Of a stretch of 64,000 nt of DNA, positions 1 through 64,000 are shown in pieces. The stretch is from Patescibacteria group bacterium (lineage in GTDB: Bacteria; Patescibacteriota; Minisyncoccia; 2-02-FULL-40-12). The notes under the pieces are model-generated. The model ran no database searches. It saw nothing but the letters and a program-made list of their open reading frames with translations, and had not been told where the DNA came from. The position numbers and the translations under genes are program-made. The stretch covers positions 24,215 through 88,214 of the forward strand of contig JBBTXZ010000005.1 in assembly GCA_038062015.1 (NCBI GenBank), in the 5' to 3' direction. Each line of letters starts with the position of its first letter. Positions within the stretch are counted from its first letter, which is position 1.

Positions 1-369
1 AGCAAACTTTGAAGCCGTTTTGAGCGCGGCTCCTAAATTTACCCTCCCGGGCATCCTGTCGGATATTCGTAAAGAGCTGGAAGGTGCTACTTCCCCTATG
101 GGATAAGACTTTGGACGTGGACCCAGGTTTTTTGAGGCAATTTCCCGTTTGACCCGACGCGCGTTTTTCTGATAAGCGATTAGTGATTCTCTCGTTGTCA
201 GCCAACGGCCGTTGGCTTCACGAAGAGCATCAATTCTCTGCTGGCGGCAAAGCCGGCTGATATGATCAATTTCATACCCAAACTCTCGAGCTAACTCGCT
301 TATCGGAATGTACTCGGTTTTGTTTTGGTTGTTGCCGTAAAAACCCGACAAATCATAACATCCAAGTCT
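1..369 (-). CDS. Partial CDS (5' portion; continues beyond the window start): excisionase/HTH_17-like DNA-binding protein, GC-rich
   Basis: Open minus-strand frame with no stops from ~369 to position 1. It encodes ...ISELAREFGYEIDHISRLCRQQRIDALREANGRWLTTRESLIAYQ..., which fits the excisionase-type HTH pattern (S..ELA...G.S...I.RL...G.I.A.K.G..W.I....L..Y). No in-frame ATG near the 5' end, so the start is uncertain (TTG possible). Local GC is well above the genome background. Confidence 0.4.
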
Positions 370-433
370 TTACCAAATACCCGACATCACGCTGAGCGGA
401 TATTCGTCGTGCTCAGCGCGACATTCCGACATA
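265..433. repeat. 169-bp perfect direct repeat, copy 1 (contains hairpin cgctgagcg-N13-cgctcagcg)
   Basis: Identical to 829..997 by direct reading. Contains the inverted repeat cacgctgagcggatattcgtcgtgctcagcgcg. Confidence 0.9.
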
Positions 434-828
434 TCCAATTTTTAAAGTATATGTCGTGTGTATATAAATTATCTTATATACCAAGATAGCGCGTCAATAG
501 GTTTTTGTTGATAAGTTTATTAAAATCCTTACCCGTGTCAAATCTATTAGGATTTCGCTTTGGCTGACATTTTTTGGAGGTACGAATAGCTTATCTCAAG
601 TTTTTTGATTTTTTTGACTCGATTTTTGATTTCAAAAGGCCTTAAGCCGTTTTTCATCAATTTTTTACTTTTTTGATAGTTTATTAATGACTTTCTATGA
701 TACTTTATATATGTTTTAGCTATTTATAATACTTTTATTTTAAGATTTTTCATGATTTATTCGTTTAATTTTTAAATTTAGTTTTAATAGTAAAAATAAC
801 GAAAACTGCGGCGCCGATAATATCCATT

Positions 829-997
829 CTTATACCCAAACTCTCGAGCTAACTCGCTTATCGGAATGTACTCGGTTTTGTTTTGGTTGTTGCCGTAAAA
901 ACCCGACAAATCATAACATCCAAGTCTTTACCAAATACCCGACATCACGCTGAGCGGATATTCGTCGTGCTCAGCGCGACATTCCGACATATAGAGC
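829..997. repeat. 169-bp perfect direct repeat, copy 2
   Basis: Identical to 265..433. Immediately preceded by ggcgccgataatatccatt, which duplicates vanZ-like coding sequence at 1037..1055. Separated from copy 1 by ~395 bp of AT-rich DNA. Confidence 0.9.
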
Positions 998-1389
998 TAA
1001 AAAGAGGAATTGTCGTATAAAGTCATGAAAGTAATGGCGCCGATAATATCCATTGCTAAGTCATTGATAGTGTCATTAAGATTGCCCATACAGCAGATGA
1101 TTCCATGTGTATTATAAAGATAACTACTTAAGAAGGCGGTAGCTATATATTCTGAAAATTCCCAGATAACGCCGATAAAGACCGTTGCCCCTGTAATTAT
1201 GAGTAGTTTCTTAATTTTTCGGCCTTTCATATACTCTTTTAAATAGTTATAGAAAAACATAGCCACAAAAAAACCGCCTAAAAAGTGGAGAATTATGTCG
1301 AAATACAGAATTCGATAGAACCTGAAACCGAGGCCGAAAACCATATCAATCAGGAAAATCAGGATTAAAAACAGAATTGCGGTTCTCAT
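997..1389 (-). CDS. VanZ-like family membrane protein
   Basis: ORF 997..1518(-) trimmed to the internal Met (MRTAILFLIL...), because the upstream part overlaps the ileS start. Multi-pass TM protein with VanZ-like hydrophobic pattern. Confidence 0.55.
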   Translation of the reverse strand: MRTAILFLILIFLIDMVFGLGFRFYRILYFDIILHFLGGFFVAMFFYNYLKEYMKGRKIKKLLIITGATVFIGVIWEFSEYIATAFLSSYLYNTHGIICCMGNLNDTINDLAMDIIGAITFMTLYDNSSF

Positions 1390-1414
1390 TTTATTAGTGT
1401 AATAATCAATATAT

Positions 1415-4400
1415 ATGAAGCCTGAATTCAGTTTACCGAGAACAGAAGAAGAAATCCAGAAGTTTTGGGAGGCCAACAAGGTTTTTGAAAAAACTCTCGA
1501 AAACCGCAAGCGAGGCAAAAAATTTGTTTTTTATGAAGGACCGCCCACGGCCAACGGCCTGCCTCACATCGGTCATTTTTTGACCCGGGCGTTTAAGGAT
1601 TTGTTCGTTCGCTATAAAACTATGCGCGGTTTTTTTGTCCCCCGCCGGGCCGGCTGGGATACTCATGGCCTGCCAGTTGAAATAGAAGTTGAAAAAGAGC
1701 TCGGATTGAAATCAAAAAAAGAAATTGAAAAATACGGCATTGCCAAGTTCAATAAAAAAGCAAGGGAATCGGTCTGGCGCTATAAAGGTGAATGGGAGAA
1801 ATTTTCAAAGCGAATCGGATTCTGGCTGGATTTTGACAACCCTTATATCACCTATGCCAATGATTATATTGAAACGCTTTGGCATATAGTTAAGCAGTTT
1901 GATAAGAAAAAATTCCTGTATCAAGGCCATAAAGTTCTGCCCTGGTGCCCGCGCTGCGGTACTACCCTTTCAAGCCATGAAGTCGCTTTAGGATATGAAA
2001 GTATAACCGAGGATTCGGTTTATGTGAAGTTTAAAGTTACTGGCTATGAAAGATCACCGATCTATTTACTTGCTTGGACAACTACGCCTTGGACATTGCC
2101 CGGCAATGTTGCTTTGGCCGTTGGTAAAGATATAACTTATGTTAAGGGTTTTGTGCCGAATAAAGAGGAAATAGAATTTTATATCTTTGCAAAAGACCAA
2201 CTTCCTAAAATTAATGAAATTTTAGGTGAGGATTTGAATATAGTTACAGAATTCCCGGGAGGCGAGCTGGTCGGTTGGGAATACGAGCCCTTATTTGAAG
2301 TCAAAAAACTAAAATCCAATAAATCGTATAAAATTTATCCGGCTGATTTTGTGAATACCGAAGAAGGCGCCGGCGTAGTCCATACCGCGGTGATGTATGG
2401 AGAAGATGATTATCAATTAGGGGAAAAAGTCGGCCTGCCTAAACATCATACAGTAGATAAAGAAGGAAAATTCACTGAAGACGTTCCTGAATTTGCCGGC
2501 AGATTCGTTAAAGATGCCGAAAAAGACGTCATTGCTTACTTAAAAAACAAAAATCTTTTATTTAAAGTTGAACCTTATACTCATGATTATCCTTTTTGTT
2601 GGAGATGCAAAACGCCACTACTCTATTATGCGACCGATTCTTGGTTCGTAAAAACCACAGCCGTAAAAAAACAATTAATCGCCAACAACAAAAAAATAAA
2701 CTGGATTCCGCCCTACATTAAAGAGGGTCGTTTCGGCCAGTGGCTTAAAGAAGTCAAAGACTGGGCTTTTTCGCGAGACAGATATTGGGGAACGCCTCTG
2801 CCAATTTGGCATTGCCAAATTGGCAGAAGTAAAAAGTTAAAAGTTAAAAGTAAAAACTCAGATAATAATGGCTGCGGGAATTATTTAGTTATCGGATCAT
2901 TGGAAGAATTAGAGAAGCACCGCTATCAAAAACCAAACAGATACCATATCATCCGCCATGCCGAAAGCACAAAAAATATTGAGGGCCGGGAAATAAACAG
3001 CGTCAAACTGGAAAGTGATAAATATGATCTGACCGAAAAAGGGATCAACCAGGCCAGAAAATTAGCCAAAGATTTGAAAAACGAAAAAATAGACTTGATT
3101 TTCAGTTCCCCATTTTTAAGAGCTGAAAGAACCGCTGGAATAATAGCTGAAGAGTTGGGGCTTAAAGAAAAAGTTGACCACCGGCTTAAAGAAATAGACC
3201 ACGGAAGCGTCTGTGAAGGCAAGGATTATTTTGCCTGCATACCGAAAGGCCAATACCCTAACAAAGATTTTAACACTAAGTTCGGGCCGGATGGAGAGAG
3301 TCGGAATGACGTCAGAAAAAGAGTTTTTGATTTTATCAAAGAAACCGAAAGCAAATACGAAGATAAAAATATTTTAATCGTTAGCCACGGCGATCCTTTG
3401 TGGTTGATGGAGGGAATTTCAAAAAATCTTGGCGAAGAAGAATTATTTTCGGCGAAAAAGAACCAGATTTTGGGCATAAAAGATAATGCATTTAAGCTCA
3501 TTAAATTTGGAGAAAAAAGAGTTTTGGTTTTCGGCAATTATCCGAGGGATGAATTTGGGAATCCGGATCTTCACCGGCCGTATATAGATGAAGTTTTACT
3601 TAAATGCCCAAATTGTGGCGGCGGGACGCTAAGCGTCCCTGATAGCCACGCTCAGCGTGGCGAAATGAAACGGGTTCCGGAGGTAATTGATGTCTGGTTT
3701 GATTCGGGAGCAATGCCGTTTGCAAGTCGGCCTGACTTCCCGGCTGATTTTATAACCGAAGGCGTAGATCAGACCCGGGGCTGGTTCTACACTCTTTTGG
3801 CTGTTTCAACTCTTTTAGGCAAGAGTAATCCTTACAAAAATGTTATTTCTTTGGGTCATGTTTTGGATAAAGACGGGAAAAAGATGTCCAAGTCGCTTGG
3901 CAACGTGATTAAGCCTGATTATGTTATTGATAAATTCGGAGCTGATATTTCAAGATGGTGGTTTTATGGGGTTAATCAGGCCGGCGAATCAAAAAGTTTT
4001 CGAGAGGAAGAATTGAAAGAAATAACTAACGGCTTTGTCAGGGTGATTATAAATTCTTTGAGGTTTTGGCAATTATATAAAGGAAGTTCTAAAGCTAAAA
4101 TAAATTTCCACGATCTTAAAAATAAAAACTCTTTGAACTTATTAGACAGATGGTTATTATCAAAATGGAACAGTTTAGTTGATTTGGTTACAAAATCTTT
4201 GGATAAATACGACGCTACAACAGCAAGCAGAGAAATTGAAAAATTCGTGATTGAAGATTTATCCAATTGGTGGATTAGAAGAAGCCGGGATAAATTCCAA
4301 GTGCAACAAGGCGCTTCTCAGGAAGATTTACTAAGATTTGTCCTTTTGGAATTGTCGAAGTTAATTGCTCCGTTTGCGCCGTTTTTGGCGGAGTATCTGT

Positions 4401-5026
4401 ATAAGGAACTGCATCATGGTGTTAAGTTAGACGTGGCGAGTATTCATTTTCACAATTGGCCCAAAGCCGACAAAAAGCTGATTGATGAAAAGTTGGAAAA
4501 AGAAATGGAATTAGTGAGAGAGATTGTAAGTCTGGGCTTGGCGGCAAGGAAAGACGCGGGAATTAAGGTGAGGCAACCGCTGGCTTCGCTTGAAGTTTCA
4601 AAGTTTCAAAGTTTCAAAGTTTCAGAAGAGTTATTGAATCTAATAAAAGAGGAAGTGAATGTGAAAGACATAGAATTTAAAAGTTTAAAGTTTAAAGAAA
4701 CTGACAAAGAAGAACTATCGGTTGTTTTGGACACTGAAATTTCGCCGGCTTTAAGAGCCGGGGGTTGGGTTAGAGAATTTATAAGAATAATCCAGGATGC
4801 CCGAAAGGATGTCGGTTATGAATATGATCAAAAAGTCAGGGCTTACTGGTTTACTGAAGACAAATCTTTGGCCGAAGCCATAAAAAGAGAAGAAAAATTC
4901 ATAGTTCAAAAAACGGTTTTGAAAGAACTTCGCCAGTCTAACCACGACCCGAAGTTTGCCTATGATGTTGAAAAAGTCTGGGAGTTGGAACCGGGCCGAA
5001 AAATTTGGCTGGGATTGAAAAAGTGA
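1415..5026 (+). CDS. ileS: Isoleucyl-tRNA synthetase (type 2, eukaryote-like) carrying an internal ~200-aa histidine-phosphatase-like domain insertion
   Basis: HIGH motif (PHIGH), KMSKS, WFDSG and the CPNCGG zinc knuckle. 1203 aa, longer than usual because of the inserted domain (see findings). Confidence 0.95.
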   Translation: MKPEFSLPRTEEEIQKFWEANKVFEKTLENRKRGKKFVFYEGPPTANGLPHIGHFLTRAFKDLFVRYKTMRGFFVPRRAGWDTHGLPVEIEVEKELGLKSKKEIEKYGIAKFNKKARESVWRYKGEWEKFSKRIGFWLDFDNPYITYANDYIETLWHIVKQFDKKKFLYQGHKVLPWCPRCGTTLSSHEVALGYESITEDSVYVKFKVTGYERSPIYLLAWTTTPWTLPGNVALAVGKDITYVKGFVPNKEEIEFYIFAKDQLPKINEILGEDLNIVTEFPGGELVGWEYEPLFEVKKLKSNKSYKIYPADFVNTEEGAGVVHTAVMYGEDDYQLGEKVGLPKHHTVDKEGKFTEDVPEFAGRFVKDAEKDVIAYLKNKNLLFKVEPYTHDYPFCWRCKTPLLYYATDSWFVKTTAVKKQLIANNKKINWIPPYIKEGRFGQWLKEVKDWAFSRDRYWGTPLPIWHCQIGRSKKLKVKSKNSDNNGCGNYLVIGSLEELEKHRYQKPNRYHIIRHAESTKNIEGREINSVKLESDKYDLTEKGINQARKLAKDLKNEKIDLIFSSPFLRAERTAGIIAEELGLKEKVDHRLKEIDHGSVCEGKDYFACIPKGQYPNKDFNTKFGPDGESRNDVRKRVFDFIKETESKYEDKNILIVSHGDPLWLMEGISKNLGEEELFSAKKNQILGIKDNAFKLIKFGEKRVLVFGNYPRDEFGNPDLHRPYIDEVLLKCPNCGGGTLSVPDSHAQRGEMKRVPEVIDVWFDSGAMPFASRPDFPADFITEGVDQTRGWFYTLLAVSTLLGKSNPYKNVISLGHVLDKDGKKMSKSLGNVIKPDYVIDKFGADISRWWFYGVNQAGESKSFREEELKEITNGFVRVIINSLRFWQLYKGSSKAKINFHDLKNKNSLNLLDRWLLSKWNSLVDLVTKSLDKYDATTASREIEKFVIEDLSNWWIRRSRDKFQVQQGASQEDLLRFVLLELSKLIAPFAPFLAEYLYKELHHGVKLDVASIHFHNWPKADKKLIDEKLEKEMELVREIVSLGLAARKDAGIKVRQPLASLEVSKFQSFKVSEELLNLIKEEVNVKDIEFKSLKFKETDKEELSVVLDTEISPALRAGGWVREFIRIIQDARKDVGYEYDQKVRAYWFTEDKSLAEAIKREEKFIVQKTVLKELRQSNHDPKFAYDVEKVWELEPGRKIWLGLKK

Positions 5027-5040
5027 TAGGATAGAGTTAA

Positions 5041-6738
5041 ATGATCCGTCGAATAATAATCGGTTTATTCATTCTTTTGATTTTCGGCACGGCTATTTTT
5101 TTGTTGTACCGGAGCGGATTCCGCGAAGGCAATGTCATTTTTAAAATAGAAGCTCCGGACCAAGTCTCATCCGGAGAAGAAATTGAATACCGGCTCATCA
5201 TTGAAAACAGAAACAATTTTGATTTGAATAACACCAAGCTTTCGTTGTCTTATCCCGGCGGAACGATTTGGTTCAATAAAGAAGGCCAGCCGTCCAATTC
5301 GGCGATCAATAATATTGATTCAGCCGGGTTTCAAAGACGCGAGAGAAAAGAATTTATTTTAAGGGCAATTTTGACCGGCGAAAAAGGCGAGATTAAAAAA
5401 ATAAAGGCCGAATTCACTTATAGCCCGAGCGGCATCAAGCCGGTTTTTCAAAAAAGCGCCGAAGCCGGAACAACCATTTCGAAAGTTTCCATCCCTCTAA
5501 CTTTGAGCGGGCCGCCCAATGTCCTGCCCGGCCAACTGGTTCAGATCTCCCTTGATTTAAGAAATGAAACCGAAGATGACTTTAAGGATTTAGAAGTAGT
5601 TTTTTCCTATCCCGACGGCTTCATTTTCAAAAAAGCTTCGTTTTTGCCGAACCAGAGCAATAACGTATTTAATTTGTCTTTGCTTAAATCAGGGGAAGGC
5701 GTGAGGATTACTATTGAAGGCAATGTTTCCGGTTTTGAAAAAGAAAGCAAAAGATTTATCGCCGCATTAAAAAGAAAAATAGACGGGAAATTCTTTGATT
5801 TTCAAAAAACCCAGGTTCTGCTTACTGTTTCGTCGCCTCTTTTAGCCCTTGATGTTTTAGTGAATGATTCAAAAGATTATATCGCTAAAGCCGGAGACAA
5901 TTTAAAATATAAGATTATATTTTCAAATAATTCCGACAATAACTTTTCAGCTTTGGAATTGTCCGTTAAGCTTGAAGGCCAGATGTTTGACTTGGTTAGT
6001 TTGAAGACCAGCGGCTTTTTTGATCAAAACTCCAGGACAATTTTATGGAACGCGGCCGCCGAGCCGGCACTGGCGAATTTAAGCCCCAATCAAAGGGGAG
6101 AAGTTTCTTTTGATATTAATCTCAAGCCGGATTTTCCAAAGGCTTTCGGCAAAAATTATTCTTTGAAGGCGGGTTCTTCAATCCAGACTTCGTCGGTGCC
6201 TCCGGATTTTAATTTGGATAAGATTACGGCTTTAGCCGAATTGATTACCAAAGTTAAATCAAAGACTGATTTCATCTCCAAAGCTTTTTATAATGATTTA
6301 GTGTTTTCAAACACGGGTCCGGTGCCGCCGCAAGTTGGCCAAAAGACCACTTATACGATACATTGGAAGATAGTCAACGAGGGTAATGACCTGACCAATG
6401 TCAGAATCGTTTCGTCGCTTTTACCAGGCATCAGTTGGGAGAATAAATTTAAAATTATGCCGATCCAGTCAGATTTGAATTATAGTCTTTCAACCGGACA
6501 GATTTCCTGGAGTGTTCCGACTGTGCCAGCCGGAACCGGAATTGTTTCCCCGGTTTTTGAAGCGGTTTTTCAGGTTGGTGTAACGCCAAGCGTGAATCAA
6601 TCCGGCCAGAATTTGGGGATTTTAAAAGAGGTGGTTTTTGAAGCGGTTGATAACTTCACCAAAGAGAAAATTAATTTAAGTCAGCCCGGGATTAATACCC
6701 AGTTCGGGGTGGATTCTCCGGGGACGGTGCAGCCATAA
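5041..6738 (+). CDS. Hypothetical membrane-anchored, beta-rich extracytoplasmic protein
   Basis: N-terminal TM helix (IIIGLFILLIFGTAIFLLY), then a long S/T/N-rich region with repetitive beta-strand-like segments. No recognisable catalytic motif. Confidence 0.5.
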   Translation: MIRRIIIGLFILLIFGTAIFLLYRSGFREGNVIFKIEAPDQVSSGEEIEYRLIIENRNNFDLNNTKLSLSYPGGTIWFNKEGQPSNSAINNIDSAGFQRRERKEFILRAILTGEKGEIKKIKAEFTYSPSGIKPVFQKSAEAGTTISKVSIPLTLSGPPNVLPGQLVQISLDLRNETEDDFKDLEVVFSYPDGFIFKKASFLPNQSNNVFNLSLLKSGEGVRITIEGNVSGFEKESKRFIAALKRKIDGKFFDFQKTQVLLTVSSPLLALDVLVNDSKDYIAKAGDNLKYKIIFSNNSDNNFSALELSVKLEGQMFDLVSLKTSGFFDQNSRTILWNAAAEPALANLSPNQRGEVSFDINLKPDFPKAFGKNYSLKAGSSIQTSSVPPDFNLDKITALAELITKVKSKTDFISKAFYNDLVFSNTGPVPPQVGQKTTYTIHWKIVNEGNDLTNVRIVSSLLPGISWENKFKIMPIQSDLNYSLSTGQISWSVPTVPAGTGIVSPVFEAVFQVGVTPSVNQSGQNLGILKEVVFEAVDNFTKEKINLSQPGINTQFGVDSPGTVQP

Positions 6739-6787
6739 GGTAGAATTTAGGACTTAGAAATTAGAACTTAGAACCAGAAATTAAGAA

Positions 6788-8098
6788 ATGGAAGATAAGT
6801 TAAGCAAAATTGTTTCACTGGCCAAGCGCCGGGGTTTTATTTTCCCCGGTTCGGAGATTTACGGAGGGTTAGCCAACAGCTGGGACTATGGGCATGTTGG
6901 CAATGAACTGTTCAACAATCTAGCCAGTCTTTGGTGGAGTAAATTCGTTACCGAAAGAGACGACATGGTTGGAGTCAGAGGGACGGTCATAATGAATCCC
7001 AAAGTCTGGGAAGCTTCGGGCCATTTGCAGAGTTTCACTGACCCTCTCATCGAATGCAAAATTTGCCACAAAAGAATAAGGGCCGATAAAGAGGAAGAAA
7101 AACTGACCCACGAAGAATCGCACAACAACAAGAAAGAGAATCCGATATGGACCGAACCGAAAAATTTCAACCTTCTTTTCAAGACGTTTATCGGTTCGGT
7201 TGAAGACCAAAAGTCGGCCGTTTATTTAAGAGGAGAACTGGCCCAGACGATGTTTACGGATTTTAAGACGGTTTTAGACACCAATCGGCTCAAGCTGCCC
7301 TTTGGCATTGCCCAGATTGGCAAAGCTTTCAGAAATGAAATTACCACCGGTAATTTCATCTTCAGAACTAAAGAGTTTACGATAGCCGAGCTCGAATACT
7401 TTGTGAAGCCCGGCGAGGAAAATAAATATTTCAGGGAATGGCAGAATTTTATGGAAGAATTTCTGACCAACGAAATAGGCATCAAAAAAGAAAATCTAAA
7501 TTTATACGAACATCCCAAAGAGTCGCTGGCCCATTATTCAAAAGGGACGATTGATTTCCAGTATAAATTTCCGTGGGGCTGGGATGAACTGTGGGGGCTT
7601 GCTTCGAGAACTGATTACGATTTGAAAAATCACGAGAATTTTTCGGGAGAAAATCTTAAATATAAAGATCCGGAAACAGGAGATGAATTCTGGCCCTATG
7701 TGGTCGAACCTACCAGCGGATTAGACAGACTAATGCTGGCAGTATTGCTGGAATCATATAGTGAAGATGAAGACAGGGTGGTATTGAAATTTAAGCCCAA
7801 ACTGGCGCCGTATAAAGTTGGCATATTTCCATTACTAGCTAATAAGCCGGATTTGGTTAAGAAAGCGCGGGCGATTTACGAAGGTCTGAAAAAAGATTTT
7901 GAGGTTGTTTGGGACGACCGAGGCAATATCGGAAAAAGGTATTACTCGCAGGACGAAATCGGAACGGCTTGGTGCGTGACAATTGACCATCAGACCTTGG
8001 AAGACGATACGGTCACGGTCCGCGACCGTGACACGATGAAACAAGGAAGAATTAAGATTGAAGAGTTAAATAATTATTTTGAAGAACGGCTAAAATAG
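6788..8098 (+). CDS. glyQS: Glycyl-tRNA synthetase (dimeric class II type)
   Basis: N-terminus RGFIFPGSEIYGG...WDYG and overall alpha2-type GlyRS sequence pattern. Confidence 0.9.
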   Translation: MEDKLSKIVSLAKRRGFIFPGSEIYGGLANSWDYGHVGNELFNNLASLWWSKFVTERDDMVGVRGTVIMNPKVWEASGHLQSFTDPLIECKICHKRIRADKEEEKLTHEESHNNKKENPIWTEPKNFNLLFKTFIGSVEDQKSAVYLRGELAQTMFTDFKTVLDTNRLKLPFGIAQIGKAFRNEITTGNFIFRTKEFTIAELEYFVKPGEENKYFREWQNFMEEFLTNEIGIKKENLNLYEHPKESLAHYSKGTIDFQYKFPWGWDELWGLASRTDYDLKNHENFSGENLKYKDPETGDEFWPYVVEPTSGLDRLMLAVLLESYSEDEDRVVLKFKPKLAPYKVGIFPLLANKPDLVKKARAIYEGLKKDFEVVWDDRGNIGKRYYSQDEIGTAWCVTIDHQTLEDDTVTVRDRDTMKQGRIKIEELNNYFEERLK

Positions 8099-8102
8099 CC
8101 AA

Positions 8103-8134
8103 CCTACAAAAAATGATATATCATTTTTTGTAGG
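8103..8134. terminator. Perfect palindromic hairpin (cctacaaaaaatgatatatcattttttgtagg), intrinsic terminator
   Basis: Inverted repeat seen directly after the glyQS stop. Confidence 0.7.
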
Positions 8135-8158
8135 TTGAAGTTTGAAAACCCGAGATTT

Positions 8159-9436
8159 ATGAATCATGATTTCTTATTGCATCAATACGAAAACGGCCTG
8201 CGTCTTGTAGTCGTGCCGATGAAAAGCACCAAAACCGTGACGGTTTTGGTGCTGGTCGGCACCGGTTCCCGTTACGAAACCAAAGAGATCAACGGTATCT
8301 CCCATTTTTTGGAGCATATGATGTTCAAAGGAACGAATAAGAGGCCCAATACTTTGGATATTGCCAAAGAACTAGACTCAATCGGGGCCGAGTATAATGC
8401 TTTTACCCATAAAGAATATACTGGTTATTACGTCAAGGCAAGCAGTGAAAATTTAGACTTGATTACTGATGTCATATCCGACATATTTCTAAATTCAAAA
8501 CTTGACGAGAAGGAAATTGAAAAAGAAAAAGGAGTCATTATAGAAGAAATAAATTTATATCTGGACAATCCGCCCCGCTATGTAGGCGATTTATTCGAGA
8601 ACTTGCTTTACGGCGATCAGCCCTTGGGTTGGAATATTGCCGGAGAAAAAGACGTCGTCAGAAAATTGAACCGCAATAATTTCGTTGATTATTTCAATTC
8701 CCATTACGTAGCAAAGGACACTATTATTGCTGTCGCCGGTAACATAGATAAAGAAAAAGTGAGAGACGAACTGGTGCCGAAATTTTTCGGGGAAGCAAGA
8801 ATCGGGGGAAAATTGGACCGGCTGCCGGCGTCTGAATCCCAAACCAAGCCAAAAGTCCTTGTCCATTATAAAAAAACCGACCAGACTCACTTTATTTTGG
8901 GGGTTCGGGCTTACGATATGTTTTCTTCGAAGCTTCAAGCCGCTCAGATTTTATCGGTAATACTGGGCGGCGGCATGAGCTCGCGGCTTTTTATTCAAGT
9001 TCGAGAAAGGCAGGGTTTGGCTTACTATGTAAGTTCAAGTCTGGATCTTTATACTGATAAGGGATATCTGGCGACCCAGACAGGAGTGAATAATGATTTA
9101 GTGGAAAAAGCGATCGTTACGGTTTTGGAAGAATACAAAAAAATAAAAGAGAATATCGTGCCGGAAGAAGAGGTAAAAAAAGCAAAAGAATTTATAAAAG
9201 GAAAACTGGTTATCGGGCTTGAACAATCTGATGATCTGGCCGCTTACTATGCTAACCAGTGGCTTTTAAAGAACGAAACATTGACCCCGGAGGAAAAATT
9301 AAGTAAAATTATGGCAGTTACGGCCGATGAAGTTCAAGAAGCGGCCAATGAAATTTTCAGGCCGGAGAAGCTTAATCTAGCCTTAATTGGTCCGTTTGAA
9401 GACAAAGAGAAGTTTGAAAAACTATTAGAAATATGA
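8159..9436 (+). CDS. M16 family (pitrilysin/insulinase-like) zinc peptidase
   Basis: Inverted zinc motif HFLEHMMFKG (HxxEH). Start moved to the ATG at 8159, because the track start is a TTG inside the terminator hairpin. Confidence 0.85.
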   Translation: MNHDFLLHQYENGLRLVVVPMKSTKTVTVLVLVGTGSRYETKEINGISHFLEHMMFKGTNKRPNTLDIAKELDSIGAEYNAFTHKEYTGYYVKASSENLDLITDVISDIFLNSKLDEKEIEKEKGVIIEEINLYLDNPPRYVGDLFENLLYGDQPLGWNIAGEKDVVRKLNRNNFVDYFNSHYVAKDTIIAVAGNIDKEKVRDELVPKFFGEARIGGKLDRLPASESQTKPKVLVHYKKTDQTHFILGVRAYDMFSSKLQAAQILSVILGGGMSSRLFIQVRERQGLAYYVSSSLDLYTDKGYLATQTGVNNDLVEKAIVTVLEEYKKIKENIVPEEEVKKAKEFIKGKLVIGLEQSDDLAAYYANQWLLKNETLTPEEKLSKIMAVTADEVQEAANEIFRPEKLNLALIGPFEDKEKFEKLLEI

Positions 9437-10482
9437 ACGGAGAACGCTCATTATTTGATATCTCAACCGCCGCTATTTTTAAATTCATAATAATCGTTTT
9501 GTTTTTTGTTTTGCTTTATCAGGTCCGGCAGGTCATTTTTATTCTTTTTTTTGCGATTATAATCGCTTCGGCGATGAATCCTTTTGGCCAGTGGCTTGAC
9601 CGCAAAAGGATTCCCCGCCTTCTGGGCATTTTGGTTTTATACCTGTCAATATTCCTTTTGGTGGTTTTCATTCTTACTTTGATTATTCCTTTTTTTTCAC
9701 AGGAAATCGGCCAGCTGACTGAAGACTTGCCGAGGTTTATCGCCCAAGTGACGGCTTCGCTTGAAGCTATTAAAAGCGAGTCAGGGACTTTTGATATCGT
9801 CAGTCAGCTTGTAGGAATTCTAGATAGTTTTTCCCAGTTTCTTCAGGAGTCAAGTCAATCTGCCGTTGGTTTGATTATAAACATTTTCGGAGGCATTATT
9901 TCGTTTTTCGGGGTGGTGATCATTTCATTTTATCTTTCGGTGATGAGAGGCGGAATTGACCAGTTTTTGAAGTCGGTTGTGCCGGATAAATACGAAAAAT
10001 ATATATTGGACTTATGGCACCGTTCTGAAAAAAATTTGGGCCGCTGGTTTCAGGTCCAGCTACTATTATCTTTGATCGTCGGCTTGATGACTTTTATCGG
10101 TCTGTCTTTGCTCGGCATAAAATTCGCTCTTGTCTTAGCTGGTTTGATTATGATTTTAGAATTAGTGCCTAATGTCGGTCCGGTCTTGGCCGCTATTCCG
10201 GCTGTGGGCTTAGCCTTTTTCCAGTCGCCTTCTTTGGGCTTCTGGACGATTGTTCTTTATATTGGAATCCAACAGATTGAAAATCAGGTTTTGACGCCGT
10301 TGATTATAGGCCGGACACTGGGTATTAATCCGGTGGTGGTGATTATTTCTTTGCTCGTCGGATTTAATTTAGCTGGGATTTTGGGGATGATTTTAGCGGT
10401 GCCGGTGGCCACTGTGATAGTGGAGTTGTTTAATGACATTGTTGAGAAAAAAGAAAAAGCCAGAGCCGCAGCTGGAGGCTAG
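9433..10482 (+). CDS. AI-2E family transporter (PerM/YhhT-like)
   Basis: Eight-TM pattern and conserved AI-2E family sequence character. Confidence 0.75.
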   Translation: MNGERSLFDISTAAIFKFIIIVLFFVLLYQVRQVIFILFFAIIIASAMNPFGQWLDRKRIPRLLGILVLYLSIFLLVVFILTLIIPFFSQEIGQLTEDLPRFIAQVTASLEAIKSESGTFDIVSQLVGILDSFSQFLQESSQSAVGLIINIFGGIISFFGVVIISFYLSVMRGGIDQFLKSVVPDKYEKYILDLWHRSEKNLGRWFQVQLLLSLIVGLMTFIGLSLLGIKFALVLAGLIMILELVPNVGPVLAAIPAVGLAFFQSPSLGFWTIVLYIGIQQIENQVLTPLIIGRTLGINPVVVIISLLVGFNLAGILGMILAVPVATVIVELFNDIVEKKEKARAAAGG

Positions 10483-10517
10483 AAGCTGGAGGCTGGAGGT
10501 TGGAAGCTGGAAATAGT

Positions 10518-11192
10518 ATGGCTATTCTTTATATTGTTGCCACGCCGATCGGCAATTTGAAAGATTTCACGACCCGTGCCATCGAAACCTTGAAAGAGGT
10601 TGATTTTATTTTAGCCGAAGATACTCGTGAAACCATTAAACTTTTAAACTTTTATACCATCAAGAAACCATTAATATCATACTTTCAGCATAGCCGACTT
10701 AGTAAGATTGAGTATATTTTGGATTTATTAAAACAGGGGAAAAGCCTGGCTTTGGTTTCTGATGCCGGCACGCCCGGAATAAATGATCCGGGCGGAAAAC
10801 TGGTTGCCGAGATTGTTAAAAGGTTTGGCGATTCCGTGAGAATAGTTCCTATCCCCGGGCCGAATGCGGCAATTACGGCATTAAGTATCTGTGGTTTAAA
10901 TGCTGACCGATTTATGTTTTTAGGCTATCTGCCTCATAAAAAGGGCCGACAAAAGTTTTTTACCGAAATCTTGAAATCACGATATCCCGTAATAATTTAT
11001 GAATCGCCCCATCGGATTTTAAAAACCCTGAATGAGCTAGACGGATTTGAAGAATTAAAAAACCGCGAAATTGTCGTCTGTCGCGAACTGACTAAAAAAT
11101 TCGAGACGATTTATCGCGGCACGATTTCCGAGGTTTTATTAAAAATTGAGAGAGGCATAGTAAAAGGGGAGTTTACTGTCGTTATAAAATGA
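10518..11192 (+). CDS. rsmI: 16S rRNA (cytidine1402-2'-O)-methyltransferase
   Basis: ILYIVATPIGNLKDFTTRAIETLKEVDFILAEDTR... tetrapyrrole-methylase fold typical of RsmI. ATG at 10518 preferred over the TTG at 10500. Confidence 0.85.
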   Translation: MAILYIVATPIGNLKDFTTRAIETLKEVDFILAEDTRETIKLLNFYTIKKPLISYFQHSRLSKIEYILDLLKQGKSLALVSDAGTPGINDPGGKLVAEIVKRFGDSVRIVPIPGPNAAITALSICGLNADRFMFLGYLPHKKGRQKFFTEILKSRYPVIIYESPHRILKTLNELDGFEELKNREIVVCRELTKKFETIYRGTISEVLLKIERGIVKGEFTVVIK

Positions 11193-11193
11193 T

Positions 11194-11229
11194 CCCTAAA
11201 TTTATGCTATAGCATAAATTTAGGGATAT
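11194..11229. promoter_or_regulatory. 36-bp perfect palindrome atccctaaatttatgctatagcataaatttagggat (terminator/operator) downstream of the PaaX-like gene
   Basis: Seen directly. A near-identical copy lies at 11800..11836 on the other side of the gene. Confidence 0.8.
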
Positions 11230-11783
11230 TATTCTAGATTGTATTTCTTTTTTAATTTAGTTTCACCGTCTATTTCGGTTATCTCGCCTAATTTTACAAA
11301 AGGTTTAACTTCAAAGAGTTTTAGTATAAACTCTACCTCGTTCTCTAATGGATAAGGATGAATCCAAACGCTTTTCTGGAACTGGTATAAGCCAAGCCCT
11401 TTTAGTTTTTCTCTTAATGCGTTAGCCCGACCTTTAAATTTATTAGGGATGTCAAACATAACAAAACGCCATTTGCCGTCCCATTTTTTCATTGGCCTGA
11501 TTTTTAATTTTTCAAGATCGTATCCAAGTATTTTCTTTTTTCCATTTTTGGATAATTCGACTTTCATACTGCCATCGGGATTTTCTTTTATAATGATAAG
11601 TTTTCGTTCTTTAAGAGCGTGGATTACTTTGCCGATTTTATTATTGTATTTTCTTTTGATGAATTTATTTTTATTTAAGGCACTGAAAATGTTTGGAGCC
11701 ATTGCTCCGGTGATAGTAATTAATCCAAGTAATCCAACTCCTATTAGTATTTTTTTGATCAGTTCTTTTCTATCCGGATTCAT
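11229..11783 (-). CDS. Membrane-anchored winged-helix + PaaX_C/Cas2-fold domain protein (putative autoregulator), paralog of 43635..44231
   Basis: N-terminal TM helix, a wHTH-like middle, and C-terminal WDGKWRFVMFDIP...RANALREKL..LG..QFQKSVW (Cas2/PaaX-C-like pattern). Bracketed by two near-identical palindromes. Confidence 0.5.
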   Translation of the reverse strand: MNPDRKELIKKILIGVGLLGLITITGAMAPNIFSALNKNKFIKRKYNNKIGKVIHALKERKLIIIKENPDGSMKVELSKNGKKKILGYDLEKLKIRPMKKWDGKWRFVMFDIPNKFKGRANALREKLKGLGLYQFQKSVWIHPYPLENEVEFILKLFEVKPFVKLGEITEIDGETKLKKKYNLE

Positions 11784-11799
11784 TGTTTGAATTATATCT

Positions 11800-11836
11800 C
11801 CATCCCTAAAATTATGCTATAGCATAATTTTAGGGA
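11800..11836. promoter_or_regulatory. Palindrome ccatccctaaaattatgctatagcataattttagggatgg upstream of the PaaX-like gene start (candidate operator)
   Basis: Seen directly, ~17 bp upstream of the start codon at 11783. Confidence 0.7.
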
Positions 11837-11942
11837 TGGAGAGGAACGGGGAATAATAATACGGGGAATAATAATTATGAGGATAATTATTTGATTATCA
11901 GCGACTTTATTTTTGAGTATATAGTTGATATGATTTTGTATT

Positions 11943-13439
11943 ATGGCCGGAAAATTTTCTATTACAACTGCGATACCGTATGTAAATGCCAAAGGGCATG
12001 TGGGTTTTGCCATGGAGTTGATTCAAGCTGATGTGCTTGCCCGATTTGAGCGGCTTAGAGGAAATAATGTTTTTTTCTTAACCGGAACAGATGAAAATGC
12101 TCTCAAAAATGTGCAGGCGGCGGAAAAAGCGAATAAACCAATTAGAGAATTTATCGATGAACACGCTAAAAGTTTCATTGAGCTTGCTAAATTGCTCAAT
12201 ATATCAAATGACGATTTTATAAGAACTACAGAAGGAAGGCACATAAAGGGGGCCCAGAAACTTTGGCGGGCCTGTGAAGCGGCCGGCGATATTTATAAGA
12301 AAAAATATAAAGGTTTGTATTGCGTCGGATGCGAGGAGTTTAAAACAGAAAAAGATTTAATAGACGGATTATGCCCCGAGCATAATACTAAACTCGAAGA
12401 AATCGAAGAAGAAAACTACTTTTTCAGATTGTCTAAGTATCAGGATAAAGTCGAGAAACTTATTTTTTCAGATGAGTTGCGAATTGTGCCGATAACCCGG
12501 AAGAACGAGGCCTTAAGTTTTATCCGTCAAGGATTGCAAGATTTCAGTATTTCTCGCAGCCGGGAACGAGCTAAAAATTGGGGGATTCCTGTTCCCGGGG
12601 ACGACAGTCAGATAATTTACGTGTGGTATGACGCGTTAACCTGGTTTATAAACGCTCTCGGGTATTCTGATAACGAAGAAAAGTTTAAATTGTGGTGGAG
12701 TGATCGCAACATAGATCTTATCGGCAAGGGGATAAATAGATTTCATACGATTTACTGGCCGGTGATGTTAATTTCCGCCGGTCTTCTTCCGCCCAAGGAA
12801 ATATATATTCACGGATACATAACCATTGGCGGCGAAAAAATATCCAAATCCCTCGGCAACACAATTGACCCAGTTGATTTAGTCGGAAAATACGGAGTAG
12901 AAATTGTTCGTTATTTTCTTTTGCGGGAAATTCCGTCAGACGGCGACGGTGATTTTTCTGTCAAAAAATTAGAGGCCCGCCACAATGCGGATTTAGCTAA
13001 TAATTTAGGGAATTTGGTTTCGCGGGTTGTCGCTTTGATAGAAAAGTTTTTCAGCGGCAGTTTTAACTACTCCCGAAGATTTGTTTTAAAAGAAGTTGAC
13101 GATAAAGTGATTGATATATGGAAAAAGTACAATGAAAACATAAATAATTTTAAGCTCCACATTGCTTTAGAAAATATTTTTTCTTTGGTTGATTTCGCTA
13201 ATTTATATATTGATGAGCATAAACCCTGGTCTTTGGGCGATAATCCGGAGCATCTGAATGAAGTTATGACAAATCTGATTGTGATTTTACTTAATGTGGC
13301 TTGGTTTTTAAAGCCGTTTCTGCCTGAAACTTCAAACAGGATTTTCGGTATTTTAGGCGCGGATAAAGATGGTAAATCGTGGGAAGAAAAACCGTTTCAG
13401 GTCAAACCGGAAATTTTATTTCCGAAAATAGAGCAATGA
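11943..13439 (+). CDS. metG: Methionyl-tRNA synthetase (short form, no C-terminal tRNA-binding domain)
   Basis: N-terminal ITTAIPYVNAKGHVG region, zinc knuckle CVGCEEF...CPEH, and KISKS (KMSKS) motif. Confidence 0.9.
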   Translation: MAGKFSITTAIPYVNAKGHVGFAMELIQADVLARFERLRGNNVFFLTGTDENALKNVQAAEKANKPIREFIDEHAKSFIELAKLLNISNDDFIRTTEGRHIKGAQKLWRACEAAGDIYKKKYKGLYCVGCEEFKTEKDLIDGLCPEHNTKLEEIEEENYFFRLSKYQDKVEKLIFSDELRIVPITRKNEALSFIRQGLQDFSISRSRERAKNWGIPVPGDDSQIIYVWYDALTWFINALGYSDNEEKFKLWWSDRNIDLIGKGINRFHTIYWPVMLISAGLLPPKEIYIHGYITIGGEKISKSLGNTIDPVDLVGKYGVEIVRYFLLREIPSDGDGDFSVKKLEARHNADLANNLGNLVSRVVALIEKFFSGSFNYSRRFVLKEVDDKVIDIWKKYNENINNFKLHIALENIFSLVDFANLYIDEHKPWSLGDNPEHLNEVMTNLIVILLNVAWFLKPFLPETSNRIFGILGADKDGKSWEEKPFQVKPEILFPKIEQ

Positions 13440-13565
13440 AATATAATCCTCAAAAAATTGAGAAGAAGTGGTCCCGATTTTGTCTCCGACAAAGTCGGAG
13501 CTATAAAATCGAGGATCCTCGATTTGTTGATTGTGCTTCGCGCAAAACAAATCGGGACAGAAATT
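13437..13565 (+). other. ~130-bp insertion at the metG/leuS junction: duplicated leuS 5' end plus a nested-hairpin structured element
   Basis: atgaaatataatcctcaaaaaattgagaagaagtgg at 13436 duplicates the true leuS start atgaaatataatccaaacaaaatagaacgaaaatgg at 13566. Between them: long-range stem gtcccgattt/aaatcgggac enclosing the hairpin ctccgac-aaa-gtcggag and the 20-bp palindrome aaatcgaggatcctcgattt. Confidence 0.7.
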
Positions 13566-15986
13566 ATGAAATATAATCCAAACAAAATAGAACGAAAATG
13601 GCAACGTTACTGGGAGAATAAAAAACTTTATCAAACTAAAGATAAAGTCAAAGGCAAGAAAAATTTTTATCATTTGGTGATGTTTCCTTATACTTCAGGC
13701 GATCTTCATATGGGACATTGGTATAATTATGCGCCATCAGACGTATATGCCCGTTTCAAGCGGATGCAGGGATTAAATGTAATGGCGCCGATCGGTTTTG
13801 ACGCTTTCGGGCTTCCGGCTGAAAATGCGGCCATCCAAAGAAATATCAATCCGGCTGATTGGACCAGACAAAATATCTCGTATATGACCAAGCAATTAAA
13901 AAGCATGGGCGCAATTTTTGACTGGTCGAGAAAAGTAGAAACAATTGACCCCGAATACTATAAATGGACCCAGTGGATATTTTTGAAGTTTTATGAAAAG
14001 GGTTTGGCTTATCGAGCTAAAACAAAAGTAAATTGGTGTCCTAAGGATAAAACTGTTTTGGCTAACGAGCAGGTCGTGGATAATTGCTGCGAAAGGTGTG
14101 GGACTCAGGTGGTTCAGAAAGAATTAGTTCAGTGGATGTTTAAAATCACAAAATATGCCGATCAGCTTATTGATGATTTGGAAAAACTTGATTGGCCTGA
14201 AATAACTAAAACCGCCCAGAAGAATTGGATAGGAAGATCGCAGGGAGCAGTTATAAAATTTCAAGTTGAAAATTCAAAGAATTATGTAGATGTTTTTACG
14301 ACTAGGCCTGATACTATTTTCGGCGCTACTTTTATGGTTTTAGCGCCGGAGCATGAATTGGTTAAGAAAATTACTAAAGATCAATTTTTAGGCCAAGTAA
14401 ATAATTATCTTGAGAATGCAAAAAAGAAAACAGAGCTTGAAAGATTGGCTGAAGTAAAAGAAAAGACAGGGGTTTTTACTGGTGCTTATGCTTTCAATCC
14501 GGCAACCAAAGAGAAAATTCCGATTTGGATTTCTGATTTTGTTTTGCCTCATTACGGTACTGGCGCGATTATGGCTGTTCCGGCCCATGATGAAAGGGAT
14601 TTTGAGTTTGCAAAGAAGTTTAATTTATCCATTAGGGAAGTTATTGGCGGCGGCGATATTTTAAAAGAAGCGTACGAAGGCGAAGGTAAATTGATTAATT
14701 CGGGGAAGTTTTCCGGAATGGATTCTGAAAAAGCCAAGTGGGAAATTACAGAATTTGTCGGCGGAAAGAAAATGATTTCTTATCGGCTGCACGACTGGAT
14801 AATTTCTCGTCAGCGGTATTGGGGGGCGCCGATCCCAATGGTTTATTGCCAGAAATGTGATTGGCAGCCAGTTTCAGAAAAAGATTTGCCGGTTTTACTG
14901 CCTAAAATAAGAGATTACAAACCCCCTGGAACTGGAGAGCCGCCTTTAGTTAAAGCTAAAGATTGGCTCAATGTAAAATGTCCAAGATGTTTCGGTCAAG
15001 CTCGGCGTGAGACGGATACCATGGATGCTTTCGTTGATTCGGCTTGGTATTTTCTGCGATATAGCGATCCAAAAAACAAAAAACAATTTGCTTCAAAAGA
15101 CAAATTGGAGTCTTGGCTTCCGGTAGATATGTATATCGGCGGCCAGGAGCACGCCACTAAACACCTGCTTTATGCCAGATTTATAACCAAAGTTTTGAAT
15201 GACTCTGGTTATTTGAGTTTTGACGAGCCGTTTAAGACTATGAGGCATCAAGGTCTGATTTTGGGCCTTGACGGGAATAAAATGTCTAAATCAAGAGGCA
15301 ATATAGTTGATCCCGATGAAATGGTTAAGAAATTTGGTTCAGATTCTGTTCGAATGTATCTTTGTTTTATGGGGCCTTATGAAAACGGCGGACCTTGGGA
15401 TCCGAAAGCGATTGTTGGAGTATTCAGATTCCTAAACCGAGTTTGGAATCTGATAAAACCCAAATTCCAAAATCCAAATGACAAATCAATTCCAAATTCC
15501 AAAATCCAAAACAAAGAATTAGATAAAGTTTTCAATAAAGCGATTAAAAAAGTTGGCGAAGATATAGAAAACTTAAGATTTAACACAGCGGTGAGCGAAT
15601 TGATGAAGTTACTTAACGAAATAGAAGATTTTATTAATAAAGGTTTTACGTTTCAAGTTTCAAGCTTCAAGGTCTTTTTGAAATTGCTGGCGCCATTCGC
15701 GCCGCATTTAGCTGAAGAGCTTTGGCATCAGATTGGGAACAAAAAATCAATCCATTTAGAAAAGTGGCCGGAGTATAACCCGAAACTTATTGAAGATGAG
15801 ACAGTTGATTTGGTGATTCAAGTTAATGGCCGGACTCGGGATGTAATCAAAGCCCCGCATGATTTAACCGAGCCGCAAGCCCGCGAATTGGCTCTAGCTT
15901 CGGAAAAAATCAAAAAATACGTTTCCGGAAAAGAAATCAAAAAATTTATTTACATCCCCAACAAAATCGCTAATATAGTAATTTAA
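13566..15986 (+). CDS. leuS: Leucyl-tRNA synthetase
   Basis: HMGH (HIGH) motif and KMSKS. Start placed at MKYNPNKIERKWQ (the track ORF begins upstream inside the insertion). Carries an in-frame 'ccaaaatccaaa' repeat at ~15459..15511. Confidence 0.9.
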   Translation: MKYNPNKIERKWQRYWENKKLYQTKDKVKGKKNFYHLVMFPYTSGDLHMGHWYNYAPSDVYARFKRMQGLNVMAPIGFDAFGLPAENAAIQRNINPADWTRQNISYMTKQLKSMGAIFDWSRKVETIDPEYYKWTQWIFLKFYEKGLAYRAKTKVNWCPKDKTVLANEQVVDNCCERCGTQVVQKELVQWMFKITKYADQLIDDLEKLDWPEITKTAQKNWIGRSQGAVIKFQVENSKNYVDVFTTRPDTIFGATFMVLAPEHELVKKITKDQFLGQVNNYLENAKKKTELERLAEVKEKTGVFTGAYAFNPATKEKIPIWISDFVLPHYGTGAIMAVPAHDERDFEFAKKFNLSIREVIGGGDILKEAYEGEGKLINSGKFSGMDSEKAKWEITEFVGGKKMISYRLHDWIISRQRYWGAPIPMVYCQKCDWQPVSEKDLPVLLPKIRDYKPPGTGEPPLVKAKDWLNVKCPRCFGQARRETDTMDAFVDSAWYFLRYSDPKNKKQFASKDKLESWLPVDMYIGGQEHATKHLLYARFITKVLNDSGYLSFDEPFKTMRHQGLILGLDGNKMSKSRGNIVDPDEMVKKFGSDSVRMYLCFMGPYENGGPWDPKAIVGVFRFLNRVWNLIKPKFQNPNDKSIPNSKIQNKELDKVFNKAIKKVGEDIENLRFNTAVSELMKLLNEIEDFINKGFTFQVSSFKVFLKLLAPFAPHLAEELWHQIGNKKSIHLEKWPEYNPKLIEDETVDLVIQVNGRTRDVIKAPHDLTEPQARELALASEKIKKYVSGKEIKKFIYIPNKIANIVI

Positions 15987-15988
15987 CA

Positions 15989-16627
15989 ATGAAAACAATC
16001 AAAGTTGACTTAAAAGGCGATTTTTCCGAGGCAATCCGGGAGGCGGTTGCGGTTTTAAAACTGGGCGGAACAATAATTTATCCAACCGATACCTTATACG
16101 CCCTTGGAGCGAATGCTCTTGAACTTGGTCCAGTTGAGCGGGTTTTTAAGATAAAAGACAGGGCCAGAGAAAAACCGTTGCCTCTCGCTGTCAGAAATGT
16201 ACAGTGGGCAAAAGAACTCTCCTTTATTTATAAAAAGGAAGAAAAAATTTTAAATTCGGTTTGGCCGGGAGCAGTGACCGTCGTTCTTCCTAAAAGAAAT
16301 ATAGTGTCTAGTATTGTAACGGCTGGCCAGCCAAGCGTGGCTCTGCGGGTGCCAAACTATCCTTTCGTGGACAGACTATTGGGCCATTTCGGTTACCCTT
16401 TGACTGCAACTTCAGCTAACATTTCCGGTGAGGAGGCTTCCAGAAAGATTTCAGAAGTGATTGATCTGTTCAAAGAAAATTACTATAAACCTGATTTAGT
16501 AATTGATGCCGGAGATTTACCTGAATCAGAGCCGTCAACGATTTTGGATTTGACTACGGACAGGCCGAAAATTTTGAGGGTTGGTCCAGTGAAGCCCGAG
16601 ACCTTAAGAAAATTATTGGAAGTATGA
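15989..16627 (+). CDS. tsaC: L-threonylcarbamoyladenylate synthase (YrdC/Sua5 family)
   Basis: YPTDTLYALGANAL... and KIKDRAREKPLPLAV, typical YrdC motifs. Confidence 0.8.
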   Translation: MKTIKVDLKGDFSEAIREAVAVLKLGGTIIYPTDTLYALGANALELGPVERVFKIKDRAREKPLPLAVRNVQWAKELSFIYKKEEKILNSVWPGAVTVVLPKRNIVSSIVTAGQPSVALRVPNYPFVDRLLGHFGYPLTATSANISGEEASRKISEVIDLFKENYYKPDLVIDAGDLPESEPSTILDLTTDRPKILRVGPVKPETLRKLLEV

Positions 16628-17790
16628 TTAAAGATTTAATTAAAAAAGAACTTACCCGCCAGAAAAAAGTGATCAATCTGATTCCCTCCGAAAACTATCC
16701 CTCCAAAAATGTTTCGGCGGCTTTAGGAAGCCAATTGACTTCAAAATATTCTGAAGGGTATCCGGGCAAAAGATATTATGCCGGGAATAAAGTAATGGAT
16801 GAAATTGAGTTGGAAGCGCAGAATTTAGCCCGTAAGGTTTTTGGCTTGTCAAAAAACTGGCATGTTAATGCCCAGCCGTATTCCGGCTCGCCGGCCAATA
16901 TGGCGGTTTATTACGCTTTGCTTGAACCGGGCGAAAAAATCATGGGAATGAGCCTGCCTTTTGGCGGCCATCTTACCCATGGCTGGAAAGTGAATTTTTC
17001 GGCGCGTTTCTATAAAGCCGTGCAGTATCAGGTGGGCAAAGATGGATTTCTTGATTATTCTGCGATTAGAAGGCTTGCCCTTAAAGAAAAGCCTAAAATC
17101 ATAGTGGCCGGCGCCACCGCTTATCCAAGAAAATTTGATTTTCAGAAATTTGGCACAATCGCCCGCGAGGCCGGCGCATATTTTCTTGCAGATATTTCAC
17201 ATGAGGCCGGGCTTATTGCGGCCAAGTTGCACCCCTCGCCGTTTCCGCATGCGGATATAGTGACTACTACAACCCATAAAACGCTTCGCGGCCCGCGAGC
17301 CGCAGTTATTTTTGCAAACCTAAAATCGGTGTTAGCGAAACGAAACGGCGTTGAAATGGCTAAAGCAATTGACCGGGCAGTGTTCCCGGGGCTTCAAGGT
17401 GGGCCTCATATGAATACAATCGCGGCAATGGGGATTGCTTTTGAGGAAGCATTGAAGCCGGATTTCAAAAATTACATCAAACAAGTGGTTAAAAACGCGA
17501 AAGTTTTAGCCAATGAATTAAAAAAGTACGGCTTCAATTTAGTTTCCGGCGGAACCGACAATCATCTTATTCTGGTTGATTTGAAAAACAAGAACATCTC
17601 GGGCCGCGAAGCCCAAGACCGTCTTGAGAAATCAGGCATTATCGTCAATCGAAATACCGTGCCAGGCGATGAATCGCCGTTTAATCCAAGCGGTCTTCGC
17701 CTCGGCACCCCGGCTGAAACCACTCGCGGAGCTAAAGAAAAAGATATGGTAAAAATCGCTCAAAAAATCGCCGAGATTTTGAAAAATTGA
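16624..17790 (+). CDS. glyA: Serine hydroxymethyltransferase
   Basis: SENYPS..., the TTTTHKTLRGPR PLP-lysine region, and overall SHMT pattern. Confidence 0.92.
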   Translation: MIKDLIKKELTRQKKVINLIPSENYPSKNVSAALGSQLTSKYSEGYPGKRYYAGNKVMDEIELEAQNLARKVFGLSKNWHVNAQPYSGSPANMAVYYALLEPGEKIMGMSLPFGGHLTHGWKVNFSARFYKAVQYQVGKDGFLDYSAIRRLALKEKPKIIVAGATAYPRKFDFQKFGTIAREAGAYFLADISHEAGLIAAKLHPSPFPHADIVTTTTHKTLRGPRAAVIFANLKSVLAKRNGVEMAKAIDRAVFPGLQGGPHMNTIAAMGIAFEEALKPDFKNYIKQVVKNAKVLANELKKYGFNLVSGGTDNHLILVDLKNKNISGREAQDRLEKSGIIVNRNTVPGDESPFNPSGLRLGTPAETTRGAKEKDMVKIAQKIAEILKN

Positions 17791-17826
17791 CATTTTAGTA
17801 ATTTCCTGTATAGTTTAATATACCAA

Positions 17827-17850
17827 GAAAGTCCTGAAATAGGGACTTTC
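17827..17850. terminator. Hairpin gaaagtcctgaaatagggactttc after glyA
   Basis: Inverted repeat seen directly. Confidence 0.5.
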
Positions 17851-17892
17851 CAGAGAGCAATTCCGCTTTTTGAAAACATAGGAGAACTGACC

Positions 17893-18648
17893 ATGTCTGA
17901 ACAATTGGTCGGTGCGTTGCCGGGCGAAGTGCTTGGTACGCTGGCGGACATTATGCTGAAGCTCAAAAACGGCGGTATCTCGCCCGACGAGCTTAAGCAG
18001 TTCGCCAAACGGGAAAATCCGTTCGAGATCGTTGTAGTGTCGGCCCCGAAGGCCGCGCCAACGATCCAGACAATCGAGGAGCTTCTGGATGACTGGGTCA
18101 ACTTCTATCGAAACGTTTTCGCGGAGGACCTTGACTTAACTAGCCTGCGAGTACCCGACCGGCACGAGGGCTTTGACCGGCTTATCATCGTCGCCAAGGG
18201 TATGTCCCCGGAACGTGTTTTCCAAAAGATGCAAGAATTCTTTACTTGCTGGAAATACACGGGTAACCGGAGTCTCGACGAAGTCGTGTTCGACGCCGAC
18301 GGCGTGGAAAAGAAGCGCCGCCGCTCCGACCGCGAAACCCACGCTGTCTGGGTGCGCAACCGGATTGAGGCCGATCAAGAATTGAAGAATCAATCGGCCA
18401 ACCAGCTCAAGGAGTGCGGCATTCCCGGGATCACCTTGGAAGCGCGCGAGCTTTACGAGCTTAAATACTTCAGGGAAACCGGAAAGCACCTCGACATCAG
18501 CAATTGGACGCTTTGCGCGGGTTCGCGCCGCGTCGGTGGCCATGTGCCGGGCATGGGTTGGGACGGCGGCGACCGCAGGGTCGAGGTCTATTGGTTCAAT
18601 CCTTCGCATGCCTTCGCCTATCTCCGTTCCCGCGAAGCAGTTTCGTAA
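17893..18648 (+). CDS. Hypothetical protein, GC-rich (horizontally acquired island) with its own RBS and terminator
   Basis: Marked GC shift relative to neighbours. Strong SD (aggaga) 7 nt upstream. Stem-loop terminator follows. No recognisable domain. Confidence 0.6.
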   Translation: MSEQLVGALPGEVLGTLADIMLKLKNGGISPDELKQFAKRENPFEIVVVSAPKAAPTIQTIEELLDDWVNFYRNVFAEDLDLTSLRVPDRHEGFDRLIIVAKGMSPERVFQKMQEFFTCWKYTGNRSLDEVVFDADGVEKKRRRSDRETHAVWVRNRIEADQELKNQSANQLKECGIPGITLEARELYELKYFRETGKHLDISNWTLCAGSRRVGGHVPGMGWDGGDRRVEVYWFNPSHAFAYLRSREAVS

Positions 18649-18681
18649 TCTTGTACCTTTAATCTTATAACCTTTCTTCCG

Positions 18682-18728
18682 CGGCTCTACTAAAGGAGGT
18701 GATTCTAAAGTAGAGCCGTTTTATTTTT
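18682..18728 (+). terminator. Rho-independent terminator (cggctctac...gtagagccg + T-run)
   Basis: 9-bp stem followed by ttttattttt. Confidence 0.75.
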
Positions 18729-18770
18729 CGAAAAATTGTATAAAAAGTAAATTTCTATTAATTTATAGTT

Positions 18771-19568
18771 ATGTTTATCGACGGCAGAAAGATCGCCTTT
18801 AAAATTTTAGATGAGCTGAAAGAGACCCTTCGACAAGCTCAAGGCAAGAAAAAATTAAGACTTGTCGGGATTTTGGTTGGGGAGAAACCAGAATTAAGAA
18901 AATTCATTGAATTAAAGAAAAAAGCGGTTCAAGAAATCGGGGTAGATTTCAGAATTTATGAATTTCCGGAAAATATCAGCAATAATCAGTTAAGAGAAGA
19001 ATTGAATAAAATAGTTAAAGCAAAAGTAAATCACGGAGTGATTATTGAATTGCCATTACCAAGCCATTTAAATACCCAGTATCTATTAAATACAATTCCC
19101 GAAAAAAAAGATGTTGATGTTTTGTCGCAAAAAAGCCAGGGTTTATTCTTCACGGGTCGAAGCAAAATTCTTCCGCCCTCTGTTGAAGCGGTGAAGCAGA
19201 TTTTTGAAGAATATAATATTGATCCGAAAGGAAAAACCGCGGCGGTTTTCGGATATGGATTTTTAGTCGGGAAATTAGTTAGTCATTGGTTGATTCAGCA
19301 GGGGGCGACGGTTTCAATAATCACCGAATTCACGAAAGGGCCGGAAAAATTTTCTAGAGAAGCGGATATAGTAATTTCCGGGGTGGGTAAGCAGAACTTG
19401 ATTACAGCAGATATGGTGAAAGATGGGGCAGCGGTGATTGATTTTGGCAAAGACGTTGATTTTGAAAATGTTTCTCAAAAAGCCGGATTGATAACGCCGC
19501 CTGTCGGCGGGGTCGGGCCGATAGTTGTGGCCAGTGTTTTAAAGAATTTATTGGAATTGTGGAGTTAA
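18771..19568 (+). CDS. folD: Bifunctional 5,10-methylene-THF dehydrogenase / cyclohydrolase
   Basis: Conserved FolD N-terminal region and GKxxxVVGxS-like Rossmann segment (AAVFGYGFLVGK). Confidence 0.85.
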   Translation: MFIDGRKIAFKILDELKETLRQAQGKKKLRLVGILVGEKPELRKFIELKKKAVQEIGVDFRIYEFPENISNNQLREELNKIVKAKVNHGVIIELPLPSHLNTQYLLNTIPEKKDVDVLSQKSQGLFFTGRSKILPPSVEAVKQIFEEYNIDPKGKTAAVFGYGFLVGKLVSHWLIQQGATVSIITEFTKGPEKFSREADIVISGVGKQNLITADMVKDGAAVIDFGKDVDFENVSQKAGLITPPVGGVGPIVVASVLKNLLELWS

Positions 19569-20008
19569 TTATTATTTTTTTTGCTAAGTATCTTGGTTAT
19601 ATTTTGTTAGCTGCTTTTTTAATTCTGTTTTTAAATAATCAGCGTAAAGATTTTTTAATTGTTCCGCTTTTTTCCGCGTTATTGTCCAGATTTGTTTTTA
19701 CGGAGATAATCAGATTTTTCTATTTTCGGCAAAGACCCTTTGTGGTAGAAGCGTTTATACCTTTGATTAACCATGCGCCGACTGCTTCTTTCCCTTCCGG
19801 CCATGCCGCTTTTTTCTTTGCCTTGTCGGCCGGAATTTATTCTTTCAACAAAAAAGCCGGTCTTTGGTTTTTTGCGGCTAGCTCTCTTTTGAGTTTCGCC
19901 AGAGTTTTTGCCGGACTCCATTATTTCACTGATGTCTTGGGCGGCTTTATTGTCGGCTTCTTATCTTATTTGTTAGTTAAAAAGCTTTCAAGTTTAAAAC
20001 TTTTATAA
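19559..20008 (+). CDS. PAP2 family phosphatase (undecaprenyl-diphosphatase-like)
   Basis: PAP2 motifs SFPSGHAAFF and the ...HYFTDVLGG segment. Confidence 0.8.
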   Translation: MELIIIFFAKYLGYILLAAFLILFLNNQRKDFLIVPLFSALLSRFVFTEIIRFFYFRQRPFVVEAFIPLINHAPTASFPSGHAAFFFALSAGIYSFNKKAGLWFFAASSLLSFARVFAGLHYFTDVLGGFIVGFLSYLLVKKLSSLKLL

Positions 20009-20010
20009 AA

Positions 20011-20094
20011 TGCCGAGAGAGGGAGTCGAACCCTCAAGCCCTTGCGGACGGCTGATCTTGAGTCAGCTGCGGTTGCCAATTTCGCCACCTCGGC
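20011..20094 (-). tRNA. tRNA-Leu (anticodon CAA), type II with long variable arm; CCA not encoded
   Basis: Manual fold: acceptor GCCGAGG/UCUCGGC, anticodon stem GCUGA/UCAGC with loop CUCAAGA, long variable arm, T-arm GAGGG-UUCGACU-CCCUC. Confidence 0.8.
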
Positions 20095-20139
20095 TTATAT
20101 CTATTGTATCATTTTTTTCGCCGTTTTACAATTATAATA

Positions 20140-20904
20140 ATGGCCAAAGTAATCGGCATAGTTAACACTAAAGGCGGGAGCGGAAAAAGTACTACAAGTA
20201 TAAATTTGGGAGTTTATATGGCGGCTTTCGGTAAGCACGTTCTCCTCGTTGATTTGGATCCCCAGGCCAATGCTTCGGGTGGTTTGGGAATAAAACTGGA
20301 AAAAGACCAATACAATATTTATCATACCCTTGTGGCTGATGCAGAGCCCGGGGCCCTTATTAAAAAAACATCTATTTTTAATCTAGATATTCTGCCGTCT
20401 TCTGAAAGTCTGGCCGGCGCCAATATAGAACTTGTGAGTTTTAAAAACCGCGAGTTCCAGCTTAAAAAAGTTTTAGCTAAAGTTAAAAACGATTATGATT
20501 TTATTTTAATTGATTGCCTGCCTTCGGTCGGCATTTTGAACGTCAACGCCTTGTCTGCTTCGGACTATATTTTGATTCCGGTCCAGTCCGAGCATTTCGC
20601 TTTAGCCGGGCTTGATCAGCTTTTATCGGTTGTCGATTTGGTTAAAAAGTATTTGAATCCGGATTTGAGGATTCTGGGGGCGGTAGTGACAATGTTTGAT
20701 AAAAGAAACCAGCTGGATAGAAGTATTTTAAACCAAGTCCATAAAAATTTCCCGGGTCATGTTTTTAATGCCGTGATTCCGCGACAAGTCAGCCTTGCCG
20801 AATCTCCGAGCTTCGGGAAAAGCATTTTACAGCACGACCCTTATTCGAAAGGGGCTAGGTCTTATAGAGAGCTGGCGATCGAAGTAATGGATAAAGTTAA
20901 ATGA
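20140..20904 (+). CDS. parA: ParA/Soj family chromosome-partitioning ATPase
   Basis: Deviant Walker A KGGSGKST. ATG at 20140 (MAKVIGIVNTKGG). Confidence 0.9.
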   Translation: MAKVIGIVNTKGGSGKSTTSINLGVYMAAFGKHVLLVDLDPQANASGGLGIKLEKDQYNIYHTLVADAEPGALIKKTSIFNLDILPSSESLAGANIELVSFKNREFQLKKVLAKVKNDYDFILIDCLPSVGILNVNALSASDYILIPVQSEHFALAGLDQLLSVVDLVKKYLNPDLRILGAVVTMFDKRNQLDRSILNQVHKNFPGHVFNAVIPRQVSLAESPSFGKSILQHDPYSKGARSYRELAIEVMDKVK

Positions 20905-20905
20905 A

Positions 20906-21253
20906 ATGAAAAAAATAAAGGGCAGAGGGCTTCAGGCTCTCATTCCGATAAAACCCAGAACCAAATCCAAAAGAAAAAAGGAAAATGTTTATTATGTTGA
21001 GATAAGAAAAATCAGGCTTACCCCGGAACAATTTAAGGAAGAAGTCAATAAAAAAGTTTTAAAAGATTTAACCGAGTCAATCAAGAAATACGGAGTGATT
21101 CAGCCGCTCGCCCTGGTCAAAGTTGAAAAAAGAAAAAAACATGGGATTAATGTTTATTATAAGTTGCTTGAAGGTCGAAAAAGATTTTTAGCGGCTAAAG
21201 AGGCCGGCCTAAGAGTAGTCCCAGCAAAGATAAAGAAAAATGACCAAGTCTAA
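20906..21253 (+). CDS. ParB N-terminal-domain-only protein (truncated ParB-like, 115 aa, no HTH)
   Basis: RGLQALIP motif, GVIQPLALV segment, and LEGRKRFLAAKEAGL (ParB box II-like). Confidence 0.6.
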   Translation: MKKIKGRGLQALIPIKPRTKSKRKKENVYYVEIRKIRLTPEQFKEEVNKKVLKDLTESIKKYGVIQPLALVKVEKRKKHGINVYYKLLEGRKRFLAAKEAGLRVVPAKIKKNDQV

Positions 21254-22709
21254 AATTTTCCTGTTTTTGATGCTGGCGTTTATTTTGGGAGTCGGGAGCG
21301 GCTCCTTTTTTGATATATCTCAAGAGGTTTTTTTGGTTATTGCTATTATTGCCGTTTCTTTGGTGGCTGTTTTTTATCGTCAGGGTTCTAAAACTTTGAG
21401 TTTCCCGGTTGCTTTTAGCGCTTTTTTGATTCTAGCTTTTTCAGCCGGGGTTTTAAGATTTGACGTTTCCGAATCTATAAACAAAGTTTTAACCAGTTTT
21501 AACGATACAAATGTAAAAGTTGAATTGCGGGGATATATTAACGATGAACCGCAAAGATTAATTGATAAGCAGCGATTGACGCTTCAGGTTAAAGAAATTC
21601 GAGTGCCGGATTATGTTGACCCCGTTAGAGGCAGAGGCGCGCTGCGAGCCCTCGCGGCCTCTAACGGGGCGGTTTTTACCGATGAGAAGATTTTGACCAC
21701 CGTGAATTTATATCCGGAGTTTCAATACGGCGATTTGATTTCAATTGTAGGCATCCTCCAAAGTCCGAAAAATTTTGATGATTTCGATTACATTAATTAC
21801 TTGGCGAAAGATGGCATTTTTTCTTTGGTTTATTATCCGAAAATTTCTGAGATTTCTAAAGATGCCTTCTTCCGGCCTAAAGAAGTTTCTATTTTCGAAA
21901 ATTTAAAAATCGGCTTATTTAAGAATATTTTCAGGATTAAAAAATCTTTTGAAGAATCAATTGAAAGAGTTATCGCCGAGCCCAATGCCGCTTTGATTAA
22001 CGGGATTCTGCTCGGTTCGCGGGAGAATATTCCCCAAGACTTGAAAGAAGCTTTTAATAAAACCGGGACGACCCACATTTTAGCCATCTCCGGCTATAAT
22101 ATTACCATCGTCGGCCTTTATATTTCTTCATTGTTTATGTTTTTTATGCGGCGGCAAAAGGCTTTTTGGTTTACGGTTTTAGGCATAGTTATATTTACAA
22201 TTTTAACCGGCGCTTCAGCTTCGGTTATTCGGGCGGCGATTATGGGTATTTTGGTTTTGTTGGCCTATCGGGAAGGCCGATTCCACAACATGACCAACTC
22301 AATTGTTTTTGCCGGAGTAATTATGATTATCTTGAATCCGAAAGTTTTGAGATTTGATATTGGATTTCAGCTTTCTTTTCTAGCCACACTGGGGCTTATC
22401 TATCTTGCCCCTTTTTTAAGCGAGAAATTAAAGAGAGTGCCGGAATTCTGGAATTTCAGAGAAAATTTTATTGCCACCCTCTCCGCCCAAATAATGGTCT
22501 TGCCGGTAATTTTATATAACTTCGGCAGTTTTTCTTTGGTTTCTCTGCCGGCTAATGTATTGATTCTGCCGATTGTGCCGATAACAATGTTTTTCGGTTT
22601 TCTGGCCGGAGTTTCAGGATTGATTTGGCTGCGGCTTGGCGAAGCCATCGGTCTGATTGCCTGGCTTTTTTCCGAATATGAAATTTTAATCGTGAAGATT
22701 TTTTCTTGA
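21240..22709 (+). CDS. comEC: ComEC/Rec2 family competence channel protein (DUF4131 + competence domain)
   Basis: Polytopic membrane protein with the GTTHILAISGYNITIV competence-domain motif. Confidence 0.8.
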   Translation: MTKSKIFLFLMLAFILGVGSGSFFDISQEVFLVIAIIAVSLVAVFYRQGSKTLSFPVAFSAFLILAFSAGVLRFDVSESINKVLTSFNDTNVKVELRGYINDEPQRLIDKQRLTLQVKEIRVPDYVDPVRGRGALRALAASNGAVFTDEKILTTVNLYPEFQYGDLISIVGILQSPKNFDDFDYINYLAKDGIFSLVYYPKISEISKDAFFRPKEVSIFENLKIGLFKNIFRIKKSFEESIERVIAEPNAALINGILLGSRENIPQDLKEAFNKTGTTHILAISGYNITIVGLYISSLFMFFMRRQKAFWFTVLGIVIFTILTGASASVIRAAIMGILVLLAYREGRFHNMTNSIVFAGVIMIILNPKVLRFDIGFQLSFLATLGLIYLAPFLSEKLKRVPEFWNFRENFIATLSAQIMVLPVILYNFGSFSLVSLPANVLILPIVPITMFFGFLAGVSGLIWLRLGEAIGLIAWLFSEYEILIVKIFS

Positions 22710-22728
22710 ATAACATCCTAATTTACGA

Positions 22729-23622
22729 ATGTATCCAAATCTGCGAATAATTATTTTAGGGGTATTAACTCTATTTTTGGTTTTGACCTTTGTGGTTGAA
22801 TTCCGTGGCGAATACGGACTTAAAGTCTATTTTTTTGATGTCGGCCAGGGCGATTCAATTTTTATTGAAACAGAAGAAAAGAAACAAATTCTGATTGACG
22901 GCGGGCCGGATAACAAAGTGGTTCAAAAATTATCAGAAGCAATGCCATTTTGGGACCGAACCATAGACTTGGTTATTCTGACTCATCCGGACAAGGACCA
23001 TATCTTAGGTTTAATCGAAGTCTTGAAAAGATACCGAGTTAAGGGAATCATTGAAACTGGAATCGAATGCGGGAAAGCGGAATGTGTAGTCTGGAAAGAG
23101 TTGAAAGAAAAAGAAAAAGCGCCGGTTATTTTCGTGAAACTCGGCGACTCGTTAATACTTAACGAAAATACTAAAATTTTAATTTTAAATCCTTTCGCCG
23201 ATATGGCCGGAGAAAAAATTTCAAAAGCCAATAATTCTTCTATCGTGGCTAAATTAATCTACGATGGATACAGCATTTTATTGACCGGCGATATTGAGAA
23301 ACATATTGAAGAAAAGCTGGTTCTGGCCGGAGTAGACATTGATTCTGATTATCTTAAAATTCCGCATCATGGTTCTAAGACCTCAACCACCGAAGAATTT
23401 TTGGAAAAAATTTCCCCGCTTTCGGCTTTTATCTCTCTCGGCAAGAATAATTCTTACGGCCATCCGCATGATGAAGTTACCGGCCGTCTTGAAAAAAGAA
23501 ATATAAAATATTATCGTACTGATGAACTGGGAACTATTTTATTGAGTTGCAAGTTTAATGAACCGTGTTCAGTAAAATTCCAAATTCCAAATTCCAAAAT
23601 CCAAATAACAAATGACAAATAA
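22729..23622 (+). CDS. MBL-fold metallo-hydrolase (the ComEC C-terminal beta-lactamase domain as a separate gene)
   Basis: VYFFDVGQGDSIFIE and LVILTHPDKDHILG motifs. The 3' end runs into a 'ccaaaatccaaa' repeat. Confidence 0.8.
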   Translation: MYPNLRIIILGVLTLFLVLTFVVEFRGEYGLKVYFFDVGQGDSIFIETEEKKQILIDGGPDNKVVQKLSEAMPFWDRTIDLVILTHPDKDHILGLIEVLKRYRVKGIIETGIECGKAECVVWKELKEKEKAPVIFVKLGDSLILNENTKILILNPFADMAGEKISKANNSSIVAKLIYDGYSILLTGDIEKHIEEKLVLAGVDIDSDYLKIPHHGSKTSTTEEFLEKISPLSAFISLGKNNSYGHPHDEVTGRLEKRNIKYYRTDELGTILLSCKFNEPCSVKFQIPNSKIQITNDK

Positions 23623-23653
23623 AATCCAAAATCCAAATTCCAAAATAAATAAG

Positions 23654-24259
23654 ATGAAGAAATTACTAGCCGACCCCAAACATCCAAGGGAAGAAAAGAC
23701 CCTTGTTTTAATCAAGCCAGATGCCGTGAAAAGGGGGTTGGTCGGCGAAATAATCAAACGTTTTGAAAGCCGGGGACTTAAGATTATTGGTCTGAAAATG
23801 GTTCACGGCGCGCCAAAAGATTTTGACAAGCATTATCCTAAAAGCAAGGGATGGATTGCTAATTTAGGCAAAAGAACTATAGAAACCTACAAAAAATACA
23901 GTTACAGCTTGAAAAACGATTTTGGCACCGATGATCCGTTTAGAATCGGCAAAATTTTCCGTAACTGGCTGATTGATTTTATGGCTTCCGGGCCGGTGGT
24001 CAAGATTTTGATTGAAGGGGCTCATGCCATTGATGTGGTCAGAAAAATTGTCGGCGACACCCAGCCTCATTTTGCCCTGACCGGAACTATCCGCGGCGAT
24101 TTTAGTGTTGACTCGGCCGGCTCGGCGAATAAGTCAAAGCGGGCCGTTCATAATTTAGTTCACGCTTCGGGCGATAAAAATGAAGTCCGAAACGAAATAA
24201 TACTCTGGTTTAATCCCGAAGAAATCTGCGACTACAAGAGAGTGGAAGAGTTGATTTAA
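23654..24259 (+). CDS. ndk: Nucleoside-diphosphate kinase (with an internal insertion)
   Basis: TLVLIKPDAVKRGLVGEII... and active-site NLVHASGD. ATG at 23654. Confidence 0.8.
   Translation: MKKLLADPKHPREEKTLVLIKPDAVKRGLVGEIIKRFESRGLKIIGLKMVHGAPKDFDKHYPKSKGWIANLGKRTIETYKKYSYSLKNDFGTDDPFRIGKIFRNWLIDFMASGPVVKILIEGAHAIDVVRKIVGDTQPHFALTGTIRGDFSVDSAGSANKSKRAVHNLVHASGDKNEVRNEIILWFNPEEICDYKRVEELI
24203..24259. repeat. 56-bp direct repeat, copy 1 (the ndk 3' end)
   Basis: tctggtttaatcccgaagaaatctgcgactacaagagagtggaagagttgatttaa is repeated at 24998..25053. Confidence 0.9.
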
Positions 24260-24264
24260 TTGTA

Positions 24265-24675
24265 TTATTGCTGGATTTGAGTTATTGTTGGAGTTTTAAG
24301 TCCGGGTATTTTTTTTGATACATCTTCTTTAGCTAGAATTTTTGTTGCTAATTTAATAATTAAACTTAAATCAGGGCCGAATTTTGTGCCAATTTCGTCT
24401 AGGATTATCATTTCGTTAAGCAAATCTTCAAATTCTTCACTCAACTGGTCTCTAATCTTTTTATCTAAGGCATATTCAATTTTAATAAAACAATTACAGC
24501 CATCTTTTAGAGGAGTTTTTCCTTTCTGAAGAGCATCAATCACATCTAAAACCAGAAGAGCTGTTTCTCTTTCTATACCGGCAGTGTCTTTGCCTTCTTT
24601 TATCAAATTTAAAATCAACCGAAGCCGTTTTTGGATAATTTGATTATGTAGATTGTTTTTTTTCATTTTTACCAT
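24265..24675 (-). CDS. Hypothetical protein (second gene of the inserted two-gene cassette)
   Basis: ORF 136 aa, no recognisable motif. Its start overlaps the upstream ORF's end (operon-like). Confidence 0.4.
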   Translation of the reverse strand: MVKMKKNNLHNQIIQKRLRLILNLIKEGKDTAGIERETALLVLDVIDALQKGKTPLKDGCNCFIKIEYALDKKIRDQLSEEFEDLLNEMIILDEIGTKFGPDLSLIIKLATKILAKEDVSKKIPGLKTPTITQIQQ

Positions 24676-24683
24676 GATAATAA

Positions 24684-24959
24684 CTACTTTAAAATTATTT
24701 TTATGTCTTTGTGAATTACCCTGCCGGCTTTAACCACTACATGCCATACTTCAACTAACTTATTATTCTTAAATATTTTTACCATTTGCGATATGCCTTT
24801 ATCTTTTCCGAGAATTCCTCTTCTGACAATCTTAACAGAATAATTATCTATATTAACATAATCGATTTTTCTTAGCAATTTTGTGCCTCGGAAAGCGGTG
24901 ATTGATAATCGAGTTACAAGTTCTAAAATTTTAATAGTCCCTGAAGCAGGCATTGGCAT
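24684..24959 (-). CDS. Hypothetical small protein (first gene of the inserted cassette; possible toxin-antitoxin or defence pair)
   Basis: ORF 91 aa, basic, no recognisable motif. Confidence 0.4.
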   Translation of the reverse strand: MPMPASGTIKILELVTRLSITAFRGTKLLRKIDYVNIDNYSVKIVRRGILGKDKGISQMVKIFKNNKLVEVWHVVVKAGRVIHKDIKIILK

Positions 24960-24997
24960 AAGTAAATTATACGAAGTATTAAGAGATGGTCAAAGAT

Positions 24998-25053
24998 TCT
25001 GGTTTAATCCCGAAGAAATCTGCGACTACAAGAGAGTGGAAGAGTTGATTTAA
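24998..25053. repeat. 56-bp direct repeat, copy 2 (duplicate of the ndk 3' end), followed by the original ndk terminator
   Basis: Identical to 24203..24259. Followed by aaaaaccgctttaagcggttttttgg. Confidence 0.9.
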
Positions 25054-25056
25054 AAC

Positions 25057-25084
25057 CAAAAAACCGCTTTAAGCGGTTTTTTGG
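25057..25084. terminator. Bidirectional intrinsic terminator aaaaaccgctttaagcggttttttgg
   Basis: Stem-loop flanked by A-run and T-run. Confidence 0.8.
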
Positions 25085-25091
25085 TTTTAGT

Positions 25092-25161
25092 CGGGCTGCC
25101 GGGATTTGCACCCGGGCTAAATCGACCCCATCGACTCGTGCTGCTGCTACACCACAGCCCG
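25092..25161 (-). tRNA. tRNA-Pro(GGG)-like cloverleaf with non-canonical D-loop and T-loop (could be a tRNA-like element)
   Basis: Manual fold on the minus strand: acceptor CGGGCUG/CAGCCCG (7 bp), D-stem GUGU/GCAC, anticodon stem AGUCG/CGAUU with loop AUGGGGU (U33, GGG, G37), T-arm CCGGG-UGCAAAU-CCCGG. Lacks G18G19 and has G55. Begins 6 nt after the rpmB stop. Confidence 0.45.
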
Positions 25162-25167
25162 TGTTTT

Positions 25168-25350
25168 TTATCTCGTTTCTTTATGCAGCGTCTTAATGCA
25201 GTCGGTGCAGATTTTCATTCTCTTGCCGTTAACTACGGCCCATTGGAGATTGGGTTTTTGGCGATGGGTGCTTGTTGGATTATAATGGCCGCGCAATAAC
25301 TTGCGTTTGGTAACTTTCATTGATTTTTTTCCGCATCTCGGACAACGCAT
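25168..25350 (-). CDS. rpmB: 50S ribosomal protein L28 (zinc-ribbon type)
   Basis: MRCPRCGKKSMKVTKRKLLRGHYNPTS...PNLQWAVVNGKRMKICTDCIK, the L28 pattern with four Cys. Confidence 0.8.
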   Translation of the reverse strand: MRCPRCGKKSMKVTKRKLLRGHYNPTSTHRQKPNLQWAVVNGKRMKICTDCIKTLHKETR

Positions 25351-25434
25351 ACAATTAGAATTTAGTAATTAGTACTTAGAATTAAAAAACTAAGATCGTT
25401 TACAGATTACCTTAAAAATGATAACTTTTCAAGA

Positions 25435-26046
25435 ATGGAAGGACTTTTACTCGTCGTTTTTCAAATCCTTGTGGTTTTGTTTTCAATCGTCATCCACGAA
25501 GTCAGCCACGGCTTAATGGCTTTGAGTTTGGGCGATCAGACCGCTAAAAACGCCGGCCGGCTGACCCTTAACCCCTTGCCTCACTTGGATATATTCGGAT
25601 CAGTAATCCTCCCTCTTTTGACTTTTTCTTTGGGCGGTTTTATTTTCGGTTATGCCAAGCCAGTGCCTTATAATCCTCTTTATCTCCGGGACCAAAGATT
25701 CGGCCCGGCCAAGGTCGGTTTTGCCGGGCCAGCTTCAAACATTTTAATCGCTTTGATTTTTGGCCTGATTTTAAGATTTTTACCAACGTTTCTTCAGGCC
25801 ACGATTCTTCCGGAGCTTTTTTCTTTCATTGTTTTAATAAACTTAGTTTTGGCAGTTTTTAATCTGCTTCCGGTGCCGCCCTTAGACGGGCACTGGTTGC
25901 TTTTAAGCGCTGTGCCTGAAAGATTTTACGGTTTTAAAAATTTTTACCTGCGCTACGGATTGTTTTTATTTATTTTAGTTTTACTTTTTGTTTTGCCGCT
26001 TATTTTCCCTCTGGTGTTTAAACTCTTTAAATTGATAGTTGGATAG
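25435..26046 (+). CDS. Site-2 protease (M50) family membrane metalloprotease, small form
   Basis: HExxH in a TM helix (VIHEVSHG) and a second LPVPPLDG (LDG) motif. Confidence 0.75.
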   Translation: MEGLLLVVFQILVVLFSIVIHEVSHGLMALSLGDQTAKNAGRLTLNPLPHLDIFGSVILPLLTFSLGGFIFGYAKPVPYNPLYLRDQRFGPAKVGFAGPASNILIALIFGLILRFLPTFLQATILPELFSFIVLINLVLAVFNLLPVPPLDGHWLLLSAVPERFYGFKNFYLRYGLFLFILVLLFVLPLIFPLVFKLFKLIVG

Positions 26047-26104
26047 ATTTCTTGCGACGAAAAAATTTTTATGTTAGTATTTTTTTGCTAAATTGAAGTA
26101 ATTT

Positions 26105-26515
26105 ATGCCTACATTCAGACAGCTTTTGAAAAACCCGAGAAAAACATCAAAGGCGAAGACTAAGTCGCCGGCTTTGACTTTTGGATTTAATACTAATAAG
26201 AACCGGCCGGTTGACTATCCTTCCCCTTTTAAACGCGGGGTCTGCATCAAAGTTACAACTACCACTCCTAAAAAACCGAATTCGGCTCTAAGAAAAATCG
26301 CCCGGGTCCGGTTGACCAACGGCCAAGAAGTGACGGCTTACATTCCCGGCGTCGGCCATAACCTGCAGGAACACTCGGTGGTGGTGATAAGAGGCGGAAG
26401 GGTCAAGGATTTGCCCGGAGTCAGATACCATATTGTGAGAGGAGTTTTGGATTCAAGCGGTGTCGAAGGCCGGAAGCAGCAGAGGTCAAAGTACGGAGCC
26501 AAGAGGCCGAAATAA
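26105..26515 (+). CDS. rpsL: 30S ribosomal protein S12
   Basis: [14 protein letters not shown]...[34 protein letters not shown]. Confidence 0.95.
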
Positions 26516-26632
26516 GTTTTTGTCTGCGAGCGTTAGCGAGCAGTGACAAAAAGTTACCGAGCACATAATTAAATTTTATGTGCTCGGTGCTCAATGTTGT
26601 AGCTATTCGCTTCGCTCATAGACAACATTGGC

Positions 26633-27100
26633 ATGAGACAAGGACAAGCACCTAAAAGACCAAACGAACCAGACATTAAATACCAAAGCGCTCTAGTCGC
26701 TAAATTTATTAATTACATAATGAGAAGCGGCCGCAAGACGATTGCCCGCCGGATTGTTTATGATTCTCTGGAGAGCGCCGAAAAAAAATTGGGCAAAAGC
26801 CCTTTGGAAATTTTAGAGCAAGTCATAAAAAATGCCGGCCCGGATCAGGAATTAAGAAGCCGCCGGATCGGCGGGGCCAATTATCAGATTCCTTATCCGG
26901 TTAAGCAAGACCGGAGAATTACTTTAGCTTTACGTTGGATAATAGATGCGGCTAAAGCGAAAAAAGGGAAGCCGATGGATGATAAACTAACCCAGGAACT
27001 GATTGATGCTTTTAATAATACCGGCTTGGCAGTTAAGAAAAAGATAGATACTCACAGAATGGCGGATGCGAATAAAGCTTTTGCTCACTTTGCTTGGTGA
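26633..27100 (+). CDS. rpsG: 30S ribosomal protein S7
   Basis: Conserved S7 sequence pattern and gene order rpsL-rpsG-fusA. Confidence 0.92.
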   Translation: MRQGQAPKRPNEPDIKYQSALVAKFINYIMRSGRKTIARRIVYDSLESAEKKLGKSPLEILEQVIKNAGPDQELRSRRIGGANYQIPYPVKQDRRITLALRWIIDAAKAKKGKPMDDKLTQELIDAFNNTGLAVKKKIDTHRMADANKAFAHFAW

Positions 27101-27305
27101 CAGAGAGAATATAGAACACAGAATATAGAATATAGGATATAGGATATAGAATAAGAATGACCAATTCCTTTAAGGATTTGATAGTTTGGCAAAAGTCTAA
27201 ACAACTAGCCGTAGAAATATATAAACTAATTTAGAAGAAATAATGAAAATATTAAACAACTTTGTTAAGAAGTTATCTTAGTTTTAATTCTATATTCTAA
27301 ATTCT
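27101..27305. repeat. ~200-bp spacer bounded by inverted 'tagaat'-type repeat arrays (MITE-like element)
   Basis: Left end gaatatagaatataggatataggatatagaat. Right end ttctatattctaaattctat (inverse). A compact version lies at 39181..39258. Confidence 0.5.
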
Positions 27306-29438
27306 ATGCCAAGAGACTATCCAATCGAAAAAACCCGTAACATAGGCATTATCGCTCACATAGACGCAGGCAAGACCACGGTCAGCGAACGGGTTTTGTT
27401 TTACGCCGGCGTTTCTCATAAAATCGGCGAGGTTCATGAAGGCAAGGCGATTATGGACTGGATGGAGCAGGAACGCGAGCGGGGTATTACCATTACCGCG
27501 GCGGCGACCACGGTTTTTTGGGTGCCTGCTTACGCAATCGCCAATCATCAATCATCAATTACTAACCGAAAAGGCTTAGAATACAAAATCAATATCATTG
27601 ATACTCCCGGGCATGTTGATTTTACAGTTGAGGTGGAGCGTTCTTTGAGAGTGCTTGACGGAGCGGTGGTGGTTTTTGACGGCGTGGCCGGAGTGGAGCC
27701 CCAGTCAGAAACGGTCTGGCGCCAAGCCGACAAGTATAAAATTCCCCGAATATGCTTTATCAATAAATTAGACCGGTTAGGCGCTTCTTTTGATCGTTCT
27801 TTTCAATCAATTCTTGGAAGGCTTACTCCAAGCGCCGTCCGGATGCAGGTTCCTGACGGCGAAGAAGATAAGTTCACCGGCATAGCCGACCTTTTGACTA
27901 TGAAGTTTTATTGCTTTGAAGGAAAATTCGGCGAATCAGTGGCGGAATCGGAAATTCCGGAAAACCTGAAAGAAAAAGTCCAAAAGTTCCGCCACGAATT
28001 AATTGAAAAAATAGCTGAGAGCGACGATGAAATAATGGAAATGTTCTTGGAAGGAAAAGATATTCCCCTTGAAATTTTAAAAAAATCTTTGAGGAAGTCA
28101 GTTTTGAATTATAAAATCGTTCCAGTCTATTGCGGTTCGGCTTTAAAAAACAAAGGAGTTCAATTAGTTTTAGACGCGGTTATTGACTATTTGCCGTCTC
28201 CTTTGGATGTCCCGTCGATTAAAGGAATAAATCCTAAAACCGGCCAAGACGAGGAAAGGCACCCTAAAGATGATGAGCCTTTTACCGCTTTAGCTTTCAA
28301 GGTGGCCACTGATCCTTATGTCGGCCAGCTTACTTTTTTCAGGGTATATTCCGGAGTTTTGAAAGCCGGTTCTTATGTTTTAAACGCGACCAAAGACGAG
28401 AAGGAAAGAATCGGCCGGATTTTAAGAATGCATGCCAATGAAAGGCAGGAATTGTCAGAAGTCTATGCCGGCAATATCGCTGCCACTGTTGGTTTGAAAT
28501 TTACCAAAACCGGCGATACTTTAACTGACCCGGAGTGGCCGGTTGTTTTGGAGGAAATTGTTTTTCCGGAGCCGGTTATTTCTTTGAGGATTGAACCTAA
28601 AACCAAGGCTGACCAGGAGAAGATGTCTTCGGCTTTAAGAAAGCTTTCCGACGAAGATCCGACTTTCCGGATGAAAACCGATCAGGAGACCGGCGACATG
28701 ATTATTTCCGGGATGGGCGAACTTCATCTTGAAATTATCGTTGACCGGATGAAAAGGGAATTTTCAGTCGAGGCCGCTATTGGCCGGCCCCAAGTGGCTT
28801 ACAAAGAAACGATTACCGCTTCGACCGAAGTCGAGGGCAAATATATCAGACAGTCCGGCGGCCGGGGCCAGTACGGCCATGTCTGGTTGCGTCTTGAACC
28901 GTTAGAGCGGGGGCAGGGGCTTGAGTTTGTCAACGCTATCAGAGGCGGAGCCATACCTGATGAGTTCATTCCGGCGGTGGAAAAGGGAATTTTAGAAGCC
29001 AAAGAAAAAGGAGTTTTGGCCGGCTATCCGATAATCGATTTCAAAGCTACTTTGTATGACGGCACTTTCCACGAAGTTGATTCTTCGGAGATCGCTTTTA
29101 AAATCGCGGCTTCAGCCGCTTTTCAAGATGGAGCGAAAAGATCAAAACCGGTTATTTTAGAACCACTGATGAAACTTGAGGTAATTGTTCCGGAAAGATT
29201 CATGGGCGAAGCCACCGGCGATCTTTCGAGCCGTCGAGGCCAGATTTTAAATATCACTGACCGGGGGATCTTGAATCTTAAAGTCATAGATGCTAAGGTT
29301 CCTCTTGGTGAGATGTTCGGCTATGCCACGGTTTTACGTTCTTTGACCGAAGGGAGAGGCACCTTCACGATGGAATTTTCGAATTACGAGACGGTGCCCG
29401 CCAGCGTGGCCGGCGAAATCATCGCCGGGGAAAAATAA
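27306..29438 (+). CDS. fusA: Elongation factor G
   Basis: G-domain motifs [21 protein letters not shown], and EF-G domains IV/V. Confidence 0.95.
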
Positions 29439-29509
29439 GTTTTTGTCTACGAGCGAAGCGAGTGGCTACAAAAAGTATACCCGCCTTAGGCGGGCGCTGA
29501 AATTTATAG

Positions 29510-29860
29510 TTGCTTGCCAAGCTCGCAAATAAATTCCGCATGATAAACGAAGAATTGAAAAATTTAGTTTCCAGTTTAGGGACTTTGGTAATCGTTGAAA
29601 ATAATCAGCCGAAATTTATAGTCATGACCTATGATAAATTTAATTCAGTTATCCACAAAAGCATTGACAATTCTAGTAATTTTAATAAAGATAGTAATGA
29701 GACGCTAAGCGTTTCTGGTTATCACGCTCAGCGTGATGAGGAGATAGTTAATCGGTTGAATGAAGAAATATTTGCTTTAAAGGAGCAGGTAGTTGAAAAA
29801 GAAAAAGAATTTAGTAATTTGTCTGAGCGCAGCGATAGCGAGCACAGCGACAAATTCTAA
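29510..29860 (+). CDS. Small hypothetical protein (Phd/YefM-like N-terminal segment + coiled coil) inserted between fusA and tuf
   Basis: ORF 116 aa. Contains an in-frame double-hairpin element (gacgctaagcgtt...cacgctcagcgtg at 29702..29736). Flanked by repeat-family hairpins at 29441..29509 and 29861..29950. Confidence 0.45.
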
Positions 29861-29952
29861 ACCGAGCACATAAATTAGCCGAAAAAAGGCTAATTTATGT
29901 GCTCGGTGAGCGATTTTGCAGCTGCTCACTTCGTTCGCAGGCGAAAATCGTC

Positions 29953-31158
29953 ATGGCGGAAAAATTTGAAAGAAGCAAGACCCATGTGAATATCGGTACT
30001 ATAGGTCACGTGGATCACGGTAAAACCACTTTAACGGCGGCGATGCTTCATGTTGCTGGGGAACTTTTAACCGACGAAGGCTATAAGGCCAGAGTTGAAA
30101 AAATCGACCAGATTGACAAGGCTCCGGAAGAAAAAGCAAGAGGCATTACCATTGCTTTGCATCATTCCGAATTGGAAACGCCTAAAAGGCATTATGCCCA
30201 TGTTGATGCTCCGGGCCATGCCGATTACATTAAAAACATGATCACCGGAGCCGCCCAGATGGATGGAGCGATTCTGGTTGTTTCAGCCCCGGACGGTGCT
30301 ATGCCTCAAACAAGAGAGCATATTCTTTTAGCCCGCCAAGTCGGTGTTCCTTCCATTATCGTATTTTTAAACAAGACCGATCAGGTAGAGGACCAGGAAT
30401 TGGTTGATTTGGTTGAAACCGAAATCAGAGAGCTTCTGAATAAATATCAGTATCCCGGAGATTCAACGCCGATCATCCGCGGTTCGGGCTTGAAGGCCCT
30501 GGAAGCGAAATCAAAAGACGATCCGGCTGTCCAGCCGATTCGCGAGCTTTTGAAGACCATTGATGAATATATTCCGGACCCGGTCAGAGACACCGATAAG
30601 CCCTTTCTTATGCCGATTGAAGACGTTTTTTCGATTGAAGGCCGGGGCACGGTCGTGACCGGAAAAGTTGAGCGGGGCAAGATGAAGCTTAATGAGGAGA
30701 TAGAGATCATTGGAATGAGGCCGACCCAGAAAACAATCATCACCGGCGTCGAGATGTTTAATAAGCAGATGGATGAAACTATTGCCGGTGACAATGTCGG
30801 GCTCTTGCTTCGGGGAATCAAAAAAGAGGATGTTTCCCGCGGCCAGGTCATTGCCAAGCCCGGCTCAATCACTCCTCATACCGAATTTGAAGCCGAAATC
30901 TATATTTTGACCAAAGAGGAAGGCGGCCGCCACACTCCTTTCTTTGCCGGATATAAGCCCCAGTTTTACGTAAGGACTACCGATGTCACCGGTGAAGTAA
31001 TACTGCCGGAAGGAACGGAAATGGTTATGCCCGGTGATACCGTCAACTTGAAAATAAAATTGATTGCGCCGATCGCTCTGGAGGAAAAAATGAGATTCGC
31101 CATCAGAGAGGGAGGGAAAACGGTTGGTGCGGGAGTGGTGACGAAGATAATCGTTTGA
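29953..31158 (+). CDS. tuf: Elongation factor Tu
   Basis: [27 protein letters not shown] and the rest of EF-Tu. ATG at 29953 (the track ORF begins upstream). Confidence 0.95.
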
Positions 31159-31195
31159 TAAGATATATCGAAATATCAGACAGTTCCTTAAATCA

Positions 31196-31540
31196 ATGGC
31201 GAAGGTTAAAAAAGAAAAAGAAAGCAAATCGGAATCGGGGCAGCGGATCAGAATCCGCCTGAAAGCTTTTGACAGCCGAGTCATTGACCGGTCAGTCAAG
31301 CAGATTATTGAAACTTTGGAAAAACTTGATGTTAAAGTGATTGGGCCGATTCCGTTGCCGACAGAGATATGGAAAGACACAGTTCTCCGTTCTCCTTTTG
31401 TCCATAAAGACAGCCGGGAGCAGTTTGAAATGAGGACTCATAAAAGATTAATCGAAATTCTTAATCCGACTCCAAAAATTATTGATTCCTTGATAAATTT
31501 AAGTCTTCCTGCGGGAGTAGATATTGAGATCAAGATGTAG
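31196..31540 (+). CDS. rpsJ: 30S ribosomal protein S10
   Basis: IRIRLKAFD...PIPLPT... S10 pattern. Confidence 0.92.
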
Positions 31541-31744
31541 CATCCGAATAGCGCAACCTCGGCTTTCGGCCTCGGGTATCCGAATGCGTCCATCCGAATA
31601 TGCGGTGGCAAATCACGAATCAGAAAGCTATTCCTGGTTCGAAATTTGTTACCACTATGGTAATAAAAACAATAACAATTTAAGTTTGAAAAAAATTTAG
31701 CTTTAGTATGCTTAAAATCGGGCGCTAAGGCCCGATTTTCATTT

Positions 31745-32173
31745 ATGGCAGAAATTGTCGTCCGAAAATTAGGGATGTCTCAAGTATTCAAGGGAAACAA
31801 AGTTATCCCGGTTACTTTGATTGAAGTCCCCGGAGGAGATTTTGAAGTAAAAGAAGGCGACAAAGTAAAGGTGAGCGGGATTTCAAAAGGAAAAGGATTT
31901 CAGGGGGTGGTGAAGAGGCATGGATTTTCCGGTTTTCCGGCCAGCCACGGGCACAAGGGTCACGAAAGGGGGCCCGGTTCAATCGGCCAGAGATTCCCTC
32001 AGCATACTTTGAAAGGGAAAAGGATGGCCGGCCGCATGGGCGGGACAAAAGTGACGGTTAGGAACCTAGAAGTTGTTAAAATAGACAAAGACGATAGAAT
32101 CTTGGCGGTTAAAGGAGCGGTGCCCGGAAGAAGAGGGACGGAGTTAAAGATAATAAAAAGTTTAAATGTTTAA
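31745..32173 (+). CDS. rplC: 50S ribosomal protein L3 (short form)
   Basis: [13 protein letters not shown]...[14 protein letters not shown]3 core. Only 142 aa. Confidence 0.85.
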
Positions 32174-32191
32174 AAGTTTAAAAATAAAATT

Positions 32192-32851
32192 ATGGAAGTT
32201 AAATTATACAATCAGTCAGGTGAAGAAGTCGGAAGCGTTGAATTATCAGATGCTATTTTTAATGTGCCGATAAACCCAGATTTAATTTATCAGGCAGTGG
32301 TTACCCAAAGGGCCAACGCCAGAAAAATTTTAGCTCACGCAAAAGGAAGAGGCGAAGTAAGAGGTGGCGGTAAAAAGCCGTGGCGTCAGAAAGGCACTGG
32401 CCGGGCCCGGCATGGTTCAATAAGGTCGCCGATTTGGAAAGGAGGCGGAGTGACTCACGGACCCCTCAAGCAAAAAGTCTATTTTAAAAATATAAATAAA
32501 AAAGCCAGAAGGAAGGCTCTCTTTATGGCTTTGAGTTCAAAAATTAAAGACGGCCAGTTAATAATTTTGGATTCCATTTCTTTGGTTGAAGCCAAGACTA
32601 AAAAAATGAAAGAGATTATAGACAAAATTTCAGTTAATTTGCCGGGATACAAAAAGAGCAGAAAAAAAAACGATTCAATTTTATTGGTTCAACCCGATTC
32701 GGATAAATCCCTGATCAGAACCGCCAGGAACTTAAATTTTGCCAAAGTAGTTCGGGCCGACGGTTTGAATACGACCGATGTTCTAGAAAAAAAATATCTT
32801 GTCTTACTGAAAAATGCGATACCGGTGATTGAAAAGACATACCTTAGATAA
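32192..32851 (+). CDS. rplD: 50S ribosomal protein L4
   Basis: Position after rplC and L4-like sequence (GGGKKPWRQKGTGRAR). Confidence 0.9.
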   Translation: MEVKLYNQSGEEVGSVELSDAIFNVPINPDLIYQAVVTQRANARKILAHAKGRGEVRGGGKKPWRQKGTGRARHGSIRSPIWKGGGVTHGPLKQKVYFKNINKKARRKALFMALSSKIKDGQLIILDSISLVEAKTKKMKEIIDKISVNLPGYKKSRKKNDSILLVQPDSDKSLIRTARNLNFAKVVRADGLNTTDVLEKKYLVLLKNAIPVIEKTYLR

Positions 32852-32948
32852 TTTTCAATTTTCAATTTTAAATGAAATCTAAATTTTTAAAATTCAAAAC
32901 ATTTAAGCGTTCAATTAAAATTTAAAATTTGGGTTTTGAATTTTTAAC

Positions 32949-33338
32949 ATGGCATTATTCAAAAGAAAAAAAGAGCCCCCCTTCGCTAAAGCTACGGAGG
33001 GCAAGGGAATAAAAGAAGCCGAGAAGAAGGAGGCCAAACTTGGTTTGCCTGTAGGCAAAGACCCTCGGCTTTACAAAATAGTAGAGAAGCTGGTTCAAAC
33101 CGAAAAAGCAATCGGTTCGTCCAGCCACAATAAATATGTTTTTAAGGTTTCGCCGAAAACCAACAAGATTGAAGTCAAGAAAGCGATTGAAAAATTATAC
33201 GAGGTTAAAGTCAAGGACGTGAGAATAATTAATACGTTTGGGAAAAAGAGGCAGGTCGGCCGTTTTGAAGGCTGGAAGCCGGGTTTTAAAAAGGCGATCG
33301 TGGCATTAGAGAAAGGATATAAAATTGAAACAATATAA
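32949..33338 (+). CDS. rplW: 50S ribosomal protein L23 (with N-terminal extension)
   Basis: KYVFKVSPKTNKIEVKKAIEKLYEVKVKDVRI L23 core. Confidence 0.88.
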   Translation: MALFKRKKEPPFAKATEGKGIKEAEKKEAKLGLPVGKDPRLYKIVEKLVQTEKAIGSSSHNKYVFKVSPKTNKIEVKKAIEKLYEVKVKDVRIINTFGKKRQVGRFEGWKPGFKKAIVALEKGYKIETI

Positions 33339-34149
33339 ACCCATAACTCCGGGAAGAAGACAGATGACTGGCTACAATTTCAATGGTTTGATTAAAACCA
33401 GGCCTTTAAAATCTTTGACTAAGAATTTTAAAAGAAGTTTCGGCCGTTCCGGCAACGGAAGAATCACTTCAAGGCATTTAGGCGGGGGTCATAAAAAACT
33501 ATACCGTTTGGTTGATTTCAAGCAGGACAAATTAGATATGCCGGCCAGAGTCAAGACTATTGAATACGATCCATATCGGTCATCTAGGATTGCCTTGGTT
33601 GCTTATGCCGATGGAGAAAAGAGATATATTTTATCGCCTGACGGGCTTAAGATTGGAGAAAAAATACAGTCTTTTTCCGGAAAAGGAAATTTGGATAACG
33701 GTAACAGGATGAAGTTAAGATTTATTCCTCAAGGAACGTTGGTCCATAATATTGAATTAAATCCTGGTCAGGGCGGGAAAATGGCCAGATCAGCCGGTTC
33801 TTCGGCTCAAGTTCTGGCTCAGGATAATAAATATACCCAGCTAAAAATGCCTTCCGGAGAAGTAAGAATGGTTTTGTCGGAAAGCCGGGCTTCGATAGGC
33901 CAGCTTTCAAATCCAGAGCATATTCATATCAGCCTTGGGAAAGCCGGAAGATCGCGTTGGCTTGGAAAAAGGCCGAAAGTCCGCGGTTCGGCCATGAATC
34001 CGGTTGACCATCCGCATGGCGGCGGCGAAGGCAGGCAGGGCATCGGTTTAACCGGTCCTAAAACCCCTTGGGGCAAGCCGGCTAGGGGGGTAAAAACCAG
34101 AAAAAGAAAGAAGAAGTCGAGCAAGTTAATTTTAAAGAGAAGAAAGTAA
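33325..34149 (+). CDS. rplB: 50S ribosomal protein L2
   Basis: L2 pattern including the ...GSAMNPVDHPHGGGEG signature. Confidence 0.95.
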   Translation: MKQYKPITPGRRQMTGYNFNGLIKTRPLKSLTKNFKRSFGRSGNGRITSRHLGGGHKKLYRLVDFKQDKLDMPARVKTIEYDPYRSSRIALVAYADGEKRYILSPDGLKIGEKIQSFSGKGNLDNGNRMKLRFIPQGTLVHNIELNPGQGGKMARSAGSSAQVLAQDNKYTQLKMPSGEVRMVLSESRASIGQLSNPEHIHISLGKAGRSRWLGKRPKVRGSAMNPVDHPHGGGEGRQGIGLTGPKTPWGKPARGVKTRKRKKKSSKLILKRRK

Positions 34150-34226
34150 CATCTACAAAATTACAAATCATTTACGAATATACAAATTTGTATATTTGTA
34201 GGGATTTGTAAATTCGTAGATATTTA

Positions 34227-34565
34227 ATGAGCCGAAGCCTAAAAAAAGGACCATATGTAGATCAGAAATTGCTCAAGAAATTGGGGCGGTTTAAAGCTGG
34301 CGATAAAACAATTATCAAAACCTGGTCGCGGGGCTCATCCGTTACCCCGGAAATGGTCGGTTTTACTATCGGCGTTCATAACGGTAAAATCCATATTCCG
34401 GTTTTTATCGTTGAAGAGATGGTCGGCCATAAATTGGGCGAATTCAGTTTGACTAAGAAATTCACCCGGCACGGCGGAAAGATGCAGAGAGAACTTGAAG
34501 CCCAAGCCAAACAGAAAGAGATTGATGCGGCCAAAACGGTCAAGGCGGCCGAAGAGAAGAAATAG
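34227..34565 (+). CDS. rpsS: 30S ribosomal protein S19 (with C-terminal extension)
   Basis: [11 protein letters not shown]...GHKLGEF S19 pattern. Confidence 0.92.
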
Positions 34566-34577
34566 TTAACTAAAACT

Positions 34578-35123
34578 ATGCCACAAATCACTGCCCAATT
34601 AAATTATTTACGAATATCCCCCAGAAAAGTGCGGGCGGTGGTTGAATTGCTTAGGGGCTTGGATGTTGATGCGGCCATAGCCCAGCTTAGATATTTAACC
34701 AGAAGGCCAGCCAAGCCGATTTTAAAGCTTTTAAATTCAGCTATTTCTAATGCAAAGCACCTTGGTTTCGAAAAAGATTATCTTTATATAAAAGAAGCAA
34801 TGGTTAATGAAGGAATGAAATTAAAAAGATATAAGCCCAAAGGATTTAGTCTTATGATGCCGATTCAGAAAAAAACTTCGCATATAAAAATAGTTTTGGA
34901 CGAGCTTCCGGAAGAAAAAAAGAAAAAGAAAGAAAAGTTAATAGCTAAAATGCCGAAAATTGAAGAGAAAAAACTTTCCTTCGGCAAGGCTATGGAGGAT
35001 AAGAAGGAAGAAAAAATTGAAAAACCAAAGTTTGGTAAAGAAACAGAAAAAGTTCCAAAGAAAAGAGGATTCGGCGGGATTAAGACATTGGGTCGGAGGT
35101 TATTTAGAAGAAAGGTGGTTTAA
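34578..35123 (+). CDS. rplV: 50S ribosomal protein L22 (Lys-rich C-terminal extension)
   Basis: LRISPRKVRAVVELLRG L22 pattern. Confidence 0.9.
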   Translation: MPQITAQLNYLRISPRKVRAVVELLRGLDVDAAIAQLRYLTRRPAKPILKLLNSAISNAKHLGFEKDYLYIKEAMVNEGMKLKRYKPKGFSLMMPIQKKTSHIKIVLDELPEEKKKKKEKLIAKMPKIEEKKLSFGKAMEDKKEEKIEKPKFGKETEKVPKKRGFGGIKTLGRRLFRRKVV

Positions 35124-35177
35124 AGAAATTTCGATATGTCGATATAAAAACATTTCGACATATCGAAATATCAAATT

Positions 35178-35834
35178 ATGGGGCAGAAAACTTCACCAAT
35201 TTCAATGAGGATGGGTTTTACCCAGGACTGGCGCTCCCGGTATTTTTCCAAACGCGAAATGATTAAGTACCTGAGGGAAGATGTCAAAATCCGCGAATTT
35301 TTAAATAAAAAATTGAGATTTATGAGCGTAGCCCGGGTTGAAATTGAAAGGACGGCCGGCCAGCTGAAAGTAATAATTTTTACTTCAAGGCCGGGTTTGA
35401 TCATTGGCCGCGGCGGAACCGGAAGCGAAGAACTTAAAAAAGAAATTGAAAAGTTGATTGCCTGTTCTAGCCCGGTGAGAATTGAAATCCAGGAATATAG
35501 AGGCCCGGAAAGCTCGGCGGCGATAATGGCCGAACAGATTGTTGAGCGAGTCGAGAAAAGGGTGCCTTTTCGAAGAGTCATTAAGCAGGCTTTGGCAAAA
35601 ATAATATCAAATCGGGAGGTCAAAGGGGCCAAGATTGGAATTAAGGGCCGTCTGGATGGAAGTGAAATCGCCCGGACAGAGCATTTAGAAGAAGGATTGA
35701 TGCCTCTTCAAAAATTGACCGCCGATATCGATTTTGCTAAAAATACGGCTTATACCACTTATGGAACAGTCGGAGTAAAAGTTTGGATTTATAAAGGCGA
35801 TGTAAAAAATGGTGTTTCAACCAAGAAGGATTAA
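35178..35834 (+). CDS. rpsC: 30S ribosomal protein S3
   Basis: MGQKTSPI...KH domain and S3 C-terminal domain. Confidence 0.95.
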   Translation: MGQKTSPISMRMGFTQDWRSRYFSKREMIKYLREDVKIREFLNKKLRFMSVARVEIERTAGQLKVIIFTSRPGLIIGRGGTGSEELKKEIEKLIACSSPVRIEIQEYRGPESSAAIMAEQIVERVEKRVPFRRVIKQALAKIISNREVKGAKIGIKGRLDGSEIARTEHLEEGLMPLQKLTADIDFAKNTAYTTYGTVGVKVWIYKGDVKNGVSTKKD

Positions 35835-36216
35835 ATATCCAAAAGTCCATAAAGGCCGATTAAAGAAAGTCTCGAGCCGAGGCGTCAGCTTAGCTTTTGG
35901 TTCCTATGGTCTCAAGGCTTTAGAATCAAGCTGGATAAAAGTCAATCAAATAGAAGCGGCCAGAAGGACTTTAATCAGGTATCTTGAAAAAGGAGGGAAA
36001 ATTTGGATCAGGATTTTCCCCGATAAGCCCCGAACCGCCAGAAGTCCGGAACTTGGAATGGGCGGGGGAGCTGGAAGCATGAGTCATTTTGTTGCGCCGG
36101 TTGAAGCAGGCAGAATTTTATTCGAGCTCGACGGCATTTCCGAAGACGCGGCCAAAGAGGCTTTTAAACTGGCCAGCCATAAATTGCCGGTAAAGACCAG
36201 ATTCATTAAAAGATAA
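35809..36216 (+). CDS. rplP: 50S ribosomal protein L16
   Basis: L16 pattern (...RIFPDKP...). Confidence 0.92.
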   Translation: MVFQPRRIKYPKVHKGRLKKVSSRGVSLAFGSYGLKALESSWIKVNQIEAARRTLIRYLEKGGKIWIRIFPDKPRTARSPELGMGGGAGSMSHFVAPVEAGRILFELDGISEDAAKEAFKLASHKLPVKTRFIKR

Positions 36217-36292
36217 TACTACGAAGTACGAATCAGTCCGAATGTACGAATTCGTATATTCGTAAAGATTCGTAAATTCGTAGTTTAACATT

Positions 36293-36559
36293 TTGACAGT
36301 AGAAAAAATCATAGAAAAAAAGAAGAAGCGGCAACTAAAAGGAATAGTGGTTTCAGACAAGATGCAGAAAACCATCGTGGTTTCGGTTGTCCGTTTGAAA
36401 AAGCATCCCAAATACAAAAAATATTTCAAGGTTACCAGAAAATTCAAAGCCCATGACGAGAATAATGAATATCATGTGGCTGATAAAGTAGTAATAGAAG
36501 AAACGAGGCCGCTGTCGAAAGATAAGAAATGGAGGGTAATTAGTAAACCATTGGCATGA
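36293..36559 (+). CDS. rpsQ: 30S ribosomal protein S17 (TTG start)
   Basis: [31 protein letters not shown]17 pattern. No L29 gene between rplP and rpsQ. Confidence 0.85.
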
Positions 36560-36921
36560 TTCAATTACGAAGTATTATTAATGTTGCCGACAACTCGGGC
36601 GCTAAAACTATTGGCGTAATTAGGGTTTTGAAAGGCCATAAGGGGAAATACGGCGAAGTCGGCGATATCGTCGTTGGTTCGGTTAAGGAAGCAGAACCGA
36701 GAAAGGCAGTCAAGAAAAAGGACATAGTCCGCGCTTTGATTGTAAGGCAGAAGAAACCCATCAGGAGATTAGACGGTTCGTATGTGAGATTCGATGACAA
36801 CGCCGTAGTCATAATTGAAGGCAAAGAGCCGAAAGCGACAAGGATTTTCGGGCCGATAGCCAGAGAAGTAAGAGAAAGAGGCTTTAATGCGGTCGCTTCA
36901 ATGGCAGAAGAACTGGTGTAA
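36556..36921 (+). CDS. rplN: 50S ribosomal protein L14
   Basis: [17 protein letters not shown]... L14 pattern. Confidence 0.95.
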
Positions 36922-36997
36922 ATCTACGAATTTACCAATTCATTACAAATATACAAATATTTGTATATTTGTAGAGATTTGTAATTTTGTAGATAAA

Positions 36998-37303
36998 ATG
37001 AATATTCGAACGAATGATACAATAATGATGCTTATAGGCAAAGATAAAGGTAAAACTGGAAAAATACTGCAAGTTTTGCCAAAAAGCGGAAAGGCCGTAG
37101 TTGAAGGCTTGAACCTGGTTAAAAGGCACCAGCGACCCAAGAAACAAGGCCAAAAAGGAGAAATTATTTCAAGGCCGAGGCCGATTGATATTTCGAATGT
37201 GATGTTAATTTGCCGGCACTGCAAGAAGCCTTCAAGAATGGGAATGAGACGAGAAGGTAAAAAAGTATTTAGGGTCTGCAAGAGATGCCGTGGAGAAAAT
37301 TAA
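36998..37303 (+). CDS. rplX: 50S ribosomal protein L24 (KOW) with C-terminal CxxC...CxxC zinc-ribbon-like tail
   Basis: MNIRTNDTIMMLIGKDKGKTGKIL KOW motif. Start at the internal Met, because the upstream part overlaps rplN. C-terminus CRHCKK...CKRCRG. Confidence 0.8.
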   Translation: MNIRTNDTIMMLIGKDKGKTGKILQVLPKSGKAVVEGLNLVKRHQRPKKQGQKGEIISRPRPIDISNVMLICRHCKKPSRMGMRREGKKVFRVCKRCRGEN

Positions 37304-37304
37304 A

Positions 37305-37838
37305 ATGACCAGACTTTTAGAAAAGTATAGAAAAGTAATGCCATCCATGATGGAGAAGTTTTCTTATAAGAATGTAATGGCTGTTCCGAAGATTGAAAAG
37401 GTCGTAATAAATGTCGGATCAGGAAGAATAGATTCCGAACCGAAATTCAAAGAAAGGGTCCAAAAAGATATCGCCGCAATTTGTGGCCAGAAGCCGGCTT
37501 CAAGATCAGCCAAAAAATCGATTTCCGGGTTTAAAATAAGACAGGGGATGATGATTGGTTTTATTTCCACTTTAAGGGGGAAAAGGATGTATGATTTTCT
37601 GGACCGTCTGATCTCAATAGCTCTGCCAAGATCTCGCGATTTCCGGGGCATCGACGTCAAATCGTTTGATCAAAAAGGCAGTTTGAATATGGGTATAAGA
37701 GAGCAGATAATTTTTCCGGAGGTGAACTACGAATCATCCAAAGATATTTTTCCTTTTCAAATTACGGTCGTGACCACGGCTAAAACCAAAGAAGAGGGAT
37801 TGGAATTATTGAAATTAATGGGATTTCCAATAAAATAA
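37305..37838 (+). CDS. rplE: 50S ribosomal protein L5
   Basis: [19 protein letters not shown]...[15 protein letters not shown]5 pattern. ATG at 37305 immediately after the rplX stop. Confidence 0.9.
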
Positions 37839-37851
37839 ATTTCGATATATT

Positions 37852-38037
37852 ATGGCTAAAAAATCACTAGTTTCCAGATTGAATAAACCGAAAAAATACA
37901 AAGTTAGAAAAGTTAACCATTGTTTTATTTGCGGCCGGACAAGAGGCTATATCAGAAAATTTGATTTATGCCGGATACATTTTAGGGAGTTAGCCTCGAA
38001 AGGGGAGATCCCGGGGGTAAAGAAATCATCATGGTAA
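37852..38037 (+). CDS. rpsZ: 30S ribosomal protein S14 type Z (zinc-binding)
   Basis: 61 aa with CFICGR...CRIH cysteines and the S14 pattern. Confidence 0.9.
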
Positions 38038-38167
38038 AGGCTTGGTTGAAAAATTCAAGCCAAAGGCGTAGAATTTTTCAACCAAGCCTTTACCCGCCTA
38101 AGGCGGGCGCTCAACTTTGTAGTTGTTCGCTTCACCCCGCTGAGCGGGGATTCGCTCACAAACAAAA

Positions 38168-38572
38168 ATGGCAGATTTAACTTCAGATTTTTTCATCAGA
38201 ATAAAAAACGCCTATCTGGTTAAAAAAGACCGGGTGGTTGTGCCTTTTTCAAGAATGAAATACGAAATGGCTAAAATTTTGGAGCAAAGCGGTTTTGTTT
38301 TGGCTATCCGGAAAAAAAAGAAAATAAAAAAAAGTGGATATGAAGAACTATTTCTGGATTTAAAGTTGAAATACGAAGGGGATGAGCCGGCATTCAGCAA
38401 TGTCAGGCTTCTTTCAAGTCCGAGCCGGCGGATTTATTTGAAGAAAAGCGAAATCAGGCCGGTTAGAGACGGCTACGGTATTTTAATAATTTCTACTTCG
38501 CGCGGGATTATGACCGGCGACCAGGCCCAGAAGCTCGGTCTTGGCGGCCAAGCGATAGCAGAAGTGTGGTAG
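38168..38572 (+). CDS. rpsH: 30S ribosomal protein S8
   Basis: S8 pattern and position after S14. Confidence 0.92.
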   Translation: MADLTSDFFIRIKNAYLVKKDRVVVPFSRMKYEMAKILEQSGFVLAIRKKKKIKKSGYEELFLDLKLKYEGDEPAFSNVRLLSSPSRRIYLKKSEIRPVRDGYGILIISTSRGIMTGDQAQKLGLGGQAIAEVW

Positions 38573-38619
38573 CGGAGAGAAATAGAATTTAGTAAATAGA
38601 ACTTAGAATATTTAAATTT

Positions 38620-39183
38620 ATGAGCAGAATCGGCAAGCAACCAATTAAGATTCCTGAAGGCGTTGAAATAAAAATCAGCGATGATTTGATTTTGGTAAAA
38701 GGGCCAAGGGGTCAGTTGTCAAAAAAGATTTATCCTTTAATATCGGTCAGCGAAAGCGGCGGGTTAATCACGGTTCAGCCGAAAAATGATACAAAAGAAG
38801 CTTTGGCTTTGTGGGGGACTTTCCGTTCTTTGATTAATAATATGGTTAAAGGCGCAAAAGAAGGTTTTGAGAAAGTTTTGCTTTACGAGGGGATTGGTTT
38901 TAAATCTGAAGTGAAACAAGATCCTTCGGTTGAATCGGAGAAAGTACTGGAATTAAACGTCGGATTTACTCATCCGGTCAGAATTACGGCTCCCAAAGGC
39001 ATTGACTTTAAAGCCGAAAAAAACCAAATTACTATTTCCGGGGCTGATAAGGAGCTGGTCGGTCAGATTGCCGCAAATGTAAGGAACGTAAGGCCGCCAG
39101 AGCCATATAAAGGCAAAGGGATAAGATATAAGGACGAGGTGATAATCAGAAAAGCAGGGAAGAAAGCGGTGGCGACGGGATAG
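38620..39183 (+). CDS. rplF: 50S ribosomal protein L6
   Basis: MSRIGKQPIKIPEGV... L6 pattern. Confidence 0.95.
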   Translation: MSRIGKQPIKIPEGVEIKISDDLILVKGPRGQLSKKIYPLISVSESGGLITVQPKNDTKEALALWGTFRSLINNMVKGAKEGFEKVLLYEGIGFKSEVKQDPSVESEKVLELNVGFTHPVRITAPKGIDFKAEKNQITISGADKELVGQIAANVRNVRPPEPYKGKGIRYKDEVIIRKAGKKAVATG

Positions 39184-39258
39184 AGATAGAACATAGAATA
39201 TAGAATATAGAATGTAGAATACGATCCTATGTTCTATATTCTAAATTCTACATTCTAA

Positions 39259-39585
39259 ATGGATTCAAAAGAAAAACGACAAAAAAGAATAAGACGGCAT
39301 AAACGGGTGAGAGCGGTTGTGAAAGGCACAAGTGAGCGGCCTCGTTTTTCTGTTTTTCGTTCAAACAAACGGATTTACGCTCAACTGATTGACGATTTCA
39401 GAGGGATGACTTTATTAAACGGGAGCAATGTTAAAACATCTGCTTTTAAGGTCGGAGAAACTTTGGCGAAAAAAGCATTAGAGAAGGGAATAAATTCAGT
39501 TGTTTTTGATAGAGGAGGATATAAATATCACGGCCAAGTTAAGGCTTTAGCCGAAGGGGCAAGAAAAGGCGGATTGAAATTTTAG
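39259..39585 (+). CDS. rplR: 50S ribosomal protein L18
   Basis: L18 pattern (...[20 protein letters not shown]...). Confidence 0.92.
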
Positions 39586-39593
39586 AAAATAAA

Positions 39594-40073
39594 ATGGAAG
39601 AAATAAAAAAAACAGAGAATAATTCAGGCAGAGGAATTTCTGAATACGACCAGAAAGTTTTGGATATCGCCCGGGTGACCCGGGTCACTAAGGGTGGCAA
39701 AAGATTCACTTTCAGGGCAGCTATTGTAATTGGCGATAAGCACGGGAAAGTCGGCTTCGGCCTCGGTAAGGGGCTTGATGTTGCCCGGTCGGTTGACAAA
39801 GCTTTTAAACAAGCCAAGAAGAATTTAATCAATGTTATTTTTAAAGAAGGGACGATTCCCCATCGCATTGAAGCAAAAGTTAATAGTGCGGTCGTTTTCT
39901 TAAAACCAGCTGCCAAAGGAAGCGGAGTCCGAGCCGGCGGCCCGATGCGGGTAATTGCCAAATTAGCCGGAATTGAAGATGTTTCGGGGAAAATAATCTC
40001 CAGAACTAATAATAAAATCAACATTGCCAAAGCGACGATTGAGGCGTTGAAGAAACTAAAAAGTCCAAAATAA
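39594..40073 (+). CDS. rpsE: 30S ribosomal protein S5
   Basis: S5 dsRBD and C-terminal domain pattern (VTKGGKRFTFRA...). Confidence 0.95.
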   Translation: MEEIKKTENNSGRGISEYDQKVLDIARVTRVTKGGKRFTFRAAIVIGDKHGKVGFGLGKGLDVARSVDKAFKQAKKNLINVIFKEGTIPHRIEAKVNSAVVFLKPAAKGSGVRAGGPMRVIAKLAGIEDVSGKIISRTNNKINIAKATIEALKKLKSPK

Positions 40074-40074
40074 A

Positions 40075-40521
40075 ATGCAGCTATACGAATTAAAACCATT
40101 ACAAAAAAGAAAAAATAAAAAACGGGTCGGCCGGGGAGGCAAGCGAGGCACTTATTCCGGCAAAGGGCAGAAAGGCCAAAAGTCCCGTGCCGGTGCCGGG
40201 ATAAAGCCGGGTTTTCGCGGCGGCGACACCCCGCTTTGGAAAAAATTCCATAAAGCCAGAGGCGCGACCAAAACACTGGATATAAAAAAGCGCGGTTTCC
40301 AGCTTCGCCATCCCAAGCCGGAAATTGTTAATTTAAGAGATCTGGAAAGAAATTTTTCAGAGGGCGAGATGGTTTCACCTGAAACGTTGATGGAAAAAAG
40401 GCTGGTGAAAAAAGTAAAGCATGGTGTTAAAATTTTAGGCAAAGGCGAGCTTCGCAAGAAATTGATATTCAAAGGAATAAAGATGTCAAAATCAGTGAAA
40501 GAAAGAATTGCGAGGGTATAG
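40075..40521 (+). CDS. rplO: 50S ribosomal protein L15
   Basis: GRGGKRGTYSGKGQKGQKSR L15 pattern. Directly follows rpsE, so no L30 gene. Confidence 0.92.
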   Translation: MQLYELKPLQKRKNKKRVGRGGKRGTYSGKGQKGQKSRAGAGIKPGFRGGDTPLWKKFHKARGATKTLDIKKRGFQLRHPKPEIVNLRDLERNFSEGEMVSPETLMEKRLVKKVKHGVKILGKGELRKKLIFKGIKMSKSVKERIARV

Positions 40522-40567
40522 CCAATTTCTTCTCTGAATTTTTTAGACAAATAATCTTTAGAGAGTA
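40522..40567 (+). repeat. ~46-bp intergenic repeat (ccaatttcttctctgaattttttagacaaataatc...agagag), copy 1 of 3
   Basis: Also at 42833..42879 (inverted) and 63838..63883 (direct). Confidence 0.85.
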
Positions 40568-40668
40568 CCATTCGCTCCGTTTCACTCCGTCTACACTAAA
40601 ATTTGCCGACAACTAGGGCGTGTCCACCCCTTCATCCCCTAGCTTGTTAGCGGCAAATTTTTACTCTC
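40561..40668 (+). ncRNA. ~108-nt long imperfect hairpin with nested inverted repeats (candidate structured ncRNA or complex terminator)
   Basis: Nested inverted repeats gagagta/tactctc, aaatttgccg/cggcaaattt and ctaggg/ccctag around the loop cgtgtccaccccttcatc. Confidence 0.4.
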
Positions 40669-40790
40669 TTTCAGTTATTTGTTACTAAAAAACCCAAGTT
40701 CAGAAATTGGCTATATCCCTCGCCAGCCAATAATCAGATTCCGCTGCTCGCCAAGCTCGCAACGGCGAAGCCCGAAATACAAGAAATGCC

Positions 40791-41213
40791 ATGGAAAATA
40801 AACTAAAAGAAACAACGAGTGCTGGTGGTATAGTGATAAATCAGAAAGGAGATATTCTGGTGGTTAGTCAACATGGTACCTCTTGGTCATTGCCCAAGGG
40901 TCATGTTGAAGAAGGAGAAAATTATTTGACTACAGCAAAGCGTGAAATATATGAAGAGTCAGGCATTAAAGACCTCAAATTTATAAAAGAACTTGGCAGT
41001 TATCAACGAAATAAGATAAGTTTAGATGGAGGAGATGATCCTTCAGAAATAAAAACGATTCATATGTTTTTGTTTAAAACAGCTGATTCTAGTTTAAAGC
41101 CTCAAGATCCTATGAACCCAGAAGCACGATGGGTTAACAAAAATGATGTGGGGAAATTGCTCACTCATACTAAAGATAGAGAATTCTTTGAAAGAGTAAA
41201 AGCGGAATTATAA
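40791..41213 (+). CDS. NUDIX hydrolase
   Basis: Nudix box GHVEEGENYLTTAKREIYEESGI. Confidence 0.85.
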   Translation: MENKLKETTSAGGIVINQKGDILVVSQHGTSWSLPKGHVEEGENYLTTAKREIYEESGIKDLKFIKELGSYQRNKISLDGGDDPSEIKTIHMFLFKTADSSLKPQDPMNPEARWVNKNDVGKLLTHTKDREFFERVKAEL

Positions 41214-41565
41214 ATGTTATATAGAATTAATAAAAAGCCACAAACTTATCCATTTAGATTTAGAAACCGGCTCGCGATATCAATTTCTGTATAAAAAGCG
41301 CGAGGGTGTAGTTGTTGAGGAAGTTCAGGAGGCCGAAATTGCACGGTTTGTCATAGATTTTTAGAAGAATAAAGATTTGGATTAAGCATAAGCGAAGCCA
41401 AATCTTCTTCTAAAATATCTTGACAAAATGAGGCCGTATGTACAGTGAGCGAAACCTCGCTGGGGTTTCGCGAACGGTTCCGAAACAGCTACACCCGAAG
41501 GTAGCTTTTTAAGAAATTGATATTGCGAGAGGTGAGTTTTTATAGTATGTTTGTGGCTGATTTAA

Positions 41566-42825
41566 ATGAATAAAATACTAAAACTTTTCAAAATTCCGGA
41601 TTTGAGAAAGAGGGTAGTTTTTATATTGGCCCTTTTGGTTATTTTTCGGATAGCGGCGGCGATTCCGGTGCCGGGAATCGATACTTCGCGTTTAGCCCAG
41701 TTTTTTTCCCAGAACCAGCTTTTTGGCTTAATCAGTTTATTCACCGGCGGCGGTTTGGAAACTTTATCAATCGTGATGCTCGGCGTCGGTCCTTATATAA
41801 CCGCTTCAATCATCATGCAGCTTTTGACTATGATTTTCCCCCAGCTTGAACAGATGTATAAGTATGAGGGCGAGGCCGGAAGGCAGAAGTTCAATCAGTA
41901 TTCGCGCCTTTTGACTGTGCCTCTGGCCCTGCTTCAGGGCTTTGGATTTTTGACCTTGCTTTCCCGGCAAGGAGTCATCGGCGCCTTATCTTTAAACCAA
42001 TGGCTTATTTCTTTGATCGTGGTTACGGCCGGAACAATATTTATAATGTGGCTCGGGGAATTGATTACAGAAAAAAATCTGGGCAACGGAATTTCGCTTT
42101 TGATTTTCGCCGGCATCGTTAGTAGTGGCCCGCAGGCGGTAAGACAGCTCTATTTCGGTTATGACCCGGGCCAGCTCTTCACTTATGTTGGTTATTTCAT
42201 TTTGGCTTTGGTGATAATCGGTGGCGTAGTCTATATTACTGAAGCCCAGAGGCAAATTCCGATAAACTACGCTAAACGCGTCCGCGGTTTTAAGATGTAT
42301 GGCGGCGTTTCAACTTACTTGCCTTTGCGGGTTAATCAGGCTGGCGTAATTCCGATAATTTTTGCCTTGTCTATTTTACTTTTTCCGGGAATGGTGGCTA
42401 ATTTTTTCGCCGGGTCAAACATTGTTTTTCTTTCCAGATTAGCCGAGGGTTTTAACAGATTTTTGAATAATCAAATGATTTATGGAAGCTTGTATTTTAT
42501 TTTGGTCGTCGCTTTTACCTATTTTTACACGGCTATCACTTTTGATCCGAAATCAATTTCGGAAAATATCCAGAAGCAAGGCGGCTATATCCCCGGCATC
42601 CGGCCCGGACCGTCAACTGCCCAGTTTTTAAGCCATCTCTTAAATCGGATTACTTTGGTCGGAGCCGTTTTTTTAGGCCTGATTGCGGTTTTACCTTCCA
42701 TTATTCAGGTTTTAACCGGGATTAGCGCTTTTACTTTGGGTGGGACCTCATTATTAATTATGGTTTCGGTGGCGTTGGAGGTGATGAAGCAGATGGAGAG
42801 CCAGCTTTCGATGTATGAATACTAA
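41566..42825 (+). CDS. secY: Preprotein translocase subunit SecY
   Basis: Ten-TM SecY pattern and position after the ribosomal cluster. Confidence 0.95.
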   Translation: MNKILKLFKIPDLRKRVVFILALLVIFRIAAAIPVPGIDTSRLAQFFSQNQLFGLISLFTGGGLETLSIVMLGVGPYITASIIMQLLTMIFPQLEQMYKYEGEAGRQKFNQYSRLLTVPLALLQGFGFLTLLSRQGVIGALSLNQWLISLIVVTAGTIFIMWLGELITEKNLGNGISLLIFAGIVSSGPQAVRQLYFGYDPGQLFTYVGYFILALVIIGGVVYITEAQRQIPINYAKRVRGFKMYGGVSTYLPLRVNQAGVIPIIFALSILLFPGMVANFFAGSNIVFLSRLAEGFNRFLNNQMIYGSLYFILVVAFTYFYTAITFDPKSISENIQKQGGYIPGIRPGPSTAQFLSHLLNRITLVGAVFLGLIAVLPSIIQVLTGISAFTLGGTSLLIMVSVALEVMKQMESQLSMYEY

Positions 42826-42832
42826 TTGCTTT

Positions 42833-42879
42833 GACCTCTCTGAGGATTATTTGTCTAAAAAATTCAGAGAAGAAATTGG
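42833..42879 (-). repeat. ~46-bp intergenic repeat, copy 2 (inverted orientation)
   Basis: gacctctctgaggattatttgtctaaaaaattcagagaagaaattgg is the reverse complement of copy 1. Confidence 0.85.
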
Positions 42880-42912
42880 TCATACCCGAGCAAGTTTGCT
42901 ATCGTTAAATCA

Positions 42913-43572
42913 ATGTATAAAGTCATTTTCTTAATCGGGCCGCCGGGGTCAGGGAAAGGGACGCAAGCCGAGCTTTTAGCCAAAGAACTCGGTTTTTATC
43001 ATTTTGAAATTTCAAAAGTGATTGAGAAGAATTTTAAGGAGGCTGATTCGAGCGACAAAGAAATCAGCCACCAAAAAGAACATTGGATTGCTGGAGAACT
43101 GATTCATCCTGAACTTGTTTCAAGTTGGTTTATAGAAGAAGTTGAGTTACTTAAAGATAAAGTAAGCGGTTTTGTTTTTTCAGGCTCCGGAAGAAATTTA
43201 AAAGAAATAGAAGAGGAATTGGGTTATTTGGAAAAGATTTACGGCCAGGAGAATATTGCGGCAGTTGAAATAAAATTGAGCGAGGAAGAATCGGTAAAAA
43301 GAAACAGCCATCGCCGGATTTGTTCAAAAAATCGCCATCCGATTCCGAATTTTCCGGAATACGCCGATATAAAAGTTTGCCCCGAAGACGGTTCAGAAAT
43401 TATTACCCGACCTTTGGATAAGCCGGAAATAATAAAGGAGCGTTATAAAGTTTATCTTCAGGAGACTCAACCGGTGATTGAATATTTCAGACAGAACGGA
43501 TATAAAGTGATGGAAGTTAATGGCGAACAGCCGATTGAGAAAGTATTCCAAGACATTAAATTATCTCTTTAA
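42913..43572 (+). CDS. adk: Adenylate kinase (long form, zinc-binding LID)
   Basis: P-loop GPPGSGKGTQ and LID cysteines C...C...C. Confidence 0.9.
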   Translation: MYKVIFLIGPPGSGKGTQAELLAKELGFYHFEISKVIEKNFKEADSSDKEISHQKEHWIAGELIHPELVSSWFIEEVELLKDKVSGFVFSGSGRNLKEIEEELGYLEKIYGQENIAAVEIKLSEEESVKRNSHRRICSKNRHPIPNFPEYADIKVCPEDGSEIITRPLDKPEIIKERYKVYLQETQPVIEYFRQNGYKVMEVNGEQPIEKVFQDIKLSL

Positions 43573-43589
43573 TCTAAATTAAACTTATA

Positions 43590-43625
43590 TTACAATTGTA
43601 ATATAAGTTTAATTTTTGATTTAAT
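43590..43625. promoter_or_regulatory. Perfect palindrome aaacttatattacaattgtaatataagttt upstream of the PaaX-like paralog 2 (candidate operator)
   Basis: Seen directly, ~10 bp before the ATG at 43635. Confidence 0.75.
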
Positions 43626-43634
43626 GGAATTTTA

Positions 43635-44231
43635 ATGAAACTTGGTGAATTAAGGGTCAAAAAAGAAAGCTTTACTTTAAAAGTTCTTAAAGCCGTAGCA
43701 ATTGGAGGGATGGCATTAATTGCTACTTCAAATAAACGCTTTTGGCTTGATTTTTATTTAAACTTTAATAAAGAGTTAAATAGATATAAAACACAGAAAG
43801 AAAGAAGTAAATTGTATCATGCCCTTAGATACTTAAGAGGGAGAAAATTTGTAGATGTTGCAGAAAGACCAGATGGTTTATTGGTAAAAATCAGCACTAA
43901 AGGGTATGAAGTAGTTAAATTTTTTGAATCCATTGAGAAAATGAATTTAATAAAGCCTACCAAATGGGACGGTAAATTCCGATTAGTTATTTTTGATATA
44001 CCTGCAAAAAAGCAGGGAGCGCGCATTGTTTTTATACAAAAGCTAAAAGAAATGAATTTTTATATGCTTCAAAAAAGTATTTGGGTCCATCCTTACGATT
44101 GTACTAATGAAATTGCAGTTCTTAAAAAATTATTTGAAATAGAACCTTATGTTAAAATAGTCGTTGCAGATGCAATAGAAGAACCTTATAAGATTTTAAA
44201 GAATTTTAATTTATTTAAAAGAATGTTGTAG
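43635..44231 (+). CDS. Membrane-anchored wHTH + PaaX_C/Cas2-fold domain protein, paralog of 11229..11783, inserted between adk and map
   Basis: KWDGKFRLVIFDIPAKKQGARIVFIQKLKEMNFYMLQKSIWVHPY aligns with WDGKWRFVMFDIPNKFKGRANALREKLKGLGLYQFQKSVWIHPY of the other copy. Confidence 0.5.
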   Translation: MKLGELRVKKESFTLKVLKAVAIGGMALIATSNKRFWLDFYLNFNKELNRYKTQKERSKLYHALRYLRGRKFVDVAERPDGLLVKISTKGYEVVKFFESIEKMNLIKPTKWDGKFRLVIFDIPAKKQGARIVFIQKLKEMNFYMLQKSIWVHPYDCTNEIAVLKKLFEIEPYVKIVVADAIEEPYKILKNFNLFKRML

Positions 44232-44262
44232 ATATATTACAATTGTAATATATCTTTAATTT
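44232..44262. promoter_or_regulatory. Palindrome agatatattacaattgtaatatatct downstream of paralog 2 (terminator / second operator copy)
   Basis: Seen directly. Same tatattacaattgtaatata core as the upstream palindrome. Confidence 0.7.
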
Positions 44263-45039
44263 GTGGGAATTATTACTAAATCAGAAAAAGAAATAGCAAT
44301 AATGAAAGAAGGTGGAAATATTTTGGCAGAGATTCTTAAAAAACTCGCCACAGAAATAAAAATTGGAATAGCCACTATGGAATTAGAGAATCTAGCCCGC
44401 CAATTAATAGAAAAAGCCAGAGCAGAGTCGGCCTTTTTGGGATTTAAAAATTATCCAGCAGTTTTGTGTACTTCTGTTAATGAGGAAGTAGTCCATGCTA
44501 AACCTTCTTATAGAGTATTAAAGGAAGGCGATTTACTCAAAATTGATATGGGAATTCTTTATAGAGGATTTTATACTGATTCGGCGATTACTCTACTTGT
44601 AACAGATTGGGCTATTTTTAAGATAGAACAACAAGAAGAGTATTTTCAGAAAAATAAACTGATTAAAACTACAAAAGAATGTCTTGAAATCGGGATTTCT
44701 CAAGCAAAAATCGGTAATACAATCGGCGATATTTCTTTTGCTATTCAAAATCACGCCGAAAAAAATGGTTTTTCGGTGATTCAGGATTTAGTCGGCCACG
44801 GCATCGGCCGCGAACTTCACGAAGAACCCGAGGTGCCGAATTTCGGCGCTCCGGGTAAAGGTCCGAAACTAAAAGAAGGAATGGTAATTGCCATTGAGCC
44901 GATGCTCTCGGCCGGTTCTCATGAAGTTATAGAAGATAAAAAAACTTTGGCTTGGATGACAAAAGACAGTTCTTTATCGGCTCATTTCGAACATACTATA
45001 GCAATAATAAAAAGTGGTCCGTTGGTGTTAACTAAGTAG
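44263..45039 (+). CDS. map: Type I methionine aminopeptidase (GTG start)
   Basis: MetAP pattern with metal ligands (D...D...H...E...E context: LVGHGIGRELHEEP). Confidence 0.9.
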   Translation: MGIITKSEKEIAIMKEGGNILAEILKKLATEIKIGIATMELENLARQLIEKARAESAFLGFKNYPAVLCTSVNEEVVHAKPSYRVLKEGDLLKIDMGILYRGFYTDSAITLLVTDWAIFKIEQQEEYFQKNKLIKTTKECLEIGISQAKIGNTIGDISFAIQNHAEKNGFSVIQDLVGHGIGRELHEEPEVPNFGAPGKGPKLKEGMVIAIEPMLSAGSHEVIEDKKTLAWMTKDSSLSAHFEHTIAIIKSGPLVLTK

Positions 45040-45057
45040 TTTGATAAGATTTAAGAA

Positions 45058-45780
45058 ATGCATCTTTCTGTAATAATTCCTGCTTATAACGAAGCTGAAA
45101 GAATCACTGGCACTCTTTTTTCAATAAAAGATTATTTATCCCGACAACCCTATGATTGGGAAGTTTTGGTGATTTCAGACGGTTCAAAAGATAATACTGC
45201 TGAAATAGTGAATAATTTTACTAAACAAAATCCAAGTTTTAAATTAATAGATAATAAAGAGAACCACGGGAAAGGCTACGTAGTTAGACAAGGAATGCTT
45301 GAAGCAAAAGGTGAATACCGCTTATTCACCGACGCCGATAATTCAACAACTATAGACCATCTGGAAAGATTCTGGTCATACTTTAAACAAGGCCATGATG
45401 TCGTGATCGCTTCGATTGCAGCTAGAGGAGCAACTTTAGCTCATTCCGAAAAATTCTATAAACGTTGGTTCGGGAAGCTTGGTAATCTTTGGATTCAGTT
45501 GTGGCTTTTGCCTGGAATTTGGGATTCCAGAAGAGGTTTTAAGATGTTTACAAAAAAAGCGGCCGAAGATATTTTTTCAAAAGTGATAGAACCGGGCTGG
45601 ATTTTTGATGACGAAGCTTTGGCTATTGCGAGAAGACTAAGTTATAAAATAAAAGAAGTCCCTATCCATTGGGTTAATGACCCTGAGTCAAAAGTAAAGT
45701 TAAGAGATTATCCAAAATCTTTATTAGGTACTTTAAAAATAAGATCGAATTTATTAAGAGGGAAATATAGTTTAAAATAA
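45058..45780 (+). CDS. Family 2 glycosyltransferase (dolichyl/polyprenyl-phosphate sugar transferase-like)
   Basis: VIIPAYNEAERI...DGSKDNT...DAD GT2 signature. Confidence 0.8.
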   Translation: MHLSVIIPAYNEAERITGTLFSIKDYLSRQPYDWEVLVISDGSKDNTAEIVNNFTKQNPSFKLIDNKENHGKGYVVRQGMLEAKGEYRLFTDADNSTTIDHLERFWSYFKQGHDVVIASIAARGATLAHSEKFYKRWFGKLGNLWIQLWLLPGIWDSRRGFKMFTKKAAEDIFSKVIEPGWIFDDEALAIARRLSYKIKEVPIHWVNDPESKVKLRDYPKSLLGTLKIRSNLLRGKYSLK

Positions 45781-45784
45781 TTTT

Positions 45785-46777
45785 ATGGACAAATCATTAA
45801 GCGAATTCAGGCAGGATTTAGTTTCCGGGGACTGGGTTTTATTTTCGGCCGAAAGAACCCATTCCATAAGAAAATTTGAAGATTCTTTTCAACTCAAAGA
45901 GGATTGCCCTTTTGAGGATCCCCAAAAATCCGGCCAGGAAATTATCTGGGGCTGGCCGGACAAAGAGAACTGGCGGGTTATGATTATTAAAAATAAGTAT
46001 CCGGCGGTTCTATCAGGGGTTTGCACTCCGACGAGATACTTCGGGCCGTTTAATATTCATGACGGCGTAGGGGAGCACAATGTCATAGTTTTTAAAGATC
46101 ACGATACTCATTTTGCCGACTTCACGATTGACCAGGCAGTTGAGGCCATCAGAGTTTATAAAAAAAGATATCAGGAAATGACCGTGGCTTCTGAATGTGT
46201 TGAATACATAATGATTTTTCACAATTCCGGCAAAGAAGCTGGAGCCAGCATTTTTCATCCTCACTCCCAAATTATTTCTTTGCCGATTCTGCCGCCGGAT
46301 GTATCAAGAAGCATTCGCGGCTCTTATGGATATTACCAAGAACATAAAAAGAGGGTTTACGACGTTGTCGTTGAGTGGGAGTTGGAGCAGAAAAAAAGAA
46401 TTGTCTATGAAAATGATTTTTTTGTCGCTTTCTGCCCTTTTGTTTCTAAATTCCCTTATGAGGTCAGGATATTTTCCAAAGACAGCCATGCCCATTTTGA
46501 AAAGATGCCTGATGAATTTGACAAATATTTAACCGATGTCCTTTTGGCCGTTTTGAAAAAAATCAGAAAAGTCTTGAATAATCCGCCTTATAATTTTTTC
46601 ATCCACACCGCGCCGGCTAAAGAGAGTAAATTTGAGGCCAATTTCCACGAATTCTACCATTGGCATATAGAGATTCTGCCTAAACTTTCAATAGCCGCCG
46701 GTTTTGAGCTGGGAACCGGAGTGGATATAAACGTGGTTGATCCGGATGTGGCGGCCGAAGAATTGAGAAATGCTTAA
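45785..46777 (+). CDS. Galactose-1-phosphate uridylyltransferase (GalT/HIT-like) family protein
   Basis: LVSGDWVLFSAERTHSIRKF and the HxHxQ-like motif FHPHSQI. Confidence 0.6.
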   Translation: MDKSLSEFRQDLVSGDWVLFSAERTHSIRKFEDSFQLKEDCPFEDPQKSGQEIIWGWPDKENWRVMIIKNKYPAVLSGVCTPTRYFGPFNIHDGVGEHNVIVFKDHDTHFADFTIDQAVEAIRVYKKRYQEMTVASECVEYIMIFHNSGKEAGASIFHPHSQIISLPILPPDVSRSIRGSYGYYQEHKKRVYDVVVEWELEQKKRIVYENDFFVAFCPFVSKFPYEVRIFSKDSHAHFEKMPDEFDKYLTDVLLAVLKKIRKVLNNPPYNFFIHTAPAKESKFEANFHEFYHWHIEILPKLSIAAGFELGTGVDINVVDPDVAAEELRNA

Positions 46778-47396
46778 CCTGATTTCATCAGTAAGCCGAT
46801 GGTCGTTGGATGTTTTAAGCCAAGCAGGATATCTTGGCGTTTTTTTTCTCTCAATCGCCGACCGGCTGGCTTTTCAATTCATTCCCGGAGAAGTTATTTT
46901 TTCTCTACTCGGTTTTTTAGTCAGCCAAGCCAGGTTTGATTTCATTTTGGCCCTAGTTTTAACGGTCGCAGGGAATTTTATCGGCGATGTCGTTATTTAT
47001 TCTATTTCTTTGAAGGGCGGTCGTAAATTTATCGAGAAATTCGGCAAATACTTTTTGATTTCCCATTATGATTTAGAGCATACAGAAAAGATTTTTGATA
47101 AATACGGAAGTAAAATGATTTTCTGGGGAAGATTTATTCCAGTTGTAGTTACTTTCATTTCCATTCCGGCCGGTTTGGCCAAAATGAATTTCAAAAAGTT
47201 TTCTATTTTTACTTTTTTAGGCTCTTTGCCGAGAAATTTCATTTTAATCTTTCTCGGTTTTAAACTGGGCGAAAATTGGTCTTTAATCATCAGGTTTTGG
47301 GGGAAGAGCCAATCTGTTATAATTTTAGTGTTGATTGGATTGGTGGTTGGGTATATTTACCGGCATTTAAGAAAAAAACATCTTACTCATAATTAA
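46770..47396 (+). CDS. DedA/TVP38 family membrane protein
   Basis: GYLGVFFLSIADRLAFQFIPGEVIFSLLGF DedA pattern. Confidence 0.75.
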   Translation: MLNLISSVSRWSLDVLSQAGYLGVFFLSIADRLAFQFIPGEVIFSLLGFLVSQARFDFILALVLTVAGNFIGDVVIYSISLKGGRKFIEKFGKYFLISHYDLEHTEKIFDKYGSKMIFWGRFIPVVVTFISIPAGLAKMNFKKFSIFTFLGSLPRNFILIFLGFKLGENWSLIIRFWGKSQSVIILVLIGLVVGYIYRHLRKKHLTHN

Positions 47397-47397
47397 T

Positions 47398-48084
47398 ATG
47401 GATAAAAAAATTATCGTAGCCAATTGGAAGATGAATCCGCAGATGCTCCCAGAAGCCGAGGATTTATTTCGGGTCAGCGGCAATGCCATCGTCTGTCCGC
47501 CGTTTGTTTATATCGAAGCTTTGTCAAAAATAGATTCAGAAGCAGTTTTAGGCGCCCAAGATTGTCATTGGGAAGATGAAGGCGCTTTTACCGGCGAAGT
47601 TTCCGCTAAGATGCTTAAAAACTTAGGGGTCAGATATGTGATTATCGGTCATTCGGAAAGAAGGTGGATTTTCGGCGAAACCGACGAGATAATAAATAAA
47701 AAATTAGAAGCGGTTTTAAGAAACGATTTGACGCCGATTTTGGCTGTCGGCGAAAGGAATAAAAGTGATAAAAGAGAAGAAATTTTAACCTCTCAATTAA
47801 AAGCCGATTTAGATGGAGTTGATTCTGCTAAAATTATTATTGCTTATGAACCGGTTTGGGCCATCGGTAGTGGCGATGCCGAAACTCCGGAACATACCAT
47901 TGAGGCGGTTAAAATTATCAAAAGCGTAGTCGGCGACGCCCCGGTTTTATACGGTGGCAGCGTTGATCCCCGGAATGTCGGAGATTTTATCTCAAAGCCG
48001 GAAATCGCCGGTGTTCTGATTGGTGGAGCAAGCGTTGATAAAGAAGAATTTAGAAAAATCATGGAGATCGTTTCAAATGTTTAA
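47398..48084 (+). CDS. tpiA: Triosephosphate isomerase
   Basis: IVANWKMN and AYEPVWAIGSG motifs. Confidence 0.92.
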   Translation: MDKKIIVANWKMNPQMLPEAEDLFRVSGNAIVCPPFVYIEALSKIDSEAVLGAQDCHWEDEGAFTGEVSAKMLKNLGVRYVIIGHSERRWIFGETDEIINKKLEAVLRNDLTPILAVGERNKSDKREEILTSQLKADLDGVDSAKIIIAYEPVWAIGSGDAETPEHTIEAVKIIKSVVGDAPVLYGGSVDPRNVGDFISKPEIAGVLIGGASVDKEEFRKIMEIVSNV

Positions 48085-49216
48085 AAAGTTAGAGCAATTT
48101 TCAAAAGAAGAGCTAAGTGGCAAAAAAGTTTTTCTGCGGGTTGATTTTAATATTCCATTAACACAACTTCCAACTTCTAGTTTTCGGCTTACAGAGACTT
48201 ATAGAATAAAAGCCCACAAAGAGACTATTGATTTTTTATTGTCGGCTGGAGCCAAAGTCGGGCTAGTTAGTCATATCAACGATAGTTTCAAAAATATTAC
48301 AGAAGAAATTGGGATAATTTTAGGCCATCAGCTTAATTTTGAAGAAGATATTTTAAATCCAAAGTTAGATTCGCCACTCACCCTTTTTGAAAACATCCGA
48401 AAATACGAAGGTGAAGAAATAAACGATTCTGGATTTGCCGAAGATTTGGCTAAAAACTTCGATATTTACGTTAACGACGCTTTTTCGGTTTCTCACCGCA
48501 ATCACGCTTCGGTCTCGGCGATAACCAAATTCCTGCTGTCTTATGCCGGTTTTTTAATGGAAAAAGAATTAAGTAATCTGGAGAAAGTTTTAAATGCGCC
48601 GGCTCAAGGGAAGATAATAATTTTAGGCGGAGCGAAAATTTCCACCAAGATTCCGGTGATTAGGAACTTTTTAGACAAAGCCGGCCATATATTAATCGCC
48701 GGCGCCTTGGCTAATGCAGTTTTCAAATTTAAGGGCTTGGCCGTAGGTCGGTCAACGGCTGATGATTCAGAAGCGACAGAAGTATTGAAACAAACAGATT
48801 GGGACGATTCCAAAATTCTACTGCCTAAAGACATAGTTGTTTTAGAAGACCCTGAAGGAACCCTAAAAGTATTGCCGGTTCAGAATTTAGAGGATAATCA
48901 GATGATTCTGGATATTGGTCCGGAAACGGCCAAGCAATTTTCGGAAATAATAAAAAAATCAAAAACGGTTATTTTCAACGGGCCGCTCGGATTAGCTGAG
49001 GTTGAAGCTTTTTCAGCCGGAACAAAAATAGTTTTAGATTCAATAATCCGTTCCGGGGCTTTTTCGGTTATTGGGGGTGGAGACACTCTGGCTTTGGTTG
49101 AAAAATTGAATTTAACAGACAGTTTTGGTTTTGTTTCCACCGGCGGCGGAGCGATGCTGGAATTTTTGGCTGGGAATAAACTGCCGGGGTTGGAGGCATT
49201 GGGATATTATGGATAA
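48077..49216 (+). CDS. pgk: Phosphoglycerate kinase
   Basis: KVFLRVDFNIP and PGK C-terminal motifs. ATG at 48077 overlaps the tpiA stop. Confidence 0.9.
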   Translation: MFKKLEQFSKEELSGKKVFLRVDFNIPLTQLPTSSFRLTETYRIKAHKETIDFLLSAGAKVGLVSHINDSFKNITEEIGIILGHQLNFEEDILNPKLDSPLTLFENIRKYEGEEINDSGFAEDLAKNFDIYVNDAFSVSHRNHASVSAITKFLLSYAGFLMEKELSNLEKVLNAPAQGKIIILGGAKISTKIPVIRNFLDKAGHILIAGALANAVFKFKGLAVGRSTADDSEATEVLKQTDWDDSKILLPKDIVVLEDPEGTLKVLPVQNLEDNQMILDIGPETAKQFSEIIKKSKTVIFNGPLGLAEVEAFSAGTKIVLDSIIRSGAFSVIGGGDTLALVEKLNLTDSFGFVSTGGGAMLEFLAGNKLPGLEALGYYG

Positions 49217-50060
49217 TCAAAAAATTAAGAAAAATGTAGTTATTTTATATCACGCTGACTGCAGCGACGGTTTTGGCGGAGCTTTTGCGGCTTGGAAGAA
49301 ATTCGGCGAGGAAGCCGATTATATTCCGATAGAACATCAGGCGCCTTTACCAGAAGATTTAAAGGGAAAACAGATTTTTTTCATTGATATTGTTCCGGAC
49401 GAAACAATTCTTAAAAAAGTGATTAACGGCAATATTTCAGTTGTCGGGATTGACCACCATAAAACCAGCGAGGCCAGTATGCATTTATTTAAAGAATATT
49501 CTTTTGACAACAATCATTCCGGCGCGGTTTTAGCCTGGAAATATTTTAATCAAGAAAAATCAGTTCCCAAGCTTTTGCTTTTAATTGAAGATATGGATTT
49601 ATGGAGATGGGGATATCCGGAGACTAGCCGATTTATTGCGGCCTTAGCTCTTTACGATTATGGCTTTGATAGTTGGGATAAAATATCCTCGGATATAGAA
49701 AATCCTGAAAAGTTTAAAGACTATCTTTCCAAAGGAGAAATTATAAATACTTACATCAAAAGAATCGCCAATAATTTAGTTAAGTATGCCCAAAAAGTCA
49801 ATTTTGAAGGTTATCAGGTTTATGCCGCGAATGTGCACCACCCAATTAAAAGTTTTGTTGGGCCGGTTTTAAAAGAAAAATATCCGCCTTTTGCTATTAC
49901 TTGGGTTCAGGAAGGCGATATAATTCACGTTTCTTTGCGGTCTGACGGTTCGGTTGATGTTTCTGAAATCGCTAAAAAATACGGGGGCGGAGGGCACAAA
50001 GCCGCGGCCGGTTTTTCTTTCCCGGCCGGCCAGCCCTTTCCATGGAAGATAATCAAATAA
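49209..50060 (+). CDS. DHH/DHHA1 family phosphoesterase (NrnA-like)
   Basis: HADCSDGFGGAFA and IDHHKT (DHH) motifs, plus a GGGH DHHA1 region. Confidence 0.8.
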   Translation: MDNQKIKKNVVILYHADCSDGFGGAFAAWKKFGEEADYIPIEHQAPLPEDLKGKQIFFIDIVPDETILKKVINGNISVVGIDHHKTSEASMHLFKEYSFDNNHSGAVLAWKYFNQEKSVPKLLLLIEDMDLWRWGYPETSRFIAALALYDYGFDSWDKISSDIENPEKFKDYLSKGEIINTYIKRIANNLVKYAQKVNFEGYQVYAANVHHPIKSFVGPVLKEKYPPFAITWVQEGDIIHVSLRSDGSVDVSEIAKKYGGGGHKAAAGFSFPAGQPFPWKIIK

Positions 50061-50111
50061 ACCCAGCTTACAAATAATGATATATCATAAAAAGTAAGCT
50101 GGAGGAAAATT

Positions 50112-50549
50112 ATGAATCAAAAATTTATAATACACACAGATGGAGGAGCTAGAGGAAATCCAGGCCCTGCAGCAATAGGCGTTATAATAGAAGCGCCCGC
50201 GGAGATAAAAAAATACGGCGAATATATTGGTGAAGCGACTAATAATGAGGCCGAGTATCAAGCGGTGGTTTTCGCCTTGAAAAAATTGAAGCAGTTAATC
50301 GGAAAGGAAAAATCAAAATCAGAGGCCGAGGTTGAGATTCATTTAGACAGCGAGCTTTTAGCCAGCCAGATTAATGGAGAATATAAGATTAAAGAAAAGA
50401 ACTTGCAGGAGCTTTTTTTGCAAGTTTGGAACTTGAAGCAGGATTTTAAAAACGTAAGTTTCAAAAATATTCCGCGAGAAAAAAATCGGGGCGCGGATAA
50501 GCTGGTTAATCAGGCTTTGGATAAAGAGTTGTCAAGATTGGATTTATAG
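50112..50549 (+). CDS. rnhA: Ribonuclease HI
   Basis: IHTDGGARGNPGPAAIG...NNEAEY RNase H motifs. Confidence 0.88.
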   Translation: MNQKFIIHTDGGARGNPGPAAIGVIIEAPAEIKKYGEYIGEATNNEAEYQAVVFALKKLKQLIGKEKSKSEAEVEIHLDSELLASQINGEYKIKEKNLQELFLQVWNLKQDFKNVSFKNIPREKNRGADKLVNQALDKELSRLDL

Positions 50550-50550
50550 A

Positions 50551-50580
50551 CAAAAAAATCGATGAGTATCGATTTTTTTG
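50551..50580. terminator. Bidirectional terminator caaaaaaatcgatgagtatcgatttttttg
   Basis: Stem-loop flanked by A-run and T-run, between rnhA(+) and rnpB(-). Confidence 0.8.
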
Positions 50581-50589
50581 TGTTCCTTG

Positions 50590-50965
50590 GTAAATCTATA
50601 AGCCGAATTCTGTATTTGTGTAGTCATTTATCTGGCCCATCGATTACTTTCAGGGTCAAGCGGCACTCCCTAAACTACATAGAGTCCAGGGTACGGCCTT
50701 GCACCCGGGTAAGGATTTAGCGGACCGATATGTTGCCATACCAGTACTCGTTTCACCCCGATGCTTTAAACCCATCGCATCGGACTAAGCTTAATTTGAT
50801 AAAATCAAATCTTTGGGTTTGCCTTCTTTGGAGTCGCCTCCTTGGACGTCTCTTGTCGCACCTCTATCCTTTCGGACGGCGGGCGTTACCCGCTACCATT
50901 TTAACTACTCATTTTTAAATAAGTACGTGGGTGTTCGGACTTTCCTCTCTCTGTTAAAATATATA
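50590..50965 (-). ncRNA. rnpB: RNase P RNA (bacterial type)
   Basis: Minus strand contains a P3 hairpin followed by GAGGAAAGUCCGAAC (P4 5' strand), GGGUAACGCC, a GAAAGG...GGUGCGACAAGAGAC region resembling GAAAGGGUGCGGUAAGAGCGCACC, and ACAGAAUUCGGCUUAUAG (P4 3' strand, cf. ACAGAACCCGGCUUAUCGG). The + strand ORFs here are spurious. Confidence 0.65.
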
Positions 50966-51014
50966 ACAGAGAGTGACTACCCGATTTGCCAAAGAACTAT
51001 TATATTATAGCAAA

Positions 51015-51617
51015 ATGAACTTAAAAGTCAAACGGTTTATTGATATAGTATTATCTCTTATTGGTTTAATCGTTTTAAGCCCTGTTTTTTTAATCATTGC
51101 CTTTTTCATCAAGTGGGATTCAGAAGGTCCAGTCTTTGTGAAATTAAGAAGAGTAAGCCAAGGGAAAGATTTTTGTTTTATAAAATTCAGGTCGATGATA
51201 AATAACGCCCACTTCCTCAACCCACAATTGCGTCTAATTAGAAATGACAGGCCAAATGCCGGCCCTTTTTGGAAGATGAAAGATGATCCGAGAATTACCA
51301 GAGTGGGTAGATTTTTGAGGAGTCATTTTTTGGACGAGCTGCCTTCTTTGATTAATGTCTTAAAGGGCGATATAAGTTTGGTTGGGCCGCGGCCGCACGA
51401 GCCGGAAGAAGTTATTCAATATAAAAATAAATATCCAGAAGTTGTTGCAGCCAAGGCAGGCATTACCTGTTTGCCTCGGCTTTATAATCCGCATCTCACT
51501 TTTGAAGAAGAAATGATAATAGAACAAAATTATTTAAAAAACCAATCCCTCTCGCTTGATTTTAAAATTTTGGTTAAAACACTCGCGAAGGTTTTTAAGG
51601 ACAGGCCGGAAGGGTGA
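51015..51617 (+). CDS. Polyprenyl-phosphate sugar phosphotransferase (bacterial sugar transferase, WbaP/WcaJ-like small form)
   Basis: N-terminal TM, then ...DELPSL.NVLKGDISLVGPRP signature. ATG at 51015 chosen, because the track's GTG start overlaps rnpB. Confidence 0.8.
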   Translation: MNLKVKRFIDIVLSLIGLIVLSPVFLIIAFFIKWDSEGPVFVKLRRVSQGKDFCFIKFRSMINNAHFLNPQLRLIRNDRPNAGPFWKMKDDPRITRVGRFLRSHFLDELPSLINVLKGDISLVGPRPHEPEEVIQYKNKYPEVVAAKAGITCLPRLYNPHLTFEEEMIIEQNYLKNQSLSLDFKILVKTLAKVFKDRPEG

Positions 51618-51866
51618 ATTAGTAATGTTTAACTTTTAATACCTAAGTATAAAAAGAGCTATATGACTCCTCATCTTGAATGCACCCCAGCGAATTTTGA
51701 CAAAAGACACCAACTTTGCTATAATGTAAAAGTAAGATAAAACAGCACTTTTATAAGATTTATTTGCGAAAGAGATAGCCGTAGCCAAAAGCACTTCGAT
51801 AAACTCAGTGTTTCTGGCTATGGCTATCATGGTGATGGTCCTCTGGCACAACCCAAGGAGGTTGTC

Positions 51867-52475
51867 ATGGCAAGAGTAGCACTCTGCGATATTCGTGGAC
51901 TGCTCGTTGATACGATCGAGAAGCTGTCGGGCGAAGATGGTACCGAGTGGGCTGAAGAGTTCAAGCAGATTCTCCGTAAGGGAGTATCGGGTTTGCTCAG
52001 GAAGTTCACCGAAGTCATGGCCACCGGCGTCCAGAGGTTCGTCGCCAGAGACGCTTTCGGCGAGAACAACGCTGACGGCATCAAGTTCTATCTCTGGCCG
52101 AATTTCGTGAACAACTACCTCGGTAAGATCGAGGAAGACGTGAAGCCGGCGACCATCGTCATCCACCGTCTCGAGAAGGCATCGCGCAACGACAAAATCA
52201 TGGCCGAGCTGGGCATTGACATCAAGACCAAGAAGGGGGTCATCAAGTTGGCCCACTTCCGCGAGATGCTCAAAGTTCAAGCCCAAGGCCAGGAAGGTCT
52301 TCTTCTTGTTAACGGTTACGCAAACATGGCGTATATCGAAGATGAGAAAGGGAAGGTCTGGGCCGTGTACGCGTACTGGTATTCGTCGTATCGCGAGTGG
52401 CGCGTCTTTGCCGACTCTGTCGAGGACCCGTGCGAGTGGTTTCAGGGCGACCGGGTTCTCTCGCAAGTATCCTAG
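51867..52475 (+). CDS. DGR target (variable) protein, GC-rich; the C-terminal ~36 aa are encoded by the variable repeat
   Basis: Strong SD aaggagg 7 nt upstream. The 3' end (52357..52462) matches the downstream TR except at TR adenines. A terminator follows. Confidence 0.8.
   Translation: MARVALCDIRGLLVDTIEKLSGEDGTEWAEEFKQILRKGVSGLLRKFTEVMATGVQRFVARDAFGENNADGIKFYLWPNFVNNYLGKIEEDVKPATIVIHRLEKASRNDKIMAELGIDIKTKKGVIKLAHFREMLKVQAQGQEGLLLVNGYANMAYIEDEKGKVWAVYAYWYSSYREWRVFADSVEDPCEWFQGDRVLSQVS
52357..52462 (+). repeat. DGR variable repeat (VR)
   Basis: 106-nt alignment with 52788..52893. All 16 mismatches lie where the TR has A (VR has T, C or G). Confidence 0.85.
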
Positions 52476-52512
52476 GATCTTGGGTCTTCGGACTTTTGGT
52501 CCTTGGGTCCGC

Positions 52513-52555
52513 CGGGTCGGTTGGAGTTTTCAACCGACCCGTTTTCTTTTACAAA
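52513..52555 (+). terminator. Hairpin + T-run downstream of the VR (gggtcggttgg...ccaaccgaccc gttttctttt)
   Basis: Seen directly. May also act as the DGR target-recognition hairpin. Confidence 0.6.
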
Positions 52556-52787
52556 AGTTTCCAGTAAGATATATTTGGATAGTAGGCGAATCTGCCGGCG
52601 GTTACGGCTTCCGGCGGCCGAACTCCAGGCGTGCATAATGGTTTTGAATATAGGAGCCTTAAAAACGAAGATACTTGGTGCGGAATATTAGGGGAATAAG
52701 GAAAATTATATTCCGAGGGTCCCGAATTCGATACAGTCCTGAGAGCATTCAAGGGGCAGTGGCACAGAAGATATTCCGTACGATAAT

Positions 52788-52893
52788 CTGGGCCGTGAAC
52801 GCGAACTGGAATTCGTCGAATCGCGAGTGGAACGTCAATGCCAACTCTGTCGAGAACCCGAACGAGTGGAATCAGGGCAACCAGGTTCTCTCG
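52788..52893 (+). repeat. DGR template repeat (TR), non-coding, rich in AAC codon-equivalents
   Basis: In the VR frame it would encode WAVNANWNSSNREWNVNANSVENPNEWNQGNQ. The ORF 52675..52989 in the track is an artefact of this repeat. Confidence 0.85.
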
Positions 52894-52920
52894 AAAATCT
52901 CTTCGTTCAATCCGCCTTAT

Positions 52921-53196
52921 CTATTGGCGGGTTGTTTTTTTCTGCCAGCCGCCGAGCATCCGGCCGACCTCTTCAAGTTTTATAGATAGAGCAATATACT
53001 GTTTACTATTCAATAGTTTTAGTTCCCACATTATCTGAAAAAGGAATTTTAGTATATCAAACGAGTCAGATGCTTTATTGAGATATATCAGTTTATCCGG
53101 TTTTGTTTTCCGACTCGCGATAAAAATATTCTGAATCGTTTCAATAAATAAAGATTCAATTTTAGCTCCAAGTCCGAATCTGGTCAGTTTGTCCAA
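52921..53196 (-). CDS. avd: Avd-like accessory variability determinant (four-helix-bundle, 23S-IVS protein family), antisense to TR and RT
   Basis: C-terminus ...YIALSIKLEEVGRMLGGWQKK matches the IVS/Avd family ending (E-I/V-G-K/R-M-L-x-G-L/W). TTG start, with no in-frame ATG upstream. Confidence 0.55.
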   Translation of the reverse strand: MDKLTRFGLGAKIESLFIETIQNIFIASRKTKPDKLIYLNKASDSFDILKFLFQIMWELKLLNSKQYIALSIKLEEVGRMLGGWQKKTTRQ

Positions 53197-53263
53197 ATGA
53201 ATCCAATAACCATGCCAAATCTTGTAAGCGGCAATAAGCTTTTGGAGTATCGGCAGAGTAAGG

Positions 53264-54247
53264 TTGGGGGGGGGGCGTAGAAGTCATCTTTATTATGAAG
53301 ATATTATCTCACTTGAAAATATTTTGGAAGCGTGGAAAGAATTCATCAAAGACAAAAGAAAGAAAAAAGATGTCTATGAGTTCCAGTTGAATCTGATGGA
53401 TAATATTTTGGAACTCCACCGAGATTTAAAGAGCTTCAAATATATTCATGGTGGTTATAAGGTATTCAAAATCAACGATCCGAAACCAAGAAACATCCAT
53501 AAAGCCGATGTCAGAGACAGATTACTGCATCACGCCATTTACAGAATTTTGTATCCGTTTTTTGATAGGACGTTTATTAGTGACTCTTTTTCCTGCAGAA
53601 ACTACAAAGGGACTCACAGGGCCTTAAACAGATTCAGAAGGTTTGGTTACAAGGTCAGTAAAAATAACACTAAAACCTGCTGGGTTTTAAAATGCGACAT
53701 CAGGAAATTCTTTGAAAATATTAGCCAAGATATTCTAATCGGTATTTTAAAAAAGTATATTCCAGATAAAAAAGTAATCTGGCTGCTTGAAAAAGTAATC
53801 CGCAGTTTTTCTTCTGGTTTGCCCCTCGGAAATCTTACTTCCCAACTCTTAATCAATATCTATATGAATGAATTTGACCAGTTTGTGAAACATAAATTAA
53901 GGATTAAATATTATATCAGATATGCTGATGATTTTGTCATCTTTTCGGGAGATAGAAACTGGCTTGAAAGTAAAATAGAACCGATTAGGAACTTCTTATC
54001 TGACAGATTGAAATTAGAGCTTCATTCGGATAAGATTTTCATTAAAACCTTAGCTTCGGGAGTTGATTTTCTCGGCTGGGTTCATTTTCCGGACCACAGA
54101 ATTCTAAGAACAACTACCAAAAGAAGAATGTTTAGAAGATTAAAAGAATCAAGAAATCAAGAAACTCTTAATTCTTATTTGGGGTTGATTAAACACGGGA
54201 ACACTGGAAAGATAAAAAAGAAGATTTATTTAATTCAAAAATTATGA
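53264..54247 (+). CDS. DGR reverse transcriptase
   Basis: RT motifs, including the catalytic YADD (IRYADDFVIF) and an upstream ...LPLGNLTSQLLINIYMNEFD (motif 4/5-like). TTG start flanked by a 10-G homopolymer. Confidence 0.85.
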   Translation: MGGGRRSHLYYEDIISLENILEAWKEFIKDKRKKKDVYEFQLNLMDNILELHRDLKSFKYIHGGYKVFKINDPKPRNIHKADVRDRLLHHAIYRILYPFFDRTFISDSFSCRNYKGTHRALNRFRRFGYKVSKNNTKTCWVLKCDIRKFFENISQDILIGILKKYIPDKKVIWLLEKVIRSFSSGLPLGNLTSQLLINIYMNEFDQFVKHKLRIKYYIRYADDFVIFSGDRNWLESKIEPIRNFLSDRLKLELHSDKIFIKTLASGVDFLGWVHFPDHRILRTTTKRRMFRRLKESRNQETLNSYLGLIKHGNTGKIKKKIYLIQKL

Positions 54248-54534
54248 ACCCCCACACTCACAAAGCTTATATGTTCTACGTTTATTTAATAAAAAGTAGG
54301 AAAACAGGTAATTTATACACGGGTTGTACTAGTAATTTGGTAAAAAGATTCAAAGAACATAATGAAAACAAAAACTTTTCTACGAAGAATAAAGGACCAT
54401 TTGAACTTATTTACTATGAAGCATATAAAAATAAAGACGATGCTTTCAATCGCGAACATAATTTAAAGCTTCGTGCCAATGCTTTAACTGGTCTTAAAAG
54501 AAGGCTGGTTAAAAGCCTCGGCAAAGCTTTATGA
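54244..54534 (+). CDS. GIY-YIG nuclease family protein (YhbQ/UPF0213-like), overlapping the RT stop by 4 nt
   Basis: FYVYLIKSRKTGNLYTGCTSNLVKRFKEHN, the GIY-YIG signature. Confidence 0.75.
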   Translation: MNPHTHKAYMFYVYLIKSRKTGNLYTGCTSNLVKRFKEHNENKNFSTKNKGPFELIYYEAYKNKDDAFNREHNLKLRANALTGLKRRLVKSLGKAL

Positions 54535-55634
54535 GTGTGGGGGTGAAAATCGCTTTAGTCTATGATTATTTGACTCAATTCGGCGGAGGGGAAAGAGTGC
54601 TTAAAGCGTTTTGCGAAATGTTCCCGGAGGCGCCGATTTTTACTTTGATTTATGACGAGCGAGCTACTGGCGGCGCTTTTAAGAATAAAAAAATCTATAC
54701 CTCTTTTTTACAAAAAATCCCGGGCGCCAAGAAACTTTTCCGCGGGTTCATTTGGCTGATGCCTTTGGCAATTGAGCAATTTGATTTGTCTGATTTTAAT
54801 CTAGTAATTTCTGTTTCTCATTCTTTCGGCAAAGGCATAATCACAAAGCCAAAAACAAAACATATTTGCTATTGTCTGACTCCGACCCGCTATCTTTGGC
54901 ATGATGCCGGCCTGCCCTTCAAACCGGTTTCGCAATTTCTCCTGACTTATTTAAGGGCTTGGGATTATCAAGCCGCTCAACGGCCGGATTATTTTATCGC
55001 TGATTCGGAAAACGTCCGCCAAAGAATCAAGAAATACTATAACCGCGAATCAAAAGTGATTTACCCGCCACTCTGGAGGCTGGAGACTGGAGGCGAGAAG
55101 CTGGAAGTTGAATATAAAAACTATTTTTTGATGGTCGGGCGGATGGTGCCGTATAAAAGATTTGATATAGCGATAGAGGCATTTAAAAGATTGCCGGAAG
55201 AAAAATTGTTAATTATCGGCGATGGACCGGGAAGAAAGAAGTTAGAAGTAAGAAATAAGAAATTAGGAGCTAAGAATATAAGATTTCTTGGCAAGGTTTC
55301 TGATTCAGAACTGGCAAAATATTATGCCGGCTCTAAAGCGCTGATTTTTCCGCAAGAAGAAGATTTCGGCATTGTGCCATTGGAAGCAATGGCTTCGGGC
55401 CGATCAGTGATTGCTTATCGGGCCGGCGGGGCCCTGGAAACAGTAATAGAAGGGGAGACCGGCGAATTTTTCAGCGAACAAACTCCGGAATCTTTAATGA
55501 GAAAAGTCCAGTCATTTGACGAGAAAAAATTTAACCCGCAGAAAATCAGAGAGTATTCTTTTAAGTATGACAAAGTAGAGTTTAAAAATAAGATCCAGAA
55601 TTTTTTAAGCCATTTGCATAATTATAAAAAATAA
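54531..55634 (+). CDS. Family 4 (GT-B) glycosyltransferase
   Basis: GT4 C-terminal signature (...LIFPQEEDFGIVPLEAMASGRSVIAY...). Carries an in-frame 'ctggaggctggag' repeat at ~55079..55125. Confidence 0.8.
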   Translation: MSVGVKIALVYDYLTQFGGGERVLKAFCEMFPEAPIFTLIYDERATGGAFKNKKIYTSFLQKIPGAKKLFRGFIWLMPLAIEQFDLSDFNLVISVSHSFGKGIITKPKTKHICYCLTPTRYLWHDAGLPFKPVSQFLLTYLRAWDYQAAQRPDYFIADSENVRQRIKKYYNRESKVIYPPLWRLETGGEKLEVEYKNYFLMVGRMVPYKRFDIAIEAFKRLPEEKLLIIGDGPGRKKLEVRNKKLGAKNIRFLGKVSDSELAKYYAGSKALIFPQEEDFGIVPLEAMASGRSVIAYRAGGALETVIEGETGEFFSEQTPESLMRKVQSFDEKKFNPQKIREYSFKYDKVEFKNKIQNFLSHLHNYKK

Positions 55635-55660
55635 GATAATATTATATAAGGAGGTGAAAG

Positions 55661-55966
55661 ATGGGTGATATTTTCAGCTGGCCCCTGTCTTTGGCAATGA
55701 AGGCTTTCAGTTTTTTCGTCTTAGCCGCTTTCCTTTTTTTGATTGCTGGTTTAGCGGCTTGGATAAGAGACGCCCGGCCGCCGGAAGAAAAGTTAGTCGT
55801 TTTTGTCATCTGGGCTGGTCTTGCTGCCGTGTCTTTCTTCGGTTTTCTGATTTTTGGCTTGGGCTTATCTGGTTCAGCAGGAGTCGTAGTCGGCGCCTCT
55901 CTCTGGGGTTTTTTCTGGAAGCAGATTATATCGTTCTTTTTTGGAAAAGAGCCTTTGTCGCTTTAA
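55661..55966 (+). CDS. Small hypothetical membrane protein (3 TM)
   Basis: ORF with a hydrophobic helix pattern. SD ggaggtg upstream. Confidence 0.45.
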   Translation: MGDIFSWPLSLAMKAFSFFVLAAFLFLIAGLAAWIRDARPPEEKLVVFVIWAGLAAVSFFGFLIFGLGLSGSAGVVVGASLWGFFWKQIISFFFGKEPLSL

Positions 55967-56026
55967 GCGGCGAAGGCTCTATTTTATTCACAAAGGATTT
56001 ATTTAAAATTTTGCTATACTAAAAGA

Positions 56027-58516
56027 GTGAATAGGCAAAATATCACTTTGGCTATTTTTGATGTCAGGCCGATTGATTCCAAAACTAAAAGGGTTAATTT
56101 CGAATTGATAGAAAGTTTAAGGCCGGAAATAAATCTAAAGGGGGAAAATAGAAAAAAGAAGCTTATCCCTAGTGAAGTCTCCTATTCGAATATTCTGCCC
56201 GTAAAAATAATTCCACCAGTTCTTGATGTCAAAGAAGAAGTCTTACAAGAATTACAAGCCAATCTTTCAGAGGGCATTGATTTTAATAAAGAAATTGAGC
56301 TATTCGGCGGCAGATTAGTAGATTCTCCAACTCGAATTCGGCCGAAATTGTCCTACTTGATATTTAAAAAGGATAAAAAGCCTGATTCCGATTATCTTAC
56401 TCAAGATAGTGAAAATTTAGATAAATTTAGAAAAGAATTTTCAAAGATATTTTCTGATTATCCGAAAGAAACCAAAGTCAATGGAGAGATAAAATTGATT
56501 TCGCCGCCTCCTTATCTGCCTTGGGGACCCGAAATAAATGTCAAAGAATCCAGGCCAGTTTTAAGTCTTTCACCGGCGGCCAGAGAATTAGATGCGGTGC
56601 TGGATACTTTTAGTAAAGCAGTAAAAAGCGAGCCAGCGCCCATTCCCTATAAGGCAGTTGAGGAGAAATCTTCAAAAGCCCTGATTTATTTTGCTTTAAG
56701 CGTGGCCTCTGTTTTTATTTTAACCTTTTTGTCGGTTGAATCTTTGAATTTAAAAAACAGCATTCTCCAGAGAAGCAATCAGGCTTACATAAATTTGAAC
56801 TCGGTTCAGGGTAATCTTTCCGAGTTCAATTTTTCCGGAGCGGCCAGTTCTTTTGCTTTAGCCGCAAGGAATTTTGAATTGATGCATGAGGATTTGAAAA
56901 AAGCCGGATCCGTTTTCAACGTTTTGGATAAAGTGACTCTTGGCGGGACCTCAAATGTTTCAAGTCTTCTTAAAGCCGGCGAGCTTATTTCCGGAGCCGC
57001 GGTCCAGCTCGCCGCCGCCTTAGAAAAAATTTCGGATGTGAATTTGATTTCAGTCATTCAATTCGATGCAAAAAATAACACGGAAACGAATATTTTGGAA
57101 GTTCTAAGGCAGTTTCGGATCAATTTGATCCAGGCATCTAGAAACTTAAATGAAGCCGATGCGTTAATTTCAAATTCAGATACGAGTTTAATCCCAGAGT
57201 CTGAAAGGAAAAGATTTGAAGAATTAAAGTTAAGTCTCTCGGAATTCAACGGTTTTATTGAAAAAGCGGTCCGTTACTCGGATGCTTTAATGTTTATGCT
57301 CGGCCAGTCCGGCCCTCAAAGATATATTGTTTTGTTCCAGAACACTTCCGAATTAAGGCCGACCGGAGGCTTCCCCGGTTCTTATGCTTTAATAGAGTTT
57401 AACAAAGGAACGATGGAAAAGTTTTTTGTCGACGATATTTACAATCCCGACGGCCAGATGAAGGAAAAAATAATTCCGCCCCGGCCTTTACAAAAAATCA
57501 CGCCTAACTGGGGTATGCGCGACGCCAATTGGTTCAGCGATTTTCCGGCTTCAGCCAAAAAAGTCGCCGAATTTTACTATAAAGATACCGGTATTTTAGT
57601 TGACGGAGTGATGGCGGTAAATGTTGATTTGATCCCCGAAATTCTGAAAATAACCGGTCCGATTGAGATGACTGACTATGGAATTGTTTTAGACTCTGAA
57701 AATTTCATCTTCGAAATTCAAAAAGAAGTTGAATATGAGAGGAGCAAAGGCGATGGCCAGCCCAAAAGAATTTTAGTTGATTTTGGGCCTAAGCTTTTAG
57801 AAAAACTATCAAGTTTAAGCCGCGATGACTGGATGAAAGTTTTTGCGGTTTTAGTGGCCGGACTTGAGAAAAAGGATATTTTAGGCTATTTTGCCGAGCC
57901 CCGGCTCGAGAATCTAGCTTTGGAGAATGGCTTTGCCGGAGAAATAAAAGAGGCCCAAAACTTTGATTATTTAATGATTGCTCATTCAAATATCATGGGT
58001 TCTAAGACCGACGCCGTAATTGATAATTTTGTTTCGTTGAATATAGAGAAATCGGAAAATGGCTTGGATCATACTTTGAAAATTGAAAGAAGGCATAACG
58101 GCGGCAATTTTGGTTTTTACAATAAGAAAAATAACGATTACGTGAGGGTCCTTTTGCCTGATGGTGCTGAATTGATTGAGGTAAGCGGGAATGATTCGTT
58201 TGAATCCAATCCTTTATTGGATTATCGACAAAATGGTTTTGTTTTTGATCCTGATTTAGAAAGGTATGAATCAAGAATCCAAAAAACAGGCAGTATAGAA
58301 ATTTTAAGCGAAGCCGGTAAAAAAGTTTTTGCCTTTTGGATGATTGTCGAACCGGGGCAGGCCAAGACAGTTAAAATAAAATACAAGACCCCAAATTCAG
58401 ACAGTATCTATATTCAAAAACAACCGGGCCTGAAGAGTAAATTCACTTTGATTCTCAACGGCAAAATTTTATTTGACGAAAGCCACTCTTTTGATAAGAA
58501 TATTGTTCTGGAGTGA
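56027..58516 (+). CDS. Large hypothetical secreted/membrane-anchored protein (DUF4012-like?)
   Basis: ORF 829 aa with an internal TM segment (ALIYFALSVASVFILTFL) and the motif FQNTSELRPTGGFPGSYALIEF. No catalytic motif recognised. Confidence 0.45.
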   Translation: MNRQNITLAIFDVRPIDSKTKRVNFELIESLRPEINLKGENRKKKLIPSEVSYSNILPVKIIPPVLDVKEEVLQELQANLSEGIDFNKEIELFGGRLVDSPTRIRPKLSYLIFKKDKKPDSDYLTQDSENLDKFRKEFSKIFSDYPKETKVNGEIKLISPPPYLPWGPEINVKESRPVLSLSPAARELDAVLDTFSKAVKSEPAPIPYKAVEEKSSKALIYFALSVASVFILTFLSVESLNLKNSILQRSNQAYINLNSVQGNLSEFNFSGAASSFALAARNFELMHEDLKKAGSVFNVLDKVTLGGTSNVSSLLKAGELISGAAVQLAAALEKISDVNLISVIQFDAKNNTETNILEVLRQFRINLIQASRNLNEADALISNSDTSLIPESERKRFEELKLSLSEFNGFIEKAVRYSDALMFMLGQSGPQRYIVLFQNTSELRPTGGFPGSYALIEFNKGTMEKFFVDDIYNPDGQMKEKIIPPRPLQKITPNWGMRDANWFSDFPASAKKVAEFYYKDTGILVDGVMAVNVDLIPEILKITGPIEMTDYGIVLDSENFIFEIQKEVEYERSKGDGQPKRILVDFGPKLLEKLSSLSRDDWMKVFAVLVAGLEKKDILGYFAEPRLENLALENGFAGEIKEAQNFDYLMIAHSNIMGSKTDAVIDNFVSLNIEKSENGLDHTLKIERRHNGGNFGFYNKKNNDYVRVLLPDGAELIEVSGNDSFESNPLLDYRQNGFVFDPDLERYESRIQKTGSIEILSEAGKKVFAFWMIVEPGQAKTVKIKYKTPNSDSIYIQKQPGLKSKFTLILNGKILFDESHSFDKNIVLE

Positions 58517-60369
58517 TAAGTACCAGAAATTTTGTCATCATCGCTCACATAGACGCAGGCAAGTCCACTTTGGCGGATCGGTTTTTGGAATTAACCGGAA
58601 CAATTGAAAAAAGAAAGATGCAGGAGCAGTTTTTGGATATGCATCCTTTAGAAAGAGAACGGGGGATTACGATTAAACTTCAGCCGGTAAGGATGAATTA
58701 TGGTGATTATATTCTGAATTTGATTGATACTCCGGGCCATGTTGATTTTTATTATGAGGTTTCGCGATCTTTGGCTGCAGTTGAAGGAGCCATTCTTTTA
58801 ATAGATGCCACTAAAGGAATTCAGGCCCAGACCCTTTCAAACTATAATTTTGCCCTTAGGCAGGGCCTTACAATAATTCCAGTTATAAATAAAATTGACT
58901 TGCCTAACGCTCAAGTGGAAAAAATTGAAGAAGAAGTGATAAATTTAACCGGAGCAAAAAGAGAAGATATTTTTAAGATTTCAGCCAAAATAGGGACTGG
59001 GATTGAAGATGTTTTGAGAGCGGTGATAGAAAGAGTGCCGCCGCCGCGCTCAGCGCGGCTGTCTGGGACGCTAAGCGTCCCGCCCAAAGGGAAGGCCGAG
59101 TCTCTCCAAGCTCTTATTTTTGATTCAAAATTTGATACTTATAAAGGAATAATTGCCTATGTCAGAATTTTTAGCGGTAAGGTTAAGACTGGAGATAAAA
59201 TTAAATTTGCAGTTCAAAATCAAATTGCCGAAGCAATTGAAGTTGGTTATTTTAAACCGAATTTGGAAAAATCAGGAAGCTTGAATGATGGTGAAATCGG
59301 CTATATCGCTACTGGTTTGAAAGATATTTCTAGAGTCAGGGTTGGCGACACGATTATTTTAGCCGATTCTGACGCTTCAGCTTTGCCGGGCTATGAAGAG
59401 CCGAATCCTTTTGTTTTTGCCAGTTTGTATCCCCGCAATGCCAACGATTTCAGTTATCTTAGGGAATCTTTGGAAAAGTTAAAGCTTCAGGATTCTTCTT
59501 TGCGTTTTGAGCCGGAGCATTCCGATGCTTTGGGTCCGGGTTTCCGGTGCGGATTTCTAGGGATGCTTCATGCTGAAATTGTTTCAGAGCGGCTGAAAAG
59601 GGATTTTAGTTTGGATTTAATTATTACTTCGCCCTCGGTTGAGTACGAAGTAAAATTAAAAAGTAAAAATGACCCATCCGATAAAACTCAGGGTCATCCT
59701 GAGCGAAGTCGAACGGATGAAAAATTAAAAATTAAGTCTGCTTCGAAACTTCCGGATCCAAGTCAGATAGATATAATTTTAGAGCCGATGGTGGAAATTG
59801 AAATTTTGAGTCCAACCCAATACTTAGGGCAGATAATGAAACTGATGCCGGATTATCGGGCTCAGTATATTGAAACAAGTTATTTGAGTTCTGAAACCAT
59901 TATTTTAAAATACCACGTGCCTTTAGCCGAAATAATTATTGATTTTTATGACAAATTAAAAAGTATCAGCTCTGGTTTTGCTTCGATGAATTATAAATTT
60001 ACCGATTTTAAAGAATCTGACTTAGTTAAGTTAGATATTTTGATTGGTGGTGAGCCCGTCGAACCATTTTCGCGGATTGTGCCTCGTGAGAATTCTTATC
60101 AGGAAGGAAAAAGAGTGGTTGAAAAATTAAAAGAGATAATGCCGCCGCAATTATTCACTTTGGCTTTGCAGGCGGCGATTGGGGGTAAAATTATTGCGCG
60201 GGAAACGATTAATGCCCGCCGAAAAGACGTAACCGGTTATCTCTATGGCGGCGATGTGACCAGAAAGATGAAGCTTTTGAAGAAACAGAAACGCGGCAAG
60301 GAGCGGCTCAAAGAAAGTGGTCGCGTGGAAATTCCGCAAGAGGTTTATTTGGAGATACTTAAGAAATGA
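58513..60369 (+). CDS. lepA: Elongation factor 4 (LepA), GTG start, with an in-frame palindromic insertion
   Basis: [22 protein letters not shown] and the LepA C-terminal domain. Inserted ...RSARLSGTLSVPP... in the ERVPPP-G loop. Confidence 0.92.
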   Translation: MISTRNFVIIAHIDAGKSTLADRFLELTGTIEKRKMQEQFLDMHPLERERGITIKLQPVRMNYGDYILNLIDTPGHVDFYYEVSRSLAAVEGAILLIDATKGIQAQTLSNYNFALRQGLTIIPVINKIDLPNAQVEKIEEEVINLTGAKREDIFKISAKIGTGIEDVLRAVIERVPPPRSARLSGTLSVPPKGKAESLQALIFDSKFDTYKGIIAYVRIFSGKVKTGDKIKFAVQNQIAEAIEVGYFKPNLEKSGSLNDGEIGYIATGLKDISRVRVGDTIILADSDASALPGYEEPNPFVFASLYPRNANDFSYLRESLEKLKLQDSSLRFEPEHSDALGPGFRCGFLGMLHAEIVSERLKRDFSLDLIITSPSVEYEVKLKSKNDPSDKTQGHPERSRTDEKLKIKSASKLPDPSQIDIILEPMVEIEILSPTQYLGQIMKLMPDYRAQYIETSYLSSETIILKYHVPLAEIIIDFYDKLKSISSGFASMNYKFTDFKESDLVKLDILIGGEPVEPFSRIVPRENSYQEGKRVVEKLKEIMPPQLFTLALQAAIGGKIIARETINARRKDVTGYLYGGDVTRKMKLLKKQKRGKERLKESGRVEIPQEVYLEILKK

Positions 60370-63159
60370 TTAACTGCAAACTCCGGTGATTTCACCGCAG
60401 TTGCGGCAGAGGAGGCAAGTACCGGCCCGGTACATAATAAATCCGCATTTAGAGCAGAGAGGATTTTCAGTTGTTTCAGATAGAGCCAAAGCTGGTTGGA
60501 TATCTGGCTCTGATTCTGTTTGTTCTGTAAATTTAGCCATTATAGTTTCAAGGCCATTGTTGTTAAGGGCACTTGGCAGACCATTTTTTGTAACTGATTC
60601 AGTTTTTTCGTTTCTGGCATCGCCATCACGCTGAGCGTGACTACTGGAGACGTTTAGCGTCCCGTTTCCGGGAGCGGGCGTCCCGAAAACTTCAACTTTT
60701 TCTTCGTCGGTCAAAAACTTCGCGCCCAGATATTTAAAAATATAATCAACAATTGAACTGGCAAATGGAATATCTTTGTTGGCGGTCATACCCATCGGTT
60801 CAAAGCGCATATCTTTTAGTTTTTTAACCAGAACTTTGAGCGGAATGCCGTATTGCAAGGATACTGAAGTCAGGACCGCAATCGTGTCCATTAAGCCGGC
60901 CATGGTTGAACCTTCTTTAGCCATATTGATGAATGTTTCGCCGACTTTGTAATCTTCCGGGTAAAGCCCGACATTGATGTAGCCTTCGTGGCCGGTGATG
61001 GAAAATTTGTGATGTATTGCCGGCCGTTCATTGGGCAGGTAGCGCCGGATTAATTTCGGCAGTTTTATCTTCTTTTCTTCCTTTTCGGTGTTTAATGGTT
61101 GGACTGTTTTGGAGCCGTCCCGGTAAAAAGCCACAGCCTTGATCCTCAGTCTCCAGGCCTCGATAAAAGCATTAAAGATTTCTTCTTTGGTTGATTCGCG
61201 AGGCAGATTTACGGTTTTTGAAATTGCGCCGCTCACAAAGGGCTGGACCGCCCCCATCATTTTTAAATGGCCCATATAACTTATAGTTCTTGTTCCTTTA
61301 GCGGCCTTGAAAGAACAGTCAAAGACCGGCAGGTGTTCGTTTTTAATATGCGGCGCTCCTTCAATGGTGTCATTCCGGTCAATATAATCGGTTATTTCTT
61401 TTATTTGTTCATCGGTGTAATTGAGTTTCTTTAAAGCTCGCGAAACTTGGTTATTCACTAGTTTCAAAACTCCGCCGCCGACTAATTTTTTGTATTTAAT
61501 CAAAGCCAACTCCGGTTCAATGCCAGTGGTATCGCAGTCCATCATAAAAGCTATAGTGCCAGTGGGAGCAATGACGCTTACTTGAGAATTTCGATAGCCG
61601 AATTCATGGCCGTAAGCCAAAGCTTCATCCCAGGATCTTTGAGCTTCTTTAAGGAGTTCTTTTTGTTCGACTAAATTTTCATCAATCTTATAAGCCTCGT
61701 CGCGATGCATTTTAATTACGTTTAGCATCGGTTCTCTATTAATGGGATAGCCGTTGAAAGGCCCCTTATGTTTAGCTATTTCAGCCGAGAATTTGTATGC
61801 TTTGCCATTATATAGAGCCGAGATCGCTCCGGCCATAGCCCGACCCTTGTCAGAATCATAAGGCAGGCCTTGGGCCATTAAAAGGGAACCAAGGTTGGCA
61901 AAACCAAGACCGAGCTGGCGGAAATTCTTGGTATTTTGAGTGATTTTTTCGGTTGGGTAAGAAGAATTATCTACTAAAATATCCTGAGCCAGAATCATTA
62001 CATCAACCGCTTTTTTGAAAAGTTCGGTATCAAAATCTTCGTCATCTTTTAAGAATTTTAGAAGATTGAGCGAAGCTAAGTTACATGCAGAATTATCTAT
62101 ACTCATATATTCACTACATGGATTTGAGGCATTTATTCTACTTGTATTTGGAAGCGTGTGCCATCGATTTATTGTCGTATCATATTGCATTCCCGGATCA
62201 GCCGAGTGCCAAGCTGCGTCGGCGCACCATTCAAGCACTTGTCTGGCTTTTACTTTTTCCAAACTCTCGCCGTCTTTCACCGCTTTTAAATCCCAATCTT
62301 CATCATTCAAAACTTTTTCCATAAACTCATCAGTAACTCTGACGGAATTGTTTGCATTCTGGAAAGGCAGAGTGGTATAGATTGAAAAAAGCTTGCCTTC
62401 TATTGAAGTGTCATACTTTCCGGTCTGGGCCAGCACCCGCGACATTTCTTCCATAATGCGTTTGCAGTAAATGAAGTCTTTGATGTCAGGATGGTCGGCA
62501 TTGAGTACTACCATCTTGGCGGCGCGCCTTGTCCGGCCGCCTGACTTGATTGAATTGGCCACACCATCCGCTCCTTGCATAAAAGAAACCGGGCCAGAAG
62601 CAGTTCCGCCTTTAGATAAAGATTCTTTTGAAGAACGTAGATTGGAAATATTTATTCCTGAACCAGAACCATTTTTGAAAATTTTCCCTTCAACTGCATA
62701 CCAGTCATGAAGAATTGAATCCATGTCATCTTCAACCGAAAGGATAAAACAGGCCGAGGCCTGAAAGTTTTCAATTACGCCGACATTGAACCAGACCGGA
62801 CTATTAAAAGAAGCGTATTGATTAACTAATAACCATTTCAAGTCGTTTTCAAAATTCTGGGTGTTTTCGGCTGAATCAAAGTAGCCATCTTTTAAGCCTA
62901 AGCTGGAAATTGTTTTAGCCACCCGGCTGACTAGTTGTTTAACCGAATTTTCTCTTTCCGGAGAATTTTTTTTGCCGGAAAAATATTTTGAAGCGACAAT
63001 GTCAATCGCAGTCTGGGACCAAAAATCAGGAACCTCAACATTTTTCTGTTCAAAAATAATTCGGCCGTCTGATGAGCCGATTTTAGCGTCTCTCTTAACC
63101 CAGTTTATTTGGTCAAAGGGATCGCCTTGGGCGAATTTTGGTTGCCAGTTAAAAGCCAC
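60370..63159 (-). CDS. nrdJ: Adenosylcobalamin-dependent ribonucleotide reductase (class II, NrdJ) with C-terminal zinc ribbon
   Basis: Class II RNR pattern (large, VWFNVGV..., catalytic Cys context ...NPCSEY...) and C-terminal CSKCGF...CRNCG. Carries an in-frame double-hairpin element near the C-terminus. Confidence 0.8.
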   Translation of the reverse strand: MAFNWQPKFAQGDPFDQINWVKRDAKIGSSDGRIIFEQKNVEVPDFWSQTAIDIVASKYFSGKKNSPERENSVKQLVSRVAKTISSLGLKDGYFDSAENTQNFENDLKWLLVNQYASFNSPVWFNVGVIENFQASACFILSVEDDMDSILHDWYAVEGKIFKNGSGSGINISNLRSSKESLSKGGTASGPVSFMQGADGVANSIKSGGRTRRAAKMVVLNADHPDIKDFIYCKRIMEEMSRVLAQTGKYDTSIEGKLFSIYTTLPFQNANNSVRVTDEFMEKVLNDEDWDLKAVKDGESLEKVKARQVLEWCADAAWHSADPGMQYDTTINRWHTLPNTSRINASNPCSEYMSIDNSACNLASLNLLKFLKDDEDFDTELFKKAVDVMILAQDILVDNSSYPTEKITQNTKNFRQLGLGFANLGSLLMAQGLPYDSDKGRAMAGAISALYNGKAYKFSAEIAKHKGPFNGYPINREPMLNVIKMHRDEAYKIDENLVEQKELLKEAQRSWDEALAYGHEFGYRNSQVSVIAPTGTIAFMMDCDTTGIEPELALIKYKKLVGGGVLKLVNNQVSRALKKLNYTDEQIKEITDYIDRNDTIEGAPHIKNEHLPVFDCSFKAAKGTRTISYMGHLKMMGAVQPFVSGAISKTVNLPRESTKEEIFNAFIEAWRLRIKAVAFYRDGSKTVQPLNTEKEEKKIKLPKLIRRYLPNERPAIHHKFSITGHEGYINVGLYPEDYKVGETFINMAKEGSTMAGLMDTIAVLTSVSLQYGIPLKVLVKKLKDMRFEPMGMTANKDIPFASSIVDYIFKYLGAKFLTDEEKVEVFGTPAPGNGTLNVSSSHAQRDGDARNEKTESVTKNGLPSALNNNGLETIMAKFTEQTESEPDIQPALALSETTENPLCSKCGFIMYRAGTCLLCRNCGEITGVCS

Positions 63160-63235
63160 AATTTAGTATTCAAATAAAAATACAAACCTAACCCAATTTT
63201 AAGTTTTTGGGATGACGGGGTCAATGTTTATAACC

Positions 63236-63841
63236 TTAATATTCAACGCCTCGCTTTACCGGTCCAAATTTATATTTGATTTCCTTCATTTCTGTGGCGA
63301 TGTCGGCTAGGTATATGAATTTTTGGGGCGCGTTTCGGCCGGTAAGAATGATGTCAGTGCCTTGGGGCGCCTTTTTGAGTATTTTTAAGATATCGTTTTC
63401 AGAAATCAGTTTCAAACTGATGGCGACATTGACTTCGTCTAAAATTACAAGATCATATTTTTTGCTCAAAATTATTTTTTCAGCGAGCTTCAGAGTTTTT
63501 TGAGCCGCTTTTTTGTGGACTGAACGCGGAAGCCGGTCACCCATGATGCCGACAAAGCCTTTACCGCCTTTGATTATTTGAAAATTATAGAATTTTTTTA
63601 ATTCTTCTGTTAATTTTTTATTTTTGCTTTGTAATTTTGATTTTTGATTTTTAATTTTTGATATCAGGTAATCTTCTCCCGATACCCATGGTCCCTTGAT
63701 GAACTGGATCATTATAACTTTCTTGCCTTCGCCCAAAGCCCGGATGGCCTGGCCCAAAGCCGCAGTAGTCTTACCTTTGCCGTTACCGGTATAAACGATA
63801 ATCATAAATGTTTGTTCAGGGAAACCGGCCCGCAACACCAA
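63236..63841 (-). CDS. cobO: Cob(I)alamin adenosyltransferase (CobA/CobO/BtuR type)
   Basis: P-loop-like IIVYTGNGKGKTTAALG and overall BtuR pattern. Confidence 0.75.
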   Translation of the reverse strand: MVLRAGFPEQTFMIIVYTGNGKGKTTAALGQAIRALGEGKKVIMIQFIKGPWVSGEDYLISKIKNQKSKLQSKNKKLTEELKKFYNFQIIKGGKGFVGIMGDRLPRSVHKKAAQKTLKLAEKIILSKKYDLVILDEVNVAISLKLISENDILKILKKAPQGTDIILTGRNAPQKFIYLADIATEMKEIKYKFGPVKRGVEY

Positions 63842-63883
63842 TTTCTTCTCTGAATTTTTTAGACAAATAATCTTCAGAGAGTT
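63838..63883 (+). repeat. ~46-bp intergenic repeat, copy 3, followed by a ~70-bp element homologous to 41290..41360
   Basis: ccaatttcttctctgaattttttagacaaataatcttcagagag, then ...aggaggccgaagtagcacggtaagtca (compare 41329 aggaggccgaaattgcacggtttgtca). Confidence 0.8.
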
Positions 63884-64000
63884 GTGTAGGTTGAGGATAG
63901 AGTATGTTTTTCGGGAAATTTAGGAGGCCGAAGTAGCACGGTAAGTCAAGATTGTTTAACGAAATCATGAAGTGATTTCTAGTCTTGACTTTACGAGGCC

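Follow-up and report, generated by a model that had tools for sequence, protein, structure and literature searches.

The long direct repeat at the start of the window (the whole 64,000-nt stretch of DNA analysed here) is a recent local copy of the leader and the first 26 codons of a giant gene, and the locus, where an intergenic region of a groundwater Patescibacteria genome is decaying, bears an ordinary rearrangement scar. We consider it likely that this scar arose by illegitimate, microhomology-guided recombination or by template switching in the fast-decaying intergenic region between a DUF2238 gene and the giant gene. DNA upstream of the window was taken from the ENA contig Hain_H51_01um_R2_65 (99.6 kb; assembly ERZ1292627), which was found by an exact match of the IleRS protein, which equals the window from its position 6956 with 0 mismatches and which originates from Hainich groundwater well H51 (0.1 µm fraction).

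Extent and content of the repeated segment

The repeat is exact over 161 bp. Positions 274-434 (R1) and 832-992 (R2) are identical at 161/161 positions, at an offset of 558, and 161 bp is also the longest exact run at that offset; a repeat finder extended the match to 168 nt at 98% identity. The 161-bp match between R1 and R2 cannot be chance. The preliminary description of this DNA had reported perfect repeats of 169 bp at 265..433 and 829..997: a long perfect repeat is indeed present, with the length and coordinates corrected here. It had also suggested looking for the repeat elsewhere, and in a BLAST search of 71 kb, made up of the window and 7 kb upstream of it, R1 and R2 were the only copies. 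Equally, no exact match to a 26-nt repeat probe was found in GTDB genome contigs or JGI metagenome contigs. The features of the region are listed in Table 1.

Table 1 Features at the start of the window and their coordinates.
Feature	Position	Strand	Content
Giant ORF, first 117 codons	1..351	-	TTG start at 351; leaves the window upstream
Repeat copy R1	274..434	-	3' 83 nt of the leader (434->352), TTG start (351) and codons 1-26 (351->274) of the giant gene
Lineage-specific 37-nt insertion in the leader	382..424	-	Hairpin core CGCTGAGC-N13-GCTCAGCG at 390-418
AT-rich spacer	435..831	-	397 bp; 26% GC vs 40% in the window
Distal palindrome arm	449..456		Palindrome CGACATAT/ATATGTCG; partner arm 427-434; loop 14 nt
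Promoter-like site of the giant gene	468..497	-	TTGACG-18-GATAAT; outside the repeat
Decayed HTH_28/HTH_23 gene remnant	556..717	-	aa 53-122 only; tblastn of the L005 protein, E 4e-17
Orphan DUF2238 3'-end fragment	765..828	-	19-nt block V1 (810-828) and tail encoding MDIIGAAVFVIFTIKTKFKN, then stop
Chimeric 41-aa ORF (probable rearrangement by-product)	784..909	-	Giant-gene codons 1-26 and 15 out-of-frame codons across V1
Filler	829..831		CTT (AAG on the gene strand); separates R2 from the DUF2238 fragment
Repeat copy R2	832..992	-	Begins 4 nt past the DUF2238 stop codon (alignments A3, A4)
Segment e	993..1035	-	Current DUF2238 3' end …ITFMTLYDNSSF, stop at 997-999, and CTCT
DUF2238/YjdF-family membrane protein gene	997..1389	-	Complete, 130 aa; includes V2 at 1036-1054
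Isoleucyl-tRNA synthetase (IleRS)	1415..5026	+	Inserted His_Phos_1 domain; divergent from DUF2238

Copy 1 had been described as overlapping the 5' part of a minus-strand ORF that continues off the window, and this holds: the TTG start of the giant ORF lies within R1 and the ORF runs upstream from it. Read in the gene sense, the first 8 nt of the repeat, ATATGTCG, are the proximal arm of a conserved palindrome (the outermost 8 nt of R1, 427-434), and the other arm (449-456) lies outside the repeat. R2 has neither the promoter nor this distal arm.

R1 and R2 carry the same 37-nt insertion in the leader, which in R2 lies at 940-982 (core 948-976). Its placement is ambiguous to the base, owing to a flanking ATGTCG direct repeat, and it is predicted to form a GC-rich stem of 9-11 bp. 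The insertion was found in none of the seven relatives in alignments A3 and A4, and nowhere in the window besides R1 and R2. Because both copies hold an insertion that is foreign to all of these relatives, the split between R1 and R2 is very recent.

A 19-nt block, GGCGCCGATAATATCCATT, is likewise present twice, at 810-828 (V1) and 1036-1054 (V2). This block had been reported as a 19-bp fragment of a VanZ-like gene, fused to copy 2 and found again at 1037..1055; the duplicate stands, its position is one base off and three bases separate the block from copy 2. The gene in question (997-1389, minus strand) matches DUF2238/YjdF only, with no VanZ profile match: DUF2238 is the sole Pfam match of the window protein (E 2.9e-4), and PF09997 was precomputed for 59 of 60 homologues. 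The DUF2238 protein is identical to NCBI MEK7537083.1, and in NCBI both it and the IleRS are the same as the proteins of 'MAG: Patescibacteria group bacterium', whose contig has the locus tags AAB584_01420/01425 (MEK7537083.1 and MEK7537084.1). Past the 19-nt block the two DUF2238 ends differ, in contrast to the identical R1 and R2. The complete gene ends …YDNSSF and a stop codon, followed by CTCT and then R2, an end of the type seen in the related loci L011 and L005, and segment e matches the …RDNSSF gene end of the closest relatives.

The intergenic region in related genomes

Related loci (L002 and L004-L012) were gathered through DUF2238 homologues, one giant-gene homologue and a conserved-leader pattern; the pattern added L008, L009 and L010 only, and had no match in viral contigs. 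L008 and L010 come from the same well as the window's contig. The order IleRS (with its inserted His_Phos domain)-DUF2238-giant gene is found in all of these loci, and IleRS is a conserved housekeeping neighbour that is syntenic in the relatives. In more distant relatives DUF2238 is followed by ArgRS in place of the giant gene, which marks the giant gene as an addition of this clade. The phosphatase domain inserted in IleRS is a side observation in its own right.

In L005, L007, L008, L011 and L012 the DUF2238 gene ends …RDNSSF and a stop codon, followed by CT-ATATTTGTCGG and a promoter. Next comes, in L005, L007, L008 and L012, an intact HTH_28/HTH_23 gene of 111-125 aa (Pfam HTH_28 1.5e-13 for the L005 gene) and then the promoter and leader of the giant gene; the L011 contig stops about 80 nt past the DUF2238 stop codon. 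In L009 and L010 the 5' third of the small HTH_28 gene is gone. In L006 the 19-nt block of the DUF2238 gene leads directly into a K-rich tail, and the small gene comes next in decayed form. Collinearity between L006 and the window starts at V1 (828), takes in the spacer and R1, and covers 1.7 kb of the giant gene (76% identity). The orphan DUF2238 fragment of the window is orthologous to the functional gene end in L006 (cf. P0008 and homologues at greater distance). The locus thereby illustrates intergenic decay in co-occurring Patescibacteria populations, with four deletion/rearrangement states of one small HTH_28 gene. A second copy of the repeat was found in none of the eight relatives with the region, L006 included.

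By sequence comparison, the spacer is native intergenic region and not foreign DNA: it aligns from end to end with its counterpart in L006, and its parts are a promoter, a pseudogene remnant and the orphan end of a gene. Its description as ~395 bp of very AT-rich DNA between the copies was accurate to within two bases. BLAST found no second copy of the spacer in the 71 kb. All relatives share the giant gene's promoter-like site (A4 columns ~711-745; 85-95% identity), and leader and promoter are better conserved than the adjoining coding DNA (85-96% vs 74-91%). The unusual conservation of the giant-gene leader is of note in itself. L012 has the same palindrome as the window, and L002 has CCGATAA/TTATCGG at the equivalent place. 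Neither an intrinsic terminator nor, with TRF, a tandem array was found in the region. Similarly, Rfam returned nothing in 1-2500; a sub-threshold tmRNA match inside IleRS was taken as chance.

Over the DUF2238 gene the window is 91% identical to L009, 90% to L010 and 88% to L006, and over the repeat it is 96% identical to L006 and 91% to L010. Region by region, these identities give no clear mosaic and no clear donor signal. The K-rich orphan tail was first taken as the ancestral DUF2238 end, but the closest relatives carry the …RDNSSF end, and the change may have gone either way. Segment e (43 nt) was rejected as a deletion remnant of the spacer, to which it has no similarity (score 14 vs a shuffle mean of 15.3).

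Junctions and proposed origin of the second copy

The junctions of R2 sit at short homologies, namely the palindrome arm ATATGTCGG and AATGGATATTATC vs AATTGATCATATC. The 5' boundary of the repeat coincides with the palindrome arm and an ATAT(T)GTCGG motif, and the sequence shared by the window and L011/L005 continues through ATAT(T)GTCGG and then diverges. Since the motif is present both after the DUF2238 stop codon in L011/L005 and at the palindrome arm, the 5' breakpoint was placed at ATAT(T)GTCGG. At the 3' breakpoint, the sequence that follows R1 (AATTGATCATATCAGCCGG) and the 19-nt block (AATGGATATTATCGGCGCC) are identical at 12 of 19 positions (P ~0.0009, ~0.008 after 9 offsets), a microhomology that is only moderately significant. 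Three untemplated bases (829-831) stand at the junction of R2 with the DUF2238 fragment. Short-homology junctions together with filler point to illegitimate recombination or template switching, not to site-specific recombination. R2 and the 43-nt gene end lie between the complete DUF2238 gene and the leftover DUF2238 end.

In the event that we propose, a repair or replication strand would have switched away from the DUF2238 end at the ATAT(T)GTCGG motif and copied 161 nt, starting at the identical motif at the downstream palindrome arm. It would then have rejoined at the conserved AATGGATATTATC block of a DUF2238 gene, which resembles AATTGATCATATC (giant-gene codons 27-31), leaving three filler bases behind. 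The event probably joined two alleles, because the two DUF2238 ends of the window (the L011-type end and the L006-type orphan) occur separately in relatives. Such a joining of alleles could have taken place by homology-facilitated illegitimate recombination after DNA uptake; a ComEC is encoded in the window at 21240-22706. A donor allele from another lineage would be expected to bring a diverged repeat copy and the copies are identical, so that an extra step is needed: under the two-allele model R2 would have to have been copied from the resident R1, or gene conversion would have followed later. Alternatively, an older complex event may have been followed by gene conversion that kept the repeats identical (concerted evolution). 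The order of events cannot be reconstructed from the region identities, which do not decide between the two-allele and the older-event route.

MMBIR/FoSTeS-type events are microhomology-mediated and leave template-switch/duplication scars. The present locus is like them in that a short nearby segment was copied, with junctions at 8-13-nt imperfect homologies, a few untemplated bases and no recombinase or element genes. It differs in that the mechanism is deduced from the junctions only, the units are unequal and one junction joins the gene ends of two allele types. With unequal units and gene ends of two types joined, one intragenomic switch does not account for all of the features.

Homology-facilitated illegitimate recombination combines one homologous with one illegitimate crossover and is known in Acinetobacter, S. 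pneumoniae and Pseudomonas stutzeri, and from E. coli conjugation (PMC3240628). The likeness here consists of a continuous homologous DUF2238/IleRS side, an illegitimate microhomology junction on the other side, extra DNA, ComEC and relatives in the same well. In contrast to such events, the added copy is identical to the resident copy rather than diverged, and no donor was found. If reads confirmed two joined alleles, this uncultivated lineage with ComEC would show a natural trace of illegitimate recombination; the homology-facilitated form is not known from Patescibacteria.

The tandem duplication scar of the preliminary description comes close to this evidence as far as a duplication scar is concerned, and is set aside as a simple tandem duplication: the units are unequal (558 vs 224 bp), the inner segments (375 vs 43 nt) differ and have no similarity, and TRF finds nothing. 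A transposable element with a target-site duplication was rejected too. The 19-nt blocks flank 207 nt of purely local sequence, and of the HTH_28 (transposase-N-terminal-like) gene only a truncated remnant is left; not even the intact versions in relatives have a catalytic domain.

The giant gene and its N-terminal winged helix

The giant ORF extends over 2435 codons without a stop to the end of the contig (7306->2), and the protein is longer than 2435 aa. It comprises, in this order, an N-terminal domain, a linker, a hydrophobic segment (aa ~118-134), long Gly/Thr/Ser/Ala-rich repeats and an intein (Intein_splicing 6.7e-16, aa 1433-1660). The giant gene encodes a surface protein, and the hydrophobic segment, just past the window edge, is read as a putative transmembrane helix. 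The giant gene upstream has a GC content of 42-50%, above the ~40% of the remaining window.

The N-terminal domain (aa ~14-75) is a MerR/Xis-like winged HTH with the topology β-α-α-β-β-α (AF2 pLDDT ~90 for aa 11-70). Its best Foldseek neighbours are RacA, BldC, the Xis of mycobacteriophage Pukovnik and MerR-family regulators, with a TM-score normalised to the target of 0.70-0.79 against BldC and Pukovnik Xis and of 0.5-0.57 against RacA. The window protein reaches 17.9 bits with Pfam HTH_17 (PF12728), against a gathering threshold of 27, and 6 of 8 orthologues have a sub-threshold match. A profile search of 1.84 billion representatives returned 2854 relatives of the domain, against one homologue from a word-index search; many contain the domain twice in ~320 aa, several are 1200-4300 aa long, and some reach HTH_17 at 37-47 bits. 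The same profile gave nothing useful against PDB sequences. The domain shares its topology with the winged HTH of RacA, BldC and the MerR family, and differs from these proteins in that a hydrophobic segment and then over 2300 aa of repeats, including an intein, follow it. As a separate observation, a winged-HTH module is widespread at the N-terminus of giant membrane proteins.

What had been called a textbook excisionase-type HTH is thus correct as to the fold, which is MerR/Xis-like, and wrong as to the excisionase. An excisionase is a small stand-alone winged-HTH protein beside an integrase, whereas this domain stands at the N-terminal end of a protein that exceeds 2435 aa.

The palindrome CGACATAT-N14-ATATGTCG and the three WTGTCGG motifs of the leader might conceivably be operator sites for the giant protein's own cytoplasmic winged helix, which would make it a membrane-tethered autoregulator fused to a giant surface protein; we regard this as improbable. 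L002, a distant relative, differs in both the motif (TATCGG) and the recognition helix. Were the autoregulator to exist, the duplicated leader, whose hairpin loop contains a further inverted motif, would provide it with another set of sites behind DUF2238.

Alternative explanations for the repeat

The preliminary description had favoured an integrated element whose edge is marked by an att-like duplication and whose excisionase is the HTH gene; this is very improbable. The locus resembles the attL/attR sites of a prophage or integrative element with Xis in that the repeats are direct and the adjoining ORF starts with a winged helix of the Xis/MerR-type fold; the higher GC content of the upstream gene and its restriction to one clade, with ArgRS in its place in more distant relatives, would also suit an element. 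Unlike such sites, the repeats are 161 bp long (long for an att core) and enclose 397 bp with no intact gene, and the HTH belongs to a giant membrane protein with an intein. The description had pointed upstream for integrase, capsid or conjugation genes, and the 7.3 kb upstream are one giant ORF; no integrase or other element gene was found there or between the copies, in a screen that covered these two stretches and, in part, the other ORFs of the window. Nor is there a tRNA gene within 19 kb (the nearest are at 20011 and 25090) or a third repeat copy in the 71 kb. Gene order is syntenic in the close relatives, orthologous sequence for the spacer and for each flank is present in L006, L005, L007, L010 and L012, and no similarity was found to phages or plasmids (blastn of 1-1400) or to viral contigs (leader pattern). 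A replication origin in the AT-rich spacer, also raised at that stage, is extremely improbable. It would fit the 26% GC of the spacer, the switch of gene orientation near 1400 and the parA/parB genes some 19 kb away, which are confirmed as ParA and a ParB_N protein at 20.1-21.3 kb. However, the spacer content is accounted for by promoter and pseudogene, and the earlier remark that no clear DnaA-box cluster was seen proved right: the spacer has a single near-consensus box (8/9 match, 506-514), and the 20 boxes of the whole window, with 14.1 expected, are at chance level. The GC skew, by which the origin was to be recognised, is positive on the plus strand from 7 kb upstream through the window, with a local dip only, no minimum and no switch between the two sides. 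A prophage, an integrative element or an origin at this place of the contig can thus be struck off as a false lead.

An assembly or population artefact is unlikely but keeps some weight: the contig might string together two alleles, one with the long spacer and one in which DUF2238 is directly followed by the leader, or the copy number of the 558-bp unit might be wrong. Hainich samples were assembled one by one with metaSPAdes v3.13, and the contig comes from such a single-sample assembly (PMC8672522). Relatives have each of the two arrangements as a single allele or allele type, and the well is home to related populations. The 161-bp repeat exceeds the assembler's k-mers, the default maximum k of metaSPAdes being 55, and is about one read length. 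Against an artefact, the R2-AAG-V1 junction (829-831) is present in neither single allele, and a de Bruijn assembler would need reads containing it. The contig name gives a coverage of 27x, and the same IleRS is found on three contigs and the 89-aa DUF2238 product on three, from different records in which the neighbouring genes mostly encode identical proteins, a likeness by proteins only. Population heterogeneity or misassembly can be excluded only by read mapping. Supposing the duplication to be real, a function for it is distinctly unlikely, whether the second leader couples or insulates the expression of DUF2238 and the giant gene, or the direct repeats permit deletion of the promoter as an on-to-off switch. 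R2 does place three further WTGTCGG motifs, an extra hairpin and a translation start behind DUF2238; the leader, with its conserved palindrome and repeated motifs, is under the stronger conservation given above, and recombination between R1 and R2 would delete the promoter. But the second copy is present in 0 of 8 relatives with the region, the identity of the copies leaves no time for selection, a direct-repeat deletion is irreversible, and the chimeric ORF ends out of frame after 15 codons.

For a rearrangement scar, which remains our preferred reading, the functional consequence is probably nil or slightly harmful, with a promoter-less copy of the leader and a 41-aa chimeric ORF behind DUF2238. 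The duplication is of little importance in itself, and its by-products are perhaps more useful than the repeat.

Conservation of the giant-gene leader

The region upstream of the giant minus-strand gene, comprising its promoter and leader, has a counterpart in L005-L012 and L002 and is 85-96% conserved, versus 74-91% for the flanking coding DNA. Besides the palindrome CGACATAT-N14-ATATGTCG it contains WTGTCGG three times, in one case overlapping the TTG start codon. In L002, a distant relative, the corresponding place shows CCGATAA-N18-TTATCGG and, judging by its sequence, CTATCGGG; the motif therefore appears to co-vary. The whole window has 36 occurrences of WTGTCGG, where dinucleotide shuffles lead one to expect 10.9; none of 100 shuffled sequences had that many. 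Only six of the 36 fall inside the two repeat copies, and this excess may be an effect of codon usage.

Both repeat copies carry a lineage-specific 37-nt insertion, which was found nowhere else in the window. It is bordered by a direct repeat of ATGTCG, and its loop (ACGACGAATATCC) looks like the GGATATGTCG motif in inverted orientation.

Coordinates of the features analysed in the window and in related loci (L numbers; L001 is ENA contig Hain_H51_01um_R2_65).
Feature	Position	Strand	Remark
Giant ORF	L001 2-7306, continuing window 1-351	-	>2435 aa
Giant-gene promoter and leader	window 352-545	-	counterpart region in L005-L012 and L002
37-nt insertion	window 382-424 and 940-982		GC-rich hairpin
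Small HTH gene	L005 615-992; L007 869-1204; L012 ~6462-6840; L008		111-125 aa
Small HTH gene remnants	window 556-717; L006; L010; L009
Gap between DUF2238 (1389, -) and IleRS (1415, +) start codons	window 1390-1414		25 bp
IleRS	window 1415-5026	+	histidine-phosphatase domain inserted
ParA, ParB_N-only protein, ComEC	window 20104-22706	+
RNase P RNA, bacterial class A	window 50583-50992	-	113 bits

The giant ORF and the adjacent small HTH gene

The product of the giant ORF begins with a MerR/Xis-like winged HTH, followed by a hydrophobic segment, read from the sequence as a putative transmembrane helix, and then by repeats rich in Gly, Thr, Ser and Ala. An intein is also present at residues ~1401-1662 (Intein_splicing, 6.7e-16). 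The L001 contig ends within the repeats. The L012 orthologue additionally contains Laminin_G_3 and Peptidase_S74 domains.

Between DUF2238 and the giant gene lies a small gene whose product is similar to the N-terminal HTH found in IS481-type transposases and has no catalytic domain. Some relatives have the gene intact; in others it has decayed through differing deletions. Its final ~25 codons are well conserved, even in the broken copies.

IleRS and other genes

The isoleucyl-tRNA synthetase (IleRS) carries a complete His_Phos_1 domain inserted at residues 511-665 (Pfam, 5e-32). All relatives for which enough of the IleRS gene is available have the same insertion, distant ones with a different downstream gene among them. 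The start codons of IleRS and the divergent DUF2238 gene are so close that there is scarcely space for two promoters, and their spacing is equally tight in relatives.

The 64 kb yielded just two tRNA genes, one for Leu-CAA (position 20011) and one for Pro-GGG (position 25090). The gene for ParA (266 aa) precedes that for a very short ParB_N-only protein (115 aa), after which lies the ComEC gene; the next one encodes a metallo-beta-lactamase-fold protein.

Follow-up and report, generated by a model that had tools for sequence, protein, structure and literature searches.

An element shared by four protein-coding genes

How does the same short palindromic sequence come to lie, in frame, inside several unrelated protein-coding genes of one patescibacterial genome? 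A preliminary description of the window analysed here, a continuous stretch of 64,000 nt, had noted a double-palindrome module of about 38 nt in four genes: ileS, encoding isoleucyl-tRNA synthetase (IleRS) with an embedded His_Phos_1 domain (1415..5026, + strand; Pfam and PDB searches); ORF29510, a small protein gene between fusA and tuf (29510..29860, + strand; likely start ATG at 29540), for which a Pfam search returned no family match; lepA, encoding EF4 (58513..60369, + strand; Pfam and alignment with T. thermophilus EF4); and nrdJ, encoding a class II ribonucleotide reductase (60370..63159, - strand; Pfam). All four copies were present, but the unit was exactly 39 nt, with two 17-nt palindromes on either side of a 5-nt spacer, equivalent to 13 codons; the palindrome centres were 22 nt apart in 4/4 copies. 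The proposal that each is inserted in frame and adds a short peptide was borne out, as the reading frame was kept with zero stop codons in all four.

The ileS element (3623..3661; no strand assigned, as for the other copies unless stated) was GGGACGCTAAGCGTCCC-TGATA-GCCACGCTCAGCGTGGC, read as the peptide GGTLSVPDSHAQR; both palindromes were perfect (8 bp each), and the NCCA-type hairpin (GCCA...) came first on the minus strand. The lepA element (59043..59081; GCCGCGCTCAGCGCGGC-TGTCT-GGGACGCTAAGCGTCCC; spanning codons PRSARLSGTLSVP) lay in the opposite orientation to the ileS copy. In ORF29510 the element (29699..29737; GAGACGCTAAGCGTTTC-TGGTT-ATCACGCTCAGCGTGAT) encoded 13 residues, with stems pairing at 7/8 positions plus one G-T and at 8/8. 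The nrdJ element (60625..60663; + strand sequence ATCACGCTGAGCGTGAC-TACTG-GAGACGTTTAGCGTCCC; peptide GTLNVSSSHAQRD) was partly decayed, with two core or stem positions mutated: hairpin 1 paired at 7/8 positions, and the core of hairpin 2 carried a G-to-A change (ACGTTTAGCGT). A fifth in-ORF copy, also decayed, was found in ftsE just beyond the window edge.

The core CGCTNAGCG had 10 matches in the window against 0.56 expected, and ACGCTNAGCGT with at most one mismatch likewise had 10 against 0.64, counts that 0/100 shuffles reached in either case; an unguided repeat search of the window recovered the family independently (repeats D6, I3, I4 and I7). The two palindromes of one element were inverted repeats of each other. 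Folded as single-stranded DNA, the ileS, ORF29510 and lepA copies were each predicted to form two hairpins (-16.8, -10.2 and -18.3 kcal/mol; z = -4.2, -3.6 and -3.8, respectively), and the decayed nrdJ copy scored z = -2.6. Translated, the palindromes read T-L-S-V, H-A-(Q/K/E)-R or R-S-A, and most frames lacked a stop codon. A related hairpin had been described in a direct repeat at the window start as cgctgagcg-N13-cgctcagcg; the actual sequence was CGCTGAGCG-N12-GCTCAGCG, a degenerate form with 20-nt palindrome spacing. It occurred as ATCACGCTGAGCGGATA-ttc-GTCGTGCTCAGCGCGAC at 386..422 and identically at 944..980, both intergenic and inside copies 1 and 2 of a 168-bp direct repeat (repeat pair D1), and the copy at 386..422 folded into a single long hairpin (z = -1.8).

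Occupied and empty sites in relatives

Comparison with orthologs upheld a lineage-specific insertion, as previously suggested, through exact gaps at lepA and ileS, but the ORF29510 segment was shared with relatives and nrdJ gave no clean gap. At the lepA site, 11/11 aligned relatives (the nearest 89% identical) had an exact 13-aa gap, a motif scan found no insertion at the site in the rest of 120 listed homologues, and the gap was exactly 39 nt at the DNA level in loci L120 and L121. A related genome (P0021/L013) carried an independent 13-aa insertion elsewhere in lepA, and since insertion sites in this gene are independent, ancestral presence followed by loss in relatives is unlikely. In IleRS the distance from the CxxC to the EVxDVWF motif was 21 residues in the window protein only, compared with 8 elsewhere (22 scorable homologues); the insert was missing from the nearest homologue (P0242, 80% identity) and 20 others, and alignment with the IleRS structure 8c8u in the PDB left an exact 13-aa gap. 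Judged by these alignments, the lepA and ileS copies are shown to be discrete insertions and not ancestral coding sequence. Orthologues of ORF29510 in relatives at 73% and 61% identity (L167 and L168) contained decayed versions of the same 39 nt, still in frame, and a more distant homologue (P0363) was without the segment; on this comparison the ORF29510 copy is older than the lepA and ileS copies. The nrdJ element was absent from L120 and L121, L120 having a different hairpin at the spot, and because the linker is hypervariable the site was not reducible to a clean 39-nt empty site.

The inserts were located in loops, as the preliminary description had expected: a domain linker in LepA, the zinc-knuckle loop in IleRS, and variable linkers in NrdJ (near its C terminus) and the ORF29510 product. 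In an AlphaFold model of LepA, residues 179-195, which connect the G domain to domain II, were coil of low confidence; the model, built from a 12-sequence alignment, was poor (pLDDT 55) and was used only for the low-confidence coil at both inserts.

Double hairpins beyond the window

A genome collection was scanned with the pattern RCGCTNAGCGY-N11-RCGCTNAGCGY. High-GC genomes swamped this pattern with chance matches, and loci below 48% GC were kept while the high-GC matches served as a negative control; the genome of the window was not among the matches listed. Among those listed, low-GC loci from genome and metagenome scans had the same double-hairpin anatomy, and the architecture was found in many Patescibacteria and some other phyla. 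Two pattern matches on viral contigs both lay in high-GC tandem repeats and are probably unrelated.

The family core (A/G)CGCT-N-AGCG(T/C) was conserved, while the outer stem pairs covaried and the loop base and spacer varied freely. In an alignment of 50 elements, 97.9% of stem cells were paired compared with 28-47% in slid controls, and there were 120 double-sided changes against 35.7 in shuffles (0/500). Pairing extended to the outer triplets, which lie outside the search pattern (2.53/3 paired in low-GC loci versus 1.08/3 in high-GC chance matches). Stems started with GGG, GCC, ACC and similar triplets, the loop was one central base or a T-N-A triloop, the spacer was 4-5 nt (5 nt in the in-gene copies), and the two cores within one element usually differed at the central base. 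Among 41 oriented copies, the four bases after hairpin 2 were ACCA (10), GCCA (7), ACAA (3) and similar.

Elements were flanked by a direct repeat of 3-6 nt (median 5; mean 4.5 versus 2.32 +/- 0.22 in controls, 0/2000), one copy of which was the outer 5' arm of hairpin 1. In the window these repeats were GGCG at ileS (3620-3623 and 3659-3662), ATGAG at ORF29510 (29697-29701 and 29736-29740) and CCGCC at lepA (59041-59045 and 59080-59084). In-gene copies could run with or against the gene, and the proteins that contained them were unrelated. Length appeared to be filtered in multiples of three, as 0/11 38-nt variants lay in ORFs compared with 17/48 39-nt variants (Fisher p = 0.024), although this test and all context frequencies rest on small numbers and are biased because the sampling pattern required 22-nt spacing.

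tRNA 3' ends and a GIY-YIG nuclease gene

The preliminary picture was incomplete, having missed the flanking direct repeats, the length filter and the main niche of the element, in which it abuts a tRNA gene at its 3' end and a GIY-YIG gene comes next. The commonest non-coding site was directly after a tRNA gene, with at least 12/46 well-formed elements beginning at the tRNA discriminator base; in tRNA-linked copies the 5' arm of hairpin 1 was the discriminator plus CCA (NCCA). Such an element was typically followed, in the same direction, by a gene for a nuclease of about 90 aa of the GIY-YIG type (UPF0213/SLX1-like). The order tRNA, double hairpin, GIY-YIG gene was found for 5/5 homologues chosen by protein similarity alone, and 11/12 GIY-YIG ORFs across all loci were at most 200 nt from a hairpin. 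The nuclease matched Pfam PF01541 (GIY-YIG; E = 1e-16 to 5e-17), its nearest solved structures were the UPF0213 proteins 1zg2 and 1ywl, and its SLX1 match was weak. One locus pair represented filled and empty alleles with the same tRNA-Leu and right flank: L051 consisted of tRNA-Leu, element, GIY-YIG gene and element, and the orthologous L150 had a solo element. Many element-linked nuclease genes were on very short contigs. At another locus (L126), a second, different repeat of this kind flanked another GIY-YIG gene, and that repeat was also inserted in the lepA of the window.

The only GIY-YIG gene in the window (54271..54534, + strand; Pfam GIY-YIG, E = 4.8e-17; local tblastn and HMM searches) encodes a distant paralogue with 48% identity over 66 aa to the element-linked family. 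It lay 4.5 kb from the nearest element, and its membership in the element system is uncertain because no element is adjacent. In the roughly 100 kb of this genome that was read, neither a GIY-YIG gene of the L051 type nor a copy linked to a tRNA was found. The link to the nuclease is one of association only, and the enzyme may simply be homing to tRNA flanks that carry hairpins, with no part in their movement.

A probable mobile element tolerated within genes

We consider it probable that a new REP-like mobile element of 39 nt, possibly moved by a GIY-YIG nuclease, accounts for the four sites, each of them a solo copy. The element would enter NCC(A)-like sites; tRNA 3' ends match these best, and codons rich in GCC or CCG would serve within genes. 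Insertion would rely on base pairing, or on microhomology, of the element's inner arm with the target. This may occur through a transposition-like step, or through a nuclease-induced break followed by templated repair from another copy, with the linked nuclease as the putative trans-acting enzyme, as RAYT is for REPs. Copies within genes would survive by virtue of a length of 3n, stop-free frames and landing in loops or linkers, and would afterwards drift as ordinary linker sequence. From the open frames we infer that the 13 added residues are translated in the host proteins, and a peptide such as CGGGTLSVPDSHAQRGEMK is expected.

More tentatively, the ~90-aa GIY-YIG gene and the hairpin pair may be parts of one bacterial mobile element of a kind not described before. 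Its nuclease, minimal and structure-specific, would recognize a stem plus NCCA, either as tRNA acceptor-end DNA or as the element's own hairpin 2; by its action a 35-nt hairpin module would be inserted and the NCCA-like target duplicated. Solo hairpins would then be non-autonomous derivatives that colonize tRNA flanks, intergenic DNA and, in the 39-nt form, genes, in Patescibacteria and other phyla. Fold-back (P-nucleotide) synthesis was considered for the target-complementary arm; it leaves unexplained why the arm is fixed at 8 bp and why the 7-nt centre is conserved, and microhomology-based donor choice accounts for the arm more simply. A DNA-uptake sequence was also considered (comEC is present) and rejected because the copies arise as 39-nt blocks and not by point mutations.

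Competing explanations

The element could instead be a structured signal that benefits the host, acting in tRNA-trailer processing, termination, mRNA stability or protein binding and spread by recombination, with the in-gene copies functioning in translational pausing or regulation. At the orthologous tRNA-Leu loci L051, L144, L149 and L150 the hairpins and core were kept while the loop base and spacer drifted, in line with such a role; hairpin 1 also sequesters the CCA end, and hairpin 2 with ACCA resembles an acceptor minihelix. The in-gene copies argue otherwise: those in the ORF29510 orthologues, nrdJ and ftsE have decayed, unrelated proteins receive them in both orientations, and the closest relatives do well without them. 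An Rfam search also found no family matching the element, and we regard a host signal as unlikely.

Slightly less likely still is a classical REP or REPIN, moved as single-stranded hairpins by a RAYT (a Y1 transposase of the IS200/IS605 type) that finds its target by base pairing. Target recognition in IS608 works through pairing between guide and target, and the complementarity between target and arm seen here is similar. Stem covariation fits as well, and intragenic REPs are documented (PMC3733652). The element nevertheless lacks the unpaired GTAG tag, its hairpins are in direct arrangement with a fixed 4-5-nt spacer in contrast to inverted REP doublets, and its recurrent neighbour is the GIY-YIG gene. 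No Y1 transposase was found beside the element at any locus, and in the window and its flanks the genes called or scanned included neither this nor any other transposase.

That the inserts escape translation is very improbable. Lang and colleagues reportedly found in 2014 that Magnusiomyces mitochondria bypass GC-rich hairpin inserts in coding regions, and ribosome hopping of this kind (like mitochondrial byps), or removal at the RNA level, would leave peptides spanning GTLSVPDSHAQR absent. Neither bypass nor splicing would require a 3n length, a stop-free frame or retention of frame, whereas all in-gene copies examined were 39 nt and stop-free, 38-nt variants were missing from ORFs, and even decayed copies were still in frame. 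Even less credence can be given to an origin from an IS4/IS10-like transposon, as footprints of its excision or duplications of its target. This idea arises as the core CGCTNAGCG is the same as the 9-bp target consensus of IS10, NGCTNAGCN, GCTNAGC being the Tn10/IS10 hotspot consensus (PMC4574204), but the outer arms covary as hairpins, the element has a fixed length and an association with tRNA CCA ends, and no IS4-family transposase was seen; an IS10-type duplication is further rejected because an element's two cores usually have different central bases. That the palindromes are due to chance, or the segments to ancestral coding sequence, would agree with the segment shared by ORF29510 relatives, but for lepA and ileS this is refuted by close relatives, whose gaps measure exactly 39 nt and 13 aa. 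Given 10 core matches against about 0.6 expected, and given that the same DNA lies both ways round in genes unrelated to one another and recurs at the ends of tRNAs and in further phyla, such a reading is hardly conceivable.

Wider implications

A mobile 39-nt element in these genes would add the Candidate Phyla Radiation (CPR), whose genomes are tiny and nearly all coding, to Rickettsia and mitochondria as settings of selfish DNA inside protein genes, and here the elements lie in core genes of translation and replication (for IleRS, EF4, NrdJ and FtsE). A simple rule for tolerance can be offered: 3n length, palindrome frames that avoid stops, and landing sites in loops. The linkage of tRNA CCA end, double hairpin and GIY-YIG gene provides a testable candidate for the missing mobilizing enzyme of CCA-tailed repeats, possibly with a new principle of target recognition (stem plus NCCA). 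If true, GIY-YIG nucleases would play the part for CCA-tailed palindromic repeats that RAYTs play for GTAG REPs, and the 'orphan' CGTC REPs could be included. At a practical level, such inserts of 13 aa make proteins look more diverged than they are and break assemblies. Full-text literature searches by core sequence found no paper describing it as a repeat element, and searches on GIY-YIG with tRNA, palindrome, REP or CPR, and on UPF0213/COG2827, found no account of the element or the association.

Comparison with known systems

The element behaves like Rickettsia palindromic elements (RPEs) or REPs, yet belongs to neither family. Ogata and colleagues reportedly described RPE-1 to RPE-8 in 2000 and 2002, and we know of no report linking RPEs to tRNA CCA ends or a GIY-YIG gene. 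The preliminary description was right to liken the element to RPEs in adding peptides in frame to functional genes; membership in that family did not stand, as size, sequence and host taxon differ. Both are palindromic selfish repeats found in frame in functional genes of a reduced-genome bacterium, where they add peptide loops at the surface, and both also occur in non-coding DNA (PMC3733652). RPE-1, however, is about 100-150 bp compared with 39 nt here, RPE-4 and RPE-6 are short CGTC-tagged REPs, unlike the element, and RPEs are known only from Rickettsia, whereas the host here is a Patescibacteria MAG (GCA_964359985.1, Hainich groundwater). RPEs are also apparently unrelated in sequence and have no fixed 17+5+17 double hairpin.

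REPs and REPINs (Di Nocera et al. 2013, PMC3733652; Bertels & Rainey 2011, PMC3116915) share with the element hairpins of 20-40 nt with 8-9-bp stems, often paired, copies that far outnumber the associated enzyme gene, and occasional intragenic sites, where REP inserts add 20-30 aa. The CGTC REPs have a CCA tail and no known dedicated transposase (PMC3733652), and hairpin 2 of the element likewise typically precedes (A/G)CC(A), a 3' tail that fits CCA. The GTAG or CGTC (also TGTC) tag of REPs is an end tag, unpaired in the GTAG type, and the element has none: the 50-copy alignment contained no conserved GTAG, and flanks and spacer were variable. Stems of CGTC REPs start with AT and enclose a loop of 4-5 nt, whereas those of the element do not start with AT and enclose effectively 1-3 nt. 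The REP neighbour is a Y1 (RAYT) transposase gene, none of which was seen in the window and flanks, and that of the element a GIY-YIG nuclease gene.

Mitochondrial GC clusters (e.g., yeast GC42, PMC4478555) and fungal double-hairpin elements (DHEs; Paquin et al. 2000; PMC10085805) are likewise modules of about 40 nt, GC-rich and palindromic or double-hairpin in form, within compact AT-rich genomes, sporadic, with putative target-site duplications, in genes and rRNA, and with no encoded transposase known; unlike the element they are organellar and unrelated in sequence, and are not known to be associated with either tRNA CCA ends or a nuclease gene. Coxiella QMITE1 and QMITE2 (PMC5896051) are similarly small and non-autonomous, with short variable direct repeats and ORF overlap in a reduced genome, but are 150-400 bp, QMITE2 having a GTAG REP, and lack the double 17-nt palindrome architecture. 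MITEs in general have terminal inverted repeats and a target-site duplication of fixed length; the element has mutually inverted palindromes and a flanking direct repeat of 3-6 nt, but this repeat overlaps a hairpin arm and is variable in length. MITEs are also larger, at 50-400 bp, and share their ends with a full-length cognate IS, whereas for the 39-nt element no parent IS was found, and the only longer unit sharing an element end was the L051 GIY-YIG cassette. Free-standing GIY-YIG homing genes, such as phage T4 Seg (e.g., SegB in a tRNA gene cluster, PMC2330249), are small genes between conserved or tRNA genes, as here, that spread as selfish cassettes, and the GIY-YIG domain and the filled and empty alleles L051 and L150 accord with this likeness; of the comparable UPF0213/YhbQ and SLX1 nucleases, the SLX1 type cleaves structured DNA. 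Seg and I-Tev have DNA-binding domains and home by flanking homology, whereas the element-linked gene encodes a bare catalytic domain of about 90 aa, is always preceded by the double hairpin, and belongs to a system in which the hairpins also occur as many solo copies.

Architecture of the element within the window

The two-palindrome module of the preliminary description was found in all four genes as described, and its length, given there as about 38 bp, proved on alignment to be exactly 39 nt in every copy, as two 17-nt palindromes round a 5-nt spacer, with each palindrome formed by an 8-bp stem round one central base. The copies read GGGACGCTAAGCGTCCC TGATA GCCACGCTCAGCGTGGC in ileS (3623-3661), GAGACGCTAAGCGTTTC TGGTT ATCACGCTCAGCGTGAT in ORF29510 (29699-29737), GCCGCGCTCAGCGCGGC TGTCT GGGACGCTAAGCGTCCC in lepA (59043-59081) and ATCACGCTGAGCGTGAC TACTG GAGACGTTTAGCGTCCC in nrdJ (60625-60663, plus strand as written). 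The window contained the core CGCTNAGCG 10 times (0.56 expected), a count reached by 0 of 100 shuffles, and an independent repeat search of the window recovered the same family (D6, I3, I4, I7). Single-stranded DNA folding of three copies yielded exactly the two hairpins (z = -3.6 to -4.2), with z = -2.6 for the mutated nrdJ copy. The hairpin previously placed in the repeat at the window start was a degenerate copy of the element, its spacing being 20 nt, with one in each repeat copy (386-422 and 944-980). The repeat itself was a 168-bp direct repeat (267-434 and 825-992, 98% identity) round a 390-bp AT-rich stretch, and its first copy spanned the beginning of a 2435-aa minus-strand gene together with the sequence upstream of it, positioned by coordinate conversion from a gene called in the collection locus L119 (2-7306, minus strand).

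In-frame insertion into protein-coding genes

The in-gene copies are real: a REP-like double-hairpin element has inserted in frame, and the resulting set is lineage-restricted and not due to chance. Aligned to the solved structure 8c8u, the window IleRS read CPNCG[GGTLSVPDSHAQR]GEMKR, with a gap of exactly 13 residues in the reference, and the nearest relative (80% identity) had CPDCKGEMKR at this site. The distance from CxxC to EVxDVWF was 21 residues in the window protein alone and 8 otherwise (22 scorable among 120 listed homologues). A histidine-phosphatase domain (His_Phos_1) was also embedded in IleRS (aa 511-665; window 2945-3409) and was present in all 120 listed homologues, and is therefore clade-wide in these Parcubacteria-type proteins. 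Removal of PRSARLSGTLSVP from LepA left RVPPPKG, equal in length to RIPPPKGD of Thermus EF4; the 13 residues were absent from 11 of 11 aligned relatives (up to 89% identical), in a motif scan none of the other listed homologues (120 in all) had such an insertion there, and two syntenic loci, L120 and L121, had an exact 39-nt gap at the DNA level. A related Hainich genome (P0021/L013) carried an independent 13-aa LepA insertion, NVALSATKNHAQR, at a different site.

The nrdJ copy lay in a hypervariable linker ahead of the C-terminal zinc finger and was absent from L120 and L121. At that place L120 had a different hairpin, a 33-nt insert with CTCGCGAAGCGAG forming a GCGAAGC-type mini-hairpin (about 5100-5200), and insertions seem to land in this linker repeatedly. 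A fifth in-ORF copy was located in ftsE just past the window end (L161, 1724-1762), and the ftsE copies in L146 and L161 were orthologous insertions kept across related genomes. Alignment to orthologues, with exact gaps in lepA and ileS, thus bore out the reading of the segments as inserted elements. Absence from the close relatives held for these two genes and not for ORF29510, a small-protein gene between fusA and tuf, whose orthologues at 73% and 61% identity retained a decayed version of these 39 nt (GAA ATG CCA AAC GTT TCC GGT TAT CAC GTT CAG CCT GAT in L167); a more distant homologue was without the segment. Judging from these comparisons, the ORF29510 insertion is older.

At 39 nt, the 5-nt-spacer form amounts to 13 codons, in agreement with the in-frame claim for all four genes. 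Directly from the sequence, the palindrome can be read as ACG CTN AGC GT (T-L-S-V), in which a stop is impossible, as xAC GCT NAG CGT (H-A-Q/K/E-R), with a stop only when N = T, or as CGC TNA GCG (R-S/L-A), with a stop when N = A or G. ORFs of at least 150 aa contained 17 of 46 well-formed elements, mostly read as (G/E)TLSVxxxHA(Q/K/E)RG. None of 11 variants of 38 nt lay in an ORF, versus 17 of 48 variants of 39 nt (Fisher p = 0.024; numbers are small and ascertainment biased), which is consistent with a length and frame filter on in-gene copies. Proposed placement on loops was supported in IleRS (zinc-knuckle loop) and in NrdJ and ORF29510 (variable linkers); the LepA site, in the linker from the G domain to domain II, was a low-confidence coil in a poor structure model, and the FtsE insert was N-terminal.

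Distribution and covariation of the family

The window was assigned to a Patescibacteria MAG from Hainich groundwater (ERZ1292627; GCA_964359985.1). When genome and metagenome collections were scanned for the pattern, high-GC genomes gave many chance matches, and all listed low-GC matches had the same architecture. The latter came from Patescibacteria (Parcubacteria, Saccharibacteria, Falkowbacteria, Paceibacterota) and, outside those labels, from 'Bacterium BMS3Bbin08', several low-GC MAGs labelled Gammaproteobacteria and one labelled Udaeobacter. The outer three stem pairs, which lay outside the search pattern, were paired at 2.53 of 3 in low-GC loci versus 1.08 of 3 in high-GC chance matches. 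Across 50 elements, 97.9% of stem cells were paired (28-47% in slid controls) and 120 cells had changes in both pairing partners, where shuffles gave 35.7 (none of 500 as high). Together these counts are evidence that the hairpin is under selection. The family kept (A/G)CGCT-N-AGCG(T/C), while the central base, spacer sequence and outer triplets (GGG/CCC, GCC/GGC, ACC/GGT, ACA/TGT, others) were free to vary. An Rfam search with the element matched no family.

Insertions in L128, L129 and L130 were orthologous and retained across related genomes, and L088 and L160 held tandem arrays with a 39-nt period. Two tandem copies in L160 (753-830) differed only in the central loop base of each hairpin (T,T versus C,C), a base that may be hypermutable or reset at each insertion. 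Three Pseudomonas genomes (L008, L012, L106) had a near-identical double hairpin, GGGACGCTCAGCGTCCC-N5-CGGACGCTGAGCGTCCG, nested between TTCCCACGC(N3)GCGTGGGAA hairpins, and high-GC Gammaproteobacteria may likewise carry this architecture as a composite intergenic repeat.

Target sites and linkage to a GIY-YIG nuclease

In 41 isolated elements, the left-boundary sequence returned 39 nt later over a median of 5 nt (mean 4.5); mismatched pairs gave 2.32 +/- 0.22, and none of 2000 reached the observed value. Direct repeats in the window were GGCG for ileS, ATGAG for ORF29510 and CCGCC for lepA; typical repeats were C|ACCA, C|GCCA and C|ACAA. The first hairpin has one copy of the repeat as its outer 5' arm, which makes its inner 3' arm complementary to the target. 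The element started exactly at a tRNA discriminator base in at least 12 of 46 well-formed elements, with N73-C-C-A serving as the 5' arm of hairpin 1 and NCCA typically following hairpin 2.

Locus L051 had the order tRNA-Leu, element, 90-aa ORF and second identical element, and the orthologous L150 had a solo element alone with the same right flank. The ORF encoded a GIY-YIG catalytic domain (Pfam, E = 1e-16); the closest solved structures to it were those of UPF0213 proteins, and SLX1 matched weakly. Across all loci, a local HMM search identified 12 GIY-YIG ORFs, 11 of them within 200 nt of a hairpin. As an independent test, five homologues from different CPR lineages were fetched by protein similarity alone; all five loci had a tRNA, a double hairpin from the discriminator, 20-60 nt and the GIY-YIG gene in the same direction, with a 4-nt spacer giving a 38-nt element. 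Most family members also had the palindrome inside the gene (GCGACGCTAAGCGTCGC, encoding R-D-A-K-R-R). No publication connecting GIY-YIG genes with repeats of this kind turned up in a literature search. In L163 (1643-1950), a second copy of the 3' part of tRNA-Tyr (gactcccaccctgtgc) lay about 200 nt downstream of the intact tRNA, immediately ahead of a double hairpin and upstream of a GIY-YIG cassette; duplications of this kind arise from tRNA-targeting integrative elements.

The window's own GIY-YIG gene (54271-54534) was a distant paralogue with no element adjacent. It directly followed the reverse transcriptase of a diversity-generating retroelement (52357-54247; RVT_1 at 53264-54247, bAvd at about 52921-53196), in which a 115-nt repeat pair (52357-52471 and 52787-52901, 83% identity) looks like a template/variable pair. 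The gene lay inside a split hairpin (54249-54547), ACCCCCACACTCA-caaagcttat-[gene]-caaagctttat-GAGTGTGGGGGT, as if the cassette had been inserted in a stem-loop's loop with duplication of the loop. A second in-frame LepA insertion (59668-59718; 17 aa, NDPSDKTQGHPERSRTD), absent from most relatives, included the palindrome CTCAGGGTCATCCTGAG and resembles the repeat GTCATCCCGAGCGTAGCCGAGGGATCCC on both sides of a different GIY-YIG gene in L126 and L138. With a (C/T)GTC-AT...AT-CC shape, it has the look of a CGTC-tagged REP.

Other repeats of the window

Many intergenic spacers (e.g. 15455-15518, 23575-23652, 27097-27160, 34151-34222, 36224-36286, 39186-39260) were made up of imperfect tandem motifs of about 7 nt (AATTCCA, TAGAATA and TTTGTA(T/G)A among others) common to distant spacers (D2, D4, D5, D10, I8-I16 in the repeat search). 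A 61-nt direct repeat (24199-24259 and 24993-25053, 97% identity), duplicating the 3' end of an ndk-like gene, surrounded a 794-bp segment with a 136-aa ORF without Pfam match beside tRNA-Pro (25090-25161), possibly a small integrated cassette. Three copies of a 45-58-nt repeat (40508-40565, 42836-42893, 63837-63881; 90-98% identity, mixed orientation; I1, I2, D17) included two flanking secY. Further families of intergenic hairpins were present in the str and ribosomal operons (29479-29495, 38092-38108, 38134-38150; also 26558-26590, 29862-29908; D7/I21), namely ACCCGCCTNAGGCGGGC, CCCCGCTGAGCGGGG and a terminator-like CCGAGCACATAA...TTATGTGCTCGG with a common 43-nt motif after it.

Mechanism and comparison with known systems

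The copies are discrete insertions with a short direct repeat, their hairpins covary, and they decay once inserted; the element is almost certainly a mobile inserted one. It targets the tRNA CCA end and is linked to a GIY-YIG nuclease, a combination that is unexpected and testable. We propose that NCC(A)-like sites are the target, and that insertion, or the repair of a break with another copy as template, would use 3-6 nt of pairing or microhomology; arm-to-target complementarity would follow from this, and elements would therefore land where their ends match. The break might be supplied by the GIY-YIG nuclease, although mobilisation by this linked enzyme is put at slightly under an even chance. 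Overall, a REP-like mobile double-hairpin element with solo copies inside genes is the probable description.

Unlike GTAG REPs with their RAYT, the element had no GTAG tag, and no Y1 transposase was seen in the window and its flanks. It also differed from CGTC REPs in tag, AT-start stem and loop; the two have a CCA-like tail in common, and until now neither had a known enzyme (PMC3733652). The preliminary likening to Rickettsia palindromic elements was apt for behaviour, as in-frame inserts add peptides, and not for membership, since the defining size and host taxon differ. In its manner of working the element resembles those elements and intragenic REPs (PMC3733652), as well as mitochondrial GC clusters and double-hairpin elements (PMC4478555, PMC10085805).

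Follow-up and report, generated by a model that had tools for sequence, protein, structure and literature searches.

A predicted histidine-phosphatase domain within CP3, the zinc-knuckle subdomain of a Patescibacteria isoleucyl-tRNA synthetase

The isoleucyl-tRNA synthetase (IleRS) gene of a Patescibacteria bacterium contains a segment of ~210 codons that a sequence-only reading had assigned to a histidine phosphatase. Is this a genuine enzyme nested in the core of an essential synthetase, where did it come from, and on what might it act? The window, that is, the whole 64-kb stretch of DNA analysed, comes from a groundwater Patescibacteria (Candidate Phyla Radiation, CPR) bacterium. The features of the gene are collected in Table 1.

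The ileS frame was uninterrupted and formed one ORF. The protein scored 848.7 bits against the TIGR00392 ileS profile (cut-off 621.4), with the alignment in two stretches, and the IleRS body matched the Pfam families tRNA-synt_1, Anticodon_1 and DUF5915. With this score, HIGH, KMSKS, a CP1 editing domain and an anticodon-binding domain, it is assigned to the type-2 IleRS of TIGR00392; the editing motifs TTTPWT and GxGxVHxA were invariant in the ortholog alignment. It shares its family and domain order (HIGH, CP core, CP1 editing, CP2, CP3 four-Cys zinc knuckle, KMSKS, anticodon-binding, DUF5915 C-terminal) with the type-2 (eukaryote/archaea-like, mupirocin-resistant) enzymes of T. thermophilus (1ILE) and Priestia megaterium (IleRS2, 8C8U/8C8V), and IleRS2 and TtIleRS were its best PDB matches. 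The AF2 model of the body compared with 1ILE gave a TMt of 0.92, suggesting that its fold is undisturbed by the nested domain. Neither a second IleRS nor a phosphatase paralog was found within the 64-kb window. From its position as sole IleRS there, the invariant active-site motifs and the undisturbed modelled fold, we infer that aminoacylation is kept despite the insert. The protein is not a member of ileS_w_GNAT (NF040702), against which it scored 332.7 bits (cut-off 1999), and it had no acetyltransferase Pfam match. NCBI labels such fusion proteins merely 'class I tRNA ligase family protein', which the nested phosphatase accounts for.

Table 1. Features of the ileS gene and of its nested domain (positions in the window)
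Feature	Position	Strand	Basis and remarks
ileS, type-2 (mupirocin-resistant-like) isoleucyl-tRNA synthetase, 1203 aa including the nested domain	1415..5026	+	ORF call, TIGR00392, Pfam
HIGH signature, aa 51-54	1565..1576	+	Motif scan; H54 invariant in orthologs
WAFSRDRYWG, aa 450-459, N-terminal boundary of CP3	2762..2791	+	Motif; W450, S453, R454, R456, W458 invariant
CP3 N-terminal remnant: first zinc-knuckle Cys pair C467/C487, conserved GSLEELEK strand/helix	2792..2926	+	Junction alignment; C467 invariant, C487 at least 90% conserved
Lys-rich low-complexity insert IGRSKKLKVKSKNSDNN, aa 469-485	2819..2869	+	Between both Cys of the first pair; window-specific, separate from the phosphatase
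His_Phos_1 (branch 1) insert, aa ~505-716	2927..3562	+	PF00300, subfamily HMM, alignment to stand-alone homologs, AF2, Foldseek
R514-H515, RHG-type motif (IIRHAES)	2954..2959	+	H515 predicted phospho-accepting nucleophile; aligns to RHAES of PspA 4ij5
R569 (FLRAERT), second phosphate-binding arginine	3119..3121	+	Invariant
E593 (LKEIDHG), predicted general acid	3191..3193	+	Invariant in fusions; Asp in stand-alone forms
H658 (VSHGDPLW), second catalytic histidine	3386..3388	+	Invariant; DPLW tail is the subfamily signature
CP3 C-terminal remnant: DLHRPYID, second zinc-knuckle Cys pair C731/C734	3563..3688	+	H720, P722, D725, C731, C734 invariant; aligned to 8c8u from residue 486
38-nt palindromic double-hairpin repeat, in frame, encoding GTLSVPDSHAQR	3623..3660	+	Separate feature, outside the phosphatase
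DVWFDSG, aa 759-765; start of second Rossmann half, end of CP3	3689..3709	+	D759, W761, D763, G765 invariant
KMSKS signature, aa 823-827	3881..3895	+	Motif scan; K823, S825, K826 invariant

The insert corresponds to a whole stand-alone protein of ~190 aa followed by a C-terminal linker of ~10 aa, as judged by full-length alignment to stand-alone homologs. On the full protein, PF00300 (His_Phos_1) matched aa 511-665 (E=5.4e-32, profile positions 2-154 of 194) with 111.5 bits against a gathering cut-off of 21.7; the excised 206-aa segment alone gave E=1.8e-33, and a subfamily HMM spanned aa 506-706. The assignment made by the sequence-only reading was thus borne out, and the peptides that it quoted are all present, in the order LEELEKHRYQKPNRY, HIIRHAEST, SSPFLRAERTAGI, ILIVSHGDPL and DLHRPYIDEVLLKCPNCGG. 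The insert begins after LEELEKHRYQKPNRY and ends before DLHRPYIDEVLLKCPNCGG; the start given earlier, 2941, lies one base out of frame, as codon 510 begins at 2942. AF2 modelled the insert alone as a confident, independent domain (pLDDT 90.6, pTM 0.89), and a 1060-aa model (pLDDT 89.5, pTM 0.85) reached a pLDDT of ~95 at both insert junctions. Foldseek with the insert model returned 4IJ5/4IJ6, 4PZ9 and 1H2E at probability 1.00 and TM 0.70-0.71. These models predict an alpha/beta phosphoglycerate-mutase-like fold.

This fold is shared with the small branch-1 phosphatases Hydrogenobacter PspA (4IJ5/4IJ6), Mycobacterium GpgP Rv2419c (4PZ9), Bacillus PhoE/YhfR (1H2E), CobC (6NRU) and HFP (9MMH), at TM 0.67-0.71 and 24-31% identity. 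They have the same R-H...R...E...H set, and the RHAES motif is common to PspA and the insert. The insert differs from them in its own SHGDPLW signature and falls below all curated family cut-offs, including the NCBIfam equivalog cut-offs of dPGM_arch (100.1 vs 225 bits), PspA (91.6 vs 350) and CobC (79 vs 163); other dPGM models gave 16-37 bits against cut-offs >300. A dPGM identity was rejected on these scores and because the closest structures are phosphatases. Likewise, the PspA score and the 30-31% identity to 4IJ5/4IJ6 do not place the insert among PspA-type phosphoserine phosphatases. The earlier description as phosphoglycerate-mutase-like therefore stands for the superfamily and falls for a mutase. 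R514, H515, R569, E593 and H658 were 100% invariant in 112 IleRS fusion orthologs (55-86% identity), and R514-H515 also across 36 mixed fused and stand-alone sequences. Collectively, these results make it very probable that the domain is real, folded and, by prediction, catalytically competent. Its cap region varies from clade to clade, suggesting that the substrate may not be uniform.

The insertion site lies in CP3, which, with its zinc motif, is defined as in PMC7191050. P. megaterium IleRS2 (8c8u) aligned in two blocks (query 9-469 with chain 12-461, query 717-1139 with chain 486-896), leaving 247 window residues opposite 24 reference residues. Insert-less IleRS has ~24 residues at this place; in the junction alignment the empty site was visible in insert-less Parcubacteria IleRS, and the insertion point was the same in every fusion clade. 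The ortholog alignment proposed earlier thus showed that the insertion is found throughout the lineage, always at one point. The junction sequence consists of ordinary conserved IleRS and phosphatase residues. CP3 measures ~299 aa in the window; its yeast counterpart, residues 459-526, has ~68 aa (PMC7955072). The difference arises from a whole enzyme lodged between the first and the second Cys pair. In yeast IleRS the WxxSRxRYWG segment is the CP2-CP3 linker lining the tRNA CCA / reveromycin pocket, and the window DVWFDSG corresponds to D527/W529, in the tRNA-site pocket (PMC7955072). CP3 hangs between WxxSRxRYWG and DxWFDSG, both lining the tRNA-CCA / synthetic-site pocket.

Could this arrangement be an artefact? 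An identical protein was found in three independent assemblies, and the phosphatase-in-IleRS architecture occurred in >100 clusters from NCBI, JGI, ENA and Logan. The GC of the insert (0.385) matched that of its flanks (0.40), with GC3 likewise equal. Together with the single ORF, these observations reject, with near certainty, an assembly chimera, a frameshifted gene pair or an intein-like removed element; the segment contained no Intein/Hint or homing-endonuclease domain, and PF00300 was its only match. A recent horizontal insertion was ruled out by the equality of GC and GC3 with the flanks and by the presence of the insert in orthologs down to ~50% identity. Three apparently 'split' IleRS were explained by masked N runs (L054, L056) or a single frameshift (L033). 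As the insert occupies the same point in the IleRS of hundreds of Patescibacteria species with all five catalytic residues invariant, the insertion is old and under selection.

PF00300 was present in 120/120 best-matching IleRS homologs, and the subfamily pattern [IV][VI][SG]H[GC]DPLW retrieved 348 species genomes. Eighty species-level loci comprised 65 (+2 probable) fusions, 11 stand-alone genes directly upstream of ileS and 2 contig-end cuts. An unlinked copy of this DPLW subfamily was found in none of the 78 evaluable species-level genomes (67 inside ileS, 11 directly upstream), and among the genes examined none stood free of an aminoacyl-tRNA synthetase (aaRS) or Sua5 partner. The closest stand-alone homologs, 'PhoE-like' Parcubacteria proteins of ~190 aa (P0004; P0015, which is AMJ50_01130 of Parcubacteria DG_74_3; P0051), lay immediately 5' of an ileS that lacks the insert in 14/14 loci, with a stop-to-start spacing of -11 to +20 nt. 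argS adjoins in this syntenic locus. The stand-alone proteins are 40-48% identical to the insert over their full length and share with it DPLW, the catalytic residues, the partner enzyme and the syntenic neighbourhood. They differ in being separate polypeptides, in having Asp for the general-acid Glu and in lacking the Cys pair CEGxxxxxC, which is conserved in the window's fusion clade.

When the IleRS core and the phosphatase domain were each placed in a neighbour-joining tree, both computed without support values, IleRS with a stand-alone partner turned up at three separate positions, and a stand-alone-like phosphatase domain was present in one of the fused clades (L024/L032/L043). The fused form and the abutting separate gene are a Rosetta-stone pair: the same phosphatase is fused in some lineages and encoded upstream in others, so that both enzymes probably work together. 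We consider functional coupling of the phosphatase to IleRS quite probable. Domain capture, one origin raised by the sequence-only reading, is supported by these comparisons, with the stand-alone homolog immediately upstream of ileS in related lineages as a plausible donor. The same reading also raised a regulatory or editing-related phosphatase activity; none of the present findings points to editing.

The IleRS of other CPR bacteria carry 2-4 phosphatase copies at three loops: CP3, between DxWFDSG and DQxRGWF, and past KMSKS where the anticodon-binding domain joins on (site C). R-H-R-E-H was kept in 17/17 complete copies, and 6 contigs, the longest of 1.06 Mb, carried the two-copy form. An intact NUDIX domain was inserted at the CP-core/CP1 hinge in ~20 further CPR IleRS clusters, 10 of them also with His_Phos; by Pfam, the window IleRS had no NUDIX domain. 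The DPLW subfamily was also fused to the C-terminus of ArgRS, which could simply reflect argS as a neighbour in the syntenic locus, and once to Sua5/YrdC, a singleton on a 3.7-kb contig. A Rhodanese domain was present in one IleRS (P0400) and a GNAT domain in the IleRS family NF040702. A QueC-like fusion (P0352) and tandem two-domain proteins (P0289, P0363) have a generic His_Phos without DPLW and were not counted as evidence.

What might the domain do? With a little less than even confidence, we propose that it is an active accessory phosphohydrolase working in cis with IleRS, whose substrate would be a phosphate-containing product or by-product generated by the adenylate chemistry. The domain would be positioned where the synthetic site opens and would remove a phosphate-bearing species arising as ATP is converted to aminoacyl-AMP + PPi and then to AMP. 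The first candidate substrate would be pyrophosphate, whose removal would pull activation forward; AMP or another nucleotide phosphomonoester would be next, and in NUDIX-bearing lineages the phosphatase may act downstream, once NUDIX has cut a dinucleoside or nucleoside polyphosphate. IleRS, ArgRS and Sua5 are all ATP-dependent and release PPi. The activities classically associated with branch-1 histidine phosphatases are those of phosphomonoesterases or mutases, and PPi hydrolysis is, to our knowledge, not an established one. The nearest structures (PspA, GpgP, PhoE, CobC, HFP) are small phosphatases of phospho-acids or ribose/ribityl 5'-phosphates. A search of the 64-kb window with an approximate E. 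coli Ppa sequence gave no ppa-like match, an uninformative negative. Tentatively, we propose that the phosphatase acts on PPi or on a nucleotide arising as product or by-product, as hinted at by the NUDIX inserts, the ArgRS and Sua5 fusions, the CP3 anchors lining the CCA/synthetic pocket (PMC7955072, PMC7191050) and the nearest structures. Also tentatively, Patescibacteria IleRS may have a built-in phosphohydrolase module (a His phosphatase, in some 2-4 copies and/or with NUDIX) whose task at the synthetic site would be to process a nucleotide or a tRNA end, the upstream gene supplying the same activity in trans in insert-less lineages. Candidate roles of such a module are the destruction or recycling of PPi/AMP, possibly by PPi-driven AMP rephosphorylation via phospho-histidine, or the healing of 3'-(pyro)phosphorylated tRNA.

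Several other readings have to be weighed against a phosphohydrolase of the adenylate chemistry. The domain could be a passenger, a housekeeping small-molecule phosphatase (e.g. for phosphoserine or a sugar phosphate) hosted in a permissive IleRS loop or co-transcribed, gaining co-expression in a tiny genome with no link to aminoacylation. The NUDIX, Rhodanese and GNAT domains of CPR IleRS could just as well be signs that the synthetase readily accommodates such enzymes, the closest characterised relatives are metabolic phosphatases, and window-specific repeat-derived peptides in CP3 indicate a loop that tolerates junk. We nevertheless regard a passenger as unlikely, given the ileS linkage in 78/78 evaluable genomes under two architectures, junctions predicted to be ordered rather than floppy, and the recurrence of nested insertions, with as many as 4 intact copies, in three different loops of a catalytic domain that is essential, which neutral hitch-hiking would not predict. 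A non-catalytic structural brace, phosphate-binding tRNA clamp or allosteric sensor would agree with the rigid integration predicted by the high junction pLDDT and the pTM of 0.85. Pseudo-enzymes normally lose catalytic residues, and the five invariant residues in the 112 orthologs and in all complete multi-copy domains make such a role highly improbable.

Healing of the tRNA 3'-end is a further alternative, in which a 2'/3'-phosphate would be taken off A76 of tRNA(Ile) before aminoacylation or, with NUDIX, a 3'-pyrophosphate as added by toxSAS/CapRel-type toxins. CP3 is anchored on both segments forming the tRNA CCA pocket, the NUDIX hinge adjoins the 3'-end travel path and site C borders the anticodon-binding domain; NUDIX plus phosphatase would fit a two-step conversion of 3'-PP to 3'-OH, given toxSAS chemistry. 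However, repairing tRNA(Ile) alone would hardly pay off physiologically where a toxin attacks many tRNAs, Sua5/YrdC is not known to bind tRNA, and Foldseek placed no RNA-end phosphatase among the structural neighbours of the insert; we know of none in branch 1. We therefore consider tRNA healing decidedly unlikely. Lastly, by analogy, the domain could reverse an inhibitory phosphorylation of IleRS or a neighbouring aaRS. HipA/HipT kinases phosphorylate a KMSKS-loop serine of GltX/TrpS, and PGAM5, Sts-1 and SixA use the histidine-phosphatase fold on proteins. A tether to class-I aaRS (IleRS, ArgRS) and several copies placed around the catalytic domain would suit an eraser acting in cis, but the loci inspected contained no kinase partner, the Sua5 fusion fits poorly and the closest relatives are small-molecule enzymes, so that a protein phosphatase seems very unlikely. 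As to anti-phage defence, no PADLOC or defence-like match was found.

Editing domains apart, we are not aware of any aminoacyl-tRNA synthetase whose catalytic core houses an additional enzyme. We found no description of an IleRS with His_Phos or NUDIX in the literature, and the text of a recent survey of 96,219 IleRS domain architectures does not contain 'phosphatase', 'Patescibacteria' or 'CPR'. The ileS_w_GNAT family (N-acetyltransferase) and the NUDIX-bearing CPR IleRS are precedents for an extra catalytic domain, although the inserted fold differs from that in the window. A CobC-like His_Phos is fused to a nucleic-acid enzyme in the bifunctional RNase H / acid phosphatase (NF005567, Rv2228c type), which the insert matched weakly (66.8 bits vs 326); that fusion is terminal and has another partner, whereas the window phosphatase is nested. 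New here are the upstream stand-alone homologs, the complete ileS linkage, the multi-copy and NUDIX forms and the ArgRS and Sua5 fusions. A phosphatase that is catalytically intact, by its residues, is thus nested in an essential synthetase core across a large part of the CPR, and its linkage to ileS persists even as separate genes. If the domain acts on the aminoacylation product or the tRNA end, this would be a new accessory function for synthetases and would bear on how ultra-small, energy-poor cells run translation; the pair of fused and operon forms is suited to experiments.

CP3 carries two further extras. The Lys-rich insert was missing in more than half of 120 orthologs, and with a pLDDT <50 at aa 471-484 it is predicted to be disordered. 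The RPE-like element that the sequence-only reading had noticed after the phosphatase is real: it is the double-hairpin repeat, which has three further copies in the window (4 against 0-0.08 expected) and was not found at this place in IleRS orthologs (8c8u and ortholog alignments). In the 1060-aa model the repeat-encoded aa 738-746 had a pLDDT <50, and stem changes among the copies were compensatory.

The isoleucyl-tRNA synthetase (IleRS) encoded by ileS matched NCBIfam TIGR00392 at 848.7 bits (cut-off 621.4) in two separate stretches and contained the Pfam domains tRNA-synt_1, Anticodon_1 and DUF5915. Between the IleRS halves, Pfam placed His_Phos_1 (PF00300) at aa 511-665 (E=5.4e-32; 111.5 bits, cut-off 21.7), and the excised insert of 206 residues matched the same profile at E=1.8e-33. 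As a reference we took P. megaterium IleRS2 (8c8u), which has the closest solved structure. Residues 9-469 of the window protein aligned with 12-461 of the 8c8u chain and residues 717-1139 with 486-896, so that 247 residues of the window protein stand opposite 24 residues of ordinary IleRS. The profile match and this alignment confirm a phosphatase domain inside IleRS, as a sequence-only reading had proposed. Every peptide quoted in that reading is present in the ORF; the start coordinate it gave misses the reading frame by one base, codon 510 starting at 2942. Within the 64-kb window there was no second phosphatase copy and none upstream of ileS.

The insert lies between the WAFSRDRYWG and DVWFDSG motifs, an interval that in yeast and Candida is the CP3 subdomain (ScIleRS 459-526, CaIleRS 473-534; PMC7955072, PMC7191050). 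The CP3 anchors, 'linker CP2-3' (453-ARDWNVSRNRYWG-465) and D527/W529, both contribute to the reveromycin A pocket, described by the authors as the tRNA binding site (PMC7955072). All four zinc-knuckle cysteines are kept in the window protein; in the ortholog alignment C467, C731 and C734 were invariant and C487 at least 90% conserved. The phosphatase is nested between the first and second Cys pairs, and all fusion clades examined have one common insertion point (...GS.EEL.k...kN.Y / ..RHG ... kn.P.ne.G.lD / HRPyID).

The insert in ileS is neither an artefact nor recent. Three contigs assembled separately from 0.1-µm filtrates of Hainich groundwater (including GCA_964359985.1) encode the identical 1203-aa protein, and the GC content is 0.385 in the insert and 0.402 and 0.399 in the flanking ileS parts. 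The best 120 IleRS homologs in a collection of 5.8 billion proteins (49-100% identity, 949-1245 aa) all carried PF00300 and were labelled Yanofskybacteria, Taylorbacteria, Paceibacterota or Parcubacteria. An artefact can practically be dismissed as the explanation, and the earlier interpretation is supported as a lineage-wide phosphatase insert in Patescibacteria IleRS.

The main new result is that the phosphatase inserted into IleRS is an operon partner of IleRS in other lineages. A search with the insert alone returned mostly ~190-aa stand-alone Parcubacteria proteins (36-48% identity), whose alignment to the insert starts a few residues ahead of the RHG motif and runs through the last strand. 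The insert in effect amounts to one entire stand-alone phosphatase plus a ~10-residue linker. At all three loci looked up, the stand-alone gene was immediately 5' of an insert-less ileS (946-958 aa) on the same strand, in the gene order argS ... ileS, recO, DUF7619/DUF11 protein, class-II aaRS, which is syntenic with the window 3' of ileS. Of 185,579 species-representative genomes scanned for the signature [IV][VI][SG]H[GC]DPLW (the DPLW subfamily), 348 encode a relative. The best 80 loci from these genomes comprised 65 in-line fusions, 2 probable fusions cut by a contig end, 11 stand-alone genes directly upstream of ileS and 2 in which the contig ended right behind the phosphatase; none of the 80 had a phosphatase without ileS linkage. 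In 14 stand-alone loci the phosphatase stop was -11 to +20 nt from the ileS start, several being ATGA overlaps. These results show that the phosphatase is tied to IleRS, physically or by operon. Occurrence as either a fused or a directly upstream phosphatase is a classic Rosetta-stone pattern, and it is the strongest argument that both enzymes work together. This comparative evidence strongly suggests functional coupling of the phosphatase to IleRS, which we consider highly probable.

Conservation was assessed on 112 aligned fusion proteins, which share 55-86% identity with the window protein in the part that aligns. Insert columns without any variation were N508, R514 and H515 (the RHG-type motif), L539, S565, R569 (second arginine), E593 (general acid), R636 and H658 (second histidine), and include all five members of the catalytic set (R514, H515, R569, E593, H658). 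From its residues the inserted domain looks catalytically competent. An AlphaFold2 model of the insert alone had a mean pLDDT of 90.6 and a pTM of 0.89. Its Foldseek neighbours were small phosphatases (TM 0.67-0.71, 24-31% identity), namely PspA (4IJ5/4IJ6), GpgP (4PZ9), PhoE (1H2E), CobC (6NRU) and HFP (9MMH). Since the insert scored below the curated cut-off of every named family, including PspA (92 against 350) and CobC (79 against 163), it represents a distinct subfamily; the description 'phosphoglycerate-mutase-like' therefore holds at the superfamily level but not at the family level (dPGM_arch, 100 against 225). A model of residues 1-1060 built from the 112-sequence alignment had a pLDDT of 89.5 (~95 at both insert junctions) and a pTM of 0.85, the only internal stretches below 50 being aa 471-484 and 738-746, and the modelled IleRS body matched Thermus IleRS with a TMt of 0.92. 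From the junction pLDDT and this match, the prediction is that the phosphatase is ordered, forms an integral portion of IleRS and leaves the synthetase fold intact.

An exhaustive phmmer search with the insert against 1.84 billion cluster representatives gave 760 matches at E<=1e-10. The best 148 new representatives comprised 79 with IleRS sequence, 63 short proteins and 6 long ones without detected IleRS similarity, one of which (P0343) was on inspection an IleRS CP3 fragment. Placing the copies by a subfamily HMM and IleRS landmarks revealed more than one phosphatase domain in several IleRS of other CPR lineages, at three insertion sites. Examples for site A, in CP3, are the window protein, P0253, P0254, P0297, P0301 and, each with a tandem pair, P0310 and P0490; for site B, between DxWFDSG and DQxRGWF, P0311, P0283 and P0301; and for site C, after KMSKS and before the anticodon-binding domain, P0254, P0311, P0283, P0297, P0440 and P0445. 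Two to four His_Phos domains are present in P0254, P0311, P0283, P0301, P0297, P0310, P0250 (four copies), P0440, P0445 and P0490. The R-H...R...E...H set is kept in 17 of 17 complete copies of multi-copy IleRS, and the two-copy P0311 belongs to a six-member cluster (P0311 and five others) on contigs up to 1.06 Mb.

A NUDIX domain was found in P0253 and about twenty further IleRS clusters. In P0253 its insertion point is the CP-core/CP1 hinge (positions 190 to 212 in the numbering of the window protein), and its Nudix box (GKVDGDETFEQAAHREAEEELG) is intact. An architecture scan of 120 CPR IleRS around P0253, using the subfamily HMM and a Nudix-box pattern, found NUDIX with His_Phos in 10 (P0253, P0395-P0402, P0417), NUDIX only in 11 (named taxa Moranbacteria and Falkowbacteria), His_Phos only in 68 (including Peregrinibacteria, Gracilibacteria and Buchananbacteria) and no extra domain in 31. 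The NUDIX-only handles are P0406-P0409, P0411, P0412, P0414, P0422, P0432, P0433, P0436 and P0495; NUDIX-bearing CPR IleRS are labelled Moranbacteria, Falkowbacteria or 'Patescibacteria group'. P0400, with NUDIX and His_Phos, has a Rhodanese domain as well. The analysis shows that domains similar to the phosphatase entered surface loops of the IleRS catalytic core repeatedly. The DPLW subfamily is also joined to the C-terminus of ArgRS (P0245, L090:5001-7070), in a syntenic locus without ileS where recO directly follows the fusion, and, in a singleton on a 3.7-kb contig, C-terminally to a Sua5/YrdC domain (P0280, L091:977-2140).

Neighbour-joining trees, built without support values for the IleRS core and for the phosphatase domain, did not cleanly separate fused from stand-alone forms. 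IleRS with a stand-alone partner fell in three places, and in one clade (loci L024, L032, L043 and L042) the fused domains were closer to stand-alone proteins than to other fused domains. Because the trees are mixed yet the insertion point is identical everywhere, site A may have been entered a single time, with fissions afterwards, or repeatedly by way of the upstream gene. Sites B and C clearly stem from additional insertion events.

The insert is shown to be a folded domain of the histidine-phosphatase type whose catalytic residues are all strictly conserved. We propose that it would be an active phosphohydrolase acting in cis with the synthetase. Its substrate would be a product or by-product of adenylate chemistry that carries phosphate. 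The first candidate is PPi, followed by AMP or a different nucleotide phosphomonoester; this assignment is possible but tentative. IleRS, ArgRS and Sua5 have in common an ATP-dependent chemistry with PPi release, and NUDIX enzymes hydrolyse the pyrophosphate bond of nucleoside-diphosphate-X compounds. Such a substrate is favoured because the three hosts of the subfamily all release PPi and because NUDIX is co-inserted in the same enzymes. It is also favoured because several copies round a single active site would suit the trapping of a product that diffuses away, because the structural neighbours CobC, HFP and RosC act on ribose/ribityl 5'-phosphates, and because CP3 and the CP core, which host the domains, border the synthetic-site/CCA pocket (PMC7191050, PMC7955072). 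Against it, the Sua5 fusion is a singleton and the ArgRS fusion may be simply a product of gene adjacency. PPi in particular is disfavoured in that we know of no established PPi hydrolysis among branch-1 enzymes.

The location at the CCA pocket and the pairing of NUDIX with phosphatase would also suit healing of tRNA 3' ends, which fits poorly with specificity for a single tRNA and is unlikely. A metabolic phosphatase carried as a passenger in a permissive IleRS loop is a rather unlikely reading. A protein phosphatase that undoes Hip-like phosphorylation is improbable, and a non-catalytic module highly improbable.

The component families, IleRS and histidine phosphatase, are textbook. Fused IleRS sequences are already in NCBI and UniRef with precomputed Pfam hits; their NCBI name (P0121, P0123, P0130, P0135 and others) goes no further than 'class I tRNA ligase family protein'. 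The JGI label on some stand-alone phosphatases (P0053, P0054) is 'isoleucyl-tRNA synthetase'. The insert is presumably the cause of the under- and mis-annotation of these proteins. A GNAT-containing IleRS model in NCBIfam (NF040702) provides a precedent for extra IleRS domains. Full-text literature searches found no description of an IleRS that carries a histidine phosphatase or a NUDIX domain, and the words 'phosphatase', 'Patescibacteria' and 'CPR' are absent from the text of a 2026 preprint on the domain architectures of 96,219 IleRS sequences. A conserved and apparently active phosphohydrolase nested in an aaRS, together with its operon form, is thus apparently new.

Features of ileS and of the window
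Feature	Position (nt)	Strand	Residues (aa)	Remark
ileS	1415..5026	+	1203	isoleucyl-tRNA synthetase, single unbroken ORF
WAFSRDRYWG			450-459	N-terminal side of interval holding insert
Lys-rich peptide	2819-2869		469-485	low complexity
GIKDNAFKL	~3470-3496		~686-694	9 aa, C-terminal part of phosphatase
DVWFDSG			759-765	C-terminal side of interval holding insert
38-nt repeat	3623-3660			in ileS
38-nt repeat	29699-29736			
38-nt repeat	59044-59081			opposite orientation, in 623-aa ORF
38-nt repeat	60626-60663			
DUF11/DUF7619 protein	5041-6738		~550	CLIPPER-like
class-II aaRS	6788-8098		~436	tRNA-synt_2b + HGTP_anticodon
second class-Ia synthetase-like gene	12609-15773	+		21% identity to IleRS core

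Synteny 3' of ileS is conserved across Parcubacteria (L004-L009, L090), the DUF11/DUF7619 protein gene being followed by that of the class-II aaRS; between these two, relatives have recO and the window does not. In a Yanofskybacteria MAG, a frameshift shortly before the phosphatase domain (L033:4838-5040) breaks ileS into 525- and 707-aa ORFs. The splits of ileS in loci L054 and L056 were only apparent, masked N runs being responsible. The Lys-rich peptide of ileS (IGRSKKLKVKSKNSDNN), between the first two zinc-knuckle cysteines, is encoded by A-rich, visibly repetitive DNA (...AAAAGTTAAAAGTTAAAAGT...) and predicted to be disordered; most orthologs are without it, and L010 and L024 have other Lys-rich inserts at this position. 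GIKDNAFKL is missing in more than half of 120 orthologs and partly common to a close relative (cf. DETLSL in L010). The 38-nt GC-rich double-hairpin repeat (GGGACGCTAAGCGTCCC-TGATAG-CCACGCTCAGCGTGG) has compensatory stem changes between copies. All four copies are within ORFs and read through, three of them giving the peptide ..GTLSV..SHAQR.., and by analogy the repeat behaves like a Rickettsia palindromic element. Its copy in ileS accounts for 13 aa absent from orthologs and disordered by AF2 prediction.
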